Source: Candidatus Gastranaerophilales bacterium (GTDB taxonomy: Bacteria; Cyanobacteriota; Vampirovibrionia; Gastranaerophilales; Gastranaerophilaceae). Taken from it: a stretch of 64,000 bases of DNA. The notes under the pieces were generated by a model. That model was not told the origin of the DNA, did no database searches, and saw nothing but the letters and a program-made list of their open reading frames with translations. Both the position numbers and the translations under genes were made by a program. The stretch covers positions 1,271 to 65,270 of the forward strand of contig CAJOJP010000001.1 of assembly GCA_905234915.1 (NCBI GenBank), read 5' to 3'. Shown one piece after another: positions 1 through 64,000 of the stretch (positions within the stretch are counted from its first letter, which is position 1; each line of letters begins with the position of its first letter).

Positions 1-213
1 AGAATTAACAGCTATTCAAATGTAACAGATTCAATCTTAATGGAAAATGTTAATGTCGGACGATATTCCGAAATAAAAAAGGCAATAATAGACAAAAACG
101 TGGATATACCACCATATACAAAAATAGGTATTAATCCTGAAGACGATAAAGCACGAGGCTTTCTTGTTTCTTCGGGCGGTGTTACTGTTGTTCCGAAAGG
201 TGCTAAATTATGA
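1..213 (+). CDS. glgC: glucose-1-phosphate adenylyltransferase, C-terminal fragment (gene starts upstream of window)
   Basis: Frame 1 is open from the window edge to TGA at 211-213. The translation ...[60 protein letters not shown] fits the beta-helix C-terminus of ADP-glucose pyrophosphorylases. The stop overlaps the next start (ATGA). Confidence 0.7.
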
Positions 214-683
214 AAAAAATTTTAACTTTAATATTAATATTGTGTGCAGGCTGCACTATCGTAATCAATAAGAGAATACAAACAAATTATCAAATAAAAG
301 TCGAAAACGAACTCAAAAGAAGAGCACCAATTGAAATACCGGATCCATCCATTGTTACAATTCAAGATGTTAAAGATAGAAGAAAACCCACTATTGCATT
401 TTTTTACGTAGATTGGTGCGGTTATTGCAAACGCTTTATGCCCATATACGGCGAAGTTGCAAAAGAATACAAAAATAAATTTAACTTTGCAGTAATTCAT
501 TGCGAAAAACCGGAAAATGAAAATATCGTAAAAGAATTTGAAATTAGAGGGTTTCCGACACTCTTTATTATAGATAAAAGAGTTAACTATAATTTTCCTT
601 TATCGGGCAGTGTAACTCGTGATAAAGAAGCATTGGAAAAAGAACTTGATAAGTACCTTAAATTGCGCCGGCATTTCAGATAA
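210..683 (+). CDS. thioredoxin-fold lipoprotein (extracytoplasmic thiol-disulfide oxidoreductase-like)
   Basis: Signal peptide with lipobox LCAG-C, a WCGYC CxxC motif, and a GFPT cis-Pro loop typical of thioredoxin-like proteins. Confidence 0.7.
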
Positions 684-693
684 AAAATTTTGC

Positions 694-722
694 TTATGAC
701 AAAAAATTTTTTTTGATATAAT
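694..722 (+). promoter_or_regulatory. candidate sigma70-type promoter with extended -10 (TTATGA-17-TATAAT, TG at 714-715) upstream of the RND operon
   Basis: TGATATAAT at 714-722 and a weak -35 at 694-699, located 41 nt upstream of the adaptor gene start. Confidence 0.35.
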
Positions 723-762
723 CTAAGCATGCCAAAACAGAAAATAAACAGGGGATATAATA

Positions 763-1926
763 ATGGAAAAAATTGATGTAACTAGCAAAAAATCAAGATG
801 GGTATTGTTGATTCTTATCGTTATTTTAGGTCCCATTATTTTTAATCAAGTTAAAGGTGTTATTGCCGGAATTAATCAGAAAAAAGCGATGAGTATGCCC
901 GTTATTGTTCAAACTATACAACCTGAAGTAAAAGAAGTTTACTATGAAACTCAATCTGCCGGAAGAATAGACGCAAAGTATTCGGTTGATGTTGTTGCAA
1001 GAATTAACGGCTGGCTTCAAAAAAGATTTTTTGATGAAGGTGCCGAAATAAAAAAAGGTCAGACTCTTTTTCTTATAGAACCCGATGAATATCAAATTGC
1101 GGTAAAAAATGCAGAGGCAGGAGTTAAACGCTCTCAAGCGGCTCTTATAAATTCGGAAAAAGATTTACAGAGAGCTCAAGAACTTATTAAAAAGGATTAT
1201 GTCAGCAAATCATATTATGATGATGCATTGAGTCTTCGTGACCAAAATAAAGCAGCACTTGAAAGTGCAAAAGCACAGCTTGCAAATGCTAAACTGAATT
1301 TGAGCTATACAAAAATTACTTCGCCCATAGACGGTAAAATAGGTAAAATAATAATAACGGAGGGGAATCTTGTTAATGCACAGTCAGGACCTCTTGCTAA
1401 AATAGTAAGTATGAAACCTATATATGTGTATTTTTCGTTGAAAAGCAGCGAGTTTTTAAAATTCAAAAAATCCGATAACTCTGCCGATTTAAGTAATACC
1501 GATATTACAATTAAGTTAGCGGATGGAAGCATATACAAGGAAAAAGGCAAAATTGAATTTATTGATAATACGGTTAATGAAACAACAGGTACAATAAGTT
1601 TAAGAGCAACATTTAAAAATGCCGATGAGCTCTTAGTTCCGGGAGATTTTGTAAGAGTGTTTATAAAATCAAATGAACCAAAATCAGTTTTAATGATTCC
1701 CCAAAGCGCAGCAATGGATGATTCAAACGGATATTATGTCTGGAGCATAAATGAGGATAATAAAACCGAAAGAAAAAATATAAAAGTTTCGGACGAAATA
1801 AATAAAAATTGGGTTGTTACAGAAGGCTTGACAGAAAATGATGTTGTTGTCGGAAAAGGTATTCAAAGCATAAGAATGCCGGGACAAGTCGTAAAACCTA
1901 TGCCTCTGAATACAGAAAACAAATAA
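763..1926 (+). CDS. efflux RND transporter periplasmic adaptor subunit (AcrA/MexA family)
   Basis: N-terminal membrane anchor, coiled-coil hairpin region (AQLANAKLNLSYTKITSPIDGKIG lipoyl/barrel motif), and position directly upstream of the RND pump. Confidence 0.85.
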   Translation: MEKIDVTSKKSRWVLLILIVILGPIIFNQVKGVIAGINQKKAMSMPVIVQTIQPEVKEVYYETQSAGRIDAKYSVDVVARINGWLQKRFFDEGAEIKKGQTLFLIEPDEYQIAVKNAEAGVKRSQAALINSEKDLQRAQELIKKDYVSKSYYDDALSLRDQNKAALESAKAQLANAKLNLSYTKITSPIDGKIGKIIITEGNLVNAQSGPLAKIVSMKPIYVYFSLKSSEFLKFKKSDNSADLSNTDITIKLADGSIYKEKGKIEFIDNTVNETTGTISLRATFKNADELLVPGDFVRVFIKSNEPKSVLMIPQSAAMDDSNGYYVWSINEDNKTERKNIKVSDEINKNWVVTEGLTENDVVVGKGIQSIRMPGQVVKPMPLNTENK

Positions 1927-1958
1927 TTAAAATAAGTAAATAAAAACGGAAAATAATT

Positions 1959-4900
1959 ATGGAAGATAATATTAAAAAGAAAAATTTATATTTTTTTATA
2001 ACAAAACCTCGTTTTGCAATGGTTATATCCATATTTATAACACTTATAGGTATTGTATCGCTGTTTGGACTTCAGCTTGAAAAATATCCAAATATAACTC
2101 CTCCGCAAGTAAGCGTGAGAGCAACATACCCGGGGGCAAGTGCAGCGGTTATAGAATCCTCAGTTGCTTCAATTATTGAATCGCAGGTTAACGGTGTTGA
2201 AAATATGATATATATGTCATCAACTTCAAGCGATGAATCATATCAGTTAAATGTATTTTTTAAAGTAGGTACAAACAAAGATATAAACCTTGTAAATGTA
2301 CAAAACAGATTACAGCAGGTAGAACCGCTGTTACCGGAGGATGTTAAGCGTTTAGGCGTTACTGCCAAAAATCAGGTAGCAGGTGCAGGTGCCTGTATTC
2401 TTTCTCTTGGCAGCGAAAATGATTCATGGACACAGTTAGATTTGACGAATTATGCAACGGTATATATTAAAGATGAAATAAGCCGTTTAGATGGCGTCGG
2501 CGAAGTAAACGTCTTTGGTGCAGGCGATTACTCTATGAGAATATGGCTAGACCCAACAAAAATGGCAAATTTAAATGTTTCGGTATCCGAAATTCAAGCC
2601 GCCATCAATACTCAAAATGTACAGGTTTCTTCAGGTGCATTGGGGTCTTTGCCCAGTAAAACTAACCAAACTTTAAGAATGACGCTGATGACAAAAGGTC
2701 GTTTGTTAGAACCTGAAGAATTTGAAAATATAATAATTCGTTCAAATACCGACGGTTCAAATATAAGAATTAAAGATATAGCAAGAGTTGAACTCGGAGC
2801 ATATTCTTATGACCGATTTGGTCTGGTTGATAATAAACCCGTTGCCGTTATTCAAATTGTACCGTTGCCCGGAGCTAATACCGTAAATATTGTAAATCTT
2901 GTTAATAAAAAGGTTGAGGAATTAAATAAAACATTACCTGAAACATTAAAAATTAAAATGCAGTTTGATGATTCGTTATTTATTCGTGAATCAATGAAAG
3001 AAGTTGCAACCACAATCTTAATAACCTCATTGATAGTTATAATGGTAATTTTTATATTTTTAGGAGATTGGAGAGCAGCACTTGTACCATGTATAGCAAT
3101 TCCTGTTTCATTAATAGGTACATTTGCGGCTTTACCCGTGTTTAAAATGTCTATAAATTTATTAACATTATTTGCACTGGTTTTAGCTGTAACGCTAGTT
3201 GTAGATGATGCTATTGTTGTAATTGAAAACGTTAAAAGGCATCTTGAGGACGGTAAAACACCAATTGAAGCAACTCAACTTACAATGCAGGAGGTCGGCG
3301 GCGCACTTGTTGCAATGGCTATGGTCTTAATGGCAGTGTTCGTTCCTGTATCTTTTATGGGGGGGTTATCGGGATTGATGTACAGACAATTTGCTGTTTG
3401 TATATCGGTTTCCATTGCACTATCGGCTATATGCGCTCTTTCTTTATCTCCGGCTCTTTGTTCCATGATTTTAAGATCTGAAGATCCTGACCGTAAACCA
3501 AGTAATAAATTTACAGCTATTATTAAAACTGTTTTTACGGCTTTTGATGAAAGGTTTTCTAAAATTACGGAAATGTATCTTGATGTCGTAAAAAAATTCG
3601 TATATAACAAAAAATTAACAATATCTTTATATGTCGGGATTGTTTTATTAATGGGATTTTTATTTAAAATTATACCGACAGGTTTTATTCCTGATGAGGA
3701 TCAGGCTGTTTTAATGACTCAAATAGTATTGCCTCCGGGCTCGGCATTAAATAAAACAAAAGAAGTCGTTGAAAAAATGTATCATTCAATTAAAAATATT
3801 GAAGGAGTCGAACCACATAAAATAATTGCTTTCGCGGGTATGGGGCCTACAAATCAGGCATTTCTTGTTGCTGATTTAAAACCATGGCATGAAAGAAAAA
3901 TATACCCTTGGGATTGGGTTATAAGAAAAATACAAAACAGACCCACAAGTTTATCACATAATGCAATACTGAAAGAAATAAGAAAGGCAGCTTCACAAAT
4001 AAATGAAGCTTCAATAGCAGCATTCTCGCCTCCTGCAATATCCGGTATGAGTATGTTAGGCGGTTTTGAATTTCAAATGCTTTCAAAAGGAGAATATTCC
4101 ATCGGAGAAATTGAACAGTTTGCAAAAAAATTAACTGCCGCAGCAAATCAAGATTCCAGATTATCGAGTGTTTATACTACTTTTCAGGCAAATGTTCCTC
4201 AGTATCTTGTAAATATTGATTATGAAAAAGTATTATCGCAAAATGTTAATATACAGGAGTTGTATTCAACAATGGCTTCAACTTTAGGTACATACTACGT
4301 AAATGATTTCAATAAACTGGGACGTGTATTTAGAGTACAAATGCAAGCAGAAGATGATTTCAGAAATAAAGCTTCCGATTTGCAAAAAATATATGTAAAA
4401 AATACGAAAGGCGAAATGGTGCCTTTAATGACTATGATAAGCCTTAATCAGACGGTAGGTGCTGCTTCTATATCAAGATTTAACCAGTATAGAAGCGTAC
4501 AGTATTCAGGTCAGCCTTCTGCAGGTAAAAGTTCAGGTATTGCAATGCAGGCTATGGCTGAAGTTGCAGAAAAAACATTACCGTCTGATATGGGGTATGA
4601 TTGGTCAGGTACGTCATTACAGGAAAGAGAATCGACAGGACAAACCGGAACCGTTATAGCATTGGCACTTGTTTTTGTTTATTTGTTCCTTGTTGCATTG
4701 TATGAAAGCTGGTCAATACCTGTTGCGGTATTGTTAATCGCGCCTGTTGCAGCACTCGGAGCTTTAATATTCCAATTAATGTTAAACCAGGCATTTGACT
4801 TATATTCTCAGGTAGGTATGATAACATTAATAGGTGTTGCTGCAAAACAATCGATATTAATTGTAGAATTTGCAAAAGACCAGCATGAAAATAAAGGTTT

Positions 4901-5159
4901 AAGTATAGAAGAAGCTGCAATAGAAGCGGCAAGGCTCCGTTTTAGAGCCATTATGATGACGGCACTCGCTTTCATATTAGGGGTAATGCCAATGGTTCTT
5001 GCAACCGGGGCAGGAGCTCAGTCAAGGGTTTCTGTGGGTTCTACGGTATTCGGGGGTATGATTGCGGCAGCCTCAATTGGTATTATGCTTACTCCCGTAT
5101 TCTATGTACTTGTTCAATCACTTGTTGATTATCTTGGAAAAAAGAAACAAAATGCATAA
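1959..5159 (+). CDS. efflux RND transporter permease subunit (HAE1, AcrB/MexB-like)
   Basis: 1066 aa with a 12-TM layout and the conserved TM4 proton-relay motif [14 protein letters not shown]-terminal [20 protein letters not shown] is typical of AcrB. Confidence 0.95.
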
Positions 5160-5184
5160 TAAACCTATAAGGATAGGAAGCAAA

Positions 5185-6726
5185 ATGAAAAAGAACTTAT
5201 TTATATTATTATTTTTAATAATTACATTACCTGTTTTAGCAGATGAAAAATTAAATGCAGAGGCGGAAAACAAATTAACTCCTGTTATTCTTGAAATTCA
5301 GGAAAGTTCCGATACTGCCTTGAAGCAGGAAAATATAGAAACTTCTGCTCTCGATAAAAATCTGTTAAAAGATATTGATAAAGCTCAGAAAAAAACATTG
5401 AAAAAAATGAGGAAGACAAATAAAAAAGGGAAAAAAGAAATAAATGAGCTGCAAAATAATAATGAAACTCCTCAGGTAAATGCAAATGTAAATATATCAA
5501 GAATCATAGAAGTTGATGAATGTGTGAAGCTTGCATTGGAAAATCATCCGGCAATACAATCAGCTATAGGAAATGCTGAAATTTATAAAAGCAGAATTGC
5601 TCAAGCATGGGCTAATTATTTTCCCACATTTTCGGCTGGTGTTAATTATTCCAGAAATGACACAATGGTAACGAGTTTTACCCCGCCTGTACAGCGGTAT
5701 GATTTATTTTATGTACCTACTGTATCTGCTAATATGCTTTTATTTGATTTCGGTAAGACAAAATCAGAAGCTGATATTGCTAAAAGAAGCTGGGAATCGG
5801 CAAAGTATGGTCTTGAAACAAGTATAAATACGGTTATTTATAATGTAAAACAAGCATACTTTAATTTATTGTTTGCAATTCAGCAGGTTAAGGTATATGA
5901 AGAAACTGTAAATGATTATGAATTGCATTTAGAACAAGCTAAAACTTATTATAAAATAGGGAAAAAACCCAAAATTGACGTATTAACTGCCGATTACAAT
6001 TTAGGAAAAGCAAAATTAAATTTAATACAGGCTAAAAATACATTAAAAATAGCTTATGTAGAGTTAAGCAATGCAATGGGAATGCCGGAATTATCCGATT
6101 ATGATGTAGTAGATAATCTTTCAACAAAGGCTTATGATATTACAATGGAGAAAGCTGCAGATACTGCTTATGAAACAAGCCCCGAACTTTTAGCCGCAAA
6201 GAAAAAGGCTGATGCTTCCAAAATACTGGTAAGAGCTTCAAGAAGGGCTTTTACTCCTGATATATCGGGTTTTGCTTCATATTCTAAAGGCGGAAAGAAA
6301 GTCGATACTGATGAAGGTTATCAAATTGGAGCACAAATCGGCTATCAAACAGTTAATCTCCTTGTTCTAAAAAAACAGGTAGATGAAGCAAAAGCAGCAT
6401 ATAAAAAGGATTTTGCCGATTACCTTAATACAAAACAAAATATTTATTTTGAGGTAAAACAATCTTATTTAAATATGGTAACGGCTCAAGAGAGTATAAC
6501 TGTTTCTAAGCTATCTATGGAGCAGGCTAAAGAACAGTATGATATAGCTTCAGGCAGATATAAAGTCGGGCTTGGCGATGCAATTGAATTAAAAGATGCT
6601 GAAACCACATATAGAAATGCTCAATTAGATTATTATAACTCACTTTTGAAATATCATACTTCAGCGGCAAATCTTGAACGAATAATGGGTGTACCTATAG
6701 GCAGGTCGGATACCGAACTTTTATAA
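5185..6726 (+). CDS. TolC-family outer membrane efflux protein
   Basis: Signal peptide MKKNLFILLFLIITLPVLA, starting at the ATG at 5185 (the longer ORF from 5062 overlaps the pump gene). Two OEP-type repeats (AQLDYYNSLLKYHTSAANLERIMG) and third position in the RND operon. Confidence 0.8.
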   Translation: MKKNLFILLFLIITLPVLADEKLNAEAENKLTPVILEIQESSDTALKQENIETSALDKNLLKDIDKAQKKTLKKMRKTNKKGKKEINELQNNNETPQVNANVNISRIIEVDECVKLALENHPAIQSAIGNAEIYKSRIAQAWANYFPTFSAGVNYSRNDTMVTSFTPPVQRYDLFYVPTVSANMLLFDFGKTKSEADIAKRSWESAKYGLETSINTVIYNVKQAYFNLLFAIQQVKVYEETVNDYELHLEQAKTYYKIGKKPKIDVLTADYNLGKAKLNLIQAKNTLKIAYVELSNAMGMPELSDYDVVDNLSTKAYDITMEKAADTAYETSPELLAAKKKADASKILVRASRRAFTPDISGFASYSKGGKKVDTDEGYQIGAQIGYQTVNLLVLKKQVDEAKAAYKKDFADYLNTKQNIYFEVKQSYLNMVTAQESITVSKLSMEQAKEQYDIASGRYKVGLGDAIELKDAETTYRNAQLDYYNSLLKYHTSAANLERIMGVPIGRSDTELL

Positions 6727-6737
6727 AGAGAGGTCAT

Positions 6738-7445
6738 ATGGGTATTGTTAAAAAAATTATTTATTACCTGAGATTATTAATTGCAATCGGAATTTTTGCA
6801 TTGACTATTGCTATTGCGATAAGTTACTTAACTGGTAATAATTTTTTAAATCTGCCGTTTGATGAAATCATCGGTTATATTGTGAAGGATCCGGTCGGTA
6901 TTACATTAAAATTCTTAGGCATACTTGCAATAATAACTCTTGTAATGGGACGAATTTGGTGTTCTTTAATATGCCCTGTCGGTACTTTTCAAGAAATTAT
7001 TTGGATTATTTCAAGACGTACTAATGAAAAACGCCCGAGTTATTTTTATAAATACATTTTTCTTTTAATAACAGCAATAGTATTATATTTCTTTCATTCA
7101 GAAATAATAAACTATATAAGCACTCATAAAACAGCAGTAATTTTGACCGGTACCGTAGTTATGTTTTTGATTGCTTTACTAACAATATTTAAAGGAAGAT
7201 TTTTTTGCAGTGATATTTGTCCTTTCGGGGCATTATACGGACTTATTTCCAAATTTTCAATACTTAAAATACATCAGGGCAAAAATTGTATGTATTGCAG
7301 TATGTGTGAAGAAGTCTGCCCTACAGGCTGTATAGATGTAAATGAAGAATACGTAAATAACGTTACGTGCGTAAAATGCTTACGCTGTTTTAACACTTGC
7401 AGTGATAACGGCATGAATTACGGAATAAAATTTTGGAAACATTAA
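6738..7445 (+). CDS. membrane-bound 4Fe-4S binding protein (NapH/MauN/NosR-like polyferredoxin)
   Basis: Two GRxWCSxxCPxG membrane-loop motifs (GRIWCSLICPVGTFQE, GRFFCSDICPFGALYG) plus two ferredoxin-type clusters (CMYCSMCEEVCPTGC, CVKCLRCFNTC). It starts 11 nt after the TolC-like stop. Confidence 0.7.
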   Translation: MGIVKKIIYYLRLLIAIGIFALTIAIAISYLTGNNFLNLPFDEIIGYIVKDPVGITLKFLGILAIITLVMGRIWCSLICPVGTFQEIIWIISRRTNEKRPSYFYKYIFLLITAIVLYFFHSEIINYISTHKTAVILTGTVVMFLIALLTIFKGRFFCSDICPFGALYGLISKFSILKIHQGKNCMYCSMCEEVCPTGCIDVNEEYVNNVTCVKCLRCFNTCSDNGMNYGIKFWKH

Positions 7446-7455
7446 TAAGAAATTT

Positions 7456-8367
7456 ATGTTTAAAAAGATTATTATAAATATAATTATCACTTTAATACTT
7501 ATTTGTTCGGCTGAATTTTTCTGCTTTAATATTGCAAAAAAAGAGAATGAATCATTCAAATTAAAGACAGATAAGCTTGCAGCTAATAACAGCAAGACTT
7601 ATAAAACCAAATATACAATTTTATCTGATTTTAAACCTGTTTTATGGAGAAAATCTTTTATAAAAAATAATTCATTAAAAAAACCAATAATTTGGTTCGG
7701 GTGTTCTTTTGCGGAAGGTGCCGGATTAAAGGATAATGAGTCACCCTGTTATAAAATATCGCAATTAACGGGAAGAAGCTGTATAAATAGGGCAAAAGGC
7801 GCAACAGGAGTGCAGTTTATGTATTATCAACTGTTAAATGAAAATTTTTTTGAAGCAGTGCCTCAGGCAGATTACGTTATTTATACATTTATTTATCACC
7901 ATATTAAAAGATTATTTAATTTTCAAATTAATCCATTGCTTGATATGTTTAATATAAGATACAAAATATCAAATGGTAAATTAGTTGAGATAAAACCGTT
8001 TTTTAAACCGTTTTATTCCTCTTTCATAGTAAAAAGATTTTTAAATAAAATAGAACTCAGTCAATCGGAAGCAGAAGAAAAAGATTTTAAACTTTTTAAT
8101 AAAATAATGGAAGCTTCTTTAAATATTACAAGGCAAAAATATCCACAGGCAAAATTCATTCTTATTGAATTTCCGGATTTATCAGGCAAAGAACTGCCTG
8201 ATTATGAAATTAAAAATCTTGAATCAATGGGAATAAATGTGATTAAAGTTATCGACATTATCTCTGATATTACAGACAAAAAATACTGGCTTGAAGATAA
8301 TATACACCCTAATGAAAAAGCATGGGATATAATTATTCCTGAAATAACAAAAGAATACATCAAATAA
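7456..8367 (+). CDS. membrane-anchored SGNH/GDSL-like hydrolase (tentative)
   Basis: N-terminal TM anchor, block I-like FGCSFAEGAG (Ser in the GDS position), and C-terminal DNIHPNEKAW resembling the SGNH D-x-x-H catalytic block. It starts 10 nt after the preceding stop. Confidence 0.4.
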   Translation: MFKKIIINIIITLILICSAEFFCFNIAKKENESFKLKTDKLAANNSKTYKTKYTILSDFKPVLWRKSFIKNNSLKKPIIWFGCSFAEGAGLKDNESPCYKISQLTGRSCINRAKGATGVQFMYYQLLNENFFEAVPQADYVIYTFIYHHIKRLFNFQINPLLDMFNIRYKISNGKLVEIKPFFKPFYSSFIVKRFLNKIELSQSEAEEKDFKLFNKIMEASLNITRQKYPQAKFILIEFPDLSGKELPDYEIKNLESMGINVIKVIDIISDITDKKYWLEDNIHPNEKAWDIIIPEITKEYIK

Positions 8368-8489
8368 AATCAAATAATAATATAAACTTTTGTTAAGCTG
8401 AAAACTGCTTTTTTTATTGAATTTTACGTTTTTATCAAAAATTATTAAAACAAAAACTAAAGTTTAAAAATTTTATGCCGATATATATA

Positions 8490-8570
8490 TTATAAAGGAC
8501 AATAAGTCCATTAAACTTCCCTCCCCCAAAATAAGTCTAGTAGCCGCCAAGTCAGGTCGGCTTTTTTTTT
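8490..8570 (+). ncRNA. candidate small RNA or 3'UTR-derived RNA with an exposed C-rich tract, ending in a strong intrinsic terminator
   Basis: Small hairpin GGACAATAAGTCC (8497-8509), a CUUCCCUCCCCC tract (8516-8527), then a terminator. No ORF is present. The 5' end is unknown. Confidence 0.25.
8543..8570 (+). terminator. rho-independent terminator
   Basis: GCCGCC-AAGTCA-GGTCGGC stem-loop (one bulge) followed by nine T. Confidence 0.75.
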
Positions 8571-8645
8571 GTGTATAATTAATTTTTAGATATTTCTATA
8601 ACTTTTTTATTTGTACTATAATAATAAAGATTTTAAACATAAGGT

Positions 8646-10913
8646 ATGACTATGAGCCTAGAAGAAGAATTATTCAATGGAGTTGAAAAAAATACTCCCG
8701 ATTATATTAAAAATAACAAATATATTGATATTGACAATAAAAAAGAATTTACTTTTATATTAAAAAAAGAGCATCTTCTTCCTTATGATGCAGAAAATAA
8801 TCCATTGGGATTAAATCTTAATAACTGGCTGAAAAATTATGAAAAAGAGGCAGCAGTTTCAACAGCCGGTATAAGAGGACCTCAAAACATTTTATATCCC
8901 TATGATGTTCGATTCCCTATCAATATAATGGGAATTATGCTTGCAACTTACGCAAAAGCTCTTGTTGCAAAAGAAAAATATAAAGGGAAAAAAATTATAA
9001 AATTGGTAGGACGAGAGGTTAGATATAATAGTGATAAATTTTTGGATTTAATAGCCAGAGTCCAGGCAGCGCAAGGAATTGAAACTCTTACTGTTTATGA
9101 AAGAAAAACAATGCCGATTTGGCTTGCTTCATTTTTATGTTTTAAACTTGATTTGGCAGGAGGAGAATATATTACATCAAGTCATGGTATAAGTGTTAAA
9201 AACGCCACGAAAGACTTAAATTCCCAGGGCAGCCAGTATCTGCCCGATGAATCAATGGAATTTGTTAATAAAATTAAAGAAATTTTTGATATAGTTCAAA
9301 AAAAAGGAACTTATGAAATAAAAATTGCTAAATCGGATGATGAATTGATTAATGAAAATTTTATGAAATCAATTAATAACGGTATCGATTTATATATAGA
9401 ATATCTTGAAAATGGTGTTGCAAACAAAGAAAATCTTGATTTAATAAAAAGAACAAATAATAAAATTATTATAGAAAATGTTGGCGGAAGTGCATATAAT
9501 ACTTTAAATAAAATCCTTATGAAATTTAAGATACAAAATAAGTTTGTCTGGATGAATATTGAGGAAGATGCATTTTTTCACGGTATAGGAAAATATGATA
9601 CCGACCCGATGGGAAATAAATGTTTTTATGATTATTCCGTAGATGCAACCGTAATTTCAAAGCAAAAAGACGGAAAATATTATTTCCCCGTAATCGATAC
9701 GCTTAATTACAGTGAAAAACTTAAAAATTATCCCGTTGGAACTGTTGTTTTGATTACAGACCCGGATCACGACAGACTCACTGTCTGCCAGATTGAAAGT
9801 TCAGAAAAAATACACAAGCTGGAAAAAATCGGAATAAGCACATCTAAACTTGACAGTAAAAGAGTTTTATGCGTTTATACCGCAAATCAGTCTTTCTTAT
9901 TAATTATGAATTTTTGGAAAGAACAATTGCAAAAATCAGGTAAATGGAATAATTACCCGAGATTTATTGTTAAAACCACTGCAAGTGCAAAAAGCTGGGA
10001 TGAATGGGCAGAATTTAACGGAATAAAAGTTGTAAATGTTCCTGTCGGCTTTAAAGAAATTGCAAATATAATGAAAAAAGTCGAAAATCAAATTATAAAA
10101 AATCCAAATAAAGACGTTATTATTACTGATGTTTTCGGCAATGATATTAATCTCGGCAAAAATCCGCGTATGATTTTCGGCGGAGAAGAATCCGGCGGAA
10201 TGATTATCGGCAGTGAAGAACTTATAAAATCGAAAGCCGGAAGAATTGCCATAGCAATGAGAGAAAAAAGTGCTTCTGAAGCAATTATTATAGCCGCGGC
10301 TTTAGTTTCTAACCTTGAAAAAGATAATAAAACACTATCTGATGCATTAGAAGAAATATTCACGAAAAATAATATTATTGCTAAATATGATATGCGTGAA
10401 GATATTGCTTATTACAATGAATCTGAACCTGATATAGAAAAATTAATGCAGTCAAAAAAAGAAGGTGAAGAAAAAAGAACAAAAAATGATTTATTCTTTT
10501 TAGCTCCTGCGCTTGCTTTTTTTGACAAAAAAATTACTCTTGAGCAAATCAAATCAGTATTTAAATCAATTTTTGAAACTTTAAACTTTGATAATCTTAT
10601 AGATATTAAATTTGTAGGTGACGGTACTTATCTTAAATTTACGGATAAATTTATAGAAATCAGACCTTCAGGTACTGATGCAAAAACAAAAGCATACGGT
10701 TCCGGGGCAAATAAAGAAGATATCTCACAATTCGCCCGTGTTCTTGGAAATTATTCAGGAAATTTAAATGCCTTATATCTTGATTTAATTTCTCAAGATT
10801 ACTACAATAATGCTAAAGAAAAATCCATGTGTGAATATCTGAAATTTACAAATAAAGATTTTGATACAAGAGTTTTTGAAATACCGGATTACGATAAAAC
10901 ACTAAAAATATAA
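8646..10913 (+). CDS. alpha-D-phosphohexomutase superfamily protein, divergent and unusually long
   Basis: All four family loops are recognisable in order: TSSHGIS (phosphoserine loop, normally TASHNP), DPDHDR (metal loop), GGEESGG (sugar loop) and RPSGTDAKTKAY (phosphate loop). Confidence 0.6.
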   Translation: MTMSLEEELFNGVEKNTPDYIKNNKYIDIDNKKEFTFILKKEHLLPYDAENNPLGLNLNNWLKNYEKEAAVSTAGIRGPQNILYPYDVRFPINIMGIMLATYAKALVAKEKYKGKKIIKLVGREVRYNSDKFLDLIARVQAAQGIETLTVYERKTMPIWLASFLCFKLDLAGGEYITSSHGISVKNATKDLNSQGSQYLPDESMEFVNKIKEIFDIVQKKGTYEIKIAKSDDELINENFMKSINNGIDLYIEYLENGVANKENLDLIKRTNNKIIIENVGGSAYNTLNKILMKFKIQNKFVWMNIEEDAFFHGIGKYDTDPMGNKCFYDYSVDATVISKQKDGKYYFPVIDTLNYSEKLKNYPVGTVVLITDPDHDRLTVCQIESSEKIHKLEKIGISTSKLDSKRVLCVYTANQSFLLIMNFWKEQLQKSGKWNNYPRFIVKTTASAKSWDEWAEFNGIKVVNVPVGFKEIANIMKKVENQIIKNPNKDVIITDVFGNDINLGKNPRMIFGGEESGGMIIGSEELIKSKAGRIAIAMREKSASEAIIIAAALVSNLEKDNKTLSDALEEIFTKNNIIAKYDMREDIAYYNESEPDIEKLMQSKKEGEEKRTKNDLFFLAPALAFFDKKITLEQIKSVFKSIFETLNFDNLIDIKFVGDGTYLKFTDKFIEIRPSGTDAKTKAYGSGANKEDISQFARVLGNYSGNLNALYLDLISQDYYNNAKEKSMCEYLKFTNKDFDTRVFEIPDYDKTLKI

Positions 10914-10928
10914 TAAAGGAGAATAAAA

Positions 10929-11171
10929 ATGGCTGATGAAGGCAAAAGACTTGCTACAATAGATAGAAATGCAACAGAACAATTACAAATCAGTTTAAAA
11001 ACATTTAAAAATAAAGAATATCTTGATTTAAGGATATTTTATACAACAGATGAAGGGACAACATGGCTTCCAAGCAAAAAAGGTGTAACTGTTTCTCCCG
11101 ACCATCTTGAAATACTAAAAGATGCAGTAGATGAAGCAATAAAGGAACTTTCAACTCCGGTTGAAGAATAG
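10929..11171 (+). CDS. PC4/YdbC-family (transcriptional coactivator p15-like) ssDNA-binding protein
   Basis: 80 aa with the pattern EQLQISLKTFKNKEYLDLRIFYTTDEGTTWLPSKKGVTVS, which matches the PC4-like fold signature (K..yLDiR.wy....g.w.PtkKGisl). Confidence 0.5.
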   Translation: MADEGKRLATIDRNATEQLQISLKTFKNKEYLDLRIFYTTDEGTTWLPSKKGVTVSPDHLEILKDAVDEAIKELSTPVEE

Positions 11172-11208
11172 TAGAATATGTAAAAATATGAAAGCAGGGA
11201 ATTAATAT

Positions 11209-12225
11209 ATGAAAAAACCGGTATTGGCTGTATTAGGTGCTACAGGGGTTGTTGGCAGAAATATACTTAAAATTTTAGAAGAAAATAATGTTGTATATGA
11301 AGATATTAAATTTTTGGCAAGCAAAAAAAGTGCCGGAAGTTTGATTGAGTTTAAAGGTAAAAAATATACCGTTATAGAAGCAGCACCTGATGTTTTTGAA
11401 GGAATAAATATTGTTTTAGCCTCGGCGGGCGGTTCAACGAGTCTTGCTCTTGCTAAAGAAGCAGTTAAAAGAGGGGCTGTTTATATTGATAATTCAAGTG
11501 CTTTCCGCATGGAAAAAGATGTACCGCTTGTTATTGCAGGTGTTAATGATGAAGATATTAAAACTCATCACGGTATAATTGCAAATCCAAATTGCTCAAC
11601 ATCTCAATTAATGTTGGCTTTAAAGCCTTTGCATGATTTTGCTCAAATAAAAAGAATGATTGTAAGTACTTATCAATCAGTTTCAGGTGCAGGACTTGCC
11701 GCTATTAACGAACTTAGGGAAAATACAATTGCAGTTAACGAAAACAGACCTTTTACAAATGTTAAGTTCAAAAAGCCGATTGCATATAATTGCATTCCTC
11801 AAATCGATGATTTTTGTGATAACGGCTATACAAAAGAAGAAATGAAAGTTACTAACGAAACGAGAAAAATTCTTCATTTGAAGCCTGATACACCGATTTC
11901 TTGTACAGCTGTCAGAGTTCCTGTATTTATAGGTCATTCGGAAGCCGTAACTGTTGAATTTGAAAAAGAATTATCACCGGAAAAGGCTCGTGAATTACTT
12001 GAAAAAGCTTGGGGCGTAAAGGTTATCGATGATATAAAAAATTATGATTATCCTACTGCTGTTATGGCAGCGGGTACAAATCCGGTTTATGTCGGACGAA
12101 TTAGAAAAGATATAGCTTTTGATAATGCAATTTCTTTCTGGTGTGTTGCTGATAACCTTAGAATAGGTGCTGCTTTAAATACGGTAAGAATTGCCGAAAA
12201 AGTTATTGAATTTCAGGTTTTTTAA
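11209..12225 (+). CDS. asd: aspartate-semialdehyde dehydrogenase
   Basis: N-terminal GATGVVG NAD(P) motif, active-site IANPNCSTSQ, and the GHSEAV block. Confidence 0.9.
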   Translation: MKKPVLAVLGATGVVGRNILKILEENNVVYEDIKFLASKKSAGSLIEFKGKKYTVIEAAPDVFEGINIVLASAGGSTSLALAKEAVKRGAVYIDNSSAFRMEKDVPLVIAGVNDEDIKTHHGIIANPNCSTSQLMLALKPLHDFAQIKRMIVSTYQSVSGAGLAAINELRENTIAVNENRPFTNVKFKKPIAYNCIPQIDDFCDNGYTKEEMKVTNETRKILHLKPDTPISCTAVRVPVFIGHSEAVTVEFEKELSPEKARELLEKAWGVKVIDDIKNYDYPTAVMAAGTNPVYVGRIRKDIAFDNAISFWCVADNLRIGAALNTVRIAEKVIEFQVF

Positions 12226-12245
12226 TTAAAAAGAGGTTTTTAAAT

Positions 12246-13133
12246 ATGCGTTATAATGCAGGCGAAGTGATTACGGCAATGGTAACACCCTTCAATGCTG
12301 ATTTATCTGTTGATTATAAGTCACTGGAAAAACTGGTAGAGCATCTTATAAAAACAGGTTCTGAAGCTATATTAGTTGCCGGAACAACAGGAGAAACTCC
12401 GACTCTTACTCATGAGGAAGAAGCCGAAATATTTAATTTCGTAAAAAAAATCGTAAATGGCAGAGTCAAATTGATTATTGGAGCCGGCTCCAATTGTACG
12501 GAAACTGCCGTACAATCTTCAATAAAAGCTCAAAAAGCAGGTGCAGATGCAATTTTAACCGTAGTTCCATATTATAATAAGCCATCTCAAAAGGGAATGT
12601 ATGAACACTTCAGTGCAATCGCAAAATCAACCGATTTACCGATAATTTTATATAATATTCCCGGGCGCACAGGGGTTAATATGCAGCCTGCAACAATTGC
12701 CAAATTAGCGCGTAATTTTAAAAATATAACTGCAGTAAAGCAAAGCAATGCGGATTTAGATTTAATAAGCGAAATAAAAATGCTTTCGCCTGAAGATTTT
12801 ATGATATATTGCGGTGATGATTCATTAACTCTTCCGATGCTAAGTCTTGGTGCCCAGGGAGTAATCAGCGTTGCTTCACACATTGCAGGCCGCAAAATAA
12901 AAGAAATGATTAAACTTTTTAAATCAGGTCAAATAAATGAAGCACTTGCATTACATTTAAAATTATATCCTATGTTTAAAAAGATATTTATGGCTCCAAA
13001 TCCTGTTCCGATAAAAGCTATTTTGGCAAATGTAGGAATTATAAATGAATTTGTCAGAAAACCTCTTGTAACTCTTGATGAGCAGGAAAAAAACGAATTG
13101 ATGTCTGTAATAAACGAATATAAATTAGTATAA
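12246..13133 (+). CDS. dapA: 4-hydroxy-tetrahydrodipicolinate synthase
   Basis: GTTGE motif, YNIPGRTG motif, Schiff-base lysine context AVKQS, and position adjacent to asd. Confidence 0.9.
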   Translation: MRYNAGEVITAMVTPFNADLSVDYKSLEKLVEHLIKTGSEAILVAGTTGETPTLTHEEEAEIFNFVKKIVNGRVKLIIGAGSNCTETAVQSSIKAQKAGADAILTVVPYYNKPSQKGMYEHFSAIAKSTDLPIILYNIPGRTGVNMQPATIAKLARNFKNITAVKQSNADLDLISEIKMLSPEDFMIYCGDDSLTLPMLSLGAQGVISVASHIAGRKIKEMIKLFKSGQINEALALHLKLYPMFKKIFMAPNPVPIKAILANVGIINEFVRKPLVTLDEQEKNELMSVINEYKLV

Positions 13134-15167
13134 TCATTTTTTATATAGAATTGTATATTTTTTACCTTGATAGTTATTATCAATAACAAATCCGTTTTTT
13201 TGAAAATATTCAAAAGGTATTTCACAATCAACTGTAGTTATTTGTCCGCTTTTTGTTTTAGTGTATATACATGAAGAAATATAATCAAATTTCTTTTGAC
13301 TTCTTTCTTTGTAATTTACTATATTCGTTGAGGAAACAGTATTTTTATTAGTAATTATATAATTATATTTACTTAAATTATAGGCTTCAACATTTTCTAA
13401 AAGCAATTTATCGATTTTATAACCAAAAAGCTTTAATTTTTCAATACAAAAGATTGGAGTTGTTGATTGATTTGCTATAAGTGCAATATTTACAATACCT
13501 TTATTTGCAAAATATCCGTATATATCATTTTCTTCATCTGTTGTAGATGTATTATTAACGATTTTTTGTTTTTTTATGCATTCAATAATGTAGGAAACAG
13601 GTTTTTGATGTGAAAAACCTACAAGATACATAAAAAGAATTAAACATAAAAATATCTTACAAAATTTATGTCTGTTTAGGGGATATGAATAAACAATAAC
13701 AGGCGAAGCAATAACTGCAAAAGTAAGCAGATAACGCATATTATAGCTTGTAAAAACCATTATTCGGGAAAATAATAAAATATTAAAGACAACAGATAAT
13801 GCAAAAAAAGCCATTATTATTGCTTCTTTAGATTTTTTTCTTATTCCTCTTTTAATTGAATATATTAATGAAGGCAGAAAAATTAATAAACCGTTTATTC
13901 CAAGCGCAGAGTGCATCATTCCCATTTTATTGCCAAATTCAAAATGACCGGCAAAATAACTTGAGGTTCCTGCATTAATTGAAGTTCCCAAAAAAGATAA
14001 AACAAGACTCTGCCAGTATTCTATTAATCCGTTAATTTGCATAAACTTTGGGATACCGGACATATCAAAAATCACAAATGTATATTTAACTACATTTGCT
14101 ATATAACCCTTTATTCCATCCGTAAACTGATTTATAGCTAATTGTTCCGGGTTTGAAAAAGGATTTGAAAATTGTATTAAATTTAAAATATAATTATATG
14201 AAGAAAATACAAAGAAATTCAGCAAAAATAATCCGCAAAAAGTAAGTATCCGTTTATAAAATATAGGTTTATCGTATAAATAACTTATAATACAAAGAAT
14301 AATAAATACAGAAGGAATTGCAATAACAGCATTAGTTTTAGTACCAACAGCCAGTGCATAAGCTAATGAAGAAAAATACAGCAATACCATATCATGATTT
14401 TTTGCCGACTTTAAAAATAAATAAATACAAGCAAGAATTAAAGCTCCGACAAATAAATCAGCGCATGGCTTTACCATTTCTATTAAAACAAGGGCAAAAG
14501 ATGAAAATACAATTACAGACCAAATTCGCCTTCTTATTGTAAATTTTAGTTCTTTTAATAGATTGTATATTACATATATAGCTCCGGTATAACCTATAAA
14601 AGAAAAAAAACCTGCTCCCATTTCGCTTTTAGTGAATAATAAAAGCAATGTATAAAGAAATTCCATATTTACGGGCATTATAATCTCTCTTGAATCAGGA
14701 GTTATAAAATGTAAAATACTTCCCTGCTGAATCCAAGCAGTACATCTGGGCAGATAATATGCAAGAGCATCACCAAAATTTACAGGAAATAAAAATATCC
14801 GCATTAGTTGAAATATGAAGAAAAAAACAAAACAAACACACGCAAAAATAAGTACCTTATCCTTTTCTAATACAAACAGAAATCTTTTTAAATCAAGATA
14901 AGGTTTATACAACTTACCGCTTTTAACTAAAAAAGTTATTAGCGAAATAATAAAAAAAACAATATTGGAAATAAAAAAATTGTTTTTAGAGATTGATTTA
15001 AATAAAGATAATATTTCAAACGTTAATACGATTTGAGCAAATGCAATTAATAGAAAACAAATAAAACCGGTTCTTCCTTTTTCCGATATATTGTCTTTTT
15101 CTTTGAAAAAAGCAGACAGCATAAGATATGAAGAAAATAACACTAATAAAATTGAAGAAATAAACAT
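13134..15167 (-). CDS. large polytopic membrane protein, GT-C-type glycosyltransferase-like (ArnT/PMT-like), tentative
   Basis: 677 aa with more than 12 predicted hydrophobic spans and then a soluble C-terminal domain. No specific motif was recognised. Confidence 0.4.
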   Translation of the reverse strand: MFISSILLVLFSSYLMLSAFFKEKDNISEKGRTGFICFLLIAFAQIVLTFEILSLFKSISKNNFFISNIVFFIISLITFLVKSGKLYKPYLDLKRFLFVLEKDKVLIFACVCFVFFFIFQLMRIFLFPVNFGDALAYYLPRCTAWIQQGSILHFITPDSREIIMPVNMEFLYTLLLLFTKSEMGAGFFSFIGYTGAIYVIYNLLKELKFTIRRRIWSVIVFSSFALVLIEMVKPCADLFVGALILACIYLFLKSAKNHDMVLLYFSSLAYALAVGTKTNAVIAIPSVFIILCIISYLYDKPIFYKRILTFCGLFLLNFFVFSSYNYILNLIQFSNPFSNPEQLAINQFTDGIKGYIANVVKYTFVIFDMSGIPKFMQINGLIEYWQSLVLSFLGTSINAGTSSYFAGHFEFGNKMGMMHSALGINGLLIFLPSLIYSIKRGIRKKSKEAIIMAFFALSVVFNILLFSRIMVFTSYNMRYLLTFAVIASPVIVYSYPLNRHKFCKIFLCLILFMYLVGFSHQKPVSYIIECIKKQKIVNNTSTTDEENDIYGYFANKGIVNIALIANQSTTPIFCIEKLKLFGYKIDKLLLENVEAYNLSKYNYIITNKNTVSSTNIVNYKERSQKKFDYISSCIYTKTKSGQITTVDCEIPFEYFQKNGFVIDNNYQGKKYTILYKK

Positions 15168-15171
15168 ATTT

Positions 15172-16209
15172 TTACCTTATTAACATACAATCTCCGTAAG
15201 AATAAAACCGATAGCTGTTTTTAATCGCTTCATCATAGGCTTTAAAAACATAATCTTTACCTGCAAAAGCACTAACAAGCATTAACAGAGTTGATTTTGG
15301 CAAATGAAAATTTGTTATAAGCTTATTTACGATTTTAAATTCATAACCGGGGTATATAAAAAGCTCGCTGGAATCATTTACGGGGATAATTTTTCCGTAT
15401 TTATTCATAACTGTTTCAAGAGTTCTTACAGTAGTTGTACCGACAGCAGTTATATTTTTGCCGTTTGCTATTGCCTCATTAATCATAGCAGCGGTTTGGG
15501 GAGTAATTTCAAAAGATTCGGAATCCATTTTGTGTTCGAGAATATTTTCGCATTTTACCGGTTTAAAAGTTCCCAAGCCAACATTTAAAGTAACAAAGCA
15601 ATAGTTCACACCTTTTATTTTAAGTCTTTTTAATATATCTTTTGTAAAATGGAGACCTGCTGTAGGAGCCGCAACAGCACCTTCTTTTTCGGCATAAACA
15701 GTTTGATATCTTTCAAAATCGAGATTTTTATATTCTTCATTTAACATTTTACGTTCTATATATGGGGGGAGAGGAATATTCCCGACTTTATCAAGAATTT
15801 CAAATATATTACCTTCATATATAAGTTTAACAAACCATTTATCATCATCTTTTTCAAGAATTTCAATATCGAGTTCTTGTGAAATATTTAGCAGCATGCC
15901 TGATTTTACACGTTTTGACGGTTTTACTAAAGAAATCCATATATCTTTTTTAACTTCTCTAACGAGAAAAATTTCTATTAAAGCACCGGTATCTTTCTTT
16001 GCATAGAGTCTTGATGGAATTACTTTTGTATTATTTAAAACAAGAAGATCATTTTCATCAAAATAATCAACAATATCAAAGAAATGTCGGTGTTCGATTG
16101 TTTTTGCAGACTTATCGAGCACCATCATTCGCGACATATCACGTTTTTGTGAAGGCACCTGTGCTATTAAATTTTCAGGTAATTCATAGCTAAAATCACT
16201 AAGTAACAT
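15172..16209 (-). CDS. queA: tRNA preQ1(34) S-adenosylmethionine ribosyltransferase-isomerase
   Basis: N-terminus LSDFSYELPENLIAQVPSQKRDMSRMMVL and GAVAAPTAGLHFT are classic QueA blocks. Confidence 0.9.
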   Translation of the reverse strand: MLLSDFSYELPENLIAQVPSQKRDMSRMMVLDKSAKTIEHRHFFDIVDYFDENDLLVLNNTKVIPSRLYAKKDTGALIEIFLVREVKKDIWISLVKPSKRVKSGMLLNISQELDIEILEKDDDKWFVKLIYEGNIFEILDKVGNIPLPPYIERKMLNEEYKNLDFERYQTVYAEKEGAVAAPTAGLHFTKDILKRLKIKGVNYCFVTLNVGLGTFKPVKCENILEHKMDSESFEITPQTAAMINEAIANGKNITAVGTTTVRTLETVMNKYGKIIPVNDSSELFIYPGYEFKIVNKLITNFHLPKSTLLMLVSAFAGKDYVFKAYDEAIKNSYRFYSYGDCMLIR

Positions 16210-16323
16210 TAAATATTATCCCAAATCCGACAATAACAATTATATGCGGTGAAAAAATCATGGCAACAAACTCTGCCGTTTCATAACATATTGGATAAAT
16301 TTTCAGATAAAATATTTAGGTAA

Positions 16324-16737
16324 TTATTTATTAACAGATAAAGGTGTTCCTTTTTCTCCAACATAGAAAACAATAAGTTCAACCGGCTCATTTCCTGTAT
16401 TTTTACCGTAATGATACTTTCCTATTAACTCCGGAAGGGTTTCTCCTTTATGTAGTGTTATTTCTTCATTTTTATCTGATACAACTGTTAATGTACCTTT
16501 CTTCACATAAGCAACATTGACTAAATCGTGTTTATGCATAGGTAATACTTCACCTGCATTAATAATAATTTTTAATACAGTAACTTCCGGTTTCTTTATT
16601 TTTAATTTTTTATATTCAGCCTTATCCCAAGTTGAAGTTGTTTTTAAAAGCACTTCTTTTTCTGCACAATACGCAGTATTTGTTATAAATAAAAGTGTTA
16701 TAAAAAAGACAATTTGTAATTTTATTAGTTTTTTCAT
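16324..16737 (-). CDS. secreted cupin-domain protein
   Basis: Signal peptide, plus cupin motifs GEVLPMHKH and a second His-containing strand. Confidence 0.65.
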   Translation of the reverse strand: MKKLIKLQIVFFITLLFITNTAYCAEKEVLLKTTSTWDKAEYKKLKIKKPEVTVLKIIINAGEVLPMHKHDLVNVAYVKKGTLTVVSDKNEEITLHKGETLPELIGKYHYGKNTGNEPVELIVFYVGEKGTPLSVNK

Positions 16738-16860
16738 ATTCCTGACTCCTCAAACTTAACATACTAACTGTAATATACTAAACTAAACACCATATATTGT
16801 CCATTACATCATCACAGTTATGAAAACTGTTTTAATAATTTTTACCAAACATATATTTTA

Positions 16861-16890
16861 TTGACAAAACAATTAAATATCAAATAGAAT
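16861..16890 (+). promoter_or_regulatory. candidate sigma70 promoter TTGACA-18-TAGAAT
   Basis: Consensus -35 at 16861-16866 and -10 at 16885-16890, just upstream of the ShlB-like gene. Confidence 0.5.
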
Positions 16891-16902
16891 TTCAAATGGA
16901 GT

Positions 16903-18972
16903 GTGAAAAAGAGTGTTAAATTTATGAATAAAAATTGTAGAAAACTGTTATTTGGAATATTTTGCTGTATTATAGTGCAAATTTCGGCACGTGCAGTTAA
17001 TGACATTAACCAAAATATAATTCCGCAGACAGGTTCAATTAATGCTCACGACCTTGAAAATTTGAAATATCTGGAAACAGAACAAAAAATTCAAGAGGAT
17101 TTTAAAACCTATAAAAAACGGGTTGAAAAAAAAGAAAAAACAGAAAAATTAAAAAAAAATAAAAAGGAAGTAAAAAAAGCAAGCCCTCAGGATTATGCAA
17201 CTAAAGGTGTGTATATTGAAAATATTATTGTTACTCCGTCAAAGATTTTAACAAAAGATGAAATAAACAGCATTATTGATGAATATACCCAAACAAATGT
17301 TACGTTTGAAAATTTAATGAAGATTGTTAATAAAATTAATGAATTGTATGCCGAAAAAGGTTTTGTAACGGCACGTGCATTTTTACCCGTTCAAGAAGTT
17401 GAAAATGAAACAATAAAAATAGTTCTTGTCGAGGGAAAAGTAGGAGAAATAAAAGTTTCCGATACAAAATGGACAAGACCAAGCTATATTGAAAAACGTA
17501 TAAATCTTGAAAAAGGTGAAGTTTTTAATATATCTGATTTAGAACAAAATCTTGTTACTTTTAACAGATACAACGATAATATTCAATTAAAAGGTTCTCT
17601 TGAAGCAGGACAGGAAGAAGAAACAACAGATATCACAGTTCAAGTTGATGAAAAACTCCCTTTTCACTTGAGCGTTTTGGCAGATAACCAAGGACGTGAA
17701 TCAATCGGTAAATATAGAGCGGGTTTAATGCTGCAAGATGACAGTTTATTCGGTTTTCGAGATAAATTAACACTGGGAGCTTATGCCAGCAAACATTCAA
17801 TTACACCCTTTGCCGATTACAATATCCCTGTAAACAGAAAAGACGGCAGAGTTGGTTTTTCATATTCTTACGGGTTATCTCAAGTTAAAGACGGTGCGTA
17901 CTCAATGTTTGATATTGAAAGTAAATCGCATAACTATTTACTCTACTACAATCAGCCTTTAATACGTAAACCCTGGATGGAATTATCAAGTAATTCATCA
18001 GTTGGCTTTAAATATGCCGAAACAAGTTTTGAAAAAGTAAAATTGTATGAAAATAAAATTCCGTATTTACAGACGGGCTTAAATTTCAGATATGATACAA
18101 AACGAGGTATTTGGTACTTGGGACAAAACGTATCTTATTCATTCCCATTCTTTAACAGCCAAATAAGATACTTAAAATTGGATGGCGGAATTTTAAGACT
18201 GCACGACTTTGGTCATGGATTTATAGGTCAAATCAGAGCTAATTATCAGGTAATACCCGGAAAAGACATTGTCCCCTATGCTGACCAAATGACAGCGGGC
18301 GGTATGAATACGGTAAGAGGTTATACCGAAGGCTTATTAATCGGTAAAAACGGCTATATGATTGGAACAGAACTTCAATTCCCAATTTTGGCACGTGCAA
18401 TAAAATCAAGAGATAAATCTCATTATATTCCGTTTTTGGGTAATTACTTAAAAGGTTTTGTATTTTGGGATTTCGCCGGAATATTTCCTTATAAAGGCAC
18501 CGGACTGGGGGCGCAAACAGCACATAGAGATGATTATTTAACCAGTTTAGGCTGCGGTTTAAAAATAATGTTGCCTAAAGATTTAAGTTTAAGAATTGCC
18601 TGGGGATTTCCTCTGTTTTATAACAGGCATGAAGACAGACACAAATGGGGCAGATTTCATTTTGATTTGAATATTACACCTGATTTTGATTATCTGTTAA
18701 GCAGAAGAAAACCAAAAGGCGAGCCTGTTGAAATGGTTAAAGAACAGAGTGAACAAATACAAGAACAAGAAAAAGTTCATTTTGCCGATTATGTTACACC
18801 TGTTGAAGAAACAAAAGAAGAAAATATTATCAATGTTTCCAATACACAGAATAAGCAATTATCAAATCAAGCTGGGCTTGATGAAGAAAGATACGGAACA
18901 GAAAATACTGTTGAATTAGATTTAGAACAAACAGATAATTCAATAAGAACGGATTTAATAAATTTATATTAA
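16903..18972 (+). CDS. ShlB/FhaC/HecB-family (TpsB, Omp85 superfamily) outer membrane transporter with a C-terminal extension
   Basis: Signal peptide and a ShlB-type POTRA region (IENIIVTPSKILTKDEINSIIDEY...IKIVLVEGKVGEIKV), followed by a barrel with MTAGGMNTVRGY (loop 6-like). The GTG start is from the ORF track; an ATG at 16924 is an alternative. Confidence 0.75.
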   Translation: MKKSVKFMNKNCRKLLFGIFCCIIVQISARAVNDINQNIIPQTGSINAHDLENLKYLETEQKIQEDFKTYKKRVEKKEKTEKLKKNKKEVKKASPQDYATKGVYIENIIVTPSKILTKDEINSIIDEYTQTNVTFENLMKIVNKINELYAEKGFVTARAFLPVQEVENETIKIVLVEGKVGEIKVSDTKWTRPSYIEKRINLEKGEVFNISDLEQNLVTFNRYNDNIQLKGSLEAGQEEETTDITVQVDEKLPFHLSVLADNQGRESIGKYRAGLMLQDDSLFGFRDKLTLGAYASKHSITPFADYNIPVNRKDGRVGFSYSYGLSQVKDGAYSMFDIESKSHNYLLYYNQPLIRKPWMELSSNSSVGFKYAETSFEKVKLYENKIPYLQTGLNFRYDTKRGIWYLGQNVSYSFPFFNSQIRYLKLDGGILRLHDFGHGFIGQIRANYQVIPGKDIVPYADQMTAGGMNTVRGYTEGLLIGKNGYMIGTELQFPILARAIKSRDKSHYIPFLGNYLKGFVFWDFAGIFPYKGTGLGAQTAHRDDYLTSLGCGLKIMLPKDLSLRIAWGFPLFYNRHEDRHKWGRFHFDLNITPDFDYLLSRRKPKGEPVEMVKEQSEQIQEQEKVHFADYVTPVEETKEENIINVSNTQNKQLSNQAGLDEERYGTENTVELDLEQTDNSIRTDLINLY

Positions 18973-18982
18973 AGGATTAAAA

Positions 18983-19450
18983 ATGAAAAAAATTATATTG
19001 TTTTTTACAGTATCATTTATGTACATAAATATAGCACAGGCTGAGCCTTTTATGGATAAAGCATTAGACTCCTGGGTGGGATATCCTTTAGAGTCAGTTA
19101 TAAAATATTGGGGATACCCTGACAGTCAGCAAACTATAGCAGGGAAAAACATATATATATGGGAAGAAAAAAGCGAGTATCAAAGTGATACAGTTGAAAG
19201 AAGCACCATTAAGACTGACAAAAAAGGCAGAACGTATGTTGATACCCATAAATCAGGGGGCAGCACTTATGAAATGTTATGCAGAAAAATTTTAGAAGTA
19301 AATTCCGATAACATAGTTTCAGGTTATTCATACAAAGGGAATATATGTCCGAATGCTTATTTCTTAAAAGCAAAAAAAATTGTTAATCCTGAAAATAATG
19401 AGTGGGAACAAAGAAAACTTGAAAAACAGGCAAAAAAAAGAAATTATTAG
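18983..19450 (+). CDS. secreted hypothetical protein
   Basis: Clear signal peptide (…INIAQA-EP). No recognisable domain beyond a W.GYP..SV....G.P pattern seen in small periplasmic proteins. Confidence 0.5.
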   Translation: MKKIILFFTVSFMYINIAQAEPFMDKALDSWVGYPLESVIKYWGYPDSQQTIAGKNIYIWEEKSEYQSDTVERSTIKTDKKGRTYVDTHKSGGSTYEMLCRKILEVNSDNIVSGYSYKGNICPNAYFLKAKKIVNPENNEWEQRKLEKQAKKRNY

Positions 19451-19458
19451 TAAAATAG

Positions 19459-19641
19459 CTTGCTGCTCCAATTGCGAAATCACCTTTTGAATCCGGTCAA
19501 AAAGGAATATTAATGCACAAAGGAAATAAAAAATTAGTAAAATTTGTAAATAATTTTCTTAAAGAAGAAAGCAAAAGTGGCAGACTTGATGAATTAAAAA
19601 ATACTAATAAATTAACTGAAGAACATGCGGAAAAATCATAA
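19459..19641 (+). pseudogene. remnant of the C-terminus of a family-3 periplasmic amino-acid-binding protein
   Basis: The stop-to-stop frame reads LAAPIAKSPFESGQKGILMHKGNKKLVKFVNNFLKEESKSGRLDELKNTNKL... It aligns by eye with the conserved SBP_bac_3 C-terminus (e.g. the GlnH pattern [36 protein letters not shown]). The N-terminal ~200 aa are absent. Confidence 0.4.
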
Positions 19642-19708
19642 AAATTTTTCACATTTTTTATTTTCAATTCCATTAGTTCGTTAATCCCCAAAATAAGCAT
19701 AGCAGATA

Positions 19709-19737
19709 TTGACAATTGAATATGCCCGATATAGACT
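19709..19737 (+). promoter_or_regulatory. candidate sigma70 promoter TTGACA-17-TAGACT for rplU-rpmA
   Basis: Consensus -35, 17-nt spacer and a 4/6 -10. It would give a leader of about 90 nt with small hairpins before rplU. Confidence 0.45.
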
Positions 19738-19832
19738 AATCATGATGATGTAATTTATTACATTTTGTATTAGATAGGCAAGTCGCTTTAAAATGCTTTT
19801 AGCTGCGATTGTCTCAAAGGAAAGGAAAATTT

Positions 19833-20183
19833 ATGTTCGCAATTATTGAAACAGGCGGAAAGCAATATCAGGTAACAGAAGGTCGTTATGTTGATATTGA
19901 ATTGTTAAAAGATGAACCGGAATCAAAAGTTGTTTTTGAAAACATTGTAATGCTTGTAAACGGTAAAAAATCAAGAGTCGGTCAGCCTTATGTCGAAAAT
20001 GCCAGTGTTGAAGGTACTATTGTTAAACACGACAGAGATAAAAAAATTCTCGTTTTTAAGCAAAGAGCTAAAAAAGGCTATAGAAGAAAAAATGGTCACA
20101 GACAAAGTTTTACTCGTGTTATGATTAATAAAATCAGAACGACGGCTAAAAAGTCAGAAACCGAAACTACAGCTGAAGATTAA
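19833..20183 (+). CDS. rplU: 50S ribosomal protein L21
   Basis: MFAIIETGGKQYQV... is the canonical L21 N-terminus, with an AGGAAAGGAAA RBS upstream of the ATG at 19833. The track ORF starts at an upstream TTG. Confidence 0.9.
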   Translation: MFAIIETGGKQYQVTEGRYVDIELLKDEPESKVVFENIVMLVNGKKSRVGQPYVENASVEGTIVKHDRDKKILVFKQRAKKGYRRKNGHRQSFTRVMINKIRTTAKKSETETTAED

Positions 20184-20210
20184 AATTAATTATAATAAGG
20201 AGATATTAAA

Positions 20211-20465
20211 ATGGCACATAAGAAAGGTGTCGGTTCCAGTAAAAACGGACGCGACAGTGAAAGTAAACGACTCGGTGTAAAAAAATTCGGCGGTGAAGCT
20301 GTAACTGCAGGTAATATTATTGTCCGCCAAAAAGGCACTAAAATTCATCCCGGTAACAATGTTGGTATGGGTAAAGATTATACTTTGTTTGCACTTGTTG
20401 ATGGTGTTGTTAAGTTTGAACCCCATAGACGCGAGCGTAAGCAGGTAAGTGTTTACGCAAAATAA
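20211..20465 (+). CDS. rpmA: 50S ribosomal protein L27
   Basis: [28 protein letters not shown]... is canonical L27, with no N-terminal propeptide. Confidence 0.95.
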
Positions 20466-20490
20466 TCGGTTTACACTAAAATAAATACAC

Positions 20491-20545
20491 AAAAACAGAC
20501 TGCTAATGATATAATATTTTAGTTTAGTCTGTTTTTGTTTTATTA
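20491..20545 (+). terminator. rho-independent terminator after rpmA
   Basis: AAAAACAGACT ... AGTCTGTTTTT stem followed by TGTTTTATT. Confidence 0.6.
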
Positions 20546-20556
20546 TATATTTTACT

Positions 20557-22107
20557 ATGCATAAAATATTATTTATTCTAACTATAATCATATTTTGTAT
20601 CGGTTTTTGCTGCTTTAGCAGTTTAATACCTGATATTGATTTATGGGCAAGACTTCTTGCCGGTGAATATATAGTTGAAAATTTTACGGTGCCCAAACAT
20701 GATTTTTGGTCTTATACACCTACTCATTTATGGTATGACCATGAGTGGGGAGCAAGTGTATTTTTTTATTTAGCTTTGAAATATTTTGGCACCGGCGGTT
20801 TAATTATTTTAAAAGGTATTTTATGTGCTTTTACTATTTTTTTCTGTTATAAAACAGTAGAAATAAGAAAACCTAAATCAACCATTCCATATAATATATT
20901 ATACTATGCCTTTATGTGCTGGGTTGTATCTGTTTCTCTAGGAGCGGTTATAAGATGTTTATTGTTCACATGCTTATTTTTTGCGATATTTTTGTATATT
21001 TTGGAACGATACAGATATAAACAGGATAAATGTTTAATTTGGCTGCCTTTTTTGATGATATTATGGTGTAATATTCACGGCGGCTGTATTAGCGGTTTGG
21101 GATTACTTGTTATATATATTATTGGGGAATTTTTAAATAAAAAACCTGTTAAAACTTATATTTGGGTCTTATTAGGATGTTTAGCTGCATTTTTTATTAA
21201 TCCATACGGTTTTGAATATGTTAAATTTCTGTTTTATGCAGCATTAATGAACAGAGAATATATAAAAGAATGGGCAAGCCCTTTTTCTGCCGTTAATTTA
21301 AACAGTTTTATAAGATTTAAATTTTATTTATTAATTATGCTGTTCATTCAATTACTATATTGGCGAAAAAATAAAATAAGCTACGAAAAAATTGATAAAA
21401 CAAAATTTTTATTAATTCTGTTAGTAATATATTTATCAATCAGATATTCAAGGCATATTACCTTTTTTGTTTTTACGGCAGGAACACTATTATATGACGA
21501 ATTTTACTTTTTATTTAATTCTTTAATAAATAAATTTAAATTTAGTAACGAGGAGATTAATAAAACATTATGTTTATTTAAAGAAGTTTTTGTATATATT
21601 TTTTTAATAATGATATCTGCTCCTTCAATGCTTAAAGAAAATAAACAATTGGATATAACGCAGACTGAATATCCCAGATTTGCCGTTGAATTTATAAAGA
21701 TAAATAATATAAATGGAAATTTATTTGTTAATTTTGATTGGGGAAGTTATTCTGCATATAAATTATATCCAAACAATTTAGTTGTCATGGATGGTAGATA
21801 TGAAGAGGTTTATTCTCCTGATTTGTTAATTCAATTAAAAGACTTTCATCTTTTGCAAAACGATTGGTATAAAATAATAAGAGATTACAAAACCGATGTA
21901 ATGATTATAGAAAAAAAATATCCCGTGTATGAAAAAATTTCAGCTCATCCTGATTGGGTAAAAATTTTTGAAAACAACTTATCCGCAGTATTTGTACCCG
22001 CAAAAAATCTGAAGGATAAATATTTATATCCTACTCCAAATGATGAATATTATATTGAAAATATTTTCAAAAAAGATATAAAAACCAAATTGCCAAAAAA
22101 ATTATGA
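20557..22107 (+). CDS. polytopic membrane protein, possibly a GT-C-type glycosyltransferase (unknown function)
   Basis: 516 aa with about 11 hydrophobic spans and a soluble C-terminal domain. No specific motif was recognised. Confidence 0.45.
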   Translation: MHKILFILTIIIFCIGFCCFSSLIPDIDLWARLLAGEYIVENFTVPKHDFWSYTPTHLWYDHEWGASVFFYLALKYFGTGGLIILKGILCAFTIFFCYKTVEIRKPKSTIPYNILYYAFMCWVVSVSLGAVIRCLLFTCLFFAIFLYILERYRYKQDKCLIWLPFLMILWCNIHGGCISGLGLLVIYIIGEFLNKKPVKTYIWVLLGCLAAFFINPYGFEYVKFLFYAALMNREYIKEWASPFSAVNLNSFIRFKFYLLIMLFIQLLYWRKNKISYEKIDKTKFLLILLVIYLSIRYSRHITFFVFTAGTLLYDEFYFLFNSLINKFKFSNEEINKTLCLFKEVFVYIFLIMISAPSMLKENKQLDITQTEYPRFAVEFIKINNINGNLFVNFDWGSYSAYKLYPNNLVVMDGRYEEVYSPDLLIQLKDFHLLQNDWYKIIRDYKTDVMIIEKKYPVYEKISAHPDWVKIFENNLSAVFVPAKNLKDKYLYPTPNDEYYIENIFKKDIKTKLPKKL

Positions 22108-22308
22108 TTTTTCTTTCCAAATAATTTCATATCCTAAAACATCTGCAATTTGAAGAATTTCATCATATTTGAAGGTTTGTCGGTTTAGTTTAAGTGTAAA
22201 GTTTTGCAGGGTATCAGTTCTTCCGTATTTTTCGCTAAGTCTTCTATGGACTTCTTTTGCAGTCACATTATTAAATGCTATTTGACCTTTTATAAAATTT
22301 TTTTTCAT
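22102..22308 (-). CDS. small HTH-like DNA-binding protein (XRE/Cro-like topology), tentative
   Basis: 68 aa. VTAKEVHRRLSEKYGRTDTLQNFTLKLNRQTFKYDEILQIADVLGYEI follows the pattern of short HTH regulators (helix-turn-helix, then ..L..IA..LG). Confidence 0.45.
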   Translation of the reverse strand: MKKNFIKGQIAFNNVTAKEVHRRLSEKYGRTDTLQNFTLKLNRQTFKYDEILQIADVLGYEIIWKEKS

Positions 22309-22324
22309 AACATTCCAAAAACGC

Positions 22325-22353
22325 TTGACACATTAAAGCATTTGCTTTATTAT
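22325..22353 (+). promoter_or_regulatory. candidate sigma70 promoter TTGACA-17-TATTAT
   Basis: Consensus -35 at 22325-22330 and -10 at 22348-22353. It would give a ~235-nt leader before the Cys-rich ORF. Confidence 0.5.
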
Positions 22354-22390
22354 TAATCATGTATTTTAAAAATAATAAATTCATTAAATA

Positions 22391-22445
22391 TTTTACAACA
22401 AAGATTTGTTTGTTGCAATAGTTAATTGCGCATGTTTTGTTGTAA
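22391..22445. promoter_or_regulatory. inverted repeat TTTACAACAAA / TTTGTTGTAAA with a third related copy (TTTGTTTGTTGCAA) between them; candidate operator or leader hairpin
   Basis: Read directly: 22391-22401, 22405-22417 and 22435-22445. Confidence 0.4.
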
Positions 22446-22593
22446 AAAAATATTAAAAAGCTACGTAATTTATAAAATAAAATATAAGTATTAAAGCCTT
22501 AATATATGGATTTAGTACAGATATTTTAAGCTGTCGATAAATTAAAACAATTGATTGTTTAATTAGTCGGATAGATTTAAAAGGAGAACAATT

Positions 22594-23064
22594 ATGGATT
22601 TTGACCTGATAGAAAAATTGAACGATGAAGACGTTAAACAATTGTATGATGATGTAATAGAAGATTTTGATAACAAAATTTCAATGTGCAAATGTCAAAC
22701 CTGGGGAGATATAGAAATAGAAAAATACGGAAAAATTGTTTATAGTACTCTTACAAGCGGATGGCATTATTTTACAGGAGATTGTGGCGACCCTGCTAAT
22801 TATTCACATAGTGCCTGTCAGGCTAAATGTGATGAAGCAGGAGATGGTTCAGCTCATATAGGAGCATATGGAACATCAGTATATTGTGGTTTTGGTGAAA
22901 ACTTTTGCCACGGTCATATGTTAAATGTTAATATAACAGGCACGTACATTCAGGGTGAAGCATGTTACATCCCTGAAAATGCAGTATGTCCGGAAGAAGG
23001 AACATGGTCAAGGAACGGTAAATTACAAACAAATAATTCCTATTTTATAAATCATTGCACATAA
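22594..23064 (+). CDS. cysteine-rich hypothetical protein (acidic N-terminal helix, 10 Cys)
   Basis: Good RBS (AAAGGAG). It has no signal peptide and I recognise no family. Confidence 0.5.
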   Translation: MDFDLIEKLNDEDVKQLYDDVIEDFDNKISMCKCQTWGDIEIEKYGKIVYSTLTSGWHYFTGDCGDPANYSHSACQAKCDEAGDGSAHIGAYGTSVYCGFGENFCHGHMLNVNITGTYIQGEACYIPENAVCPEEGTWSRNGKLQTNNSYFINHCT

Positions 23065-23069
23065 GCAGA

Positions 23070-24443
23070 TTAAGGAGTTTGTTTTCCCTTTAATTCGTTT
23101 GTTACGTGAAATTCTTTTGTTCCTGTTTTCCATTCTCTGTATTTATAAACCGCTTTAGGTATAAGTAAGCCTAAAAAAGCGCATGAGAGCAGCATATTTA
23201 ATCCCACGGAAGCTATTTTCATTACTTTCATTTTTTTTATAAATTTTTCAGCTGAAATTCCTGAATTATTATATTTTTCTTCTATTATTTTTAAATTTTC
23301 CGCCAGTTTATTAAATTCTTCAATATCTATAAATTTAGAAGTATCAACAAAAGATTTTCCCTTTTTATTTTTTGTTTCCGAAACTATATCTGATTTTTTT
23401 GCAGCCTGAACAAGTATGTTATCAGGATTATTTATTATGAAATCAAGTTTTTCGGTTAATGTTCCGTTTTTTGGCATTTTATCAACAGACGAAGTTATAT
23501 TCTGTTTTTTTAGTGATTTTAATAAATTTTCGTCGGTTATAACGTTTATATTTGCATCAATCGGGATAGAAAGTTTGTTCAAGCTGTATTTATTAATTTT
23601 ATTTTCTAAAATTTCTCCGAATTTATAAAGAAAAAACAGAAATCCACCCTCTTTTATTGTATGTTCCATTAATTCGGTTGTATTTCTCGAGCAGGCAATT
23701 CTTTCTGCCGAAATCCCGACATCTATTACTTTCATATTACTCACGGGATTAAATAAAATAGAATTTGCTAAATCATCTTTTACACCTTTGAATGAAGGAA
23801 TTTTATTTTTTTGTTTTGAAAATTCCGTAATATCACTAAAAATAGGACTTTTTTCATTTTTTAATGATGAAAAAGATATATTATTACTTTTTTTATTAGC
23901 ATTAATATCATTTAAAATAAAATTTTTAGTTTGTTTTTGTTTTGCAAAGGTAAGTCCGAAAAAAGAACCCAGAGTCAGGGCAGTTGCAGCAATAACTTTT
24001 GTTTTATATAAATTATTTATTTTTACTCCGCCATCTTCTATAGATTTTAATAAAGCACTTTTAACAGTTTCTTTTTTGGGCTGCAAAAATTTAAATTTTT
24101 TGAAAAAACCTTTATTGGGCATTAGACCTTTTGCATTTTTTTTTGCCCAATTTATATATTCGGGATTTGAAACAATTCTTATATCAACATCGGGATGTAT
24201 ATCTGCCTTTTTATAAATAGAAGCATCAATCAATTTTTTATAAAAAGGAATACCTCCTATCCAAATTAACTGAGTTCCAAATTCATCAACAGCCCTGTCA
24301 TATCCTTCCGCTTTCCCGCCGGCCTTATAAGACTGATAAGTTAAGCTGCCTGAATCTACTCCGTCTTTTATCATTATGGGAATTAATGATTCTTTATTTC
24401 CAAGTACTGATACTATACTTGAAGTAATATTATTTATTTGCAT
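23070..24443 (-). CDS. hypothetical membrane-associated protein (contains a PSFKGV motif and a C-terminal TM anchor)
   Basis: Long ORF. The likely start is the ATG at 24443 (AAGGAAA RBS), whereas the track ORF begins at a TTG at 24479. Hydrophobic segments lie near residue ~150 and at the C-terminus. Confidence 0.5.
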   Translation of the reverse strand: MQINNITSSIVSVLGNKESLIPIMIKDGVDSGSLTYQSYKAGGKAEGYDRAVDEFGTQLIWIGGIPFYKKLIDASIYKKADIHPDVDIRIVSNPEYINWAKKNAKGLMPNKGFFKKFKFLQPKKETVKSALLKSIEDGGVKINNLYKTKVIAATALTLGSFFGLTFAKQKQTKNFILNDINANKKSNNISFSSLKNEKSPIFSDITEFSKQKNKIPSFKGVKDDLANSILFNPVSNMKVIDVGISAERIACSRNTTELMEHTIKEGGFLFFLYKFGEILENKINKYSLNKLSIPIDANINVITDENLLKSLKKQNITSSVDKMPKNGTLTEKLDFIINNPDNILVQAAKKSDIVSETKNKKGKSFVDTSKFIDIEEFNKLAENLKIIEEKYNNSGISAEKFIKKMKVMKIASVGLNMLLSCAFLGLLIPKAVYKYREWKTGTKEFHVTNELKGKQTP

Positions 24444-24570
24444 TTTATTTTCCTTGCTAATGTATATTACAAACCCCAAATTAAATTTCTTAATTTGACA
24501 AACTGGGTATCTGCCATAAGGTCATTAAAAAATCGTCGCATATTATTTAACCTTTCATTTTTTCAATACT

Positions 24571-24603
24571 AAAAAAGCCTTCTAATTTTGTTAGAAGGCT
24601 TTT
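24571..24603 (-). terminator. rho-independent terminator (minus strand) ending the era transcription unit
   Basis: AAGCCTTCTAA-N5-TTAGAAGGCTT perfect 11-bp stem, followed on the minus strand by TTTTTT. Confidence 0.8.
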
Positions 24604-24776
24604 AATAAAACTGCAATCAAAAACGTACGATTACCTCGTAAAGCCTCCTTTATTAAAATAACGTCGTATTTGATTAATAAGCATTATAAATTCCTATTTT
24701 TTCCCTATGATAACATAAAAATTAAAATTGTAAAGGTAATGTGCAGGGGAAAGTTAAGTTGTTTAATGGACATTGT

Positions 24777-25016
24777 ACTAGTAGAACGTTCTGTAATTAA
24801 CTGGACTTTTTATTTCCGAAATTTTAGAATACTGTAAAAAGAAAACACTTTTCGGAGCTGTTACACCCGCTTATTTCTTAAGCCGCACCAGCTATTTTTT
24901 TATTATTGATAAAAAATAAATTAATGTAGCAAGGGTGCTCAATGCTCCTCAAAGTATTTTCTTTTTTTCGTTTTTTATTTCAAAAAGTCCGATTATTTAA
25001 GGAACGCTCTACTAGT
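24777..25016. repeat. 240-bp imperfect palindrome (long inverted repeat): structured RNA or MITE-like element
   Basis: Outer arms 24777-24811 and 24982-25016 are complementary at 29/35 positions. Inner arms 24836-24858 and 24944-24966 are complementary at 20/23, and CACCC/GGGTG also pair. Unpaired segments of 24 and 15 nt lie between the outer and inner arms. Confidence 0.7.
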
Positions 25017-25034
25017 TATTCACAGGACGCTCTA

Positions 25035-25922
25035 TCAGTACATTTTTTCTAAATCTTTAGATTTCTTGCGCCAATCTTTTATAACTTTTACCTTTAAATT
25101 TAAAAAAACCTTTTTCCCTGTCGTATCTTCCAATTCTTTACGAGCTTCAGTCCCTATAATCTTAAGCATGCTGCCGTCTTTACCTATTAAAATTCCCTTT
25201 TGTGTTTCATGTTCAACTATTATTTGAGCCGAAATTTTATCTAACTTTTCTGTTTCTTCATAACTTTCAATAATAACCGCAACACTGTGAGGTACTTCAT
25301 CGCGTGTATGAATTAAAATTTTTTCTCTTATTAATTCTCCCGCAATATTACGCATTGTTTCATCGGTAATTTCATCATCCGCATATACTTTTTCACCTGC
25401 AGGCAGTTTTCTTACCATATTTTTTATAAGAGTATCGAAATTTCTGCCTGTTTTTGCCGAAATTTTTACAACAGGATAATTTTCCTTGAATAGTGTCTTG
25501 TAAGTTAATAAAATTTCTTCTCTTTTTTGTATATCTTTTACAAGGTCGTATTTGTTAGATACTATAATTAATGATCCCTTATAATCCTTCAAAACATTGT
25601 CAATAATCCATTTATCGCCTCTGCCGGCAGTTGTTGAGCCGTCAACTATAAATAAAACGATATCAACATCATTAATTGCACTCTTGGCTTCATCCACAAG
25701 GCATTCTCCCAAACGGTCAACGGGTTTATGAATACCGGGAGTATCAATAAAAACTATTTGCGCTTCTTCTGTAGTTAAAATTCCGTTTATTCTTCTTCTT
25801 GTTGTTTGTGCTTTATTTGTAGTAATTGCAATTTTTTGACCTATAAGTCTGTTTAAAATGGTACTTTTACCTACATTTGGGCGTCCTATTATAGCAGCAT
25901 ATCCAAATTTATAATGTTTCAT
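25035..25922 (-). CDS. era: GTPase Era
   Basis: GRPNVGKST (G1), DTPG (G3), NKYD (G4) and a C-terminal KH domain. The start was chosen at the ATG at 25922 (MKHYKFGYAAIIGRPNVGKST); the track ORF starts at a TTG at 25961. Confidence 0.9.
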   Translation of the reverse strand: MKHYKFGYAAIIGRPNVGKSTILNRLIGQKIAITTNKAQTTRRRINGILTTEEAQIVFIDTPGIHKPVDRLGECLVDEAKSAINDVDIVLFIVDGSTTAGRGDKWIIDNVLKDYKGSLIIVSNKYDLVKDIQKREEILLTYKTLFKENYPVVKISAKTGRNFDTLIKNMVRKLPAGEKVYADDEITDETMRNIAGELIREKILIHTRDEVPHSVAVIIESYEETEKLDKISAQIIVEHETQKGILIGKDGSMLKIIGTEARKELEDTTGKKVFLNLKVKVIKDWRKKSKDLEKMY

Positions 25923-27783
25923 CAGATGAGTGTATTCCTTCATTCTGTTGTTCTTTATCAATAAACGGTGTATCTTTTCTCATTATTATTCGGGAAATTT
26001 TTATACCATCAAGTTCTATAACTTCAAAAGACAAGTTTCTGTCTTCTGCTCTATCCCCTATTTCCGGTTCTCTGCCTAATAAACCAAAAACATAGCCGCC
26101 AAGAGTTTGAAAATCCTCATCCGGTATATCAAGGTCAAACTTTTCATTAATATCCTCAATATTTACTAATGCAGATAAATTTAAAGTATAATCATCAATT
26201 TTATTAATTTCAGGTACGGGAGCTTCGTCAAATTCATCGTAAATTTCACCGACAATTTCTTCGATAATATCTTCAACAGTAACAATTCCGGCTATACCGC
26301 CGTGTTCATCAGCAACTGCAGCTATTTGATTTTTTGTTGAAGTAAAATCATTTAACAGGTCGCTGATAAATTTATTTTCAGGAATTATCAATATTTCACG
26401 AGCTAAAGATTTTATTTTAAAATCTTTTTGTTCATAAGCTTTATCTCTTAATGCTTTTAGAGCATCTTTTGCATTAATAACTCCGATTAAATTGTCCACA
26501 GTTCCTTCATATAAAGGAATACGAGTATGCCCCGAGTCAATAATCATATCGATAAGCACATCTAAAGTCGCTTCTGAATTAATAAAAACGACTTTGGGAC
26601 GCGGAACCATAATTTCTTTTACGACAGTTTGAGAAAAAGAATAGAAATTTGAAAGCATATCAGCTTCTTTATCATCAAAAACATCTATTTTTTCGCCTTC
26701 CTCAATTATTTTATCAAATTTATCTTCCCAGTTTTCTTCTGCATCGTTAGTATCGATTTCAACAGAAACATGAGAAATATTAGAAAACTGTTCTCTTATT
26801 TTTCGTTCAACCATTTCGGATATATCGTCTGCTTCTTTAACTTGAATTTCAGGATCAACTTCAATTTTAATATTAACAATTAGACCTGAAGTACCCATAT
26901 CCATAGTTTTAAGTTCTTTTACGCAACTGACGCAATGAAGATTTTCAGCTATTTGTCTAATCATTTCCTCTGTTTGAGGCTGTGCTGACAAACCTGTCAG
27001 AAGATTAACGTTATTTTTAAGCATATAACCTGCTAAAAACAGCATCATTAATGCAATTATGCCTGAAGCAATACCGTCAGGTATGTGTGCCAAATGGGAA
27101 GGAAGTATAAATTTTGAAATTGAAACTGCAATAAATGCAACTATTACACCTGATAAAGCAACAACATCCTCATACCATACATATTTAGTAGTGGGAGTTG
27201 TTATTTTATGAACATACTTGATTGATTTAAATAAATCAACAATAGGATTTATATGCTTAACCTGCGCTTCATCAAGAACAGCATTAACGGCACTGTGAAC
27301 TGCCCATGATTCGGATAATATGCTTAATGTTAAAATTACAGCTAATACAGGGTAGTAATTAAGCAGATTATATGAATGATTATTAAACATTATTTTATTG
27401 TAAGAACTTAATAGAGATACAGCAGAACCAACAAACATCAATATGCAGGCAACAATTGTCCAAACATTTGTTTCAAGACCGTGACCAAACGGGTGAACAT
27501 CATCAGCAGGACGCGAACCTTGTTTTAAGCCAACCATTAGACAAATACTATTAAATGAATCTACACCCGAGTGAACAGCTTCTGCGAACATTGCGGAACT
27601 CTTCGTAAAATACCAGGAAATAAGTTTTATAAATGCAATAAAAATGTTAGCCAAAAAAGCACGAACTACCGCTCTAAACTTTGAATTTTCTTTTTTACTT
27701 TGTTCGCGAATAAGACTATCTGTAACTCCGGAACTTCCGGTAACTCCTGATGCCCCACCCGCCGAAATACTGTCCGATGTCAT
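25909..27783 (-). CDS. fusion protein: cation diffusion facilitator (CDF) membrane and cytoplasmic domains + CBS pair + CorC/HlyC C-terminal domain
   Basis: CDF blocks AEAVHSGVDSFNS and DDVHPFGHGLETN, then a ZT_dimer-like region (LIVNIKIEVDP...ISHVSVEID), then VKEIMVPRPKVVFI...GHTRIPLY (CBS pair), then TLGGYVFGLLGREPEIGD (CorC_HlyC). Confidence 0.75.
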   Translation of the reverse strand: MTSDSISAGGASGVTGSSGVTDSLIREQSKKENSKFRAVVRAFLANIFIAFIKLISWYFTKSSAMFAEAVHSGVDSFNSICLMVGLKQGSRPADDVHPFGHGLETNVWTIVACILMFVGSAVSLLSSYNKIMFNNHSYNLLNYYPVLAVILTLSILSESWAVHSAVNAVLDEAQVKHINPIVDLFKSIKYVHKITTPTTKYVWYEDVVALSGVIVAFIAVSISKFILPSHLAHIPDGIASGIIALMMLFLAGYMLKNNVNLLTGLSAQPQTEEMIRQIAENLHCVSCVKELKTMDMGTSGLIVNIKIEVDPEIQVKEADDISEMVERKIREQFSNISHVSVEIDTNDAEENWEDKFDKIIEEGEKIDVFDDKEADMLSNFYSFSQTVVKEIMVPRPKVVFINSEATLDVLIDMIIDSGHTRIPLYEGTVDNLIGVINAKDALKALRDKAYEQKDFKIKSLAREILIIPENKFISDLLNDFTSTKNQIAAVADEHGGIAGIVTVEDIIEEIVGEIYDEFDEAPVPEINKIDDYTLNLSALVNIEDINEKFDLDIPDEDFQTLGGYVFGLLGREPEIGDRAEDRNLSFEVIELDGIKISRIIMRKDTPFIDKEQQNEGIHSSDETL

Positions 27784-28090
27784 TTTATACCTTGTATTTT
27801 ACCGACAAAAGCATTATAAAATAAATATTAAAAAATGTCTATCTGCTGTACAGTTCATAACATATTGAACAAAATATACTTTCTGTTATATATTAACTTT
27901 AATAGTCTAATATGTATTTGAACTATGAAACACAGTCAATGTAACAGAAATGTAAAAGATTAAACAAATTGGAATAACTAAGAAATAATACAAATTGATT
28001 CAGACTGGACAGAAAATTTGAAAAGTTGAATTGTAAATACAGTTTTTTTGTTTATTATATAAATTAATCGTAATTTAATGAGGTGTAGTT

Positions 28091-28798
28091 ATGCTGTTAG
28101 GTGTTAATATTGATCACATTGCAACTTTGAGAAATGCAAGAGGCGGAGAAAATCCTTCACCGATTGAAGGAGCAAAAATTTGCATGAAATTGAATGTACA
28201 CGGAATTACGGCTCACCTGAGAGAAGACCGCCGACACATAAAAGATGAAGATATTAAACAGCTAAAAAGTTTAGGATGCCGTTTAAATATGGAAATGGCA
28301 GCAACAGAGGAAATGCAAAAAATAGCTCTTTCTGTTTTGCCTCATGCCTGCTGTATTGTTCCCGAAAAACGCAAAGAAATCACAACTGAAGGCGGACTTG
28401 ATGTTGCTTCTTCTCAGGAAAAAATGAATAAATTCGTTAAACCGCTTGTTGATAATGGTATTCTTGTAAGTATGTTTATTGCACCTGATAAAAATCAAAT
28501 TTTAGCTTCTCATAAAACAGGAGCGCAATATATTGAACTGCATACGGGAGCATACTCTTGTGCTTTTGGAAAAGAAAACGAAGAAACAGAATTTCAAAAA
28601 CTTAAATCAGCTGCTGAATTTGCTCAAAATTTAGGACTTAAAGTCAATGCAGGACACGGTTTGGATTACAATAATGTCCGTCGTATGCATGAAATCAGAG
28701 GAATTGAAGAACTTAACATCGGTCACAGTATTATTGCCCGTGCAATATTTACGGGACTTGATAATGCTGTTATTGAGATGATGAATTTAATTAAATAG
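28091..28798 (+). CDS. pdxJ: pyridoxine 5'-phosphate synthase
   Basis: LGVNIDHIATLRNARG N-terminal block plus the HLREDRRHI and GHGL blocks. Confidence 0.9.
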   Translation: MLLGVNIDHIATLRNARGGENPSPIEGAKICMKLNVHGITAHLREDRRHIKDEDIKQLKSLGCRLNMEMAATEEMQKIALSVLPHACCIVPEKRKEITTEGGLDVASSQEKMNKFVKPLVDNGILVSMFIAPDKNQILASHKTGAQYIELHTGAYSCAFGKENEETEFQKLKSAAEFAQNLGLKVNAGHGLDYNNVRRMHEIRGIEELNIGHSIIARAIFTGLDNAVIEMMNLIK

Positions 28799-29785
28799 TT
28801 TTTCTAATTTCTGTTCCCACTTGTAGGCTGATTTTATGCTGTCCGCAAGTGTTCTTTCAGCTTTCCAGCCTAAAATATTACTTGATTTAGTCGTATCTGC
28901 AACAAGTTTAGCACAATCTCCCTGTCTTCTTGCGCATATTTCATAATGAATTTTCTTGCCTGTTATATTTTCTACGGTATCAAAAACTTCTTTTATGCTG
29001 TATCCGCCTGATGTTCCTATGTTAAAGACTTCTGAAACATGATTATTTTTTAAATAATTATAAGCTTTTTCGTGTGCCTTTGCCATATCTTCTACATTTA
29101 CATAATCGCGGATACAGGTTCCATCCGGAGTATCGTAATCATCTCCAAATAATTTAAAGGTTCTCCCTTCCTTTAGTACTGATTTTAAAATATTCGGAAT
29201 TAAATGGGTTTCAGGGTTGTGCCATTCACCTATTTTAGTTTCACTATCAGCCCCTGCAGCATTAAAATATCTTAAAATTACTGATTTTATTTCGTAATTT
29301 TGATCATATTCTTCAAGCATTTTTTCTATTTGTAATTTTGTATCACCATAAGGATTTACGGGTTTTTTAGGGTGTTTTTCATCTAAAGGCAAGTACTTTG
29401 GATTTCCATATACGGCACAGGTAGATGAAAATACTATATTTTTTACATTAAATTCCGCCATTGAATTTAAAAGATTTTTAGTACCTAAAACATTATTTGT
29501 ATAATATTTCTCCGGTTCCCTTACACTTTCCTCCACTTCAATATATCCTGCAAAATGAATAACAGCATCTATGTTATTAAACTTTTTTAAAACATTTTTT
29601 ATATCTTCATAATTTCTTAAATCACCTTTTACAAAATGAAGATTACCTTCTTTTTGCAAAGTCCTGACAGTTTCAATATGACCTTTTTCCAAATTATCAA
29701 AAATAATAACTTCCGCTCCTGACTTTAAAAAACTTAAAGCCGTATGGCTTCCAATATAGCCTGCACCACCCGTTATTAATATCAC
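28787..29785 (-). CDS. galE: UDP-glucose 4-epimerase
   Basis: ILITGGAGYIGSH Rossmann motif, YGDTK (YxxxK) and about 330 aa. Confidence 0.85.
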   Translation of the reverse strand: MILITGGAGYIGSHTALSFLKSGAEVIIFDNLEKGHIETVRTLQKEGNLHFVKGDLRNYEDIKNVLKKFNNIDAVIHFAGYIEVEESVREPEKYYTNNVLGTKNLLNSMAEFNVKNIVFSSTCAVYGNPKYLPLDEKHPKKPVNPYGDTKLQIEKMLEEYDQNYEIKSVILRYFNAAGADSETKIGEWHNPETHLIPNILKSVLKEGRTFKLFGDDYDTPDGTCIRDYVNVEDMAKAHEKAYNYLKNNHVSEVFNIGTSGGYSIKEVFDTVENITGKKIHYEICARRQGDCAKLVADTTKSSNILGWKAERTLADSIKSAYKWEQKLEKLFN

Positions 29786-30648
29786 TCTTTATCCTGCTTT
29801 CCGTTTAAATAAGATAACGTAACCTGAGGAAAGGGGATTTCTATACCTTCCTTGTCAAAACGCTCTTTAATCATTTGATTAAATTTACGTTTAATCATCC
29901 ATTGTTCCTGCGGAGTTGTTTTAATTCTGCATTGAATGACAAGGGCGGAGTCTTGAAATTCGTTTAATCCCAAAACTTCTATTTCTGATAAAACAAATTT
30001 TTCGTAAATAGGATTTTCTTTTAACTCCTGCCCAAGTTCTCTTAAAATCCTCATAACTTGAGCAACATCAGATTTATAAGCTACACCGATATTAAATAAA
30101 GGATATGAAAAATTTTTCGTTTGATTTATAACTGTTTCAATTTGTCCGTTTCTTAAATAATGGACATCACCGTTAAAGGCTCGTATAACAATCATATTTA
30201 AAGTAACTTTTTCAACTGTTCCCGTTGAATTATTTACGGTAACATAATCACCAACTCTTAATTGACCTGTTAAGATAATAGTCAAGCCAGTTATAACATC
30301 TTCTACGAACTTTTTACCGCCAAAGCCGACTGCCACACCTAAAACACCTGCCGTTGCAAGTATGGGCTTCATATCAATACCAAAGTTGCCCAGTATATTA
30401 GTAGCAAAAAACAGTATTATTATTGCATCAATAATGTAAATACCCAACTGTTTCAAGGTCATGTATAATTTTTTTGTTTCACTGTCCGATATTCTTGAAA
30501 TTATTTGTTCAAAAATAAGATGAAAACCTTTATTTGCAACTTTTAATATTATTATGAAAATTATAATTTCTAAAATTGTTTTACCTATTAAAAGCAAGTC
30601 AATTTTCCCTGCCTGTTTCATCAATATCTCTTTTATAATTTCTTCCAT
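29782..30648 (-). CDS. mechanosensitive ion channel (MscS family)
   Basis: TM3/beta-domain block GVLGVAVGFGGKKFVEDVITGLTIILTGQLRVGDYVTV. The start was chosen at the ATG at 30648; the ORF track extends to a TTG at 30744. Confidence 0.75.
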   Translation of the reverse strand: MEEIIKEILMKQAGKIDLLLIGKTILEIIIFIIILKVANKGFHLIFEQIISRISDSETKKLYMTLKQLGIYIIDAIIILFFATNILGNFGIDMKPILATAGVLGVAVGFGGKKFVEDVITGLTIILTGQLRVGDYVTVNNSTGTVEKVTLNMIVIRAFNGDVHYLRNGQIETVINQTKNFSYPLFNIGVAYKSDVAQVMRILRELGQELKENPIYEKFVLSEIEVLGLNEFQDSALVIQCRIKTTPQEQWMIKRKFNQMIKERFDKEGIEIPFPQVTLSYLNGKQDKE

Positions 30649-30746
30649 TTGTTTTCCCTTATTTTTGATTTTTATACCAACAATCAAATTATATAACAAA
30701 AGTATTTTTAGTTTCCTAAATAATTTATTGCACATTTTTAACAAAA

Positions 30747-31988
30747 TTGAATAAAAAATTCCAAATGTATTATAATAATATTATTAGAAGGGGAATGTGC
30801 GTGCTTCAGCCTGAATATCAAATAATGAAAAATAACGGCATAAATATTCATGAAAATCCGGTTGAACAGTATTATTACAAAAGCATACCGATAAAAAAAA
30901 ACAGATACTGTAAATATAAACGAAATGCTGCTAACAGGAAGAAAAAACATTTCCCTGTTAAACGTACTCTTTCGTTAGTTGTTTGTTTAATATTATTATT
31001 TTTTATTTTTCCTTATTCTTTTAATTTATATATAAAAGATATATTTCCTTCTAAAACAAATAAATATTTAAATTTAGATAATTCAAAATTACTTAAAACT
31101 ATGTACCCTGTTCAGAGTCTTCTTTCAGTTAATGAAACAGTTCTTGGAAAATATGAAATAGGCAGTATTAAATATGATAAACCGCTTATGCTTGATATTC
31201 CGGAAAATTTTCAAAGAAAAAGATTGAAAAGTGAACTTTTAGAACTTGCGGATAATTATAAAAGTATTTATCCTTCCATATATGTATGGGAATATAAGGG
31301 GCATAGTTTTGTTGATATTAATGCAAATGAACCGTTTCCCGCAGCGAGTATAATAAAAGTTCCCGTACTTATTGAATTATTTCGGGATATTGAACATAAT
31401 AAATTTTCTTTGTTCGATAAAATGATTTTTGAAGATTATTTTAGAGCGGAAGGGTCGGGAAAATTAAAATATACACCGGAAGGAATTGAACATACTCTTG
31501 ATTATTTAGCGCGCATAATGATTGAAAATTCTGATAATTCTTCAACAAATATGCTAGTGTCAAAAATAGGCGGTATGCCCGAGGTTAATCAGGCTATTAA
31601 ACGATGGGGATTAAAAGCTACAAAAATTCGTAACTGGCTTCCTGATTTAGATGGTACAAATACTACTACAGCACGTGAAATGGCAAAAATGTTATATAAC
31701 ATAGATTCAACCAATTTACTTACAAATGAATCAAAAAAATATATAGCTGATTATATGTCAAATGTTAAAAATACCCGCCTTTTAAAATCCGGTCTGCCAA
31801 AAGATGCAAAAATTCTGCATAAAACAGGTGATATAGGTTTTATGCTTGGTGATGCCGGTATTGTAAGAGCATCTAACGGGAAAAAATATATTGTGGTTAT
31901 TATGGTTAGGCGTCCTTATAACAGCATGCAGGGCAGAGAATTCATAGTAAATGCTTCAAAATTAATTTATGATAATATTGCAATCTAA
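30747..31988 (+). CDS. membrane-anchored class A beta-lactamase-like serine hydrolase
   Basis: SIIK (SxxK), SDN and KTG motifs in the correct order, with an N-terminal TM segment. The start codon is uncertain: the track start is TTG, and internal ATGs lie at 30765, 30795 and 30825. Confidence 0.65.
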   Translation: MNKKFQMYYNNIIRRGMCVLQPEYQIMKNNGINIHENPVEQYYYKSIPIKKNRYCKYKRNAANRKKKHFPVKRTLSLVVCLILLFFIFPYSFNLYIKDIFPSKTNKYLNLDNSKLLKTMYPVQSLLSVNETVLGKYEIGSIKYDKPLMLDIPENFQRKRLKSELLELADNYKSIYPSIYVWEYKGHSFVDINANEPFPAASIIKVPVLIELFRDIEHNKFSLFDKMIFEDYFRAEGSGKLKYTPEGIEHTLDYLARIMIENSDNSSTNMLVSKIGGMPEVNQAIKRWGLKATKIRNWLPDLDGTNTTTAREMAKMLYNIDSTNLLTNESKKYIADYMSNVKNTRLLKSGLPKDAKILHKTGDIGFMLGDAGIVRASNGKKYIVVIMVRRPYNSMQGREFIVNASKLIYDNIAI

Positions 31989-32033
31989 TTTTGTTTTTTT
32001 GATATAATCGGGATAGTAGGAATTTATTTAGTA

Positions 32034-33299
32034 ATGAAAACATCGAAACTGTCTCTATATATATTACTAAGTTTAGTTGTAGGTATAATTACAGGTTGGA
32101 TTTTTCCTGATTTAGGGAAAATGATGCAGCCGTTAGCTGTTATTTTCCTGAATATGATTAAAATGATAATAGCTCCGCTTTTATTTTCCGTCGTAGTTAC
32201 CGGAATTGCTTCAAATGGTAATATAAAAGCACTGGGTAAACTGGGGCTTAAAACATTTTTTTATTTCGCCTGTGCCGCTCTACTTGCACTTGTTATTGGT
32301 TTAACCGTAGGCTTGATTTTTGAACCGGGTAAAGGTTTCCCTATTGATAAGCCCAATATAATTAAATCCGCTCCAACTATAGAACCTCATGATATGCATA
32401 ACTCGTTTGTTGAAATATTGATTGAGCTTGTACCTGCCAATATAATAAAATCAATGGCTGAAGGAGATTTGCTTCAAATAGTTGTTTTTTCGATATTTTT
32501 TGCATTCGCAATTTGCGCCACCGGAGAAAAAGCAAAACCGGTCTTAAATTTTGTTTCCGCTTTATCCGAAGTTATGTTTAAATTTACTCAATTGGTTATG
32601 AATTTTGCTCCACTTGGTATTTTCGGCTCAATTGCTTATACTGTTTCAAAAAATGGAATGGAGGTTATTTTTCATTACGCAAAAATTATAGGTGCTTTAT
32701 ATTTGGCTTTATTTATTTTTTTAGTTTTAATATTAAATATAGCTTCATGGATTGCCGGTATTTCTTTATTTTCACTTCTAAGAGCAATAAGAGAACCTGC
32801 TATTCTGGCATTTACAACTTCCTCCTCTGAAGCTGCACTGCCTCAAGCTATGAAAATAATGGAAAATTACGGAGTTCCCAAAAATATTGCCGGTTTTGTT
32901 ATGCCTACAGGTTATACTTTTAATCTTGACGGGTCAACTTTATATTTAGCTCTTGCAGTGTTGTTTTCATTACAGATTTCAGGCATTCATCTTTCCATGT
33001 TCCAGCTTCTATTTTTAATGGCAGCATTGATGGTTACAAGTAAAGGTGTGGCAGGTGTTCCCAGAGCTGCACTTGTTGTTTTAGCAGGAACTCTTGATAA
33101 TTTTGGTTATCCCTTAATTGGCGTTGCTATTCTTCTTGGTATTGACCATATTCTTGATATGGGAAGAACAACCGTTAACTTGATTGGAAATTGTGTTGCT
33201 ACGGTTGTAATTGCAAAATGGGAAAAAGCATTCGATTATGCTAAAATGCAAAAATTTAATGAACAATTTACGAAACAAGCTTCAATTAACATACAATGA
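32034..33299 (+). CDS. dicarboxylate/amino acid:cation symporter (DAACS, GltP/DctA-like)
   Basis: TSSSEAALPQ and FNLDGS re-entrant loop motifs, 421 aa. Confidence 0.85.
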   Translation: MKTSKLSLYILLSLVVGIITGWIFPDLGKMMQPLAVIFLNMIKMIIAPLLFSVVVTGIASNGNIKALGKLGLKTFFYFACAALLALVIGLTVGLIFEPGKGFPIDKPNIIKSAPTIEPHDMHNSFVEILIELVPANIIKSMAEGDLLQIVVFSIFFAFAICATGEKAKPVLNFVSALSEVMFKFTQLVMNFAPLGIFGSIAYTVSKNGMEVIFHYAKIIGALYLALFIFLVLILNIASWIAGISLFSLLRAIREPAILAFTTSSSEAALPQAMKIMENYGVPKNIAGFVMPTGYTFNLDGSTLYLALAVLFSLQISGIHLSMFQLLFLMAALMVTSKGVAGVPRAALVVLAGTLDNFGYPLIGVAILLGIDHILDMGRTTVNLIGNCVATVVIAKWEKAFDYAKMQKFNEQFTKQASINIQ

Positions 33300-33452
33300 G
33301 TTCTTTTTTATGTATTTAAAAAATTTTTTTTCTAAAATTTCATTTTTTTCATTGGCTATAACACGCCCAAATTCAACACCGTCTTTGGTATAGTATTTTA
33401 TGTGTGTACCATTGCTGCCCTGTACTTCTGCACAATTTAAACCATTTTTATC

Positions 33453-34724
33453 TTAGTATCTAAAGATTTTTCTTCCGTTAGTAAGAGTAATTTCCGTTAT
33501 TCTCATTCCGTTATTTAGTACAAAATTTTTGGTTTGTACTATTTTTGATACATCAGGATTTAAAGTTTCTAAAACTTCTTTTAAAATTGCTTCATGACTT
33601 TCGGATGGTTTTACCGGAGTTTTTTCGGTTTTTATGGATTCATCAACTGCTTTTTCTTCTTTAGCAACTGTTTCTTTGACAGGTTCTTCAACTATTTCTT
33701 TCGGTTTAGAAACAGCTTCTCCTCTTTTGACAGGTTCTTCTATTACTTCTTTTGTTTTAGAAACAGTTTTTGCAGTTTTGACAGGTTCTACGAATATTTC
33801 TTGCATGGCTGATGTTTTGTTTTCAGCAGTTTTCACTGTTTTTGGTGTTTCCTTAATCGATGCTGCAATTTCTGTATTTTCACCGTTAATTTTAGAATAT
33901 TTTCCGGAAGATACTTTTGCACCTATCAGTGACATACTTGCAATTGAAGTACCGTTTCCCATTCCCTGCCAAGCGTTTTCAGCTTCTTTATCTGTTTTTG
34001 CCTTATTAGCATCAACGGCACTCTTTCCAAACTGAAAAGCCCCATAAGCTAAACCTGCTCCTGCTAAAACAGGAGCCGCCAATCCACCTGTTGCATATAT
34101 TAATAGCGCGCTGCCAGCTATTATTCCTGCTCCTTTTATAAAATTTTCGGGAGATTCAAACATGCTCACAGCAGGAGATATCAAACCTTTTCCAAAATTT
34201 ATTACTTTATCTTTCGGAGAAATTATTCCGTCATTTATTGAATAATCAAATTCTTTTTCAGGGTTTTCGTTTTTTTCGATTTTTACGGTTTCCTCACGCT
34301 TAATTGTTTCTTTTTTCTCCGGCTTCTTAGGTTTATGGGCTGCCTCCAGTGCTTCTCTTCTTTTTGCAGCCTCCAATTTACTGTCTTCAATAAATTTTTT
34401 CCCTGTTTCAGCAAGTTTAATTTTTAGTTCATCTGAAACAGGAGGTTCTATGTCGGCAGGTTCAACTGTTATTTCTCCGATTTCAGGAAGTTCAAATTCG
34501 GGCAGTTTAGGAACCGAATATTTTGGTTTTCCAATATCTGAAAGCATTTCATCTGTTTCAGGTAAACTTATAATCCCATCAAGACAACTATTTGAACTTT
34601 CCTCTGAATCATATTGCTCAAATTTTGCATATTTATTCCCGTCTTTATTAGTATTAACTTCGCTGTTATTTTTTTTAGCAACACTAAATCCACCAAAATT
34701 GCAATCCATTTTTAAAAATTCCAC
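33453..34724 (-). CDS. hypothetical protein with a glycine-zipper-like hydrophobic core and 17-aa EPVK repeats
   Basis: Long ORF. GAGIIAGSALLIYATGGLAAPVLAGAGLAYGAFQFG segment and a repeated (E)EPVK...VSK.KE unit. The track start is GTG, with an ATG at 34709 as an alternative. Confidence 0.5.
   Translation of the reverse strand: MEFLKMDCNFGGFSVAKKNNSEVNTNKDGNKYAKFEQYDSEESSNSCLDGIISLPETDEMLSDIGKPKYSVPKLPEFELPEIGEITVEPADIEPPVSDELKIKLAETGKKFIEDSKLEAAKRREALEAAHKPKKPEKKETIKREETVKIEKNENPEKEFDYSINDGIISPKDKVINFGKGLISPAVSMFESPENFIKGAGIIAGSALLIYATGGLAAPVLAGAGLAYGAFQFGKSAVDANKAKTDKEAENAWQGMGNGTSIASMSLIGAKVSSGKYSKINGENTEIAASIKETPKTVKTAENKTSAMQEIFVEPVKTAKTVSKTKEVIEEPVKRGEAVSKPKEIVEEPVKETVAKEEKAVDESIKTEKTPVKPSESHEAILKEVLETLNPDVSKIVQTKNFVLNNGMRITEITLTNGRKIFRY
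33675..33810 (-). repeat. about 2.6 copies of a 51-bp tandem coding repeat
   Basis: TTTGACAGGTTCT... recurs at 33675, 33726 and 33777. Confidence 0.8.
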
Positions 34725-34845
34725 TCTTATTTAATATATTTATATAAAAACAAAAATAAATAAAAAAATTGCTAAATTTAACAGCTTAAACTTATTTATT
34801 CCCTGATATTTATGATATGATTTTGTCTGAATAGGGAGTAGTTGT

Positions 34846-36735
34846 TTGATGTTTTTATTTAAGTTTTTTAAATTTTTAAAATACTTTGGAAAAGGTTATC
34901 AGTTTAAACTTGCATATATGTTTTTTATGTCTTTTATGTCCAGTTTACTTGATTTTTTAAGCATTGTTCTTGTTTTTCCCTTTTTAATGACTATGGTAAA
35001 TCCTTCAAGAATTATTTACAGTCCTTTTGCTAAGATAATTACAGAATATACCGGATTTACCGAACAAAAGGATTTAATAATAACGTTTGGTCTTATGATT
35101 GCAATTGTAATAATAATAAAAAACATATATAGTATTCTTATTCAATACTGGCAAAGTAATATGATTAATAAATGGGGTTTGGATATTAAAGAAAAGATGC
35201 TTGGATATTTTCTTTATTCTCCTTATGAAGCTGATTTGCAACGCGGTGACAACAATATAATTACTAAAATTACAACCGGTATTGATTATGTTATGCAAAA
35301 TTTTACTTCGCGGGTTATTTCTTTTATTTCAAACAGTTTCTTGATTGCAATTGTATTTTTTGCACTGATGTATCTGCTTCCTTCTTTTACAATCATGGCT
35401 GTATTCTTTTTCTCTATAGCAGGAGCTTTTCAGGCAGGATTATTCCAAAAATGGAGTACGATGCTGAGTATGAAAAAAGCTATTTTAACGGATTCTACAT
35501 ATAACTCGGTTATAAATAATCTGTCATTTATAAAAGAAATAAAAATTAACGGCTGCCAAAAATATTTTTTTGACTCTTTTATTGATATCTCTGAAAAAAT
35601 GATACCTTACACCGAAAAAATAAATCTGCTGCCGCAAATTCCTCAGTTTATAATTGAAATTATATTTATTTTTACAATGATAATTCTTTCAATGGGAATT
35701 ATGGTGCAATATGGAGAAAATCCGCAAAATATTCTGGTTTCGCTGGGAGTTGTAGCAATTTCAATTTATAGAATTGTACCTCAAATTTATAAAAATCAAA
35801 TATATTTAAATTACATTAACCTTTCTGATTATAAATTAAAACAATTATTTGAGATATATGAAAAATACGGACTTTATGATTATTCAAAAAACAGAGATAC
35901 ACTGGAAAAAATGCCTTTTAAATCTTTTCTTGAAATAAAAAACCTTAACTATTCTTACGATAAAAAAGAAAATGTTTTGAAAAATATTAATTTAAAAATA
36001 AAAAAAGGTGAATTTATAGGCATAGTAGGTCTATCCGGAGCAGGAAAAAGTACGCTTGTTGATTGCTTGCTCGGTTTATTGGAATATGAAGGTGAAATAT
36101 ATATAGATAAAGAATTATTAACCGTTGATAATTTTCAAAAATTCAGAAATATCATAGGTTATGTACCCCAAAAAATATGTAATGTAGAGGGAGATATATA
36201 TACAAATGTTGCCTGGGGAGTAGAAAGAAAAGATATAGATAAAGAAAAAGTAGATGAAGCTTTAAAACAGGCACAGCTGTATGACCAATTAAAACAAACA
36301 GAAAACGGTTTGGAAATAGAATTAAAGCAGGACGGTATTGGAGTATCAGGCGGACAAATGCAGAGAATAGGCATTGCTCGCGCATTATATAAAGATCCGG
36401 ATATTATTGTGCTTGATGAAGCTACAGCAAATTTAGACGTAAAAATTGAAAATAAATTAACCGAAATATTAAATAATTTAAAAGGAAATAAAACAATAAT
36501 AGCAATAGCACACAGACTTTCGACCCTTGTAAATTGCGATAGAGTCGCATTTTTAAAGGAAGGTACAGTTGTTGATATAGGAACATTTAAAGAACTGTCG
36601 GAACGATATCCTGATTTTGAAGAAATAGTCAGGTTATCAAGAATAAAACTTGACAATGACAATAAAATACAGGAGGAAGAGGAAGAAAATACGGAACAAA
36701 ATCAACTTCCGCCTGAGCAATTCGGACTTTACTAA
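34846..36735 (+). CDS. ABC transporter, fused permease/ATP-binding protein (exporter type, no peptidase domain)
   Basis: N-terminal 6-TM domain, Walker A GLSGAGKST, signature VSGGQMQR and Walker B IIVLDEAT. Confidence 0.85.
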   Translation: MMFLFKFFKFLKYFGKGYQFKLAYMFFMSFMSSLLDFLSIVLVFPFLMTMVNPSRIIYSPFAKIITEYTGFTEQKDLIITFGLMIAIVIIIKNIYSILIQYWQSNMINKWGLDIKEKMLGYFLYSPYEADLQRGDNNIITKITTGIDYVMQNFTSRVISFISNSFLIAIVFFALMYLLPSFTIMAVFFFSIAGAFQAGLFQKWSTMLSMKKAILTDSTYNSVINNLSFIKEIKINGCQKYFFDSFIDISEKMIPYTEKINLLPQIPQFIIEIIFIFTMIILSMGIMVQYGENPQNILVSLGVVAISIYRIVPQIYKNQIYLNYINLSDYKLKQLFEIYEKYGLYDYSKNRDTLEKMPFKSFLEIKNLNYSYDKKENVLKNINLKIKKGEFIGIVGLSGAGKSTLVDCLLGLLEYEGEIYIDKELLTVDNFQKFRNIIGYVPQKICNVEGDIYTNVAWGVERKDIDKEKVDEALKQAQLYDQLKQTENGLEIELKQDGIGVSGGQMQRIGIARALYKDPDIIVLDEATANLDVKIENKLTEILNNLKGNKTIIAIAHRLSTLVNCDRVAFLKEGTVVDIGTFKELSERYPDFEEIVRLSRIKLDNDNKIQEEEEENTEQNQLPPEQFGLY

Positions 36736-36814
36736 AAAACAAGCATGTTCACACTACACTAACAGCAATGTAAAAAAGAAATAAATACAAATAATGTGAA
36801 CACACTTTCTAAAC

Positions 36815-36855
36815 ATAAAAAAATGGCTTCCGTAAACTACGGAAACCATTTTTAT
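36815..36855. terminator. bidirectional rho-independent terminator between convergent genes
   Basis: ATGGCTTCCGTA-AAC-TACGGAAACCAT stem (one mismatch) flanked by an A-run and a T-run. Confidence 0.7.
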
Positions 36856-36873
36856 TATATTCTTTCAACAAAA

Positions 36874-37884
<1,011 letters not shown>

Positions 37885-38047
37885 CTACCCTTCAATTTTC
37901 ATTTCTCAGATATCTTTTAGTGTAAAACTAAAAGAAATATAGTCAATGTTTGTATTTATTGATGAGTATTAATTAAATAATTGTTTTGAATTGAAAATAA
38001 AAAAATATTCAATTCCATTATTTTGTTAATACGCACATTTATTAAAC

Positions 38048-39841
38048 TTAATTAAAACGAACTTTATTTAAGTCTGCTTTTCTTATTCTTATATTTTGAG
38101 GTGTAATTTCCAATAATTCATCGTCGGAAATATATTCCATGCAATCTTCAAGCGACATCTTTCTGTGTGCTTGAAGTGTTACCATGACATCAGCAGTTGC
38201 GCTTCTCATATTAGTGAGTTTTTTTGTTTTGCAGACATTTATTTCGATGTCCTGCGGACGATTATGTTCACCTACAACCATACCTCTATATACTTTTGTT
38301 TTCGGAGTTAAGAAAAATACTCCTCTGTCCTCAAACTGAGCAAGTGCATAAGGAATTGCTTCACCCTGTTCATGCGATACAAGAGAGCCGTTTCTCTGCT
38401 TTGAAATATCTCCTGCGTAAGGCTTATATTCATCAAAAGTATGATTCATAATACCTTCACCTCGTGTCATTCTTATAAATTCACCTCTAAACCCTATTAA
38501 ACCTCTTGCCGGAATTGAAAAACTAAGCATTGTTCTTCCTTTTGCATTTTGCATGTGAAGCATTTCGCCTTTACGGTTAGAAAGTTTTTCAATACAAGCT
38601 CCTGCACAATTTTCAGGAACATCAATCAAAAGATTTTCATAAGGTTCCATTAAAACACCATCAATTTTTTTTGTTATAACCTCAGGTTTTGAAACTTGAA
38701 ACTCATAGCCTTCACGGCGCATTGTTTCAATTAAAATGCTTAAATGGAGTTCTCCTCTGCCGGATACTTTAAAACTTTCGGTTGTATCAGTATCTTCTAC
38801 CCTGAGACTTACGTTTTTTTCAAGTTCATCATAAAGTCTTTTTCTTACCTGTCTTGAAGTAACAAATTTGCCTTCCTGACCTGCAAACGGGCTGTCATTA
38901 ACCGAAAAAATCATTTGAAGCGTCGGCTCATCTATTTTGATTAAAGGTAATGCTTCCGTACAATCGGGAGAAGTAATTGTTTCACCTATATGAATATCAT
39001 CAAATCCGGTAATTGCAACAATATCGCCTGCTACAGCTTCTTGAGTTTCCGTTCTTCCCAAATCTTCAAATACATATAATTTAACTATTTTACCCTTTTG
39101 GATACTTCCGTCAGCCTTTATTAAATTTACCTGCTGTTGTGATTTAATTATACCGTTTAATACTCTGCCTATTGCAATTCTTCCGACGTAATCATTATAA
39201 TCAAGGGTTGTTACCTGAAATTGCAGAGTTTTGGTCTTATCGCCCGAGGGATGTTTTATTTTTTCAATAATCATATCAAGAAGCGGCTCTAGATTTTTAG
39301 ATTCATCATTAAGATTTTTCTTTGCAAAACCTGCTAAACCGTTTGCATACACATAAGGAAAATCTATTAATTCCTCATTATCGGTTAATTCCGTAAATAA
39401 ATCAAAAACTTTATCAACGGCACCATCCGGGTCAGCCCCGGTTTTATCTATTTTATTTATTACAACAATAATTTTTATTCCCAGTTCAAGTGCTTTTGAA
39501 AGAACGAATCTTGTTTGCGGCATCGGTCCTTCTGCAGCATCTACAATTAATAAAGCTCCATCGACCATACCCAAAACACGTTCTACTTCACCGCCAAAAT
39601 CAGCGTGCCCCGGAGTATCTACTATATTTATCTTATATCCTTTATAATTTACCGATACATTTTTTGAAAGAATTGTAATTCCTCTTTCTCTCTCTAAATC
39701 ATTAGAATCCAGAACTCTTTCCTGAACTTGCTGATTATCTCTAAAAACGCCTGTTTGTTTCAATATACTATCTACAAGCGTAGTTTTACCGTGGTCAACG
39801 TGCGCAATTATTGCAACGTTTCTTATTTTTGTATTATCCAT
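38048..39841 (-). CDS. typA: translational GTPase TypA/BipA
   Basis: [33 protein letters not shown] and NKID motifs; about 600 aa. Confidence 0.95.
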
Positions 39842-39929
39842 TATTAATGTTTCCCTATTCCTTAAAATATAAATTACAATTTAATTTTAGTATAAAAAAA
39901 ACTATTTTACAGTAAAAATCAAGAAATAA

Positions 39930-42761
39930 TTATCTTTTTGATAACATTTCAAGAACATTTGTTGAGTTTACTTTTTTATTTGAATTTAAGTTATCCTGCT
40001 GTTCTTTAGGCAATCTGTCTTTTAACGGTTTTTTACCCGTTAATAATCTCATAAATTCAAAATATTTTCCGGTAAATCCCGTTCTGTTTTCGTTTTCTCT
40101 ATCCATTTCATTTAATTCGTCAATAGTTTTTCTTCCGATAGGCATACCGATAGATGAACGCATAAGAACTTCCGTTGTAATGGTATTTGGAACGGCAACT
40201 GACGCCATACCTGTTAATGAACTGTTGTACGTACTTCTAAATGTTGCATTAAACCAATTAATAAATAATGCCTGATAGAATAATCCGCTCAATCTTTGAA
40301 TAATACGCTCATTTGCTTTTTCTTTTGCTTCTTCGCTATCTTCTCCGTTTGTTTTTATCATTACCATATTATAATTATCGGCTACCAAAAATGCCGAGGT
40401 TACCGTTGATGATGCAAGTTTTGACATTAATGCCAAATCGGTATTTTTATTACTTGATTGAGTAATTCCGTTAAAAGATTTTCCGACCGAGTCATTTATA
40501 TAATCAGTAAGTTTTTGTTTTTCAACTTCGGCTGCTTTAGTTAATTTAGCGATTTCCGCTTTGCTTTTACCTGCTTTTACTGCATCTTGGAGTGCTTTTT
40601 CCGCTTTTCTGTAGGGTAGTGTTTTCTTCTCCAGCTGTTCCATCGCATTAGCAAATACATCCTGGCTGAGTTTTCTTGTTTTAACGTCTTCTTCGCCGAA
40701 AATTTCCGTTATGACTCTATGTACACCCTGTTCAAATTTAGAAAGTTCAGCTTTTCCTAATGCCGCTTCAGCTGCCTTCATTTCAACAGGCTTAACTATA
40801 AGGTTTATCCCTGATTTTGCAAATTTAAAAGGCAATCTTGCAGCTGAATATATAAACTTAAACGGTTCTGTTATTATATCAACGAAGGGTCTTATTTTTG
40901 TATCGATTTTTATTGTTTCTTTTTTTGCATTATTGTTTATTTCTTCCGTAACGGTTTGAGTCAATTTTTTTATTTGTTCCTCATTTAAGTTAACTTTTTT
41001 ATTCTTTATAATTTCCATAGCTTTTTTAGCTGCCTTAGCAGAATTATTTTCGGCAATATCCGCTTCTGACTGCTTTATAGCTGTTTTTAGTGCTTCTTCA
41101 ATTATTTTAGCTTCATTACCGGTTAAAGAATTATTAAGATTTTTTGCTTGTTCAAGTGTCTTTTCAATAACTTTTTGTCTGCCTGACGAATTTAATGATG
41201 ACTTAAACAATTTAATCATGCCGTTTTCTGCCATAGCGGAATATTTGCCTTTTATAAAATCATGACCTTCCGCTACTTTTTCTCCGCCTGCCTGTTTTAA
41301 GCTGTTTATCACGCTGTTATATGTTTCTTCTGTTATTTCAAAATCTTTTTTTGCTAATCTATTGTATATGTTTTTCTTTAGATATTTTCCGGCATCGCTT
41401 ACAGTTGTGATTAATGCCGAATTTTTAGTTAATGAACTGTTTTTTAAAAAATTTAATCCGAAGAAAGTACCTGTCAAAATAATTACACCCTGTTTGAAAG
41501 TACTAAAGTTCATTAAGGCTTTCTTTTGCTCTTTCTTCTTATCTTTCCCACCTGCTGAACTGAAAGAAGCAATTGAAGCAGGACTTGATAACTTATTAAA
41601 TCCTTTAAATACGCTTGTTTCAGGTTCCAAATTCAATAAATTTGTTGTATTTACAGCTTTTGTGGATTTCTTGTCAGTTTGAGGATTTGACAAAACAGTA
41701 TCTTGATTATTATTTGCATTTTTTGACGCAAGTTTTTGATTGTATTCCTGCGCCGTATCTTTTGAAAGGAAGAATACGGGTTTGCCTATTTTGTGCCTTG
41801 AAAAAATTTCAGAAACAAATACTGTAGCAGCTGAAGTTACAGGAGCAAACCACTGAATTGTATTAACCTGCTTTGTAAAAGCCCCAAAGGTCAAAAGTTG
41901 AATATATGCCGTTGTACAAATTCTTATAATTTCCTGTTTTGTTCTTTCATCAGCTTCTTTTTCAGAATCTTCCTTTTTATCTCCGCATAAAACAGAAAGA
42001 TTATATGCATCATTTGCAAGAAAAGCTACCGGAATTGCACCTGTAATAAGTCTGTTTAAGGGTCTTTCGTATGCTGTATTAAAATTTCCCGTATGTTTAT
42101 CAAAAAATTTATTTCCGACTTTATATAAATTTTCTTTTATATTGTCATTTGCTTCTTGTATTAATTTAGCTTTATCAGCATGTTTTTCGGGATTAGCAAG
42201 AATTTTTAATAATTCAGCCTCCTCCATATTTTTTTCTTTAGCAAAATTTTTAATCGTCTGCTGAGTTTTTTCAAACATGCCTTTCAGCATATCTGTTTTT
42301 GAATCCATTTCATTTAATTTTCTGGGAATTCTAAAAATTGGTTTTTTGTATAAACTCTCAGCCGTATTTTTTAAAAAAGGAATTTTTTGTGCTTGTTTTA
42401 ATAATGCGCTTGCACCGTATAAAGGCAGGGTTATAAACGGAAATACAATATTTTCAACTAATGAGCGTCCGACTTTTTTATCTTTAATCGAACTAATGGA
42501 AAGAGCTCCGTTTTCTATAGTAAATCTGGAGCTCTTTCTTAAAATATCCGGTTCATTTTCTCTCGTTAATTTGTGTAATTTTTCCCCCATTCTCTCGCCT
42601 ATACTGCCATAATGGTTTGCAAACACTTTCATTATCTGCTCGTTAGGTCCTTTAAAAACACCTTTAAAAGAAGGTCTATAGGAGGATTTTTGTTGTAAAA
42701 TACCATTTTGGCTTAATTTTGTTAACGATATATTACTTTTATCGGGGATAGTTGTTGTCAT
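39930..42761 (-). CDS. large hypothetical protein with an internal duplication and an N-terminal PSFKGV motif
   Basis: 943-aa ORF with a GAGGA RBS. Two homologous hydrophobic modules sit at residues ~240-335 and ~789-877, separated by a Lys/Glu-rich helical region. Confidence 0.5.
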   Translation of the reverse strand: MTTTIPDKSNISLTKLSQNGILQQKSSYRPSFKGVFKGPNEQIMKVFANHYGSIGERMGEKLHKLTRENEPDILRKSSRFTIENGALSISSIKDKKVGRSLVENIVFPFITLPLYGASALLKQAQKIPFLKNTAESLYKKPIFRIPRKLNEMDSKTDMLKGMFEKTQQTIKNFAKEKNMEEAELLKILANPEKHADKAKLIQEANDNIKENLYKVGNKFFDKHTGNFNTAYERPLNRLITGAIPVAFLANDAYNLSVLCGDKKEDSEKEADERTKQEIIRICTTAYIQLLTFGAFTKQVNTIQWFAPVTSAATVFVSEIFSRHKIGKPVFFLSKDTAQEYNQKLASKNANNNQDTVLSNPQTDKKSTKAVNTTNLLNLEPETSVFKGFNKLSSPASIASFSSAGGKDKKKEQKKALMNFSTFKQGVIILTGTFFGLNFLKNSSLTKNSALITTVSDAGKYLKKNIYNRLAKKDFEITEETYNSVINSLKQAGGEKVAEGHDFIKGKYSAMAENGMIKLFKSSLNSSGRQKVIEKTLEQAKNLNNSLTGNEAKIIEEALKTAIKQSEADIAENNSAKAAKKAMEIIKNKKVNLNEEQIKKLTQTVTEEINNNAKKETIKIDTKIRPFVDIITEPFKFIYSAARLPFKFAKSGINLIVKPVEMKAAEAALGKAELSKFEQGVHRVITEIFGEEDVKTRKLSQDVFANAMEQLEKKTLPYRKAEKALQDAVKAGKSKAEIAKLTKAAEVEKQKLTDYINDSVGKSFNGITQSSNKNTDLALMSKLASSTVTSAFLVADNYNMVMIKTNGEDSEEAKEKANERIIQRLSGLFYQALFINWFNATFRSTYNSSLTGMASVAVPNTITTEVLMRSSIGMPIGRKTIDELNEMDRENENRTGFTGKYFEFMRLLTGKKPLKDRLPKEQQDNLNSNKKVNSTNVLEMLSKR

Positions 42762-42854
42762 GTTTATTCCTCTTATCTCGGATTGTATTTCCGTATGATT
42801 TAAAAATTAAAAAAAAAAATTTTTGTCATTTTTAAATCAAAATGTTAAAATTTG

Positions 42855-43607
42855 TTATTCCGGATATCTTGATACTGCATGCAAAAGCATTTTAGCCAGT
42901 TTATCGGCACCTTCAAAATTTCTTGCTTTTATTTTGGAACTTGCTTCTTCAACGTTATAAGCTGAAAATTCGTGTTCAATTTCAAAAGAAGAAGTTTCTT
43001 CATTTATATCCATAACAGCGAAGCAGGAATCGGGAGTTTTTGAAAAAGGTCTGCCTACGCTGCCAACATTAACGACTGTTTGATTTGTATTTGTTTGGTA
43101 ACCGCAGGGCATGTGAGTATGCCCGCAGAATATTACATCTGCATCCGTACCTTTTATCATTTCTTCAACTTCTTCAAGTTTCATATCGGGATATATATTT
43201 TCATTATTTTGTCTTGGGGAACCGTGAACAAGCAAAATTTTTATCCCGAACAATTCTATACGCATTATTTCGGGTAAATCAGCCAAAAATTTTTTTTCCG
43301 CCGAATCCAATAACTGGCTGTCCGCAAGATATGCCGCCCCCATTACAATATTCATTTCACACAGAGAATTATATGTTTCAAAAGAAAATACAGACAGCAT
43401 TTTGTCTGTATTGCCCTGAATTATATAAAAATCTTCCGTTTTCATAAGTTCTTTAATTTTTTTTATGGTTTCTTTAGGCTCGGGACCGGCCATTGCTATA
43501 TCGCCTAAACAAAATATCTTAGTACAGCCTTTTTGCTTTATTTTTTCCAAAACACTTTCAAGTGCATCTAAATTCCCATGTATATCTGATATAACCGCAA
43601 TCTTCAT
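42855..43607 (-). CDS. metallophosphoesterase family protein (YfcE-like)
   Basis: DIHGN, GDIA, GNTD and GHTH motifs in order. Confidence 0.8.
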   Translation of the reverse strand: MKIAVISDIHGNLDALESVLEKIKQKGCTKIFCLGDIAMAGPEPKETIKKIKELMKTEDFYIIQGNTDKMLSVFSFETYNSLCEMNIVMGAAYLADSQLLDSAEKKFLADLPEIMRIELFGIKILLVHGSPRQNNENIYPDMKLEEVEEMIKGTDADVIFCGHTHMPCGYQTNTNQTVVNVGSVGRPFSKTPDSCFAVMDINEETSSFEIEHEFSAYNVEEASSKIKARNFEGADKLAKMLLHAVSRYPE

Positions 43608-43798
43608 TTTATTTTCCTAACATTCTCATTCCCATAATAATGATATCAGGAACAAAAAAATAATGCGAAAACACATTTATATTAAATTTTTATTTTTAAT
43701 TTATAACATTCTTTTTATAAATAATAAGCACAATAGATTTACTAATGCATAAAATTTAAAATAATGTTTAATTAATACGGTAAGAGAGGTTTAATTTT

Positions 43799-44488
43799 AT
43801 GCCGAAATATATAAAATTTTTATCCGTGTTACTTGTACTTTCTGTTTCTTGCATAAGCGGATTTATGATAAATAATGAAGTTTATTCTAAAGATGATTAT
43901 AAAAGCGATGAAGTTATTAACGTTAGTGTTTATGAAAGAATTAATCCAGCCATCGTACTTGTGGAAGCACAGCTTTTAGACGGAATTTCTTCGGGAACCG
44001 GATGTATTATAAACAGTAAAGGAGTTATTTTAACAAGCTCGCATGTTGTGGATAAATCCTCATATATAGAAGTTACAACCTCAAAAGGAGAAACATATAA
44101 AGCCGCATTGATAGAAACAAACAATCAGGAAGGTGATCTTGCTCTATTGCAAATCAAGCCTCAAAAACCTTTGCCTACCATAAAATTGGGAGATTCATCA
44201 CTTGTTAAAGTCGGTCAAAAAGTACTTGCAATAGGTAATCCTTTTGGCTTTAACGGAACACTTACTACAGGAATTGTATCAAGAATTGACTATGAAAGAA
44301 ATAAAATTCAAACTGATGCTGCTATTAATCCCGGTTCCTCGGGAGGCCCAATTCTAAATGCTAACGGAGAAGTTATAGGAATAAGCCAATCAATTTTTAA
44401 TCCCGATAATAACAAATCCAATATCGGCATAGGATTTGCCGTTCCGGCTAACGAAGTTAAAAAACTTGTAAAAGATTATATTAAATAA
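43799..44488 (+). CDS. trypsin-like serine protease (S1C, HtrA-like catalytic domain without PDZ)
   Basis: Signal/anchor sequence, His block ILTSSHVV, Asp block DLALLQI and Ser block NPGSSGGP. Confidence 0.8.
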   Translation: MPKYIKFLSVLLVLSVSCISGFMINNEVYSKDDYKSDEVINVSVYERINPAIVLVEAQLLDGISSGTGCIINSKGVILTSSHVVDKSSYIEVTTSKGETYKAALIETNNQEGDLALLQIKPQKPLPTIKLGDSSLVKVGQKVLAIGNPFGFNGTLTTGIVSRIDYERNKIQTDAAINPGSSGGPILNANGEVIGISQSIFNPDNNKSNIGIGFAVPANEVKKLVKDYIK

Positions 44489-44566
44489 ATTTATATTAAT
44501 ATTATTGCTTTGAATGTTCCTTTTTGTGTAAAATACAGAATGAGGGGATTTTCAACGGGTGATAAA

Positions 44567-45766
44567 ATGACAAAAAAAAGAAGAACAGTTATAACTTTAT
44601 TATCGTTAATCGGTTTAATACTGGCTATTGAGCTTTGCGTTGTTTACTACAATGCAAATTTTGCTCACGATGCAAAACCGAGTATATGTGCAATAAATGA
44701 TATGATGGATTGTGACGGGGTTGCAAGAACTTCATATTCTCAGTTTTTAGGGATACCTCTGTCTTTATGGGGTGTTTGTCTTTATTTGTTTTTCCTTTTT
44801 ATGACTTTTACCGATAAACTTAAAAATATAAAATATTTAGGTTTTTTAAAAATATTCAAAAATCCAATGTCATACATTTTTTGCATAAGCTTATTATCTT
44901 TTATAATTTCCATGATTTTAGGCGGTATTTCCGTATTCAAAATAAATGCAATTTGTATTTTCTGTTTTATGACTTACTTTATTGATTTGTTAATTGCTCT
45001 AAGTTCTAAAACAAAAGGTATATCTGTAACAGAAGAAATAAAAATAAGTTTTAACGACTTTTTGGAAGCAGTTAAAATCAAAAAATATGCTTATTTGTTA
45101 ATTGTATTAATTCTTGCAAGTATTTCCGTTTTAACTTATACAACGGTATCCAATGTATTTTCTCCTCAAATTGCGAAGCAGCAGGAACTAAAGCGTTCTT
45201 TTAAGCTTGACGGGATAAAAGCAGATAAAAATACTCTTGGAAATGAAAATGCCTCACTGCAAATTGATGAATATATGGACTACAATTGCGGCGGATGTTT
45301 TATTGCTCAAGTTTATCTGCACAGAATTGTATCAGAATTTGAAAATATAAGAATAATACAGCATAACGTTCCTTTGGATGCATCATGTAATTCTAATATT
45401 AAAGACGGAGGCGGACATAAAAATTCCTGCTTAAAAGCAAGGTATGCTCTTGCTGCAGCAAAACAAAATAAATACTGGCACTTAGGTCAAGCTTTATTTA
45501 ATTCTGATGTAGAAAACGAAAAAGATATTATTGAAGCAGCCAGACTTCTTGATATTGATGTAAAAAAATTAAAAGATGATGCTAATAGCGAAGCTGTGAA
45601 AAAAGAACTTGCAGATTCTATAAAAAATGCGGACTCAAAAGGTGTAACCGGTACTCCTACCTTATTTATCGGTGTAAAACAAATGGTTGGAGTAGGTACT
45701 TATCCTGAATTTGTAAAAGCTATTATTGCTCAAGGCGGAATAAAAAAACCTGAAAATGAAAAATAA
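44567..45766 (+). CDS. vitamin K epoxide reductase (VKOR)-DsbA/thioredoxin-like fusion protein
   Basis: VKOR loop cysteines (CAINDMMDC) and a membrane CIFC motif, followed by a DsbA-like domain with CGGC. The start was chosen at the ATG at 44567; the track ORF starts at a TTG at 44510. Confidence 0.7.
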   Translation: MTKKRRTVITLLSLIGLILAIELCVVYYNANFAHDAKPSICAINDMMDCDGVARTSYSQFLGIPLSLWGVCLYLFFLFMTFTDKLKNIKYLGFLKIFKNPMSYIFCISLLSFIISMILGGISVFKINAICIFCFMTYFIDLLIALSSKTKGISVTEEIKISFNDFLEAVKIKKYAYLLIVLILASISVLTYTTVSNVFSPQIAKQQELKRSFKLDGIKADKNTLGNENASLQIDEYMDYNCGGCFIAQVYLHRIVSEFENIRIIQHNVPLDASCNSNIKDGGGHKNSCLKARYALAAAKQNKYWHLGQALFNSDVENEKDIIEAARLLDIDVKKLKDDANSEAVKKELADSIKNADSKGVTGTPTLFIGVKQMVGVGTYPEFVKAIIAQGGIKKPENEK

Positions 45767-46298
45767 AGTTCTTCTTCATGCCTGCTGCGCAATATGTGCA
45801 GCTTATCCTATTGATTTACTAAGAGAAATGGAATATGAGCCTATAGTTTATTTTTTTAATCCGAATATTTTTCCTTCGGAAGAATTTGAAAGAAGATTAT
45901 CCGAACTGATAAGATATACACAAAAAAAGAAAGTTAAATTAATTATAGACAAACCTGCTTCTTCTGATTGGTATAAATTTATTTCGGGGTTTGAAAATGA
46001 GCCGGAAAAAGGAAAAAGATGCTCATTGTGTTTTAAATACAGACTTATGAACACCGCATTAAAAGCATTAGAACTGGAAATTACACAATTTACAACCACT
46101 TTAACCGTTAGCCCGCATAAAAATTCTAAAGTGATTTTTGAAATAGCAAAAGAAATTGCAAATAAAAATAAACTTGAATTTTTGGATATTGATTTTAAAA
46201 AGAAAGATGGTTTCTTAAAATCAATGAAAATAGCAAAAGAAGAAAATTTTTACAGACAAAATTATTGCGGCTGTGAATTCAGCGTTAAAAAGGTTTAA
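45756..46298 (+). CDS. queH: epoxyqueuosine reductase QueH (DUF208)
   Basis: LLHACCAICAAYP, CSLCFKYRL and NYCGCEFS cysteine blocks typical of QueH. Confidence 0.8.
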   Translation: MKNKVLLHACCAICAAYPIDLLREMEYEPIVYFFNPNIFPSEEFERRLSELIRYTQKKKVKLIIDKPASSDWYKFISGFENEPEKGKRCSLCFKYRLMNTALKALELEITQFTTTLTVSPHKNSKVIFEIAKEIANKNKLEFLDIDFKKKDGFLKSMKIAKEENFYRQNYCGCEFSVKKV

Positions 46299-46320
46299 AT
46301 TTCTTGCAGTTAATGAAAAG

Positions 46321-47178
46321 TTAAATCATTAATTTTTTCGGTTGTACAAAATTTTCTCTAACTATAGCAAGTGCAGTCAAGCTTCCGTTATGTGTTAATA
46401 ATATCTCATTTTCCGCATTAAAACGATTTTTAATTTTATTTCCGTGTATGATTATTTCTTTTTCTTTTTCTGTTATCTCAAAATAAGGAAATGACAATAA
46501 TTTAACAGGATTTATTAAAAATTTTTCTATATCTTCTTTTGTCAGTTCATCACTCAAAGCTAATGAGTTTTTTAATTCCATAGCTCCCGCTTCAACTCTT
46601 GTAAGTTCAAACATAACCGCACCTGTATTTAGAGCTTCTCCTATGTCATTTACAATTGTTCTTATATAAGTTCCCTTAGAACAAGAAATATCAAGTTTTA
46701 ATTTTTGAGTTTTTTGATTAAATTCTATTATATCATTTTTATAAACAGTTATTAATCTTGAAGGAATATCCTCGGGAATTTTACCGTTTCTGGCAAGTTC
46801 GTAAAGTCTTTTTCCGTTATAATGTACAGCCGAATAAACAGGCGGAACCTGTTTTATTTCACCTCTAAATAACGGAAGAATTTTTTCTATCCGTTCTAAA
46901 GTAACAATATTACTGCTTAAAGTTTCAATATTTCCTTCTATATCAAAAGTATCAGACCTTTTTCCGAATTCTAAACCTGCAATATATCTCTTATCAGAAG
47001 GTAAATAATCAATTAAAGCTGCAGCTTTTCCGATTGCAACAGGCAGAACCCCGGAAGCTAACGGGTCAAGAGTTCCTGCATGACCAATTCTTTTTATTCC
47101 GGTAATTTTGCGTAATAAAGAAATTACTTTATGCGAGGTTATGCCGGAGGGCTTATTTATATTCAGAAATCCAATCAT
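46321..47178 (-). CDS. truB: tRNA pseudouridine(55) synthase
   Basis: KPSGITSHKVISLLRK and GHAGTLDPLASGVLP (catalytic Asp). Confidence 0.9.
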   Translation of the reverse strand: MIGFLNINKPSGITSHKVISLLRKITGIKRIGHAGTLDPLASGVLPVAIGKAAALIDYLPSDKRYIAGLEFGKRSDTFDIEGNIETLSSNIVTLERIEKILPLFRGEIKQVPPVYSAVHYNGKRLYELARNGKIPEDIPSRLITVYKNDIIEFNQKTQKLKLDISCSKGTYIRTIVNDIGEALNTGAVMFELTRVEAGAMELKNSLALSDELTKEDIEKFLINPVKLLSFPYFEITEKEKEIIIHGNKIKNRFNAENEILLTHNGSLTALAIVRENFVQPKKLMI

Positions 47179-47182
47179 GATT

Positions 47183-47330
47183 TTATTCTTTACAGTACTT
47201 TTTTACATAATCATTAATAAGCTTAGTACCCGGATTTTCTGCCGTACGATTTTGCTCCTGTGCTAAAAATTTGAATTTTTCAAAAATTTCATTGTCAACA
47301 AGCAGTACAAACCTTTTTTTCTTCTGACAT
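47183..47330 (-). pseudogene. small ribbon-helix-helix (CopG/Arc-like) gene interrupted by a 1-nt frame shift in an A7 tract
   Basis: The ATG at 47330 opens an 11-codon frame. The adjacent frame reads (K)RFVLLVDNEIFEKFKFLAQEQNRTAENPGTKLINDYVKKYCKE and stops 4 nt before the truB ATG, but it has no start codon. Removing one A from the run at 47314-47320 joins them into a 48-aa ORF. Confidence 0.35.
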
Positions 47331-47359
47331 ATAAAATCCTTTTGTTAAACAAAATTCTA

Positions 47360-47386
47360 CTTAATTACAAATTTATTGTAATTAAG
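47360..47386. promoter_or_regulatory. perfect inverted repeat CTTAATTACAA-N5-TTGTAATTAAG upstream of the small RHH ORF (candidate operator or hairpin)
   Basis: Read directly from the sequence; it lies 30 nt upstream of the ATG at 47330 on the minus strand. Confidence 0.5.
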
Positions 47387-47519
47387 TTAGCATAACAATT
47401 ACAATAAAACAAGATATAAATCAAAAAAAGTACTGCATGTCATAGTTCAAATAATATAATTGTCTTTATCCGTGTAAAATAAATTTAAAACATAAAGTCT
47501 ATTGCGAAACATAGTTTTC

Positions 47520-48725
47520 CTAAGTCAAATCTTTATTTACTATCGTGCAAACAACTGAATCTGACCAAACATTTTCCATTGTTTCAACCATGTCAATTAC
47601 TGTATAAATAGGAAGTATTAAGCCTAAAAGACCTAAAGGAGCACTAATTGATGACATAAGAGATAGTGTAAGGAAGTAACACCCCATAGGAACTCCGGCA
47701 TTACCTATTGCGGCAAAAACCGAAATAAACAGCCATAAAATCATTGTTCCTGAAGTTAATTCAAAACCAGCATTGTTCATTACAAAAAGCGAGGTAATTA
47801 AAATAAATGCGGCACATCCGTTCATATTTACGGTTGTACATACAGGCAATACAAATCTTGATATTTGAGGATTAATATTAAGATTATTTTCACTGCAGCT
47901 TAATGTAACCGGTAATGTTCCGGCGGAACTCTTTGTAAAAAATGCTGTAATTAGAGCCGGAAGCATTTTTTTTAATGTAATAAAAGGGTTAATGCCTTTT
48001 AAAAATAAAATAAAAGGAAGAATAATAAATATCTGTATTAAATTTCCACCTAAAACAATTAAAGTATATTTGCCTAATGCACCGATGGCAGAACCGTTTA
48101 TAATCTCGGAGGCAAGCTGTGCAGCAAAAGAAGCAATCCCCAGTGGCAGAATTTTAATTAAACCTTTAATTAAAGTGAATAATAACTCTTGAAATCCGTA
48201 TATAACTTTTATAAGAGCCGTTTTATTTTCATTCTCCTCTATAAAAGATAAACTTATGCCAAAAGCAGCTGAAATCAAAATAACAGATAATACATTCCCC
48301 GAAATTAAAGGCTGTAAAAGATTATTCGGAACAATAGATAAAAGATGCTCATAATAAGTCAAAGAAGGAACGGAAATAGTTTGAACAGCACTATCAATAA
48401 CTATTTTATCAGGTGTAAATAATAGGTATAAAATAAGTCCGGTTAAAGCTGCCAAAAATGTTGTTAAAACAGTATAAAAAACAGTATGTTTAAAAATCAG
48501 CCCCGTATTTTTTCCTTCTGAAAGCTTTGATAAGGCAGTTATAACAGAAATCGCAATAACAGGAGCTGCTATAAATTGAAATAATCTTGTAAAAATATTT
48601 GACGTAAAATTAAAAAATCCGTTCAAAATATCAATATTTAAACATCCTAAAAAAGTTCCGGACACTAAAGCTATAATCCATATTAATATTTGAGGAAATG
48701 ATGTATTTTTTTTTGAGTGTTCCAT
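47520..48725 (-). CDS. dicarboxylate/amino acid:cation symporter family protein (SstT-like)
   Basis: TKSSAGTLPVT and VNMNG re-entrant loop motifs, 401 aa. Confidence 0.8.
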   Translation of the reverse strand: MEHSKKNTSFPQILIWIIALVSGTFLGCLNIDILNGFFNFTSNIFTRLFQFIAAPVIAISVITALSKLSEGKNTGLIFKHTVFYTVLTTFLAALTGLILYLLFTPDKIVIDSAVQTISVPSLTYYEHLLSIVPNNLLQPLISGNVLSVILISAAFGISLSFIEENENKTALIKVIYGFQELLFTLIKGLIKILPLGIASFAAQLASEIINGSAIGALGKYTLIVLGGNLIQIFIILPFILFLKGINPFITLKKMLPALITAFFTKSSAGTLPVTLSCSENNLNINPQISRFVLPVCTTVNMNGCAAFILITSLFVMNNAGFELTSGTMILWLFISVFAAIGNAGVPMGCYFLTLSLMSSISAPLGLLGLILPIYTVIDMVETMENVWSDSVVCTIVNKDLT

Positions 48726-48769
48726 AATTCTTATTTTTCTGTTTTAATTATATATCTCTTTACTTTTAT

Positions 48770-48804
48770 TATAAAAGTCCTGTAATAATTTTTATTACAG
48801 GACT
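48770..48804 (-). terminator. rho-independent terminator after pth
   Basis: AGTCCTGTAAT-N7-ATTACAGGACT stem, followed on the minus strand by TTTTATAAT. Confidence 0.65.
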
Positions 48805-48919
48805 GTATTACATTTTTAGTACTGAAAGTTATATTTACGTAGCATTTGCGGAAAAATCCCGCCTTTTTTATATAAAGGCAATCAAATTTGACATTTATCT
48901 TATTGATTACTTATTTTAA

Positions 48920-49480
48920 TTAATTGTACTTATTCTGTACTTTTGATATTCCAACCTCACAGTATTCTAAAAATGCATCTACACTTAAATTTATTATATC
49001 ATTTAACTGTATTTTTTGTTCATGAGAAAAATTTTGTAATACAAAATCTTCAGATTTCATCATTGAAGGCTGAGGACCTATACCTATTTTTAATCTGTCA
49101 AATTCTTGTGTTGAAGCATGCTTAATTATAGACTTTATTCCATTGTGACCGCCATCGGAGCCTTTAGCGCGAAATCTTATTTTCCCTAAATCAAGAGATA
49201 TATCATCATAAACAACAAATAAATTTTTAATATCAATTTTATAAAAATTTTTTAATGCATAAAGAGCTTCTCCTGATAAATTCATATATGTCTGCGGTTT
49301 TACAATCCAAAGAGCTTCATTTTTATAATCGCATTTTGCAATATGAGCTTTGAATTTAGCTTCATTTGAAAAAGATGTACCGATTTTTAAAGCAAGGGCA
49401 TCTGCAAATATAAATCCTGCATTATGCCTTGTATTTTTATATCCTTCCCCCGGATTTCCCAAACAAAATATTATTTTCAA
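48920..49480 (-). CDS. pth: peptidyl-tRNA hydrolase
   Basis: LGNPGEGYKNTRHNAGF N-terminal block and the GHNG block. Confidence 0.9.
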   Translation of the reverse strand: MKIIFCLGNPGEGYKNTRHNAGFIFADALALKIGTSFSNEAKFKAHIAKCDYKNEALWIVKPQTYMNLSGEALYALKNFYKIDIKNLFVVYDDISLDLGKIRFRAKGSDGGHNGIKSIIKHASTQEFDRLKIGIGPQPSMMKSEDFVLQNFSHEQKIQLNDIINLSVDAFLEYCEVGISKVQNKYN

Positions 49481-49583
49481 TTATTTACTCCTTCTTTTTT
49501 TATTATCCCACATTTTTATTCAACTTACCAATTAAATTATTTTAATTGCGATAAATCATTATAAAGAAACAGGAGATAATATT

Positions 49584-50159
49584 ATGACAGTAAAAAAAGA
49601 CTCTTTAGTGACTGTTAAAAGCAGTGAAAAATTATATAATTTTTTAGAAACAACAAATCTTCATAAAAAAGATTTTGCACAAATGATAGGAGTTACTCTC
49701 TCTTATGTATATAATTTAATAGATGAAACAATACCATTTTCAACAAGAAGTACAACACTTGAACGAATAGCAACAGTTATGGATATATCACCCGAAGAGT
49801 TCAGTGAATACAAAATACCTCAAGACCCTGTATTAATTGATGAAACAACAGAATTCATACGTGAAAAACAAAAAGAAAAGAAACTTTCAACTGTTCAATT
49901 TTTAAAATCTTTTCCGCGTAAACAAAGATTGGAAATAGTAGATATATTAAGAGGAGCGCGTCCTATTCCTCTTGATTGGGAAGAAGTTAATATTATTGCG
50001 GGGATTCTTGATATAACGAAGGAAGAAATGTATGTTTTTTGGGAAAAACGGCTGAGACAAGTGCTGAAGGTTGCCGGTTTTAACTTTGAAAATAACTCAG
50101 AACTTGCTGATTCGATGTTCAAATGTGCCAGAGAATATGTTCATAAAAGTTCAAAATAA
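49584..50159 (+). CDS. XRE-family helix-turn-helix protein with an uncharacterised C-terminal domain
   Basis: HKKDFAQMIGVTLSYVYNLIDE HTH segment and a good RBS (AGGAG). Confidence 0.6.
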   Translation: MTVKKDSLVTVKSSEKLYNFLETTNLHKKDFAQMIGVTLSYVYNLIDETIPFSTRSTTLERIATVMDISPEEFSEYKIPQDPVLIDETTEFIREKQKEKKLSTVQFLKSFPRKQRLEIVDILRGARPIPLDWEEVNIIAGILDITKEEMYVFWEKRLRQVLKVAGFNFENNSELADSMFKCAREYVHKSSK

Positions 50160-50163
50160 TAAT

Positions 50164-50754
50164 CTATGGTAAAATTATACTTCCTTTTCTAATTACATTT
50201 ATATTGTCATCAATTGCGGAAACAACGGTTGATTCCAAACCTTTACAACAATAGCCGTAATCTTGAAATATAATATCAACAAAATTTCCTATTGAATTTT
50301 TTGCTTCTTCATAAGATTTTGATGACGGATGATTAGACAGATTTGCACTTGTTGTTGCAAGTACGTGATTATTTATTTTAGAACAAAGCAGCTTAAAAAA
50401 TTCATTATTCGGAACTCTTATACCAACACTTTTTTTACCTGAAGTAACAGAAAATGAAGTTAAATCGGATTTTTCCGTGATAACGGTTAAAGCACCGGGA
50501 AAATAGCGGTTTATAAGCATTTTGGCACTATCAGATAAATTTTTTACGTACGGCAATAAATTTTCGGTTTCATTTGACATTAATATTAATGGTTTTGTTG
50601 TATCTCTGCCTTTTATTTTGTATATTTTTTCAATTCCTTTTTGATTGTTTGGAAGACAGCCCAAACCCCATACAGTATCTGTTACAAATGCAATAACTCC
50701 GCCTTCTTCCAATACTGAATTTAATTTTTTTATATCAAAATTTATTTTGGACAT
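50164..50754 (-). CDS. tsaC: L-threonylcarbamoyladenylate synthase (TsaC/YrdC/Sua5 family)
   Basis: VIAFVTDTVWGLG and the KGRDTTKPLILM and PGALTV blocks. Confidence 0.8.
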   Translation of the reverse strand: MSKINFDIKKLNSVLEEGGVIAFVTDTVWGLGCLPNNQKGIEKIYKIKGRDTTKPLILMSNETENLLPYVKNLSDSAKMLINRYFPGALTVITEKSDLTSFSVTSGKKSVGIRVPNNEFFKLLCSKINNHVLATTSANLSNHPSSKSYEEAKNSIGNFVDIIFQDYGYCCKGLESTVVSAIDDNINVIRKGSIILP

Positions 50755-52306
50755 ATTTAAAAATTCTTCCTATAAGTTCACTTGTATATTCAACTTTAAA
50801 TAAAATGGAAAATAATATATAAACAAGTATGTAAAGAATAAAAATAACGGTTGTTATTATAAGATGAAGCATCCAATCATCGGACTTCCAAATATTATGT
50901 ATATAAGAAATAATAATAAATGTACAAAAGGCAGAAAAAAGCATTTTTAAAAGGTTTGCAAAATAACGCTTATAGCCGAGTTTTATTTTTTTCCTTATGA
51001 GCATACCCAAAATTGCTCCGTTAAAAAGTGTAACAAGTGATGTAGAAAGTGTTATTGCAGCAATTCCCAATTTATTTATAAATATTGCATTTAATATAAA
51101 TTTTAAAATAATAGATGAACTTGCCACTAAAAACGGTGTTTTGGAATCATTAAACGAATAGAAAATTCTTGTAATTGAATCTCTGAAAACATAAGGTACT
51201 ATCGCAAAAGAAAGAAATATAAGAGCCTGTGAAACCATATATGCTGCATTTTCATCAAATTTACCACGCTGAAACACTATTTGTACAACATCAGGAGCAA
51301 GCATAATAATAACAAACATAATCGGAATTGCCGCAAAATTTAATAGTCCTATACCTTTATGAAAATAATATTTTACATCATCAAATTTATTTTCTCCGAC
51401 AAGCCTTGAAAAAATCGGAAATAAAGGAACGAGAAATGCTGTAGCAAGAATACCGACAGGAAATTGAAAAACTCTGTTTGCATATCCGATTGATGTCCAT
51501 GCTCCCATTCCAAGACTTGAAGCAAAAAACATATCAACATAAACATATATTTGACCTATTGTAGAACTTAGGGCGGCAGGAAATACAAGCTCCAGAAGAT
51601 TTTTAAATTCGGGATTATTTTTTATGCTTAAATTAGGCTTTAATTTAAAACCTAATTTTTTAATAGCCGGAACTTGAAGTAAAAACTGGCATAATGCACC
51701 TATTACAGTTGCAGCAGCCAGATAAACACCGGAATTATCGCCTTTTGTTTGTGTAAACAAAAGAACTGCGATAACACACAAACTTAATACCGAGGGAGAA
51801 ATATTAGGTAAAAGAAAACATCTGTAAGTGATTAAAATTCCGTAATATATACCTATTATGCCGCCGATTACTATAATCGGAGTCATTATTCTTAAATGCC
51901 GTGCAGCATAATAAACAAGCTCTTGATTTGAGGAATGAATTATAAATTCCATTATTTGCCCGGAAAAAACAAATACAAGCACTGCCAAAAAAGAAAACAG
52001 AAGAAATGAAAATGTAACAAAAGTATTAAAAAGTTTTTTTGCTTTTTCACTTGGAATTTTATCTTCATCATTAATAAGTTTTGCAAATACGCTTACAGTA
52101 GCACTATGAAAAGGTCCCCCGACGCCGCCCATTAATATTATTGCCAAGGACGGTATTTGATATGCATAAAAATAAGCATCTGATGCTAAACCGGCTCCAT
52201 AATAATATGCAATTATAATATCGCGTAAAAACCCTGCAAATTTAGAAATTATTGTTACAAATGCAATAAGCCAGGCAGCTTTTAATAAAGAGGCTCCTTT
52301 TGTCAT
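50735..52306 (-). CDS. murJ: lipid II flippase MurJ
   Basis: 523 aa with about 14 TM spans. N-terminal SKFAGFLRDIIIAYYYGAGLASDAYFYAYQIP is typical of MurJ/MviN. Confidence 0.85.
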   Translation of the reverse strand: MTKGASLLKAAWLIAFVTIISKFAGFLRDIIIAYYYGAGLASDAYFYAYQIPSLAIILMGGVGGPFHSATVSVFAKLINDEDKIPSEKAKKLFNTFVTFSFLLFSFLAVLVFVFSGQIMEFIIHSSNQELVYYAARHLRIMTPIIVIGGIIGIYYGILITYRCFLLPNISPSVLSLCVIAVLLFTQTKGDNSGVYLAAATVIGALCQFLLQVPAIKKLGFKLKPNLSIKNNPEFKNLLELVFPAALSSTIGQIYVYVDMFFASSLGMGAWTSIGYANRVFQFPVGILATAFLVPLFPIFSRLVGENKFDDVKYYFHKGIGLLNFAAIPIMFVIIMLAPDVVQIVFQRGKFDENAAYMVSQALIFLSFAIVPYVFRDSITRIFYSFNDSKTPFLVASSSIILKFILNAIFINKLGIAAITLSTSLVTLFNGAILGMLIRKKIKLGYKRYFANLLKMLFSAFCTFIIISYIHNIWKSDDWMLHLIITTVIFILYILVYILFSILFKVEYTSELIGRIFKYVQNKF

Positions 52307-53685
52307 TTTTGTTCCTCTTTAATATATTGATATTCTTTTAAAGTAATACCTTTGTAATAATGTTTTAAAATTTCATCAAATTTAAAGCCTAAAGAGGCCA
52401 TCTTGCCGGCTCCCCACTGACTAAGCCCGACTCCGTGTCCAAAACCTCCGCCTGAAAATTTATATACGGGAATTTTGGCATTTATATATGAAATTACAAA
52501 ATTTGCACTGGGCAGTGATATTCCGTTTTTTTGGAAGCAGCGTCTTATTACCAGTTCTTTTTGAATTATATAAGTATTTTTATCTGTTTTTAACTCAAGT
52601 TTTACTATTTTACCTGAAATGCCACGTTCTAAAGCCCGTATTGAAATTATACTGCCTATACTTTCGCCCTTATTCAACATCGGAGAAATAAATCCCGTTG
52701 CAGATTGAACAGGCATTGTTTTATTTAAAACATTTTCCAGTTCAGTTTTTGTCCATTCTTTATCCCAGCGGAAATAAGGCGATAAATCGTCAAAAGATTC
52801 AGGTCTTGACATATAAAAATCCTCTGCCTTTTTATCGGTTTCCAAAGTCTTAAATTCTTCATTATCAGGAACTGCAACAAGATAATCAACCTCATCTGAC
52901 GGAAATTTTTGTGTTATCGGGTCTGAAAATGCATGCGAATAACTTTCAGTATAGCCTCCTGCCGTTGAACTGTACAGGGCAAGAATAGGCTTATCTTCTT
53001 TATCTACTGCAATCATACCGTCTGTTTCTTCTATTGCTTTATCCGATAACTCATCCTCCGTATTAGCCCCAAAATAAACCTGACAGGCAACGGAATCACA
53101 TAAATCAAATTCTTCGTAAGCTTTTATTCTTGGTGCTATAGCATAATTTCTTGCAGCGACTGTTTGAGCTTTTAGTGCTTCAAGTCCGAATTTTACAGGC
53201 ATTTCATTCGGAACTACCCCGCGCAGGTAGTCTTTTAAACTGATTATATTTACTACTGAAAATTTTGTTTCATCTTTTGAACTTCTTATAAGTTCAATAT
53301 AACCTCTGTAGGCGGCTTGTTTTCCCTTTCGTTTTAAGCCTTTTATTTCGATAGAACCTTTTTTTGTATATATAAGAACGGGACCTTCAAGATTACGCGC
53401 CTTAAGTTCTCCGTCAACATAAATCTTAAATCTGCTGTTTTCCATTAATATACTAACAGCATTATCAGTTTCATCTATCGGTGTTCTGTATCCTGTAACG
53501 GAATCCAATACATACAATTGAGAGGCGTTGTTAAATTCAATATTATCGAAAACATAATTTTTGAATGACGTATCACTTATTCCTACTCTCACAGGAACCA
53601 TGCTATCCTTTGCATAAATGCATTGAAAAGCCGTCATCAGCATAATAAATATTATTGCAAGATATTTATTCAATTTTCTTTTCAT
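52303..53685 (-). CDS. SpoIID/LytB domain-containing protein
   Basis: Signal peptide, EALKAQTVAARNYA and YSSTAGGYTE blocks, and C-terminal GHGVGLSQWGA. Confidence 0.8.
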   Translation of the reverse strand: MKRKLNKYLAIIFIMLMTAFQCIYAKDSMVPVRVGISDTSFKNYVFDNIEFNNASQLYVLDSVTGYRTPIDETDNAVSILMENSRFKIYVDGELKARNLEGPVLIYTKKGSIEIKGLKRKGKQAAYRGYIELIRSSKDETKFSVVNIISLKDYLRGVVPNEMPVKFGLEALKAQTVAARNYAIAPRIKAYEEFDLCDSVACQVYFGANTEDELSDKAIEETDGMIAVDKEDKPILALYSSTAGGYTESYSHAFSDPITQKFPSDEVDYLVAVPDNEEFKTLETDKKAEDFYMSRPESFDDLSPYFRWDKEWTKTELENVLNKTMPVQSATGFISPMLNKGESIGSIISIRALERGISGKIVKLELKTDKNTYIIQKELVIRRCFQKNGISLPSANFVISYINAKIPVYKFSGGGFGHGVGLSQWGAGKMASLGFKFDEILKHYYKGITLKEYQYIKEEQK

Positions 53686-53760
53686 CCCTAATGTTTATAT
53701 TATAAAATAAATAAGTAATTTGAGTAACTATTTTTAATTCTAAAAAATAACAGAGAAAAT

Positions 53761-54453
53761 ATGAAATTAAAGGAATTAATAAAAGCAGAATTTGATGGTT
53801 TTAGGAAATATGAAAAAATATTTTTTACGCTTATTATTATTATTATTTGTATAATTTCTTTAATTACAAAAGATAATCTGATATCTTTAGTTTCTGCTCT
53901 CTGTGGTATAAGTTACACAATACTGGCGGGAAAGGGAAAAATTTCCTGTTATTTTATAGGAATTATAGGAACTTTATGTTATTCTTATCTTGCTTTTAAA
54001 AACGGATTTTACGGTAATCTTGTATTGTATGCTTTTTATTATTTTCCTATGGAAATTATAGGAATTTTTGCCTGGAAAAATCACCTGAAAAAAGATGTAA
54101 GGGAAATAAAAAAAACAAAACTCTCATCAAAAGAGCTTTTTATTTACTTTTGTTCAGCTTTTGTTTTATCCTGTCTTTTAACTTATATACTAAATATAAC
54201 AGGAGATAAAAGTCCTTTTTGTGATTCATTAACAGTTGTTTTATCGGTTATAGGCTTAATTTTGACCGTAAAAAGGTGTATAGAACAGTGGTATATCTGG
54301 TTTATTGTTAATTTAATATCATTAATAATGTGGTTTAATGCTTTTTTATCCGGTTCAAACTGCCTTGCAACGGTTTTAATGTGGTTTGTTTATTGGATTT
54401 TATCAATTTATTTTCTTTATATCTGGAAAAAAGAAGTTAATAATACATTCTAA
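53761..54453 (+). CDS. pnuC: nicotinamide riboside transporter PnuC
   Basis: 230 aa with 7-8 TM spans and the pattern GISYTILAGKGKISCYFIGIIGTLCYSYLAF...W typical of PnuC. Confidence 0.75.
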   Translation: MKLKELIKAEFDGFRKYEKIFFTLIIIIICIISLITKDNLISLVSALCGISYTILAGKGKISCYFIGIIGTLCYSYLAFKNGFYGNLVLYAFYYFPMEIIGIFAWKNHLKKDVREIKKTKLSSKELFIYFCSAFVLSCLLTYILNITGDKSPFCDSLTVVLSVIGLILTVKRCIEQWYIWFIVNLISLIMWFNAFLSGSNCLATVLMWFVYWILSIYFLYIWKKEVNNTF

Positions 54454-54456
54454 CAT

Positions 54457-57400
54457 TTATGCAGCCTGTGATTTTTGTTCATTCGTTAAATTTTTTATGT
54501 AAACAAAGTATTTATTACCGTTTTTGTCTGTTATTGTTTTTTCTTCAAAAACTTTTTTGCAGGCAGGTATTTCAAGCTTTGTAATTAAAATAACCCCGTC
54601 TTTCAATTGCTCAATTTTATTTATCGATTGCTGCAATTTTTTTATTTCACAAGGATAAAGAATTCTGTTAAAATTACAAACATTTACTATAAAAGTTTTT
54701 TTACCCTGTGTTACGGAAAAAATATTTTGGTTATTTATATTTAAGTTTGACTTCCATTCATAACCTTCTTGTTTTAATAATTCAATTACTGGTTCTAATC
54801 TTTCGGGGATATCGGTATATTCTTTTAATTTATTATCGGAAACTGTATAAACTTTATCTAATGTTTTTAATTCTTTACAATTATCTCTGCTTTCACGAAA
54901 TCCGTTTTTGGAAATTAATATTAATCCGCTATTTTCATCTTCGCTATTTTTTATTTGCTTCATAAAGTTTATTGCCTTTACTATCTCTTTACTGTCCATA
55001 CAATCAGAACCACCGCTATAATTTACAATAAAAGTTTTAGCAGCTTTTGTTACAGAAAAAATATTTTGACCGGAATGTGAACTTAGGTTTTCTTTCCAGT
55101 CATAACCGTTTTGTTTTAATATTTCAATAATAGGTTTTAATCTTTCAGGAATGCCTGTATATTCCTGCAATTTGTTATCGGCAACAGTATAAACTTTATC
55201 TAATGTTTTTAATTTTTTATATGTATCTCTGCTTTCACAAAATCCGCTTTTGGCAATTAATATAAATCCATCACTTGTATCATCTGCGGCATTTAGTAAA
55301 TTATTTATTACTTTATCTATCTCGGTATTTGATATAGCACTATTAGTATCCCGATAATTTACAATAAAAGTTTTATTATCTTTAGTTACGGAAAAAATAT
55401 TTGGTGTTGTTGTACCTAAATTTGACTTAAAGTCATAACCCTCTTGTTTTAATAATTCAATTACAGGTTCTAATTTTTTCGGAATACCTGTATATTCTTG
55501 TAATTTATTATCAGCAACGGTATAAACTTTATCAAACATTTTTAAATTTTTATATGTATTTTTACTTTCCGTAAAACCATTTGGAACAATTAATATTAAT
55601 TTGTTATTTTCATTTTTTACTGCCTGTGTTATACTTTTTCTTATATCTTCTATTTCATTATTTGCAATACTTCGTTCACTATTGCTATAATAACAAATAA
55701 AAGTTTCATTATCTTTTTTAACTAAAAAAATATTTTTGCTTCGATTTGTGCTTAAGCATTCTAAAATTTTATAACCTTCCTGTTCTAATAATTTTTGAAA
55801 ATCCGTATTTATTCTTTTCGTTATGGAAATATCAAATTTTTGTAATTTATTATCATTAACAGTATAGATTTTATCCAGAATTTTTAATTTATTATATGTA
55901 TCTCTGCTGTCACTAAAGCCGCTTTTTGAAATTAATATCAAGCCGTCATTTTTATCGTTTTTTACATTTAGCATACTGTTTATTGCTTTTTCTATATCAC
56001 GACTCATCATAGGAGAACAATCACAATTTTTGTAATAAACAATATAATTTTTATCATCTTTTGATACTTTAAATATATTTTGTTGAGAATTTACATTTAA
56101 GTTTGCTTCCCACTTATAATCCTCCTGTTTTAATAAACTTACTACAAATTGTAATCTTTCGGGTATTCCGTCATATTCTTTTAATTTGTTATCAGCAATA
56201 GTATAAATTTTGTCTAATGTTTTTAATTTTTTATATGTATTTCCATTTTCACTAAAGCCGTTTTGGGAAATTAATATTAATCCGTCATTTTCATTTTTTT
56301 TCGCGTTTTGCAAAGAGTCTAATATTTTGTCAATTTCGGTAATTGGTAATGCGGAAGAATCTTTTCTATAATTAACAATAAAAGTTTTATTATCTTTTAC
56401 TGCCGAGAAAATATTTTGACTGAGTACACTTAAGTTTTCTCCCCATTTATAACCCTCTTGCATCAGTAAGTTCATTATCATTTTAAATTTTTCAGGTATA
56501 TCGGAATTGTATTCCTGCAATTTATTATCGGCAACAGTATATATTTTATCTAATGTTTTTAAATTTTTATATGTATCTTTGGATTCACGAAATCCGTTTG
56601 CAGAAATTAATATTAATCCGTCAAATTCATCATTAGATGCATTCAGCATGTTATTTACAGCTCTTTCTATTTCGGTATTCTGTAAAGGCTTAACATTATA
56701 AATATAGTTAACAATAAAAGTTTTACCGTCTTTTGTTACCGAAAAAATATTTTGTTTGCACTCACCAAATTTTTGTTCAAATTTATAACCTTCTTGTTTT
56801 AATAATTCAAAACACTCGGGCGGATTAAATGTATATTTAATAAAATCGCTTATATAGCCTTCTTTGACAATATACGGATATTTAGGTTTAAATTCATCAT
56901 TAAGTATCTGTATTATTTCATCAATAGTCATTTCACTTTCATTTATCATTTCTTTTATTCTGTTTTTTTGTGCAAGCAAATCTTTATGACATTTACCTCT
57001 TTGACCCGTTTCCTCAATAAAAGGTTTTAAAACTTCATCATTTATTTCAACTTTATGTTCTTTTGCATAATCAATTAAATTATCAAGATTCATAATCTCA
57101 TATTTAAAACTCTGATTTTTCGCATAATCAATACAGCTGTCATATACCCCGCTTGAAGCTATTATAAGACAATTAATATCTTTAATATTCAATTTCTCAA
57201 TATCTTTTTTTTGAAAACTATCTTTTTCCCTGCAATCAGTCAATTCCTGCATTATAGTTCGGGTTACAAAATTACCTGATGTAAAATGTTTACACTGAAC
57301 AAGCGTTCTTGTTCCGTCATTCTCATCTAAAATAATATCAACTCCGTTATCTCCGCTTGGCGGTGTAACAGTAACATTTTTAAATATTTTTTCTCCTTTT

Positions 57401-57693
57401 TCATTTAAGGCATTTTCAAATATGTAACCTGCAAATTTTTCAAAACAATAGCCGTCTATTTTAAATATTTTTTCTCTTAATTCTGCATTTTCACTCTTTA
57501 ATCTCGTTGTTTTATTATCAGCACCGAAGGAAACAACTGATTTATTCATTGCAGTTATTGCATTACTGTAATTTCTATAATCTGTATCGGTTATTTGTTT
57601 TATCTGCTTTCCTTTAATTTCTTCTTTTATCGGTAAATTATTTCCATATCCGTAATTAAAATCAGCTAAATTTTTTACAGAGAAATTTATCAT
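54457..57693 (-). CDS. Mrr-type (PD-(D/E)xK) restriction endonuclease domain protein with seven C-terminal tandem degenerate nuclease-fold-like repeats
   Basis: Residues ~75-205 read GYCFEKFAGYIFENAL...SGDNGVDIILDENDGTRTLVQCKHF...LIIASSGVYDSCIDYAK...LDNL, which is the Mrr_cat pattern. Residues ~291-1078 are 7 repeats of ~112 aa. Confidence 0.7.
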   Translation of the reverse strand: MINFSVKNLADFNYGYGNNLPIKEEIKGKQIKQITDTDYRNYSNAITAMNKSVVSFGADNKTTRLKSENAELREKIFKIDGYCFEKFAGYIFENALNEKGEKIFKNVTVTPPSGDNGVDIILDENDGTRTLVQCKHFTSGNFVTRTIMQELTDCREKDSFQKKDIEKLNIKDINCLIIASSGVYDSCIDYAKNQSFKYEIMNLDNLIDYAKEHKVEINDEVLKPFIEETGQRGKCHKDLLAQKNRIKEMINESEMTIDEIIQILNDEFKPKYPYIVKEGYISDFIKYTFNPPECFELLKQEGYKFEQKFGECKQNIFSVTKDGKTFIVNYIYNVKPLQNTEIERAVNNMLNASNDEFDGLILISANGFRESKDTYKNLKTLDKIYTVADNKLQEYNSDIPEKFKMIMNLLMQEGYKWGENLSVLSQNIFSAVKDNKTFIVNYRKDSSALPITEIDKILDSLQNAKKNENDGLILISQNGFSENGNTYKKLKTLDKIYTIADNKLKEYDGIPERLQFVVSLLKQEDYKWEANLNVNSQQNIFKVSKDDKNYIVYYKNCDCSPMMSRDIEKAINSMLNVKNDKNDGLILISKSGFSDSRDTYNKLKILDKIYTVNDNKLQKFDISITKRINTDFQKLLEQEGYKILECLSTNRSKNIFLVKKDNETFICYYSNSERSIANNEIEDIRKSITQAVKNENNKLILIVPNGFTESKNTYKNLKMFDKVYTVADNKLQEYTGIPKKLEPVIELLKQEGYDFKSNLGTTTPNIFSVTKDNKTFIVNYRDTNSAISNTEIDKVINNLLNAADDTSDGFILIAKSGFCESRDTYKKLKTLDKVYTVADNKLQEYTGIPERLKPIIEILKQNGYDWKENLSSHSGQNIFSVTKAAKTFIVNYSGGSDCMDSKEIVKAINFMKQIKNSEDENSGLILISKNGFRESRDNCKELKTLDKVYTVSDNKLKEYTDIPERLEPVIELLKQEGYEWKSNLNINNQNIFSVTQGKKTFIVNVCNFNRILYPCEIKKLQQSINKIEQLKDGVILITKLEIPACKKVFEEKTITDKNGNKYFVYIKNLTNEQKSQAA
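54460..56823 (-). repeat. seven tandem in-frame coding repeats, period 333-342 bp
   Basis: The landmark GTATAAAC/GTATAGAT... recurs at 54845, 55187, 55520, 55862, 56201 and 56537. There are 28 identical nt at 54845 and 55187. Confidence 0.85.
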
Positions 57694-57874
57694 ATTATTA
57701 CTTCTTTCCTTAAATATTTCACTTATTCATTTGCATGAAAACAGAACATAAAAAATTTTGCCCAAAATTTTTTATACGAAATATCAACCGGGCAGCTGCT
57801 CTGAAATTCCTTATTAATAAAGACTCAGTAATTATTTTTTGTCTGAAATTTAATAATATTTTAAAAAATACCTA

Positions 57875-57902
57875 TTGACTAGTTCGGGAAAATATGTATA
57901 AT
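57875..57902 (+). promoter_or_regulatory. candidate sigma70 promoter TTGACT-16-TATAAT for hup
   Basis: Near-consensus hexamers located 36 nt upstream of the hup ATG. Confidence 0.6.
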
Positions 57903-57937
57903 AAAACTCGTAATAGTTAAGGAGAAGGGTTTATACC

Positions 57938-58231
57938 ATGAATAAAGAAGAATTAGTACAAGAAATTTCAAAAAAAGCTAATGTTACACAAAAAGATGCA
58001 ACAGAAGTTTTAAATGCAATTATGTCAACTATTGAAAAGACTGTTGCAAAAGGTAAAAAAGTTACGTTGGTAGGCTTTGGTACTTTTGAATCACGTAAAA
58101 GAGCTGCTCGTACAGGTCGTAATCCTCAAACAGGTGCTGCTATTAAAATTGAAGCTAAAACAGCTCCCGTATTCGTTGCAGGTAAAAAATTCAAAGAAAT
58201 CGTTGATGGCAAAGTTGCTTCTAAGAAATAG
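57938..58231 (+). CDS. hup: HU-family DNA-binding protein
   Basis: MNKEELVQEISKKANVTQKDATEVLNAIMSTIEKTVAKGKKVTLVGFGTFESRKRAARTGRNPQTG is canonical HU. Confidence 0.9.
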   Translation: MNKEELVQEISKKANVTQKDATEVLNAIMSTIEKTVAKGKKVTLVGFGTFESRKRAARTGRNPQTGAAIKIEAKTAPVFVAGKKFKEIVDGKVASKK

Positions 58232-58249
58232 TTCTTTTATATTTAAGAT

Positions 58250-58286
58250 AAAGAGGCAGATTTCCTTTCTGCCTCTTTATTTTTTG
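58250..58286 (+). terminator. rho-independent terminator after hup
   Basis: AAAGAGGCAGA-N7-TCTGCCTCTTT stem followed by ATTTTTTG. Confidence 0.8.
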
Positions 58287-58369
58287 TTTATATTAAAATT
58301 TTGCATGAGTCTGTTATCTTGTTAACAGGTACAATTTTTTAATTAAGAAAGAAGATTTATAATTTATTT

Positions 58370-59362
58370 ATGGCTAAAATAAAAAAAATATGTTACGGCG
58401 ATATATTTCAGATTAAAAAATTAATCTCTGTTATTTGTAATGATAATGTTATGAGCTACAAACGATTATTTTTCCTTTCTGTTCCCGCAACATATATTCA
58501 AAATTTTTTATATAACGTGCATTTTAGAAAACTTCCTGAAACTTATGTTATTTCAGATAATAACAATAACTTAAAAGGTGTAATAAGCGTAAAAGCTCAA
58601 AACGGAAATCCCTATAAATGGCAGATAAAAAGATTGTTTTTAGATAAAAATTCTTATGATGAGGGAAAACAGCTGGTTGATTATATTATTGCAAAATTTG
58701 GCGCAAGAGGGGCAGATACTTTTTATGTGTGCTTTGATGATACTCAAACAGAGTTAACTGAATTATTTGTTAAAAGCTGCGGTTTTAGAATGTGCTCAAG
58801 TGAAGGCATGTGGCATGTTTCAAATATTAATTTTGTTAAAGAAGAAATTAATGAAAGAGTTTTTAAACCGTTTAAAAACGAAGATGCACAAAAAGCTGCA
58901 GATATATTTAATGAAACTTTAATTCCTCTTTATAAGTATTCTCTTCAAAAGAAAAAAGAAGAATTTTACACTAATTTCATTCAAGGCTTTAACTGTGAAC
59001 TCGATTTTGAATATATTATTGAGGATGCTTCAAATAACATAAAAGGATTTTTGGAAATAAAAACTACAGATAATAAAAATTATTTCCTTGATACAATTGT
59101 ACCGCCGCAATACTTTGACTTTTATCCCGAAATTTTATCTTTTGCCGTAAAAAAAATTATACAAAGAAATAAGAATTTCAAACTTTATGTCAAAAACAGA
59201 AAATATTTTCAAACAGGAGATACGGCTGAAGATTTTTTCAGACAGAACCGTTTTGAACTTTTACAAAATAACGTTGTTCTTGTACGTGATTTTTTTAAGC
59301 AAATAAAACAAGAAAACAGAAATTATAATGAAGCAATTATTTTTTCCGGATTTGAAATATAA
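58370..59362 (+). CDS. hypothetical protein, possibly GNAT-like acetyltransferase fold (two halves)
   Basis: QIKRLFLDKN...GKQLVDYIIAKFGARGADTFYVCFDD...ELFVKSCGFR resembles the GNAT motif A/B region. This assignment is weak. Confidence 0.3.
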   Translation: MAKIKKICYGDIFQIKKLISVICNDNVMSYKRLFFLSVPATYIQNFLYNVHFRKLPETYVISDNNNNLKGVISVKAQNGNPYKWQIKRLFLDKNSYDEGKQLVDYIIAKFGARGADTFYVCFDDTQTELTELFVKSCGFRMCSSEGMWHVSNINFVKEEINERVFKPFKNEDAQKAADIFNETLIPLYKYSLQKKKEEFYTNFIQGFNCELDFEYIIEDASNNIKGFLEIKTTDNKNYFLDTIVPPQYFDFYPEILSFAVKKIIQRNKNFKLYVKNRKYFQTGDTAEDFFRQNRFELLQNNVVLVRDFFKQIKQENRNYNEAIIFSGFEI

Positions 59363-59392
59363 TAAAAGTCCGTTTAGCTCTGAGTTATAAAA

Positions 59393-60820
59393 CTATGCTG
59401 CTGTTGAAGAATATTTTGTTTCATTTTTTGTTTGCTGTTTTTCTTCGGAAAGAATTTTTTGGAAATCATCAACATATTCTCTCCAGGGGATTACAACCAC
59501 ATCATCAGCATTTAATGCTTCTTTGGAAATACCGGCATGATGAATTAACGGTAAAAGTTTTTCTTCGCTTATTTTAATTACATCATCTACTCCGTCATCG
59601 GTATCATTGCATAAAAAGCTTCCTTTTCCGTCTTTATCGGTTTCGTAACCCACAATTGTAATTTCATGCCCGCCGTTAACACGTTTATCTGCATCCAGAT
59701 GTGTATAGCCTATAATTACATTCTGTCCCAATTTCAGCGACTTTAAAATATGCTGTTTTGTCTCTTCGCGTGTATTATTATTATATTCCCTGAGAATGCC
59801 GTTCTCATCCAAATTTTGATATACAACCGAATACTTTGGAGTTTCAAATATAACCTGTTCGGCAAAATTCTTTTCAAAATCAGTTAATCCTGTTTTATCC
59901 GGATTAAATTTTCCTGTTCTTTCATCGGTAATAGAATTATATGTATTTTGAGAAGCAAAATTTAAAATTGCGGATTGTATAAGTACATCAATACAAGAAC
60001 GCTCACCCGGGTCTTTATAGGAAGTTTGAACTCTTGCTCGTACTATTGCATTTCTGTCAGGCTGTAATTTTACGGTAACTTCTTTTCCGTTTTTAGACAA
60101 CTTATTTATTGTATTAAATTCTCTTAATTTCCAAATACCTTCAAGAAAATTCTCGGAAAAATCAGATACTTTAATATGTTTATCTACACTATAATTTTCA
60201 CCTGTTAAATCTGCCGCAAATCTTGCAAATTCAGCGGGTTTTCTATCTGCCAGATTAAATTCCATGCTCGCTGCTACACAAGAAGAAGAAACAACATTTT
60301 TAGCAAATTCCGGTACTTTTTCTCCTGTTTCTTTTGTTATTTCATCAGCTACACTATCCGGTATATCACCGAATTTTTGCGTAATTGCGTAAGGGTTATC
60401 AAGAGCTTTAATTACTTCAGTTAAAATAATTTTTTCGTTTAAACCTTGAATACGAGGTTTAGATACTATTTTATACAGATTTTGCAGTACGGTTGAATTA
60501 TCATTGGAATCATGATTTTCCAGAATACCTTTTTTTTGTAAACTTTCCAGCTGCTTAACCGTCTTTTTATCAAGTTTTGATTTTATAATATCAAATTGGA
60601 GTTTTGAATCAGCAACAGGTTGAACTTCCTGTCTGCCTAAATTCCAAAATGCCGTAAAAGAAGGATGATATGCCTTCAAATTTTCGGCATTCACACTTTT
60701 TAAATGTTCACTATCCGGCATACTAACCGGCTGATTTGATATATTACTTTCAGCTAACCTGTTATCTGCCGAAATGTAATAATTATTATTTATATTACTT
60801 ACTTTTGAAATATTTTGCAT
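59393..60820 (-). CDS. hypothetical protein with a papain-like (C39-like) cysteine peptidase signature
   Basis: Candidate nucleophile SSSCVAASMEF and candidate His/Asp block GGHEITIVGYETDKDGKGSFLCNDTDDG. The N-terminus is Asn/Ser-rich with no signal peptide and contains HPSFTAF. Confidence 0.4.
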   Translation of the reverse strand: MQNISKVSNINNNYYISADNRLAESNISNQPVSMPDSEHLKSVNAENLKAYHPSFTAFWNLGRQEVQPVADSKLQFDIIKSKLDKKTVKQLESLQKKGILENHDSNDNSTVLQNLYKIVSKPRIQGLNEKIILTEVIKALDNPYAITQKFGDIPDSVADEITKETGEKVPEFAKNVVSSSCVAASMEFNLADRKPAEFARFAADLTGENYSVDKHIKVSDFSENFLEGIWKLREFNTINKLSKNGKEVTVKLQPDRNAIVRARVQTSYKDPGERSCIDVLIQSAILNFASQNTYNSITDERTGKFNPDKTGLTDFEKNFAEQVIFETPKYSVVYQNLDENGILREYNNNTREETKQHILKSLKLGQNVIIGYTHLDADKRVNGGHEITIVGYETDKDGKGSFLCNDTDDGVDDVIKISEEKLLPLIHHAGISKEALNADDVVVIPWREYVDDFQKILSEEKQQTKNETKYSSTAA

Positions 60821-60907
60821 AATAATACTTATTTTACCTTCTATTTCTATAAAAAAAAATACCGATAAAAATTGCTATAATTATGTAAAAATTGTAACTT
60901 TTTTTTA

Positions 60908-61987
60908 TTATTTATTTTTTTCTATACTATTTGGGTCAAGTATATCTCTTATAGTATCGCCTATAACATTAAAGGAAAGCACGGCTGCAAAAATTAAAAA
61001 ACCGGGAGTCAAAAGCCAAGGGCGGGATACTATATTTATAAATTCCTGTGCTTCCTTGAGCATGTTTCCCCAGCTTGCCTCAGGCTGCTGAATACCTAAT
61101 CCTAAAAAGCTTAAGCCGGATTCGGACAGTATATATGAAGGAACGCTCAAGGTTATTGCTACTATTACATAACTCATTGTCTGCGGCAGTATATGATGTA
61201 TAATTGTTCTTAATTCAGAAGAACCTATTGCTTCCGAGGCTATGACAAATTCTTTTTTCTTGATTGAAAGCACCATGCCTCTTACTACTCTTGAAAATCC
61301 TGCCCAGCCTATAAGTGCAAGTATTACAACAATAAGCATAAATCTTTGTACACTGGTCATATTTGCAGGCAGAACTGAGGCTAATATAATTAAAAGATAA
61401 AAACCGGGTATAGACATTATTGCTTCGGCTATTCTCATCATAATAAAATCTGTTTTTCCGCCAATATAACCTGAAATTCCGCCATAAAGCAGACCGAGAG
61501 GAAATGATATAAGAAGTGCAAGAAAACCTATAGTCAAAGATATCTGCCCGCCGTATAAAAGTCTTGAAAAATTATCACGCCCGTTTATATCTGTTCCTAA
61601 AAGGTATAATTCCCCGCCTTTTTCCACATCGTAAAAATGCCGTTTCCCGTCTTGTCCTTTTGAAAAATATTTTACAAAATATTTTTTTGACCTGTCTTCT
61701 ATATATTTCGCATTAAAATTTTCTTTATCAAAATATCTCCGGTAATTATAAGTATAAGGCTTTGAAAGTCTGCCTTTTTCATTAATTATATAAATTTTTG
61801 ACGGCGGACAATAAGACTTATTTCTGTTTGAATATTCTTTTGAATAAGGACTTATAAAAGAAGCTAAAAATACGGTTAAATACATACAAAAAAGTAAAAT
61901 AACGGCATATCCGGCAAAAGTATCCTGCATTATTTTTTTTAAAAGATTTTCTCTGCCTGAATTTTCAAATTTTACTGATTGAACCAT
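60908..61987 (-). CDS. ABC transporter permease (OppC/DppC-like)
   Basis: N-terminal extension followed by a BPD_transp_1 core with an EAA-like loop (ASEAIGSSELRTIIHHILPQ). Confidence 0.85.
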   Translation of the reverse strand: MVQSVKFENSGRENLLKKIMQDTFAGYAVILLFCMYLTVFLASFISPYSKEYSNRNKSYCPPSKIYIINEKGRLSKPYTYNYRRYFDKENFNAKYIEDRSKKYFVKYFSKGQDGKRHFYDVEKGGELYLLGTDINGRDNFSRLLYGGQISLTIGFLALLISFPLGLLYGGISGYIGGKTDFIMMRIAEAIMSIPGFYLLIILASVLPANMTSVQRFMLIVVILALIGWAGFSRVVRGMVLSIKKKEFVIASEAIGSSELRTIIHHILPQTMSYVIVAITLSVPSYILSESGLSFLGLGIQQPEASWGNMLKEAQEFINIVSRPWLLTPGFLIFAAVLSFNVIGDTIRDILDPNSIEKNK

Positions 61988-62955
61988 TAAACAGCCTCCG
62001 TTCGAGGATCTATAAGTTTTAATAGTATATCCGCAAGCAAATTGCCTGTTACAAGCATTATTGTTCCAATCATCAAAGATGCCATAACCAGATTAATATC
62101 AGATTTCATAACTGCTTCAAGAATTAATCTGCCAAGACCCGGATATTGAAAAACATACTCTGTTAAGGCTGCCCCTGATAAAAGCGAGGCAAACTCAAAG
62201 CCTAAAAGCGTTACCATCGGGTTAACAGCATTTCTTAGTGCGTGTTTATAAATAACTTTTGTTTCGCTTAATCCTTTTGCACGCGCAAATTTAACATAAT
62301 CAGACTGCAAAACATCCAATAAATTACCCCTCATTTGTCTTTGCAGTCCTGATAAAGAAATTGTGAATAATACAATTACAGGCAGCACAAGATGATGAAG
62401 AACATCCGCAATCTTACCGAAAAATCCCATTTCGTTATGGTTATAACTTGTAAGACCGCCTGTCGGAAACCAACCTGTTTTTACGGCAAATATAAGTAAT
62501 AAAAGTGCAAAAAAGAAGGAAGGAATTGCCATTCCTATACTTGATAATATTGTTAAAATTCTATCTAAAGGTTTTCTCCAATTTAGAGCTGCTATAATTC
62601 CAAGCGGAATACCTACAGCCCAGGTAAAGAATATAACAAATCCTGTTAACAAAAGAGTATTGGGTATTCGTTCCTTCAATTTATCTGAAACCTTTTCTCC
62701 TGTTGTACAATAACCAAAATCGCCTTTTACAAAACTTTTCAGCCATTTACCGTATTGAACAATGATAGGTTTATCAAGTCCCAGTCTTTTCACCTCATAA
62801 TCCAATGTTTCTTGTGTAATGGAAGGATTGAGTCTTAACTCTGCCAAAGGATCAACCGGAGCTATTCTTATCAAAAAAAAGCTGATTATTGATACTAAAA
62901 ATAATAATGGTATCGTTTGATAAATTCTTTTAAAAATATATCCCGCTAAATTCAT
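61987..62955 (-). CDS. ABC transporter permease (OppB/DppB-like)
   Basis: MNLAGYIFKRIYQTIPLLFLVSIISFFLIRIAP N-terminus and the YVKFARAKGLSETKVIYKHALRNA EAA loop. Confidence 0.85.
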   Translation of the reverse strand: MNLAGYIFKRIYQTIPLLFLVSIISFFLIRIAPVDPLAELRLNPSITQETLDYEVKRLGLDKPIIVQYGKWLKSFVKGDFGYCTTGEKVSDKLKERIPNTLLLTGFVIFFTWAVGIPLGIIAALNWRKPLDRILTILSSIGMAIPSFFFALLLLIFAVKTGWFPTGGLTSYNHNEMGFFGKIADVLHHLVLPVIVLFTISLSGLQRQMRGNLLDVLQSDYVKFARAKGLSETKVIYKHALRNAVNPMVTLLGFEFASLLSGAALTEYVFQYPGLGRLILEAVMKSDINLVMASLMIGTIMLVTGNLLADILLKLIDPRTEAV

Positions 62956-62983
62956 ATCGTAATTTTAAAATAGACTCCCGTTT

Positions 62984-64000
62984 TTAGCAATTAGCAGAAT
63001 TGTTATTTTTATTTTTTCTAAATACACGCTTAAACTTAGATTTTATTTTTTCCTTATCAGGTTCTTGCTTTTGATATTGTTGAAGCTCTATATCTATTGT
63101 TTCATTTTTATCTTCCGGTTCAGGTAATGAATCTGCAAATTCTTTTGCTCTGGCAAATTGCATTTGCGTTGCAAGCCATTTAAACGATTTTATGAGAGTT
63201 AAAGGTTTAGAGGCATCTCCTCTTACTCCAAGCTGGAATTTTGAAGCACTATTGTCAACATAATTATTAGAAAATTTTGGTATTAAATCGGTTTCTTCTT
63301 CCGAAATTGTTTCACAAAACAAAGAAAAAGCTTTTGCCGTTACTACATTCAAACCTGCAGCATTATTAATAAGATTTACGGGATTTATGGCACTTATGGG
63401 TCCAAGCATATCCGAAATAATAGATGTTAATTTAACTCTTACTTTCATATCCGCAAAATTTCTTATTATATCAAATTTACCGAAAATATATAAATTCATT
63501 ACATTTCCTAATGAGGTTAACGGATTAATATCACAAATACCATCTTTTAATGATAAATGTCCTTTTAATAATGCGAAATGAGTTGTATCGATAGTCGCTA
63601 AAGAATCAATTATTCCGCCCAGTGCCGTTTTAAAAAATTCTGACTCTCTTATATTTTCAGCCAGTATTAAATTTTCAAGCCGACCGAAAGGTCCAAATTG
63701 CCCGTCCGTAACAACGAAATCAATATCTCCCGTAATTCCTTTAATTTGTTCTTCATTATTTTTTGCAGCACCATTTATTTGCAATTTTGCACTATATGAA
63801 GCTGTTCCGCTTAAGGAATCATATAAGCCTGCACTATCCGCAAGCATTTTGGCTGTATCTATTCCGTTTCCTTTTAAATCGGTATTGATAAGCATTGTAA
63901 CAGGATTTATAAAAATATCTCCGGAAGTTTTACCGTTAAATACATTAGTTGATAATTTTTTTACTGCTAAAATATTGTTAACTAAATATAAATTTGCTTT
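62984..64000 (-). CDS. AsmA-like outer-membrane biogenesis protein, C-terminal part (the frame stays open to the window edge, so the gene continues beyond 64000)
   Basis: The frame upstream of the track's ATG (63895) is open to position 64000 (KANLYLVNNILAVKK...). The repetitive beta-rich sequence with a basic C-terminal tail resembles AsmA-family C-termini. Confidence 0.45.
   Translation of the reverse strand, partial: KANLYLVNNILAVKKLSTNVFNGKTSGDIFINPVTMLINTDLKGNGIDTAKMLADSAGLYDSLSGTASYSAKLQINGAAKNNEEQIKGITGDIDFVVTDGQFGPFGRLENLILAENIRESEFFKTALGGIIDSLATIDTTHFALLKGHLSLKDGICDINPLTSLGNVMNLYIFGKFDIIRNFADMKVRVKLTSIISDMLGPISAINPVNLINNAAGLNVVTAKAFSLFCETISEEETDLIPKFSNNYVDNSASKFQLGVRGDASKPLTLIKSFKWLATQMQFARAKEFADSLPEPEDKNETIDIELQQYQKQEPDKEKIKSKFKRVFRKNKNNNSANC

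Follow-up and report, generated by a model that had tools for sequence, protein, structure and literature searches.

The gene at positions 54457-57693 (minus strand) of the window, by which we mean the whole 64,000-nucleotide stretch of Candidatus Gastranaerophilales DNA analysed here, encodes a protein in which an Mrr_cat nuclease head, apparently active as judged from its residues, is followed by seven tandem modules that are predicted to keep the restriction-endonuclease (PD-(D/E)xK) fold and have lost its catalytic residues. The reading frame is complete (1078 aa plus stop codon), and the repeat protein called in the first-pass annotation is real. We tentatively interpret it as a solitary, lineage-restricted Mrr-family endonuclease of a gut or rumen bacterium that engages DNA through its dead-module array, has a type IV-like role and has its array length tuned by recombination, a reading to which we give a little less than an even chance.

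The head (aa 78-208; 57070-57462, minus strand, as are all parts of the gene) matches Pfam Mrr_cat (PF04471) with E=5.2e-14; its score of 52.8 bits exceeds the gathering cutoff, which is 21. The heads of the homologs score 48-82 bits with the same profile, and their catalytic region is 45-65% identical to that of the window protein. The catalytic segment (aa 113-136, SGDNGVDIIL...TLVQCKH; 57286-57357) lines up with the Card1 D...ExK core in the same register, and its residues D115, D119, Q133 and K135 do not vary among the four full-length homologs. The head is a genuine Mrr_cat domain whose D...QxK site is intact, as had been recognised earlier from the signature SGDNGVDIIL...LVQCKH. N-terminal to it, neither Mrr_N nor any other Pfam domain was found at E<=1. 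The first 65 residues (57499-57693) form an extension that matched no Pfam family and whose pattern, MxNFxVN...KQITDxDYxNYSxAIxAxNKxxxSFG, is kept in the alignment of the four full-length homologs. Head and array are separated by an acidic linker of 77 aa (aa 209-285; 56839-57069; pI 4.8 for aa 216-285) with no family match. The idea, formed by eye, that residues 216-285 are a relic of one of the HTH units of a homolog described below (L002) was rejected, since an HMM built from five of these units was silent there.

Alignment and pairwise identities delimit the modules as R1 (aa 286-397; 56503-56838), R2 (aa 398-508; 56170-56502), R3 (aa 509-623; 55825-56169), R4 (aa 624-735; 55489-55824), R5 (aa 736-847; 55153-55488), R6 (aa 848-960; 54814-55152) and R7 (aa 961-1078; 54460-54813), each 111-118 aa long. 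R1 to R6 share 41-61% protein identity with one another. The terminal module is, as first described, the most divergent (28-42% identity to the others); it ends in a C-terminal tail of its own (EEKTITDKNGNKYFVYIK), and both the identity matrix and an NJ tree make it the ortholog of the modules that close the arrays of two homologs, P0002 and P0003. At the DNA level, TRF reports a 342-bp period (5.7 copies, score 1047), the repeat spacings are 333-345 bp and a 52-nt family is present in 7/7 copies, in line with the period given in the first-pass annotation. The 28 identical nucleotides that it had pointed out at 54845 and 55187 are exact and represent the longest match between repeats. Overall DNA identity between repeats is only 60-80%, moderate rather than high as it had stated.

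Three homologs have 7, 5 and 4 modules (16 in all), which bears out the suspected copy-number variation. The position equivalent to D119 is occupied by N or T in 16/16 modules, and that of Q133 by N or Y where the module is internal (13 cases) and by N, T or S where it is terminal (3 cases). At the position of K135 the window's seven modules have R, I, K, S or C and those of the homologs S or C. With the catalytic acid and the Q replaced and the K position variable, the modules are expected to be inactive; replacement at the acidic and lysine positions had been noticed from the window protein alone.

The AlphaFold2 model of R5 (pLDDT 92.1, pTM 0.86) has the topology a-b-b-b-a-b-a-b-b, with the core order alpha-beta-beta-beta-alpha-beta expected for PD-(D/E)xK proteins. 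In a model of the R5-R6 di-module (pLDDT 92.8, pTM 0.81), the two units are joined by about 5 linker residues, and the modules are predicted to pack together in a defined geometry, forming a rigid chain. Searched with Foldseek against the PDB, the single module matched AF1548 (1y88, prob 0.99, TMq 0.58) and XisH (2inb/2okf, prob 0.97-0.98). Matches in BFVD were phage "restriction endonuclease" proteins (prob 0.92-1.00, TMq 0.55-0.63) and further a CroV Mrr-domain protein and RPB5-N; the di-module added NucS/EndoMS, tRNA-splicing endonuclease and MspJI. 1y88 belongs to the Mrr_cat group, and XisH and RPB5-N to the PD-(D/E)XK superfamily (PMC3424549). The top match of the di-module, the central domain of yeast ACC (E=1.7e-5), was discounted (TM 0.29, rmsd 14.6 A). 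Given the confident model and the fact that PD-(D/E)xK proteins are the top high-probability matches in two structure libraries, the nuclease fold proposed for the repeats stands as a prediction.

The family is small, with four full-length members, all metagenomic, which makes comparative inference thin. When 1.84 billion representatives were scanned exhaustively with HMMER, the modules were recovered only in their own cluster and in one 77-aa fragment, and a word-index search with the head profile added nothing but a 166-aa fragment. With the module profile nothing was found in GTDB genomes, and neither this profile nor that of the head had a match in JGI metagenome contigs or IMG/VR. The most informative relative is the L002 protein (895 aa), from another Candidatus Gastranaerophilales MAG (CAJONH010000022.1), which has an XRE-type HTH gene just upstream. 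It shares the N-terminal extension and the Mrr head of the window protein (its best tblastn segment, covering query aa 1-227, is 44% identical). It ends in a single module that scores 31.6 bits with the module HMM. Between head and module, where the window protein has its module array, L002 has 11 tandem HTH_23-type units (E=4e-57). Since these fill the position of the array, we argue that the array, too, may bind DNA. The sister protein also suggests that the unit that was amplified was the already degenerate C-terminal module.

The array of the window protein is old rather than recent. Synonymous divergence between its modules (dS) is 0.46-1.9, which contradicts the recent expansion assumed for this genome in the first-pass annotation; it does apply to P0003, where homogenised module scaffolds surround a short divergent loop. 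dN/dS is 0.32-0.75 in 20/21 module pairs and 1.06 for R3-R4, and selection acts most strongly on the C-terminal hairpin (pN/pS 0.16-0.25), which is located at the module-module junction. The module scaffold is under purifying selection, and from these values (dN/dS below 1 in 20/21 pairs, and the low pN/pS of the hairpin) we conclude that the modules are functional and not decaying.

In the interpretation that we favour, the one active head would be guided by the seven dead modules. The array would be the DNA-engaging part, a multivalent rod that binds or measures DNA, brings the head into position and stands in for the winged-helix domain through which canonical Mrr, at its N-terminus, binds DNA. 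The enzyme would likely attack foreign or modified DNA independently of a methyltransferase (type IV-like), and unequal crossing-over together with gene conversion would adjust the array length, giving rise to arrays of 7, 5 and 4 modules. Like E. coli Mrr and other Mrr_cat type IV enzymes, including AF1548 (1y88), whose fold is similar to that predicted for the modules, the protein has an Mrr_cat head with a D...QxK site, and as in these enzymes the gene is solitary, without a methyltransferase partner. Unlike canonical Mrr, however, it lacks the N-terminal winged-helix Mrr_N, its catalytic domain is N-proximal instead of C-terminal, and it has a C-terminal seven-module dead array and a family-specific 65-aa N-terminal extension.

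Degenerate PD-(D/E)xK domains beside an active one occur in XPF-ERCC1, in Sau3AI (its C-terminal domain) and in two-unit tRNA-splicing endonucleases. In systems of the RecB/RecC and XPF-ERCC1 type, a degenerate nuclease domain is kept for DNA or partner binding, a principle that the window protein would share. All these systems have one inactive copy, however, often as a separate subunit, whereas seven are found here in tandem in one chain and their number varies in the family. END nucleases are likewise solitary and methyltransferase-less, and their inactive EndoIII domain has been proposed to act as a DNA sensor (PMC12191111). This is a single EndoIII sensor rather than a set of PD-(D/E)xK modules, in a different nuclease family, and no homology is implied. 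No described equivalent of a head with an array of dead modules was found in the sequence libraries or the literature searched, in accordance with the earlier statement that no such layout was known. We therefore regard the design as unusual, and not as fundamentally new: it is an architectural variant of a solitary Mrr-family nuclease whose dead copies probably hold or measure DNA. What is undescribed in the literature searched is a predicted rigid array of seven dead nuclease folds in tandem in one chain, variable in number among the homologs and exchangeable with an HTH array. If the array does bind DNA, it would represent a new kind of repeat scaffold with which a simple nuclease could recognise DNA or measure distance, of interest for the evolution of restriction enzymes and possibly for protein engineering, with an impact limited by the rarity of the family (four full-length members, all from metagenomes).

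It is tempting to speculate further that the array is a modular, evolvable DNA-reading rod, in which each dead module would touch a stretch of DNA through variable loops (above all beta3-alpha2, on the former active-site face) and the loops, together with the number of modules, would set an extended target or a cleavage distance, with gene conversion keeping the scaffolds uniform as the loops stay different; we give this extension a low probability. In that case nature would have built, on the nuclease fold, an equivalent of TALE-like readers that carries its own cutting domain. The analogy with TALE arrays is conceptual: both are made of near-identical units in tandem whose number varies, but the TALE unit is a helical hairpin of 33-35 aa reading one base, and the unit of the window family a predicted alpha/beta domain of 112 aa.

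Instead of engaging DNA, the dead modules might be protein-protein units, either pseudo-dimer partners in cis or oligomerisation scaffolds, in which case array length would set the geometry of the assembly. They would serve the single active head, as PD-(D/E)xK enzymes usually require a pair of catalytic domains to cut both strands. Inactive nuclease-fold partners are well established, as in XPF-ERCC1 and in RecC (PMC3424549). Several properties of the modules would fit: the rigid packing predicted for the di-module, the concentration of selection on the junction hairpin, the retention of exactly one head and one module in L002, and a near-neutral charge (pI 5.4-8.9, net charge roughly zero). 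As the modules are not basic, DNA binding is indeed not obvious from their composition. Yet the 11 DNA-binding HTH units between head and module of L002 point to DNA, and the number of nuclease-fold domains per homolog, head plus modules, is 8, 6 and 5 and hence not consistently even. We consider such a role unlikely, though worth bearing in mind.

More fundamentally, the modules could belong to a different alpha/beta lineage altogether, whose likeness to the nuclease fold is convergent; to call them dead nuclease copies would then be a misnomer. They had no match above noise in Pfam, NCBIfam, PADLOC, PHROGs or a PDB sequence-profile search. The search of a single repeat with the Mrr_cat profile, suggested earlier, gave no match: none of the 16 modules, searched singly against Pfam, matched it even at E<=10. 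Foldseek with the single module gave nothing at E<=1e-3 in the PDB or BFVD (E-values 4e-3 to 4e-2; for the PD-(D/E)xK matches overall, prob 0.9-1.0, TM about 0.5-0.63 and E 4e-3 to 1e-1). Comparison of modules with heads by hhalign, with a head alignment restricted to the head and excluding the start of R1, was colinear, with P about 0.005-0.009 and a probability of 2-8%. On the other hand, PD-(D/E)xK proteins recur among the high-probability matches in two independent libraries and with two models, and an HMM of 17 modules matched the head of L002 in register (8.3 bits, E=5.5e-4). The L002 module alone, which belongs to the modules by its score with their profile, reaches Pfam Mrr_cat with E=1.4e-3 and 19.1 bits (cutoff 21; profile positions 2-91), and may be seen as a borderline bridge between the array modules and Mrr_cat. 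Every profile alignment of modules to head, moreover, uses one and the same register. These observations argue against convergence, which we consider improbable; the link of the modules to Mrr, made by the predicted fold, a single homolog that bridges the two and weak signals between profiles, is nevertheless weaker than claimed in the first-pass annotation. Of its proposal that the repeats are inactive copies of the protein's own fold, the nuclease fold (as modelled) and the loss of the residues stood, whereas a duplication of the head itself was not supported. The modules may be seen as an orphan domain beyond the reach of sequence profiles that became classifiable through structure prediction and one bridging homolog.

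The genomic surroundings raise the question of a housekeeping or chromosome-related role (nucleoid organisation, repair or recombination), with the gene product as a long protein associated with DNA and carrying a nuclease at one end. The gene does lie between pnuC and hup, as annotated before: the former, convergent with it, encodes an NMN_transporter protein (E=1e-40) and the latter a Bac_DNA_binding protein (E=4e-33), and the neighbourhood (pnuC, hup, spoIID, murJ, pth, truB) is one of housekeeping genes and no defence island. PADLOC-DB v2 yielded no defence family at E<=1, and the restriction or defence role suggested earlier is accordingly one that we can only infer. PD-(D/E)xK domains widely serve repair and recombination (PMC3424549). 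The gene is extremely rare, however: a single relative turned up in 185,579 species genomes. Nor is its position kept between loci: the P0003 locus lies in a mobile, toxin-rich island (integrase, transposase, Zeta and ParE toxins, a type IIG-like R-M gene), no window protein is related to the neighbours of P0002 and P0003, and no conserved partner gene or methyltransferase was found across the loci compared. Downstream, too, no gene is conserved; L003 and L004 both have a 423-aa gene on the opposite strand. Because the gene is rare, shifts its location and varies in copy number and array type, it looks like an accessory or conflict gene rather than a core one, and a housekeeping role has little probability. 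A scan for promoters and terminators, with 35 promoter-like sites where 31.7 were expected, tells nothing in DNA as AT-rich as this.

That the protein is a DNase effector or toxin for export, with the extension as a targeting signal and the array aiding delivery or binding to target cells, appears very unlikely. The extension is kept in 4/4 homologs, which are adjoined by orphan proteins with Asn-rich N-termini and motifs that look toxin-like by eye, and a motif [SN]F[GKT][AGKR] occurs within the first 70 aa of four window proteins, three of them orphans (4/7 of its occurrences in the window are N-terminal, a weak enrichment). But this motif was defined post hoc, and the protein has neither a signal peptide nor a transmembrane segment; no immunity-type gene was found co-directionally 3' of the nuclease at any locus, and no secretion system was linked to it. 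Among the ORFs of the window, L002 and L003 and three N-termini from L004, the extension profile matches family members only, with a best match outside the family of E=0.16. The notion that the extension is a leader shared with the neighbouring orphan proteins was unsupported by this search.

Finally, it is hardly credible that the array is an assembly artefact, as short-read metagenomes are prone to misassemble tandem repeats, or the gene a decaying pseudogene, given that the identical 1078-aa product is found on 4 public contigs (one of them seen in 2 samples), that the repeats share at most 28 nt exactly at 60-80% DNA identity, that the frame is open across 3.2 kb with dN/dS below 1 in nearly all module pairs, and that the same design recurs in the homologs.

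The nuclease gene occupies an open reading frame at 54457-57693 on the minus strand that encodes 1078 aa, and the features ascribed to it by the first-pass annotation, namely the ORF itself, an Mrr_cat head, seven C-terminal modules, a 28-nt exact match between repeats and the neighbours pnuC and hup, were all borne out. The head, at aa 78-208, scores 52.8 bits with Pfam Mrr_cat (gathering score 21; E = 5.2e-14) and by its sequence belongs to this family; NCBIfam and PADLOC scans of the protein returned no further family. Its best sequence match in the PDB is the Card1 nuclease (E = 0.018). Since D115, D119, Q133 and K135 (SGDNGVDIIL...LVQCKH) fall in the same register as the Card1 D...ExK core and do not vary among the four full-length homologs, the N-terminal regions of which are 45-65% identical to that of the window protein, the head is most likely an active Mrr-type PD-(D/E)xK nuclease. 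Unlike canonical Mrr, which has an Mrr_N winged helix, the protein lacks Mrr_N and instead carries a 65-aa extension ahead of the head (57499-57693, minus strand; MxNFxVN...KQITDxDYxNYSxAIxAxNKxxxSFG), which all four full-length homologs retain, as does the homolog fragment P0005. This extension (aa 1-65) had no Pfam match, and a profile of it, run against ORFs from the window and the related loci, picked up no relatives outside the family. Because Mrr_N is missing, the domain order is reversed relative to canonical Mrr and an array is added, the whole protein is not a canonical Mrr; the novelty lies in the repeat-array accessory region, whereas solitary Mrr-family nucleases are known.

From aa 286 to the C-terminus the protein consists of seven tandem modules (R1-R7) of 111-118 aa each, with borders set by anchoring on the repeated LLKQEGY, NIF and DNKL motifs. 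Pairwise identity is 41-61% among R1-R6 and 28-42% between R7 and the other modules. TRF detected a 342-bp period in the array DNA (score 1047), and a repeat search gave start-to-start spacings of 333-345 bp and 60-80% DNA identity between copies, so that the previously claimed high nucleotide identity was overstated; the longest exact inter-repeat match is the 28 nt shared by 54845 and 55187. The recent expansion proposed together with it does not hold for this genome, as dS between the modules ranges from 0.46 to 1.9. With dN/dS at 0.32-0.75 in 20 of the 21 pairs (1.06 for R3-R4), the array is, judging from these rates, old, kept by selection and not recently expanded. Nor is it likely to be an assembly artefact: the reading frame is uninterrupted across the whole gene, the identical 1078-aa product occurs on four contigs, of which the longest measures 103 kb, and two samples contained the fetched contig.

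No convincing Pfam family was found for the modules, none of which reached Mrr_cat even at E <= 10. A profile of 16 modules (the seven of the window protein, five of its homolog P0002 and four of its homolog P0003) gave nothing meaningful against PDB sequences, and when 1.84 billion representative proteins were scanned exhaustively with HMMER, nothing came up beyond a 77-aa fragment and the cluster of the protein itself. At the sequence level the modules are orphans. Their predicted structure is more informative: modelled with the 16-module alignment, R5 (pLDDT 92.1, pTM 0.86) consists of a helix, three strands, a helix, a strand, a helix and a beta-hairpin, which in this model corresponds to a restriction-endonuclease-like fold (core alpha-beta-beta-beta-alpha-beta) with a C-terminal addition. 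Foldseek against the PDB yielded high-probability matches that include AF1548 (1y88; probability 0.99, TMq 0.58, rmsd 4.1 Å over 100 columns), AF2093 (2ph7) and XisH (2okf and 2inb; 0.97-0.98). In BFVD the best matches were phage 'restriction endonuclease' proteins (probability 0.92-1.00, TMq 0.55-0.63), along with a CroV Mrr-domain protein and several RPB5 N-domains, and a di-module model added NucS/EndoMS, the tRNA-splicing endonuclease and MspJI. Module E-values in these searches are modest (4e-3 to 1e-1), with none <=1e-3 for a single module. AF1548 was placed in the Mrr_cat group by Steczkiewicz et al. (PMC3424549), and XisH and the RPB5 N-domain are likewise members of the PD-(D/E)XK superfamily (PMC3424549). 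By sequence criteria the modules lie outside Mrr_cat; the Mrr_cat fold itself is present in their predicted structures.

A bridge between modules and head is provided by an 895-aa protein from a rumen Candidatus Gastranaerophilales MAG, the sole relative among 185,579 GTDB species genomes (L002; contig CAJONH010000022.1, 705-3392, plus strand). Its N-terminal extension and Mrr head are followed by 11 tandem HTH_23/resolvase-type HTH units of ~48 aa (HTH_23, E = 4e-57) and a single terminal module. This module matches the HMM of the window's modules (31.6 bits, E = 8e-12 in a one-protein test) and, taken alone, approaches Pfam Mrr_cat over profile positions 2-91 of 115 (E = 1.4e-3; 19.1 bits, cutoff 21). 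Direct comparisons of modules and heads are weak, and their register is always identical: hhalign alignments of modules with the family heads are colinear across the domain (P about 0.005-0.009, probability 2-8%), and an HMM of 17 modules matches the L002 head (8.3 bits; E = 5.5e-4 in a test of four targets), pairing KTFIVYY with KTLVQCK and LILISKNGF with IMIASNGV. In this register, internal modules have N or Y in place of the catalytic Q, and terminal modules N, T or S; the position of the catalytic K varies, with R, I, K, S or C among the seven modules of the window protein and S or C in P0002 and P0003. Going by the secondary structure, all 16 modules have N or T at the start of beta2, where the acidic residue belongs. 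Taken together, the predicted fold, the L002 bridge, the constant register and the replaced catalytic residues support the view that the modules are catalytically dead, highly diverged Mrr/PD-(D/E)xK-fold units. The first-pass annotation, which had read them as copies of the nuclease's own fold, is in this respect supported; an origin by duplication of the present head receives no support from these comparisons, and the architecture of L002 suggests that the amplified unit was an already degenerate C-terminal module.

How the modules would be arranged was modelled for R5-R6 with 13 consecutive module pairs as input (pLDDT 92.8, pTM 0.81). Because this model is confident and only about five residues connect the last strand of one module to the first helix of the next, it predicts a defined array geometry, i.e., a rod or superhelix rather than beads on a string; Foldseek found no solved structure matching this tandem arrangement. 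We envisage one active Mrr head that would be positioned by a long rigid C-terminal array engaging DNA. The strongest argument for DNA engagement is that L002, a natural fusion of a nuclease to a long HTH array, bears 11 classical DNA-binding HTH units behind its head, where the window protein has its modules. Dead DNA-enzyme domains act as DNA sensors or partners in ERCC1 and in the C-terminal domain of Sau3AI. Further precedents are RecC (PMC3424549) and the inactive EndoIII of the END nucleases (PMC12191111). The near-neutral charge of the window's modules, which are not basic (pI 5.4-8.9), counts against DNA binding by the array, and the main rival explanation is that they form protein-protein or pseudo-dimer scaffolds. 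A TALE-like modular DNA reader built of dead nuclease domains, the boldest form of the DNA-engaging reading, seems improbable to us. Convergence of the modules on a nuclease fold is a lesser rival, to be weighed between the modest Foldseek and profile scores and the constancy of the register.

Only two further full-length members were found in a database of 5.8 billion proteins, namely P0002 (852 aa, five modules; locus L003, 3594-6152) and P0003 (742 aa, four modules; locus L004). A precomputed annotation of P0002 lists a 'faint' match to PF27226 (AF_1845), which was absent from our Pfam scan of this protein at E <= 10. A tree of the modules unites the three terminal ones in a single clade, so that they are orthologous; internal modules group mostly with others of their own lineage, a pattern that points to concerted evolution or to independent expansions. 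In P0003 the DNA of modules R2-R4 (L004, 9201-10226) is mosaic. The adjacent R2 and R3 share 90% protein identity; in the alignment read by eye, their DNA flanks are nearly identical (about four differences in ~270 nt), and about 17 differences, mostly nonsynonymous, fall in the ~60 nt at the centre, which code for the beta3-alpha2 loop. The first ~120 nt of the terminal module are common with R2 and R3. This mosaic of near-identical flanks and a diverged loop indicates recent unequal crossing-over or gene conversion with breakpoints inside modules, possibly with selection to keep the beta3-alpha2 loops different. Among the window's own modules, a sliding-window analysis found the C-terminal hairpin LDKVYTVADNKLQEY strongly constrained (pN/pS 0.16-0.25) and the beta1-beta2, beta3-alpha2 and alpha2-beta4 loops near-neutral (pN/pS about 1). 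No tandem array of inactivated nuclease-fold domains was found among described proteins in the libraries and literature searched. The architecture would surprise specialists and is open to experiment, its significance being limited by a tiny family known from metagenomes only and a wholly inferred function.

The gene stands alone in the window, surrounded by housekeeping genes: spoIID, murJ, pth and truB on one side and hup on the other. It is flanked by pnuC (NMN_transporter, 1e-40) and hup (Bac_DNA_binding, 4e-33); pnuC is convergent with it and ends three bases from its stop codon (54453-54457), which leaves no intergenic room for separate terminators. Its G+C content (24-27% at 54000-57500, versus 30-36% in housekeeping genes at 51-53.5 kb and 59.5-62.5 kb) would fit either foreign origin or an Asn/Lys/Ile-rich composition. 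The P0003 locus (L004, 1-18229), with its phage-type integrase, Y1 transposase, Zeta and ParE toxins, Eco57I-like fragments and a gene of >1260 aa with N6_Mtase, Eco57I and Methylase_S domains, is by gene content a mobile, conflict-type island. P0002 is surrounded by orphan genes, beside a DDE transposase fragment. Nothing related to the neighbours of P0002 and P0003 occurs in the window, hence the loci have no conserved partner gene in common; likewise, no methyltransferase lies consistently next to the gene across them. A housekeeping chromosomal role, another lesser rival, would suit the gene's neighbours in the window; extreme rarity, a shifting location and an architecture that varies agree with an accessory, conflict-related gene. 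That a solitary Mrr-type nuclease lacks a methyltransferase would suit type IV logic; none of these features speaks directly for defence. At L002, a 73-aa XRE-type HTH gene (HTH_3, E = 7e-9; 392-613), ~90 bp upstream of the homolog, is reminiscent of a controller or antitoxin gene.

An exported DNase effector, which might be suggested by several orphans of the window and the homologs' loci whose Asn-rich N-termini contain an xSF(G/K/T) motif, is rated low, because the extension profile retrieves the family only and an immunity-like gene is absent. These orphans, which have no Pfam family, carry Asn/Ser-rich N-termini with the motif x[SN]F[GKT][AGKR] 9-55 residues from the start. They lie at 39930-42761, 59393-60820 and 33453-34724 in the window (all on the minus strand), at 973-2085, 2104-3600 and 6247-7518 (the last on the minus strand) in L003, and at 5755-6849, 10282-11553 (minus strand) and 12801-14297 in L004. 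Four of the seven occurrences in the window fall in the first 70 aa of proteins, a weak signal for a motif chosen post hoc, which could be a lineage-specific targeting signal or mere compositional bias. By eye, the 364-aa ORF at L004 5755-6849 shows C-terminal candidate ADP-ribosyltransferase-like motifs (YRQV...SYAS...CEMLFPRNAEF), and the 498-aa ORF at 12801-14297 a candidate zinc-protease motif, HEITH. The 475-aa orphan at 59393-60820 in the window may be a cysteine protease: Peptidase_C39_2 matches it weakly at aa 324-407 (E = 0.0039), and a motif seen by eye, 'GGHEITIVGY', is papain-like.
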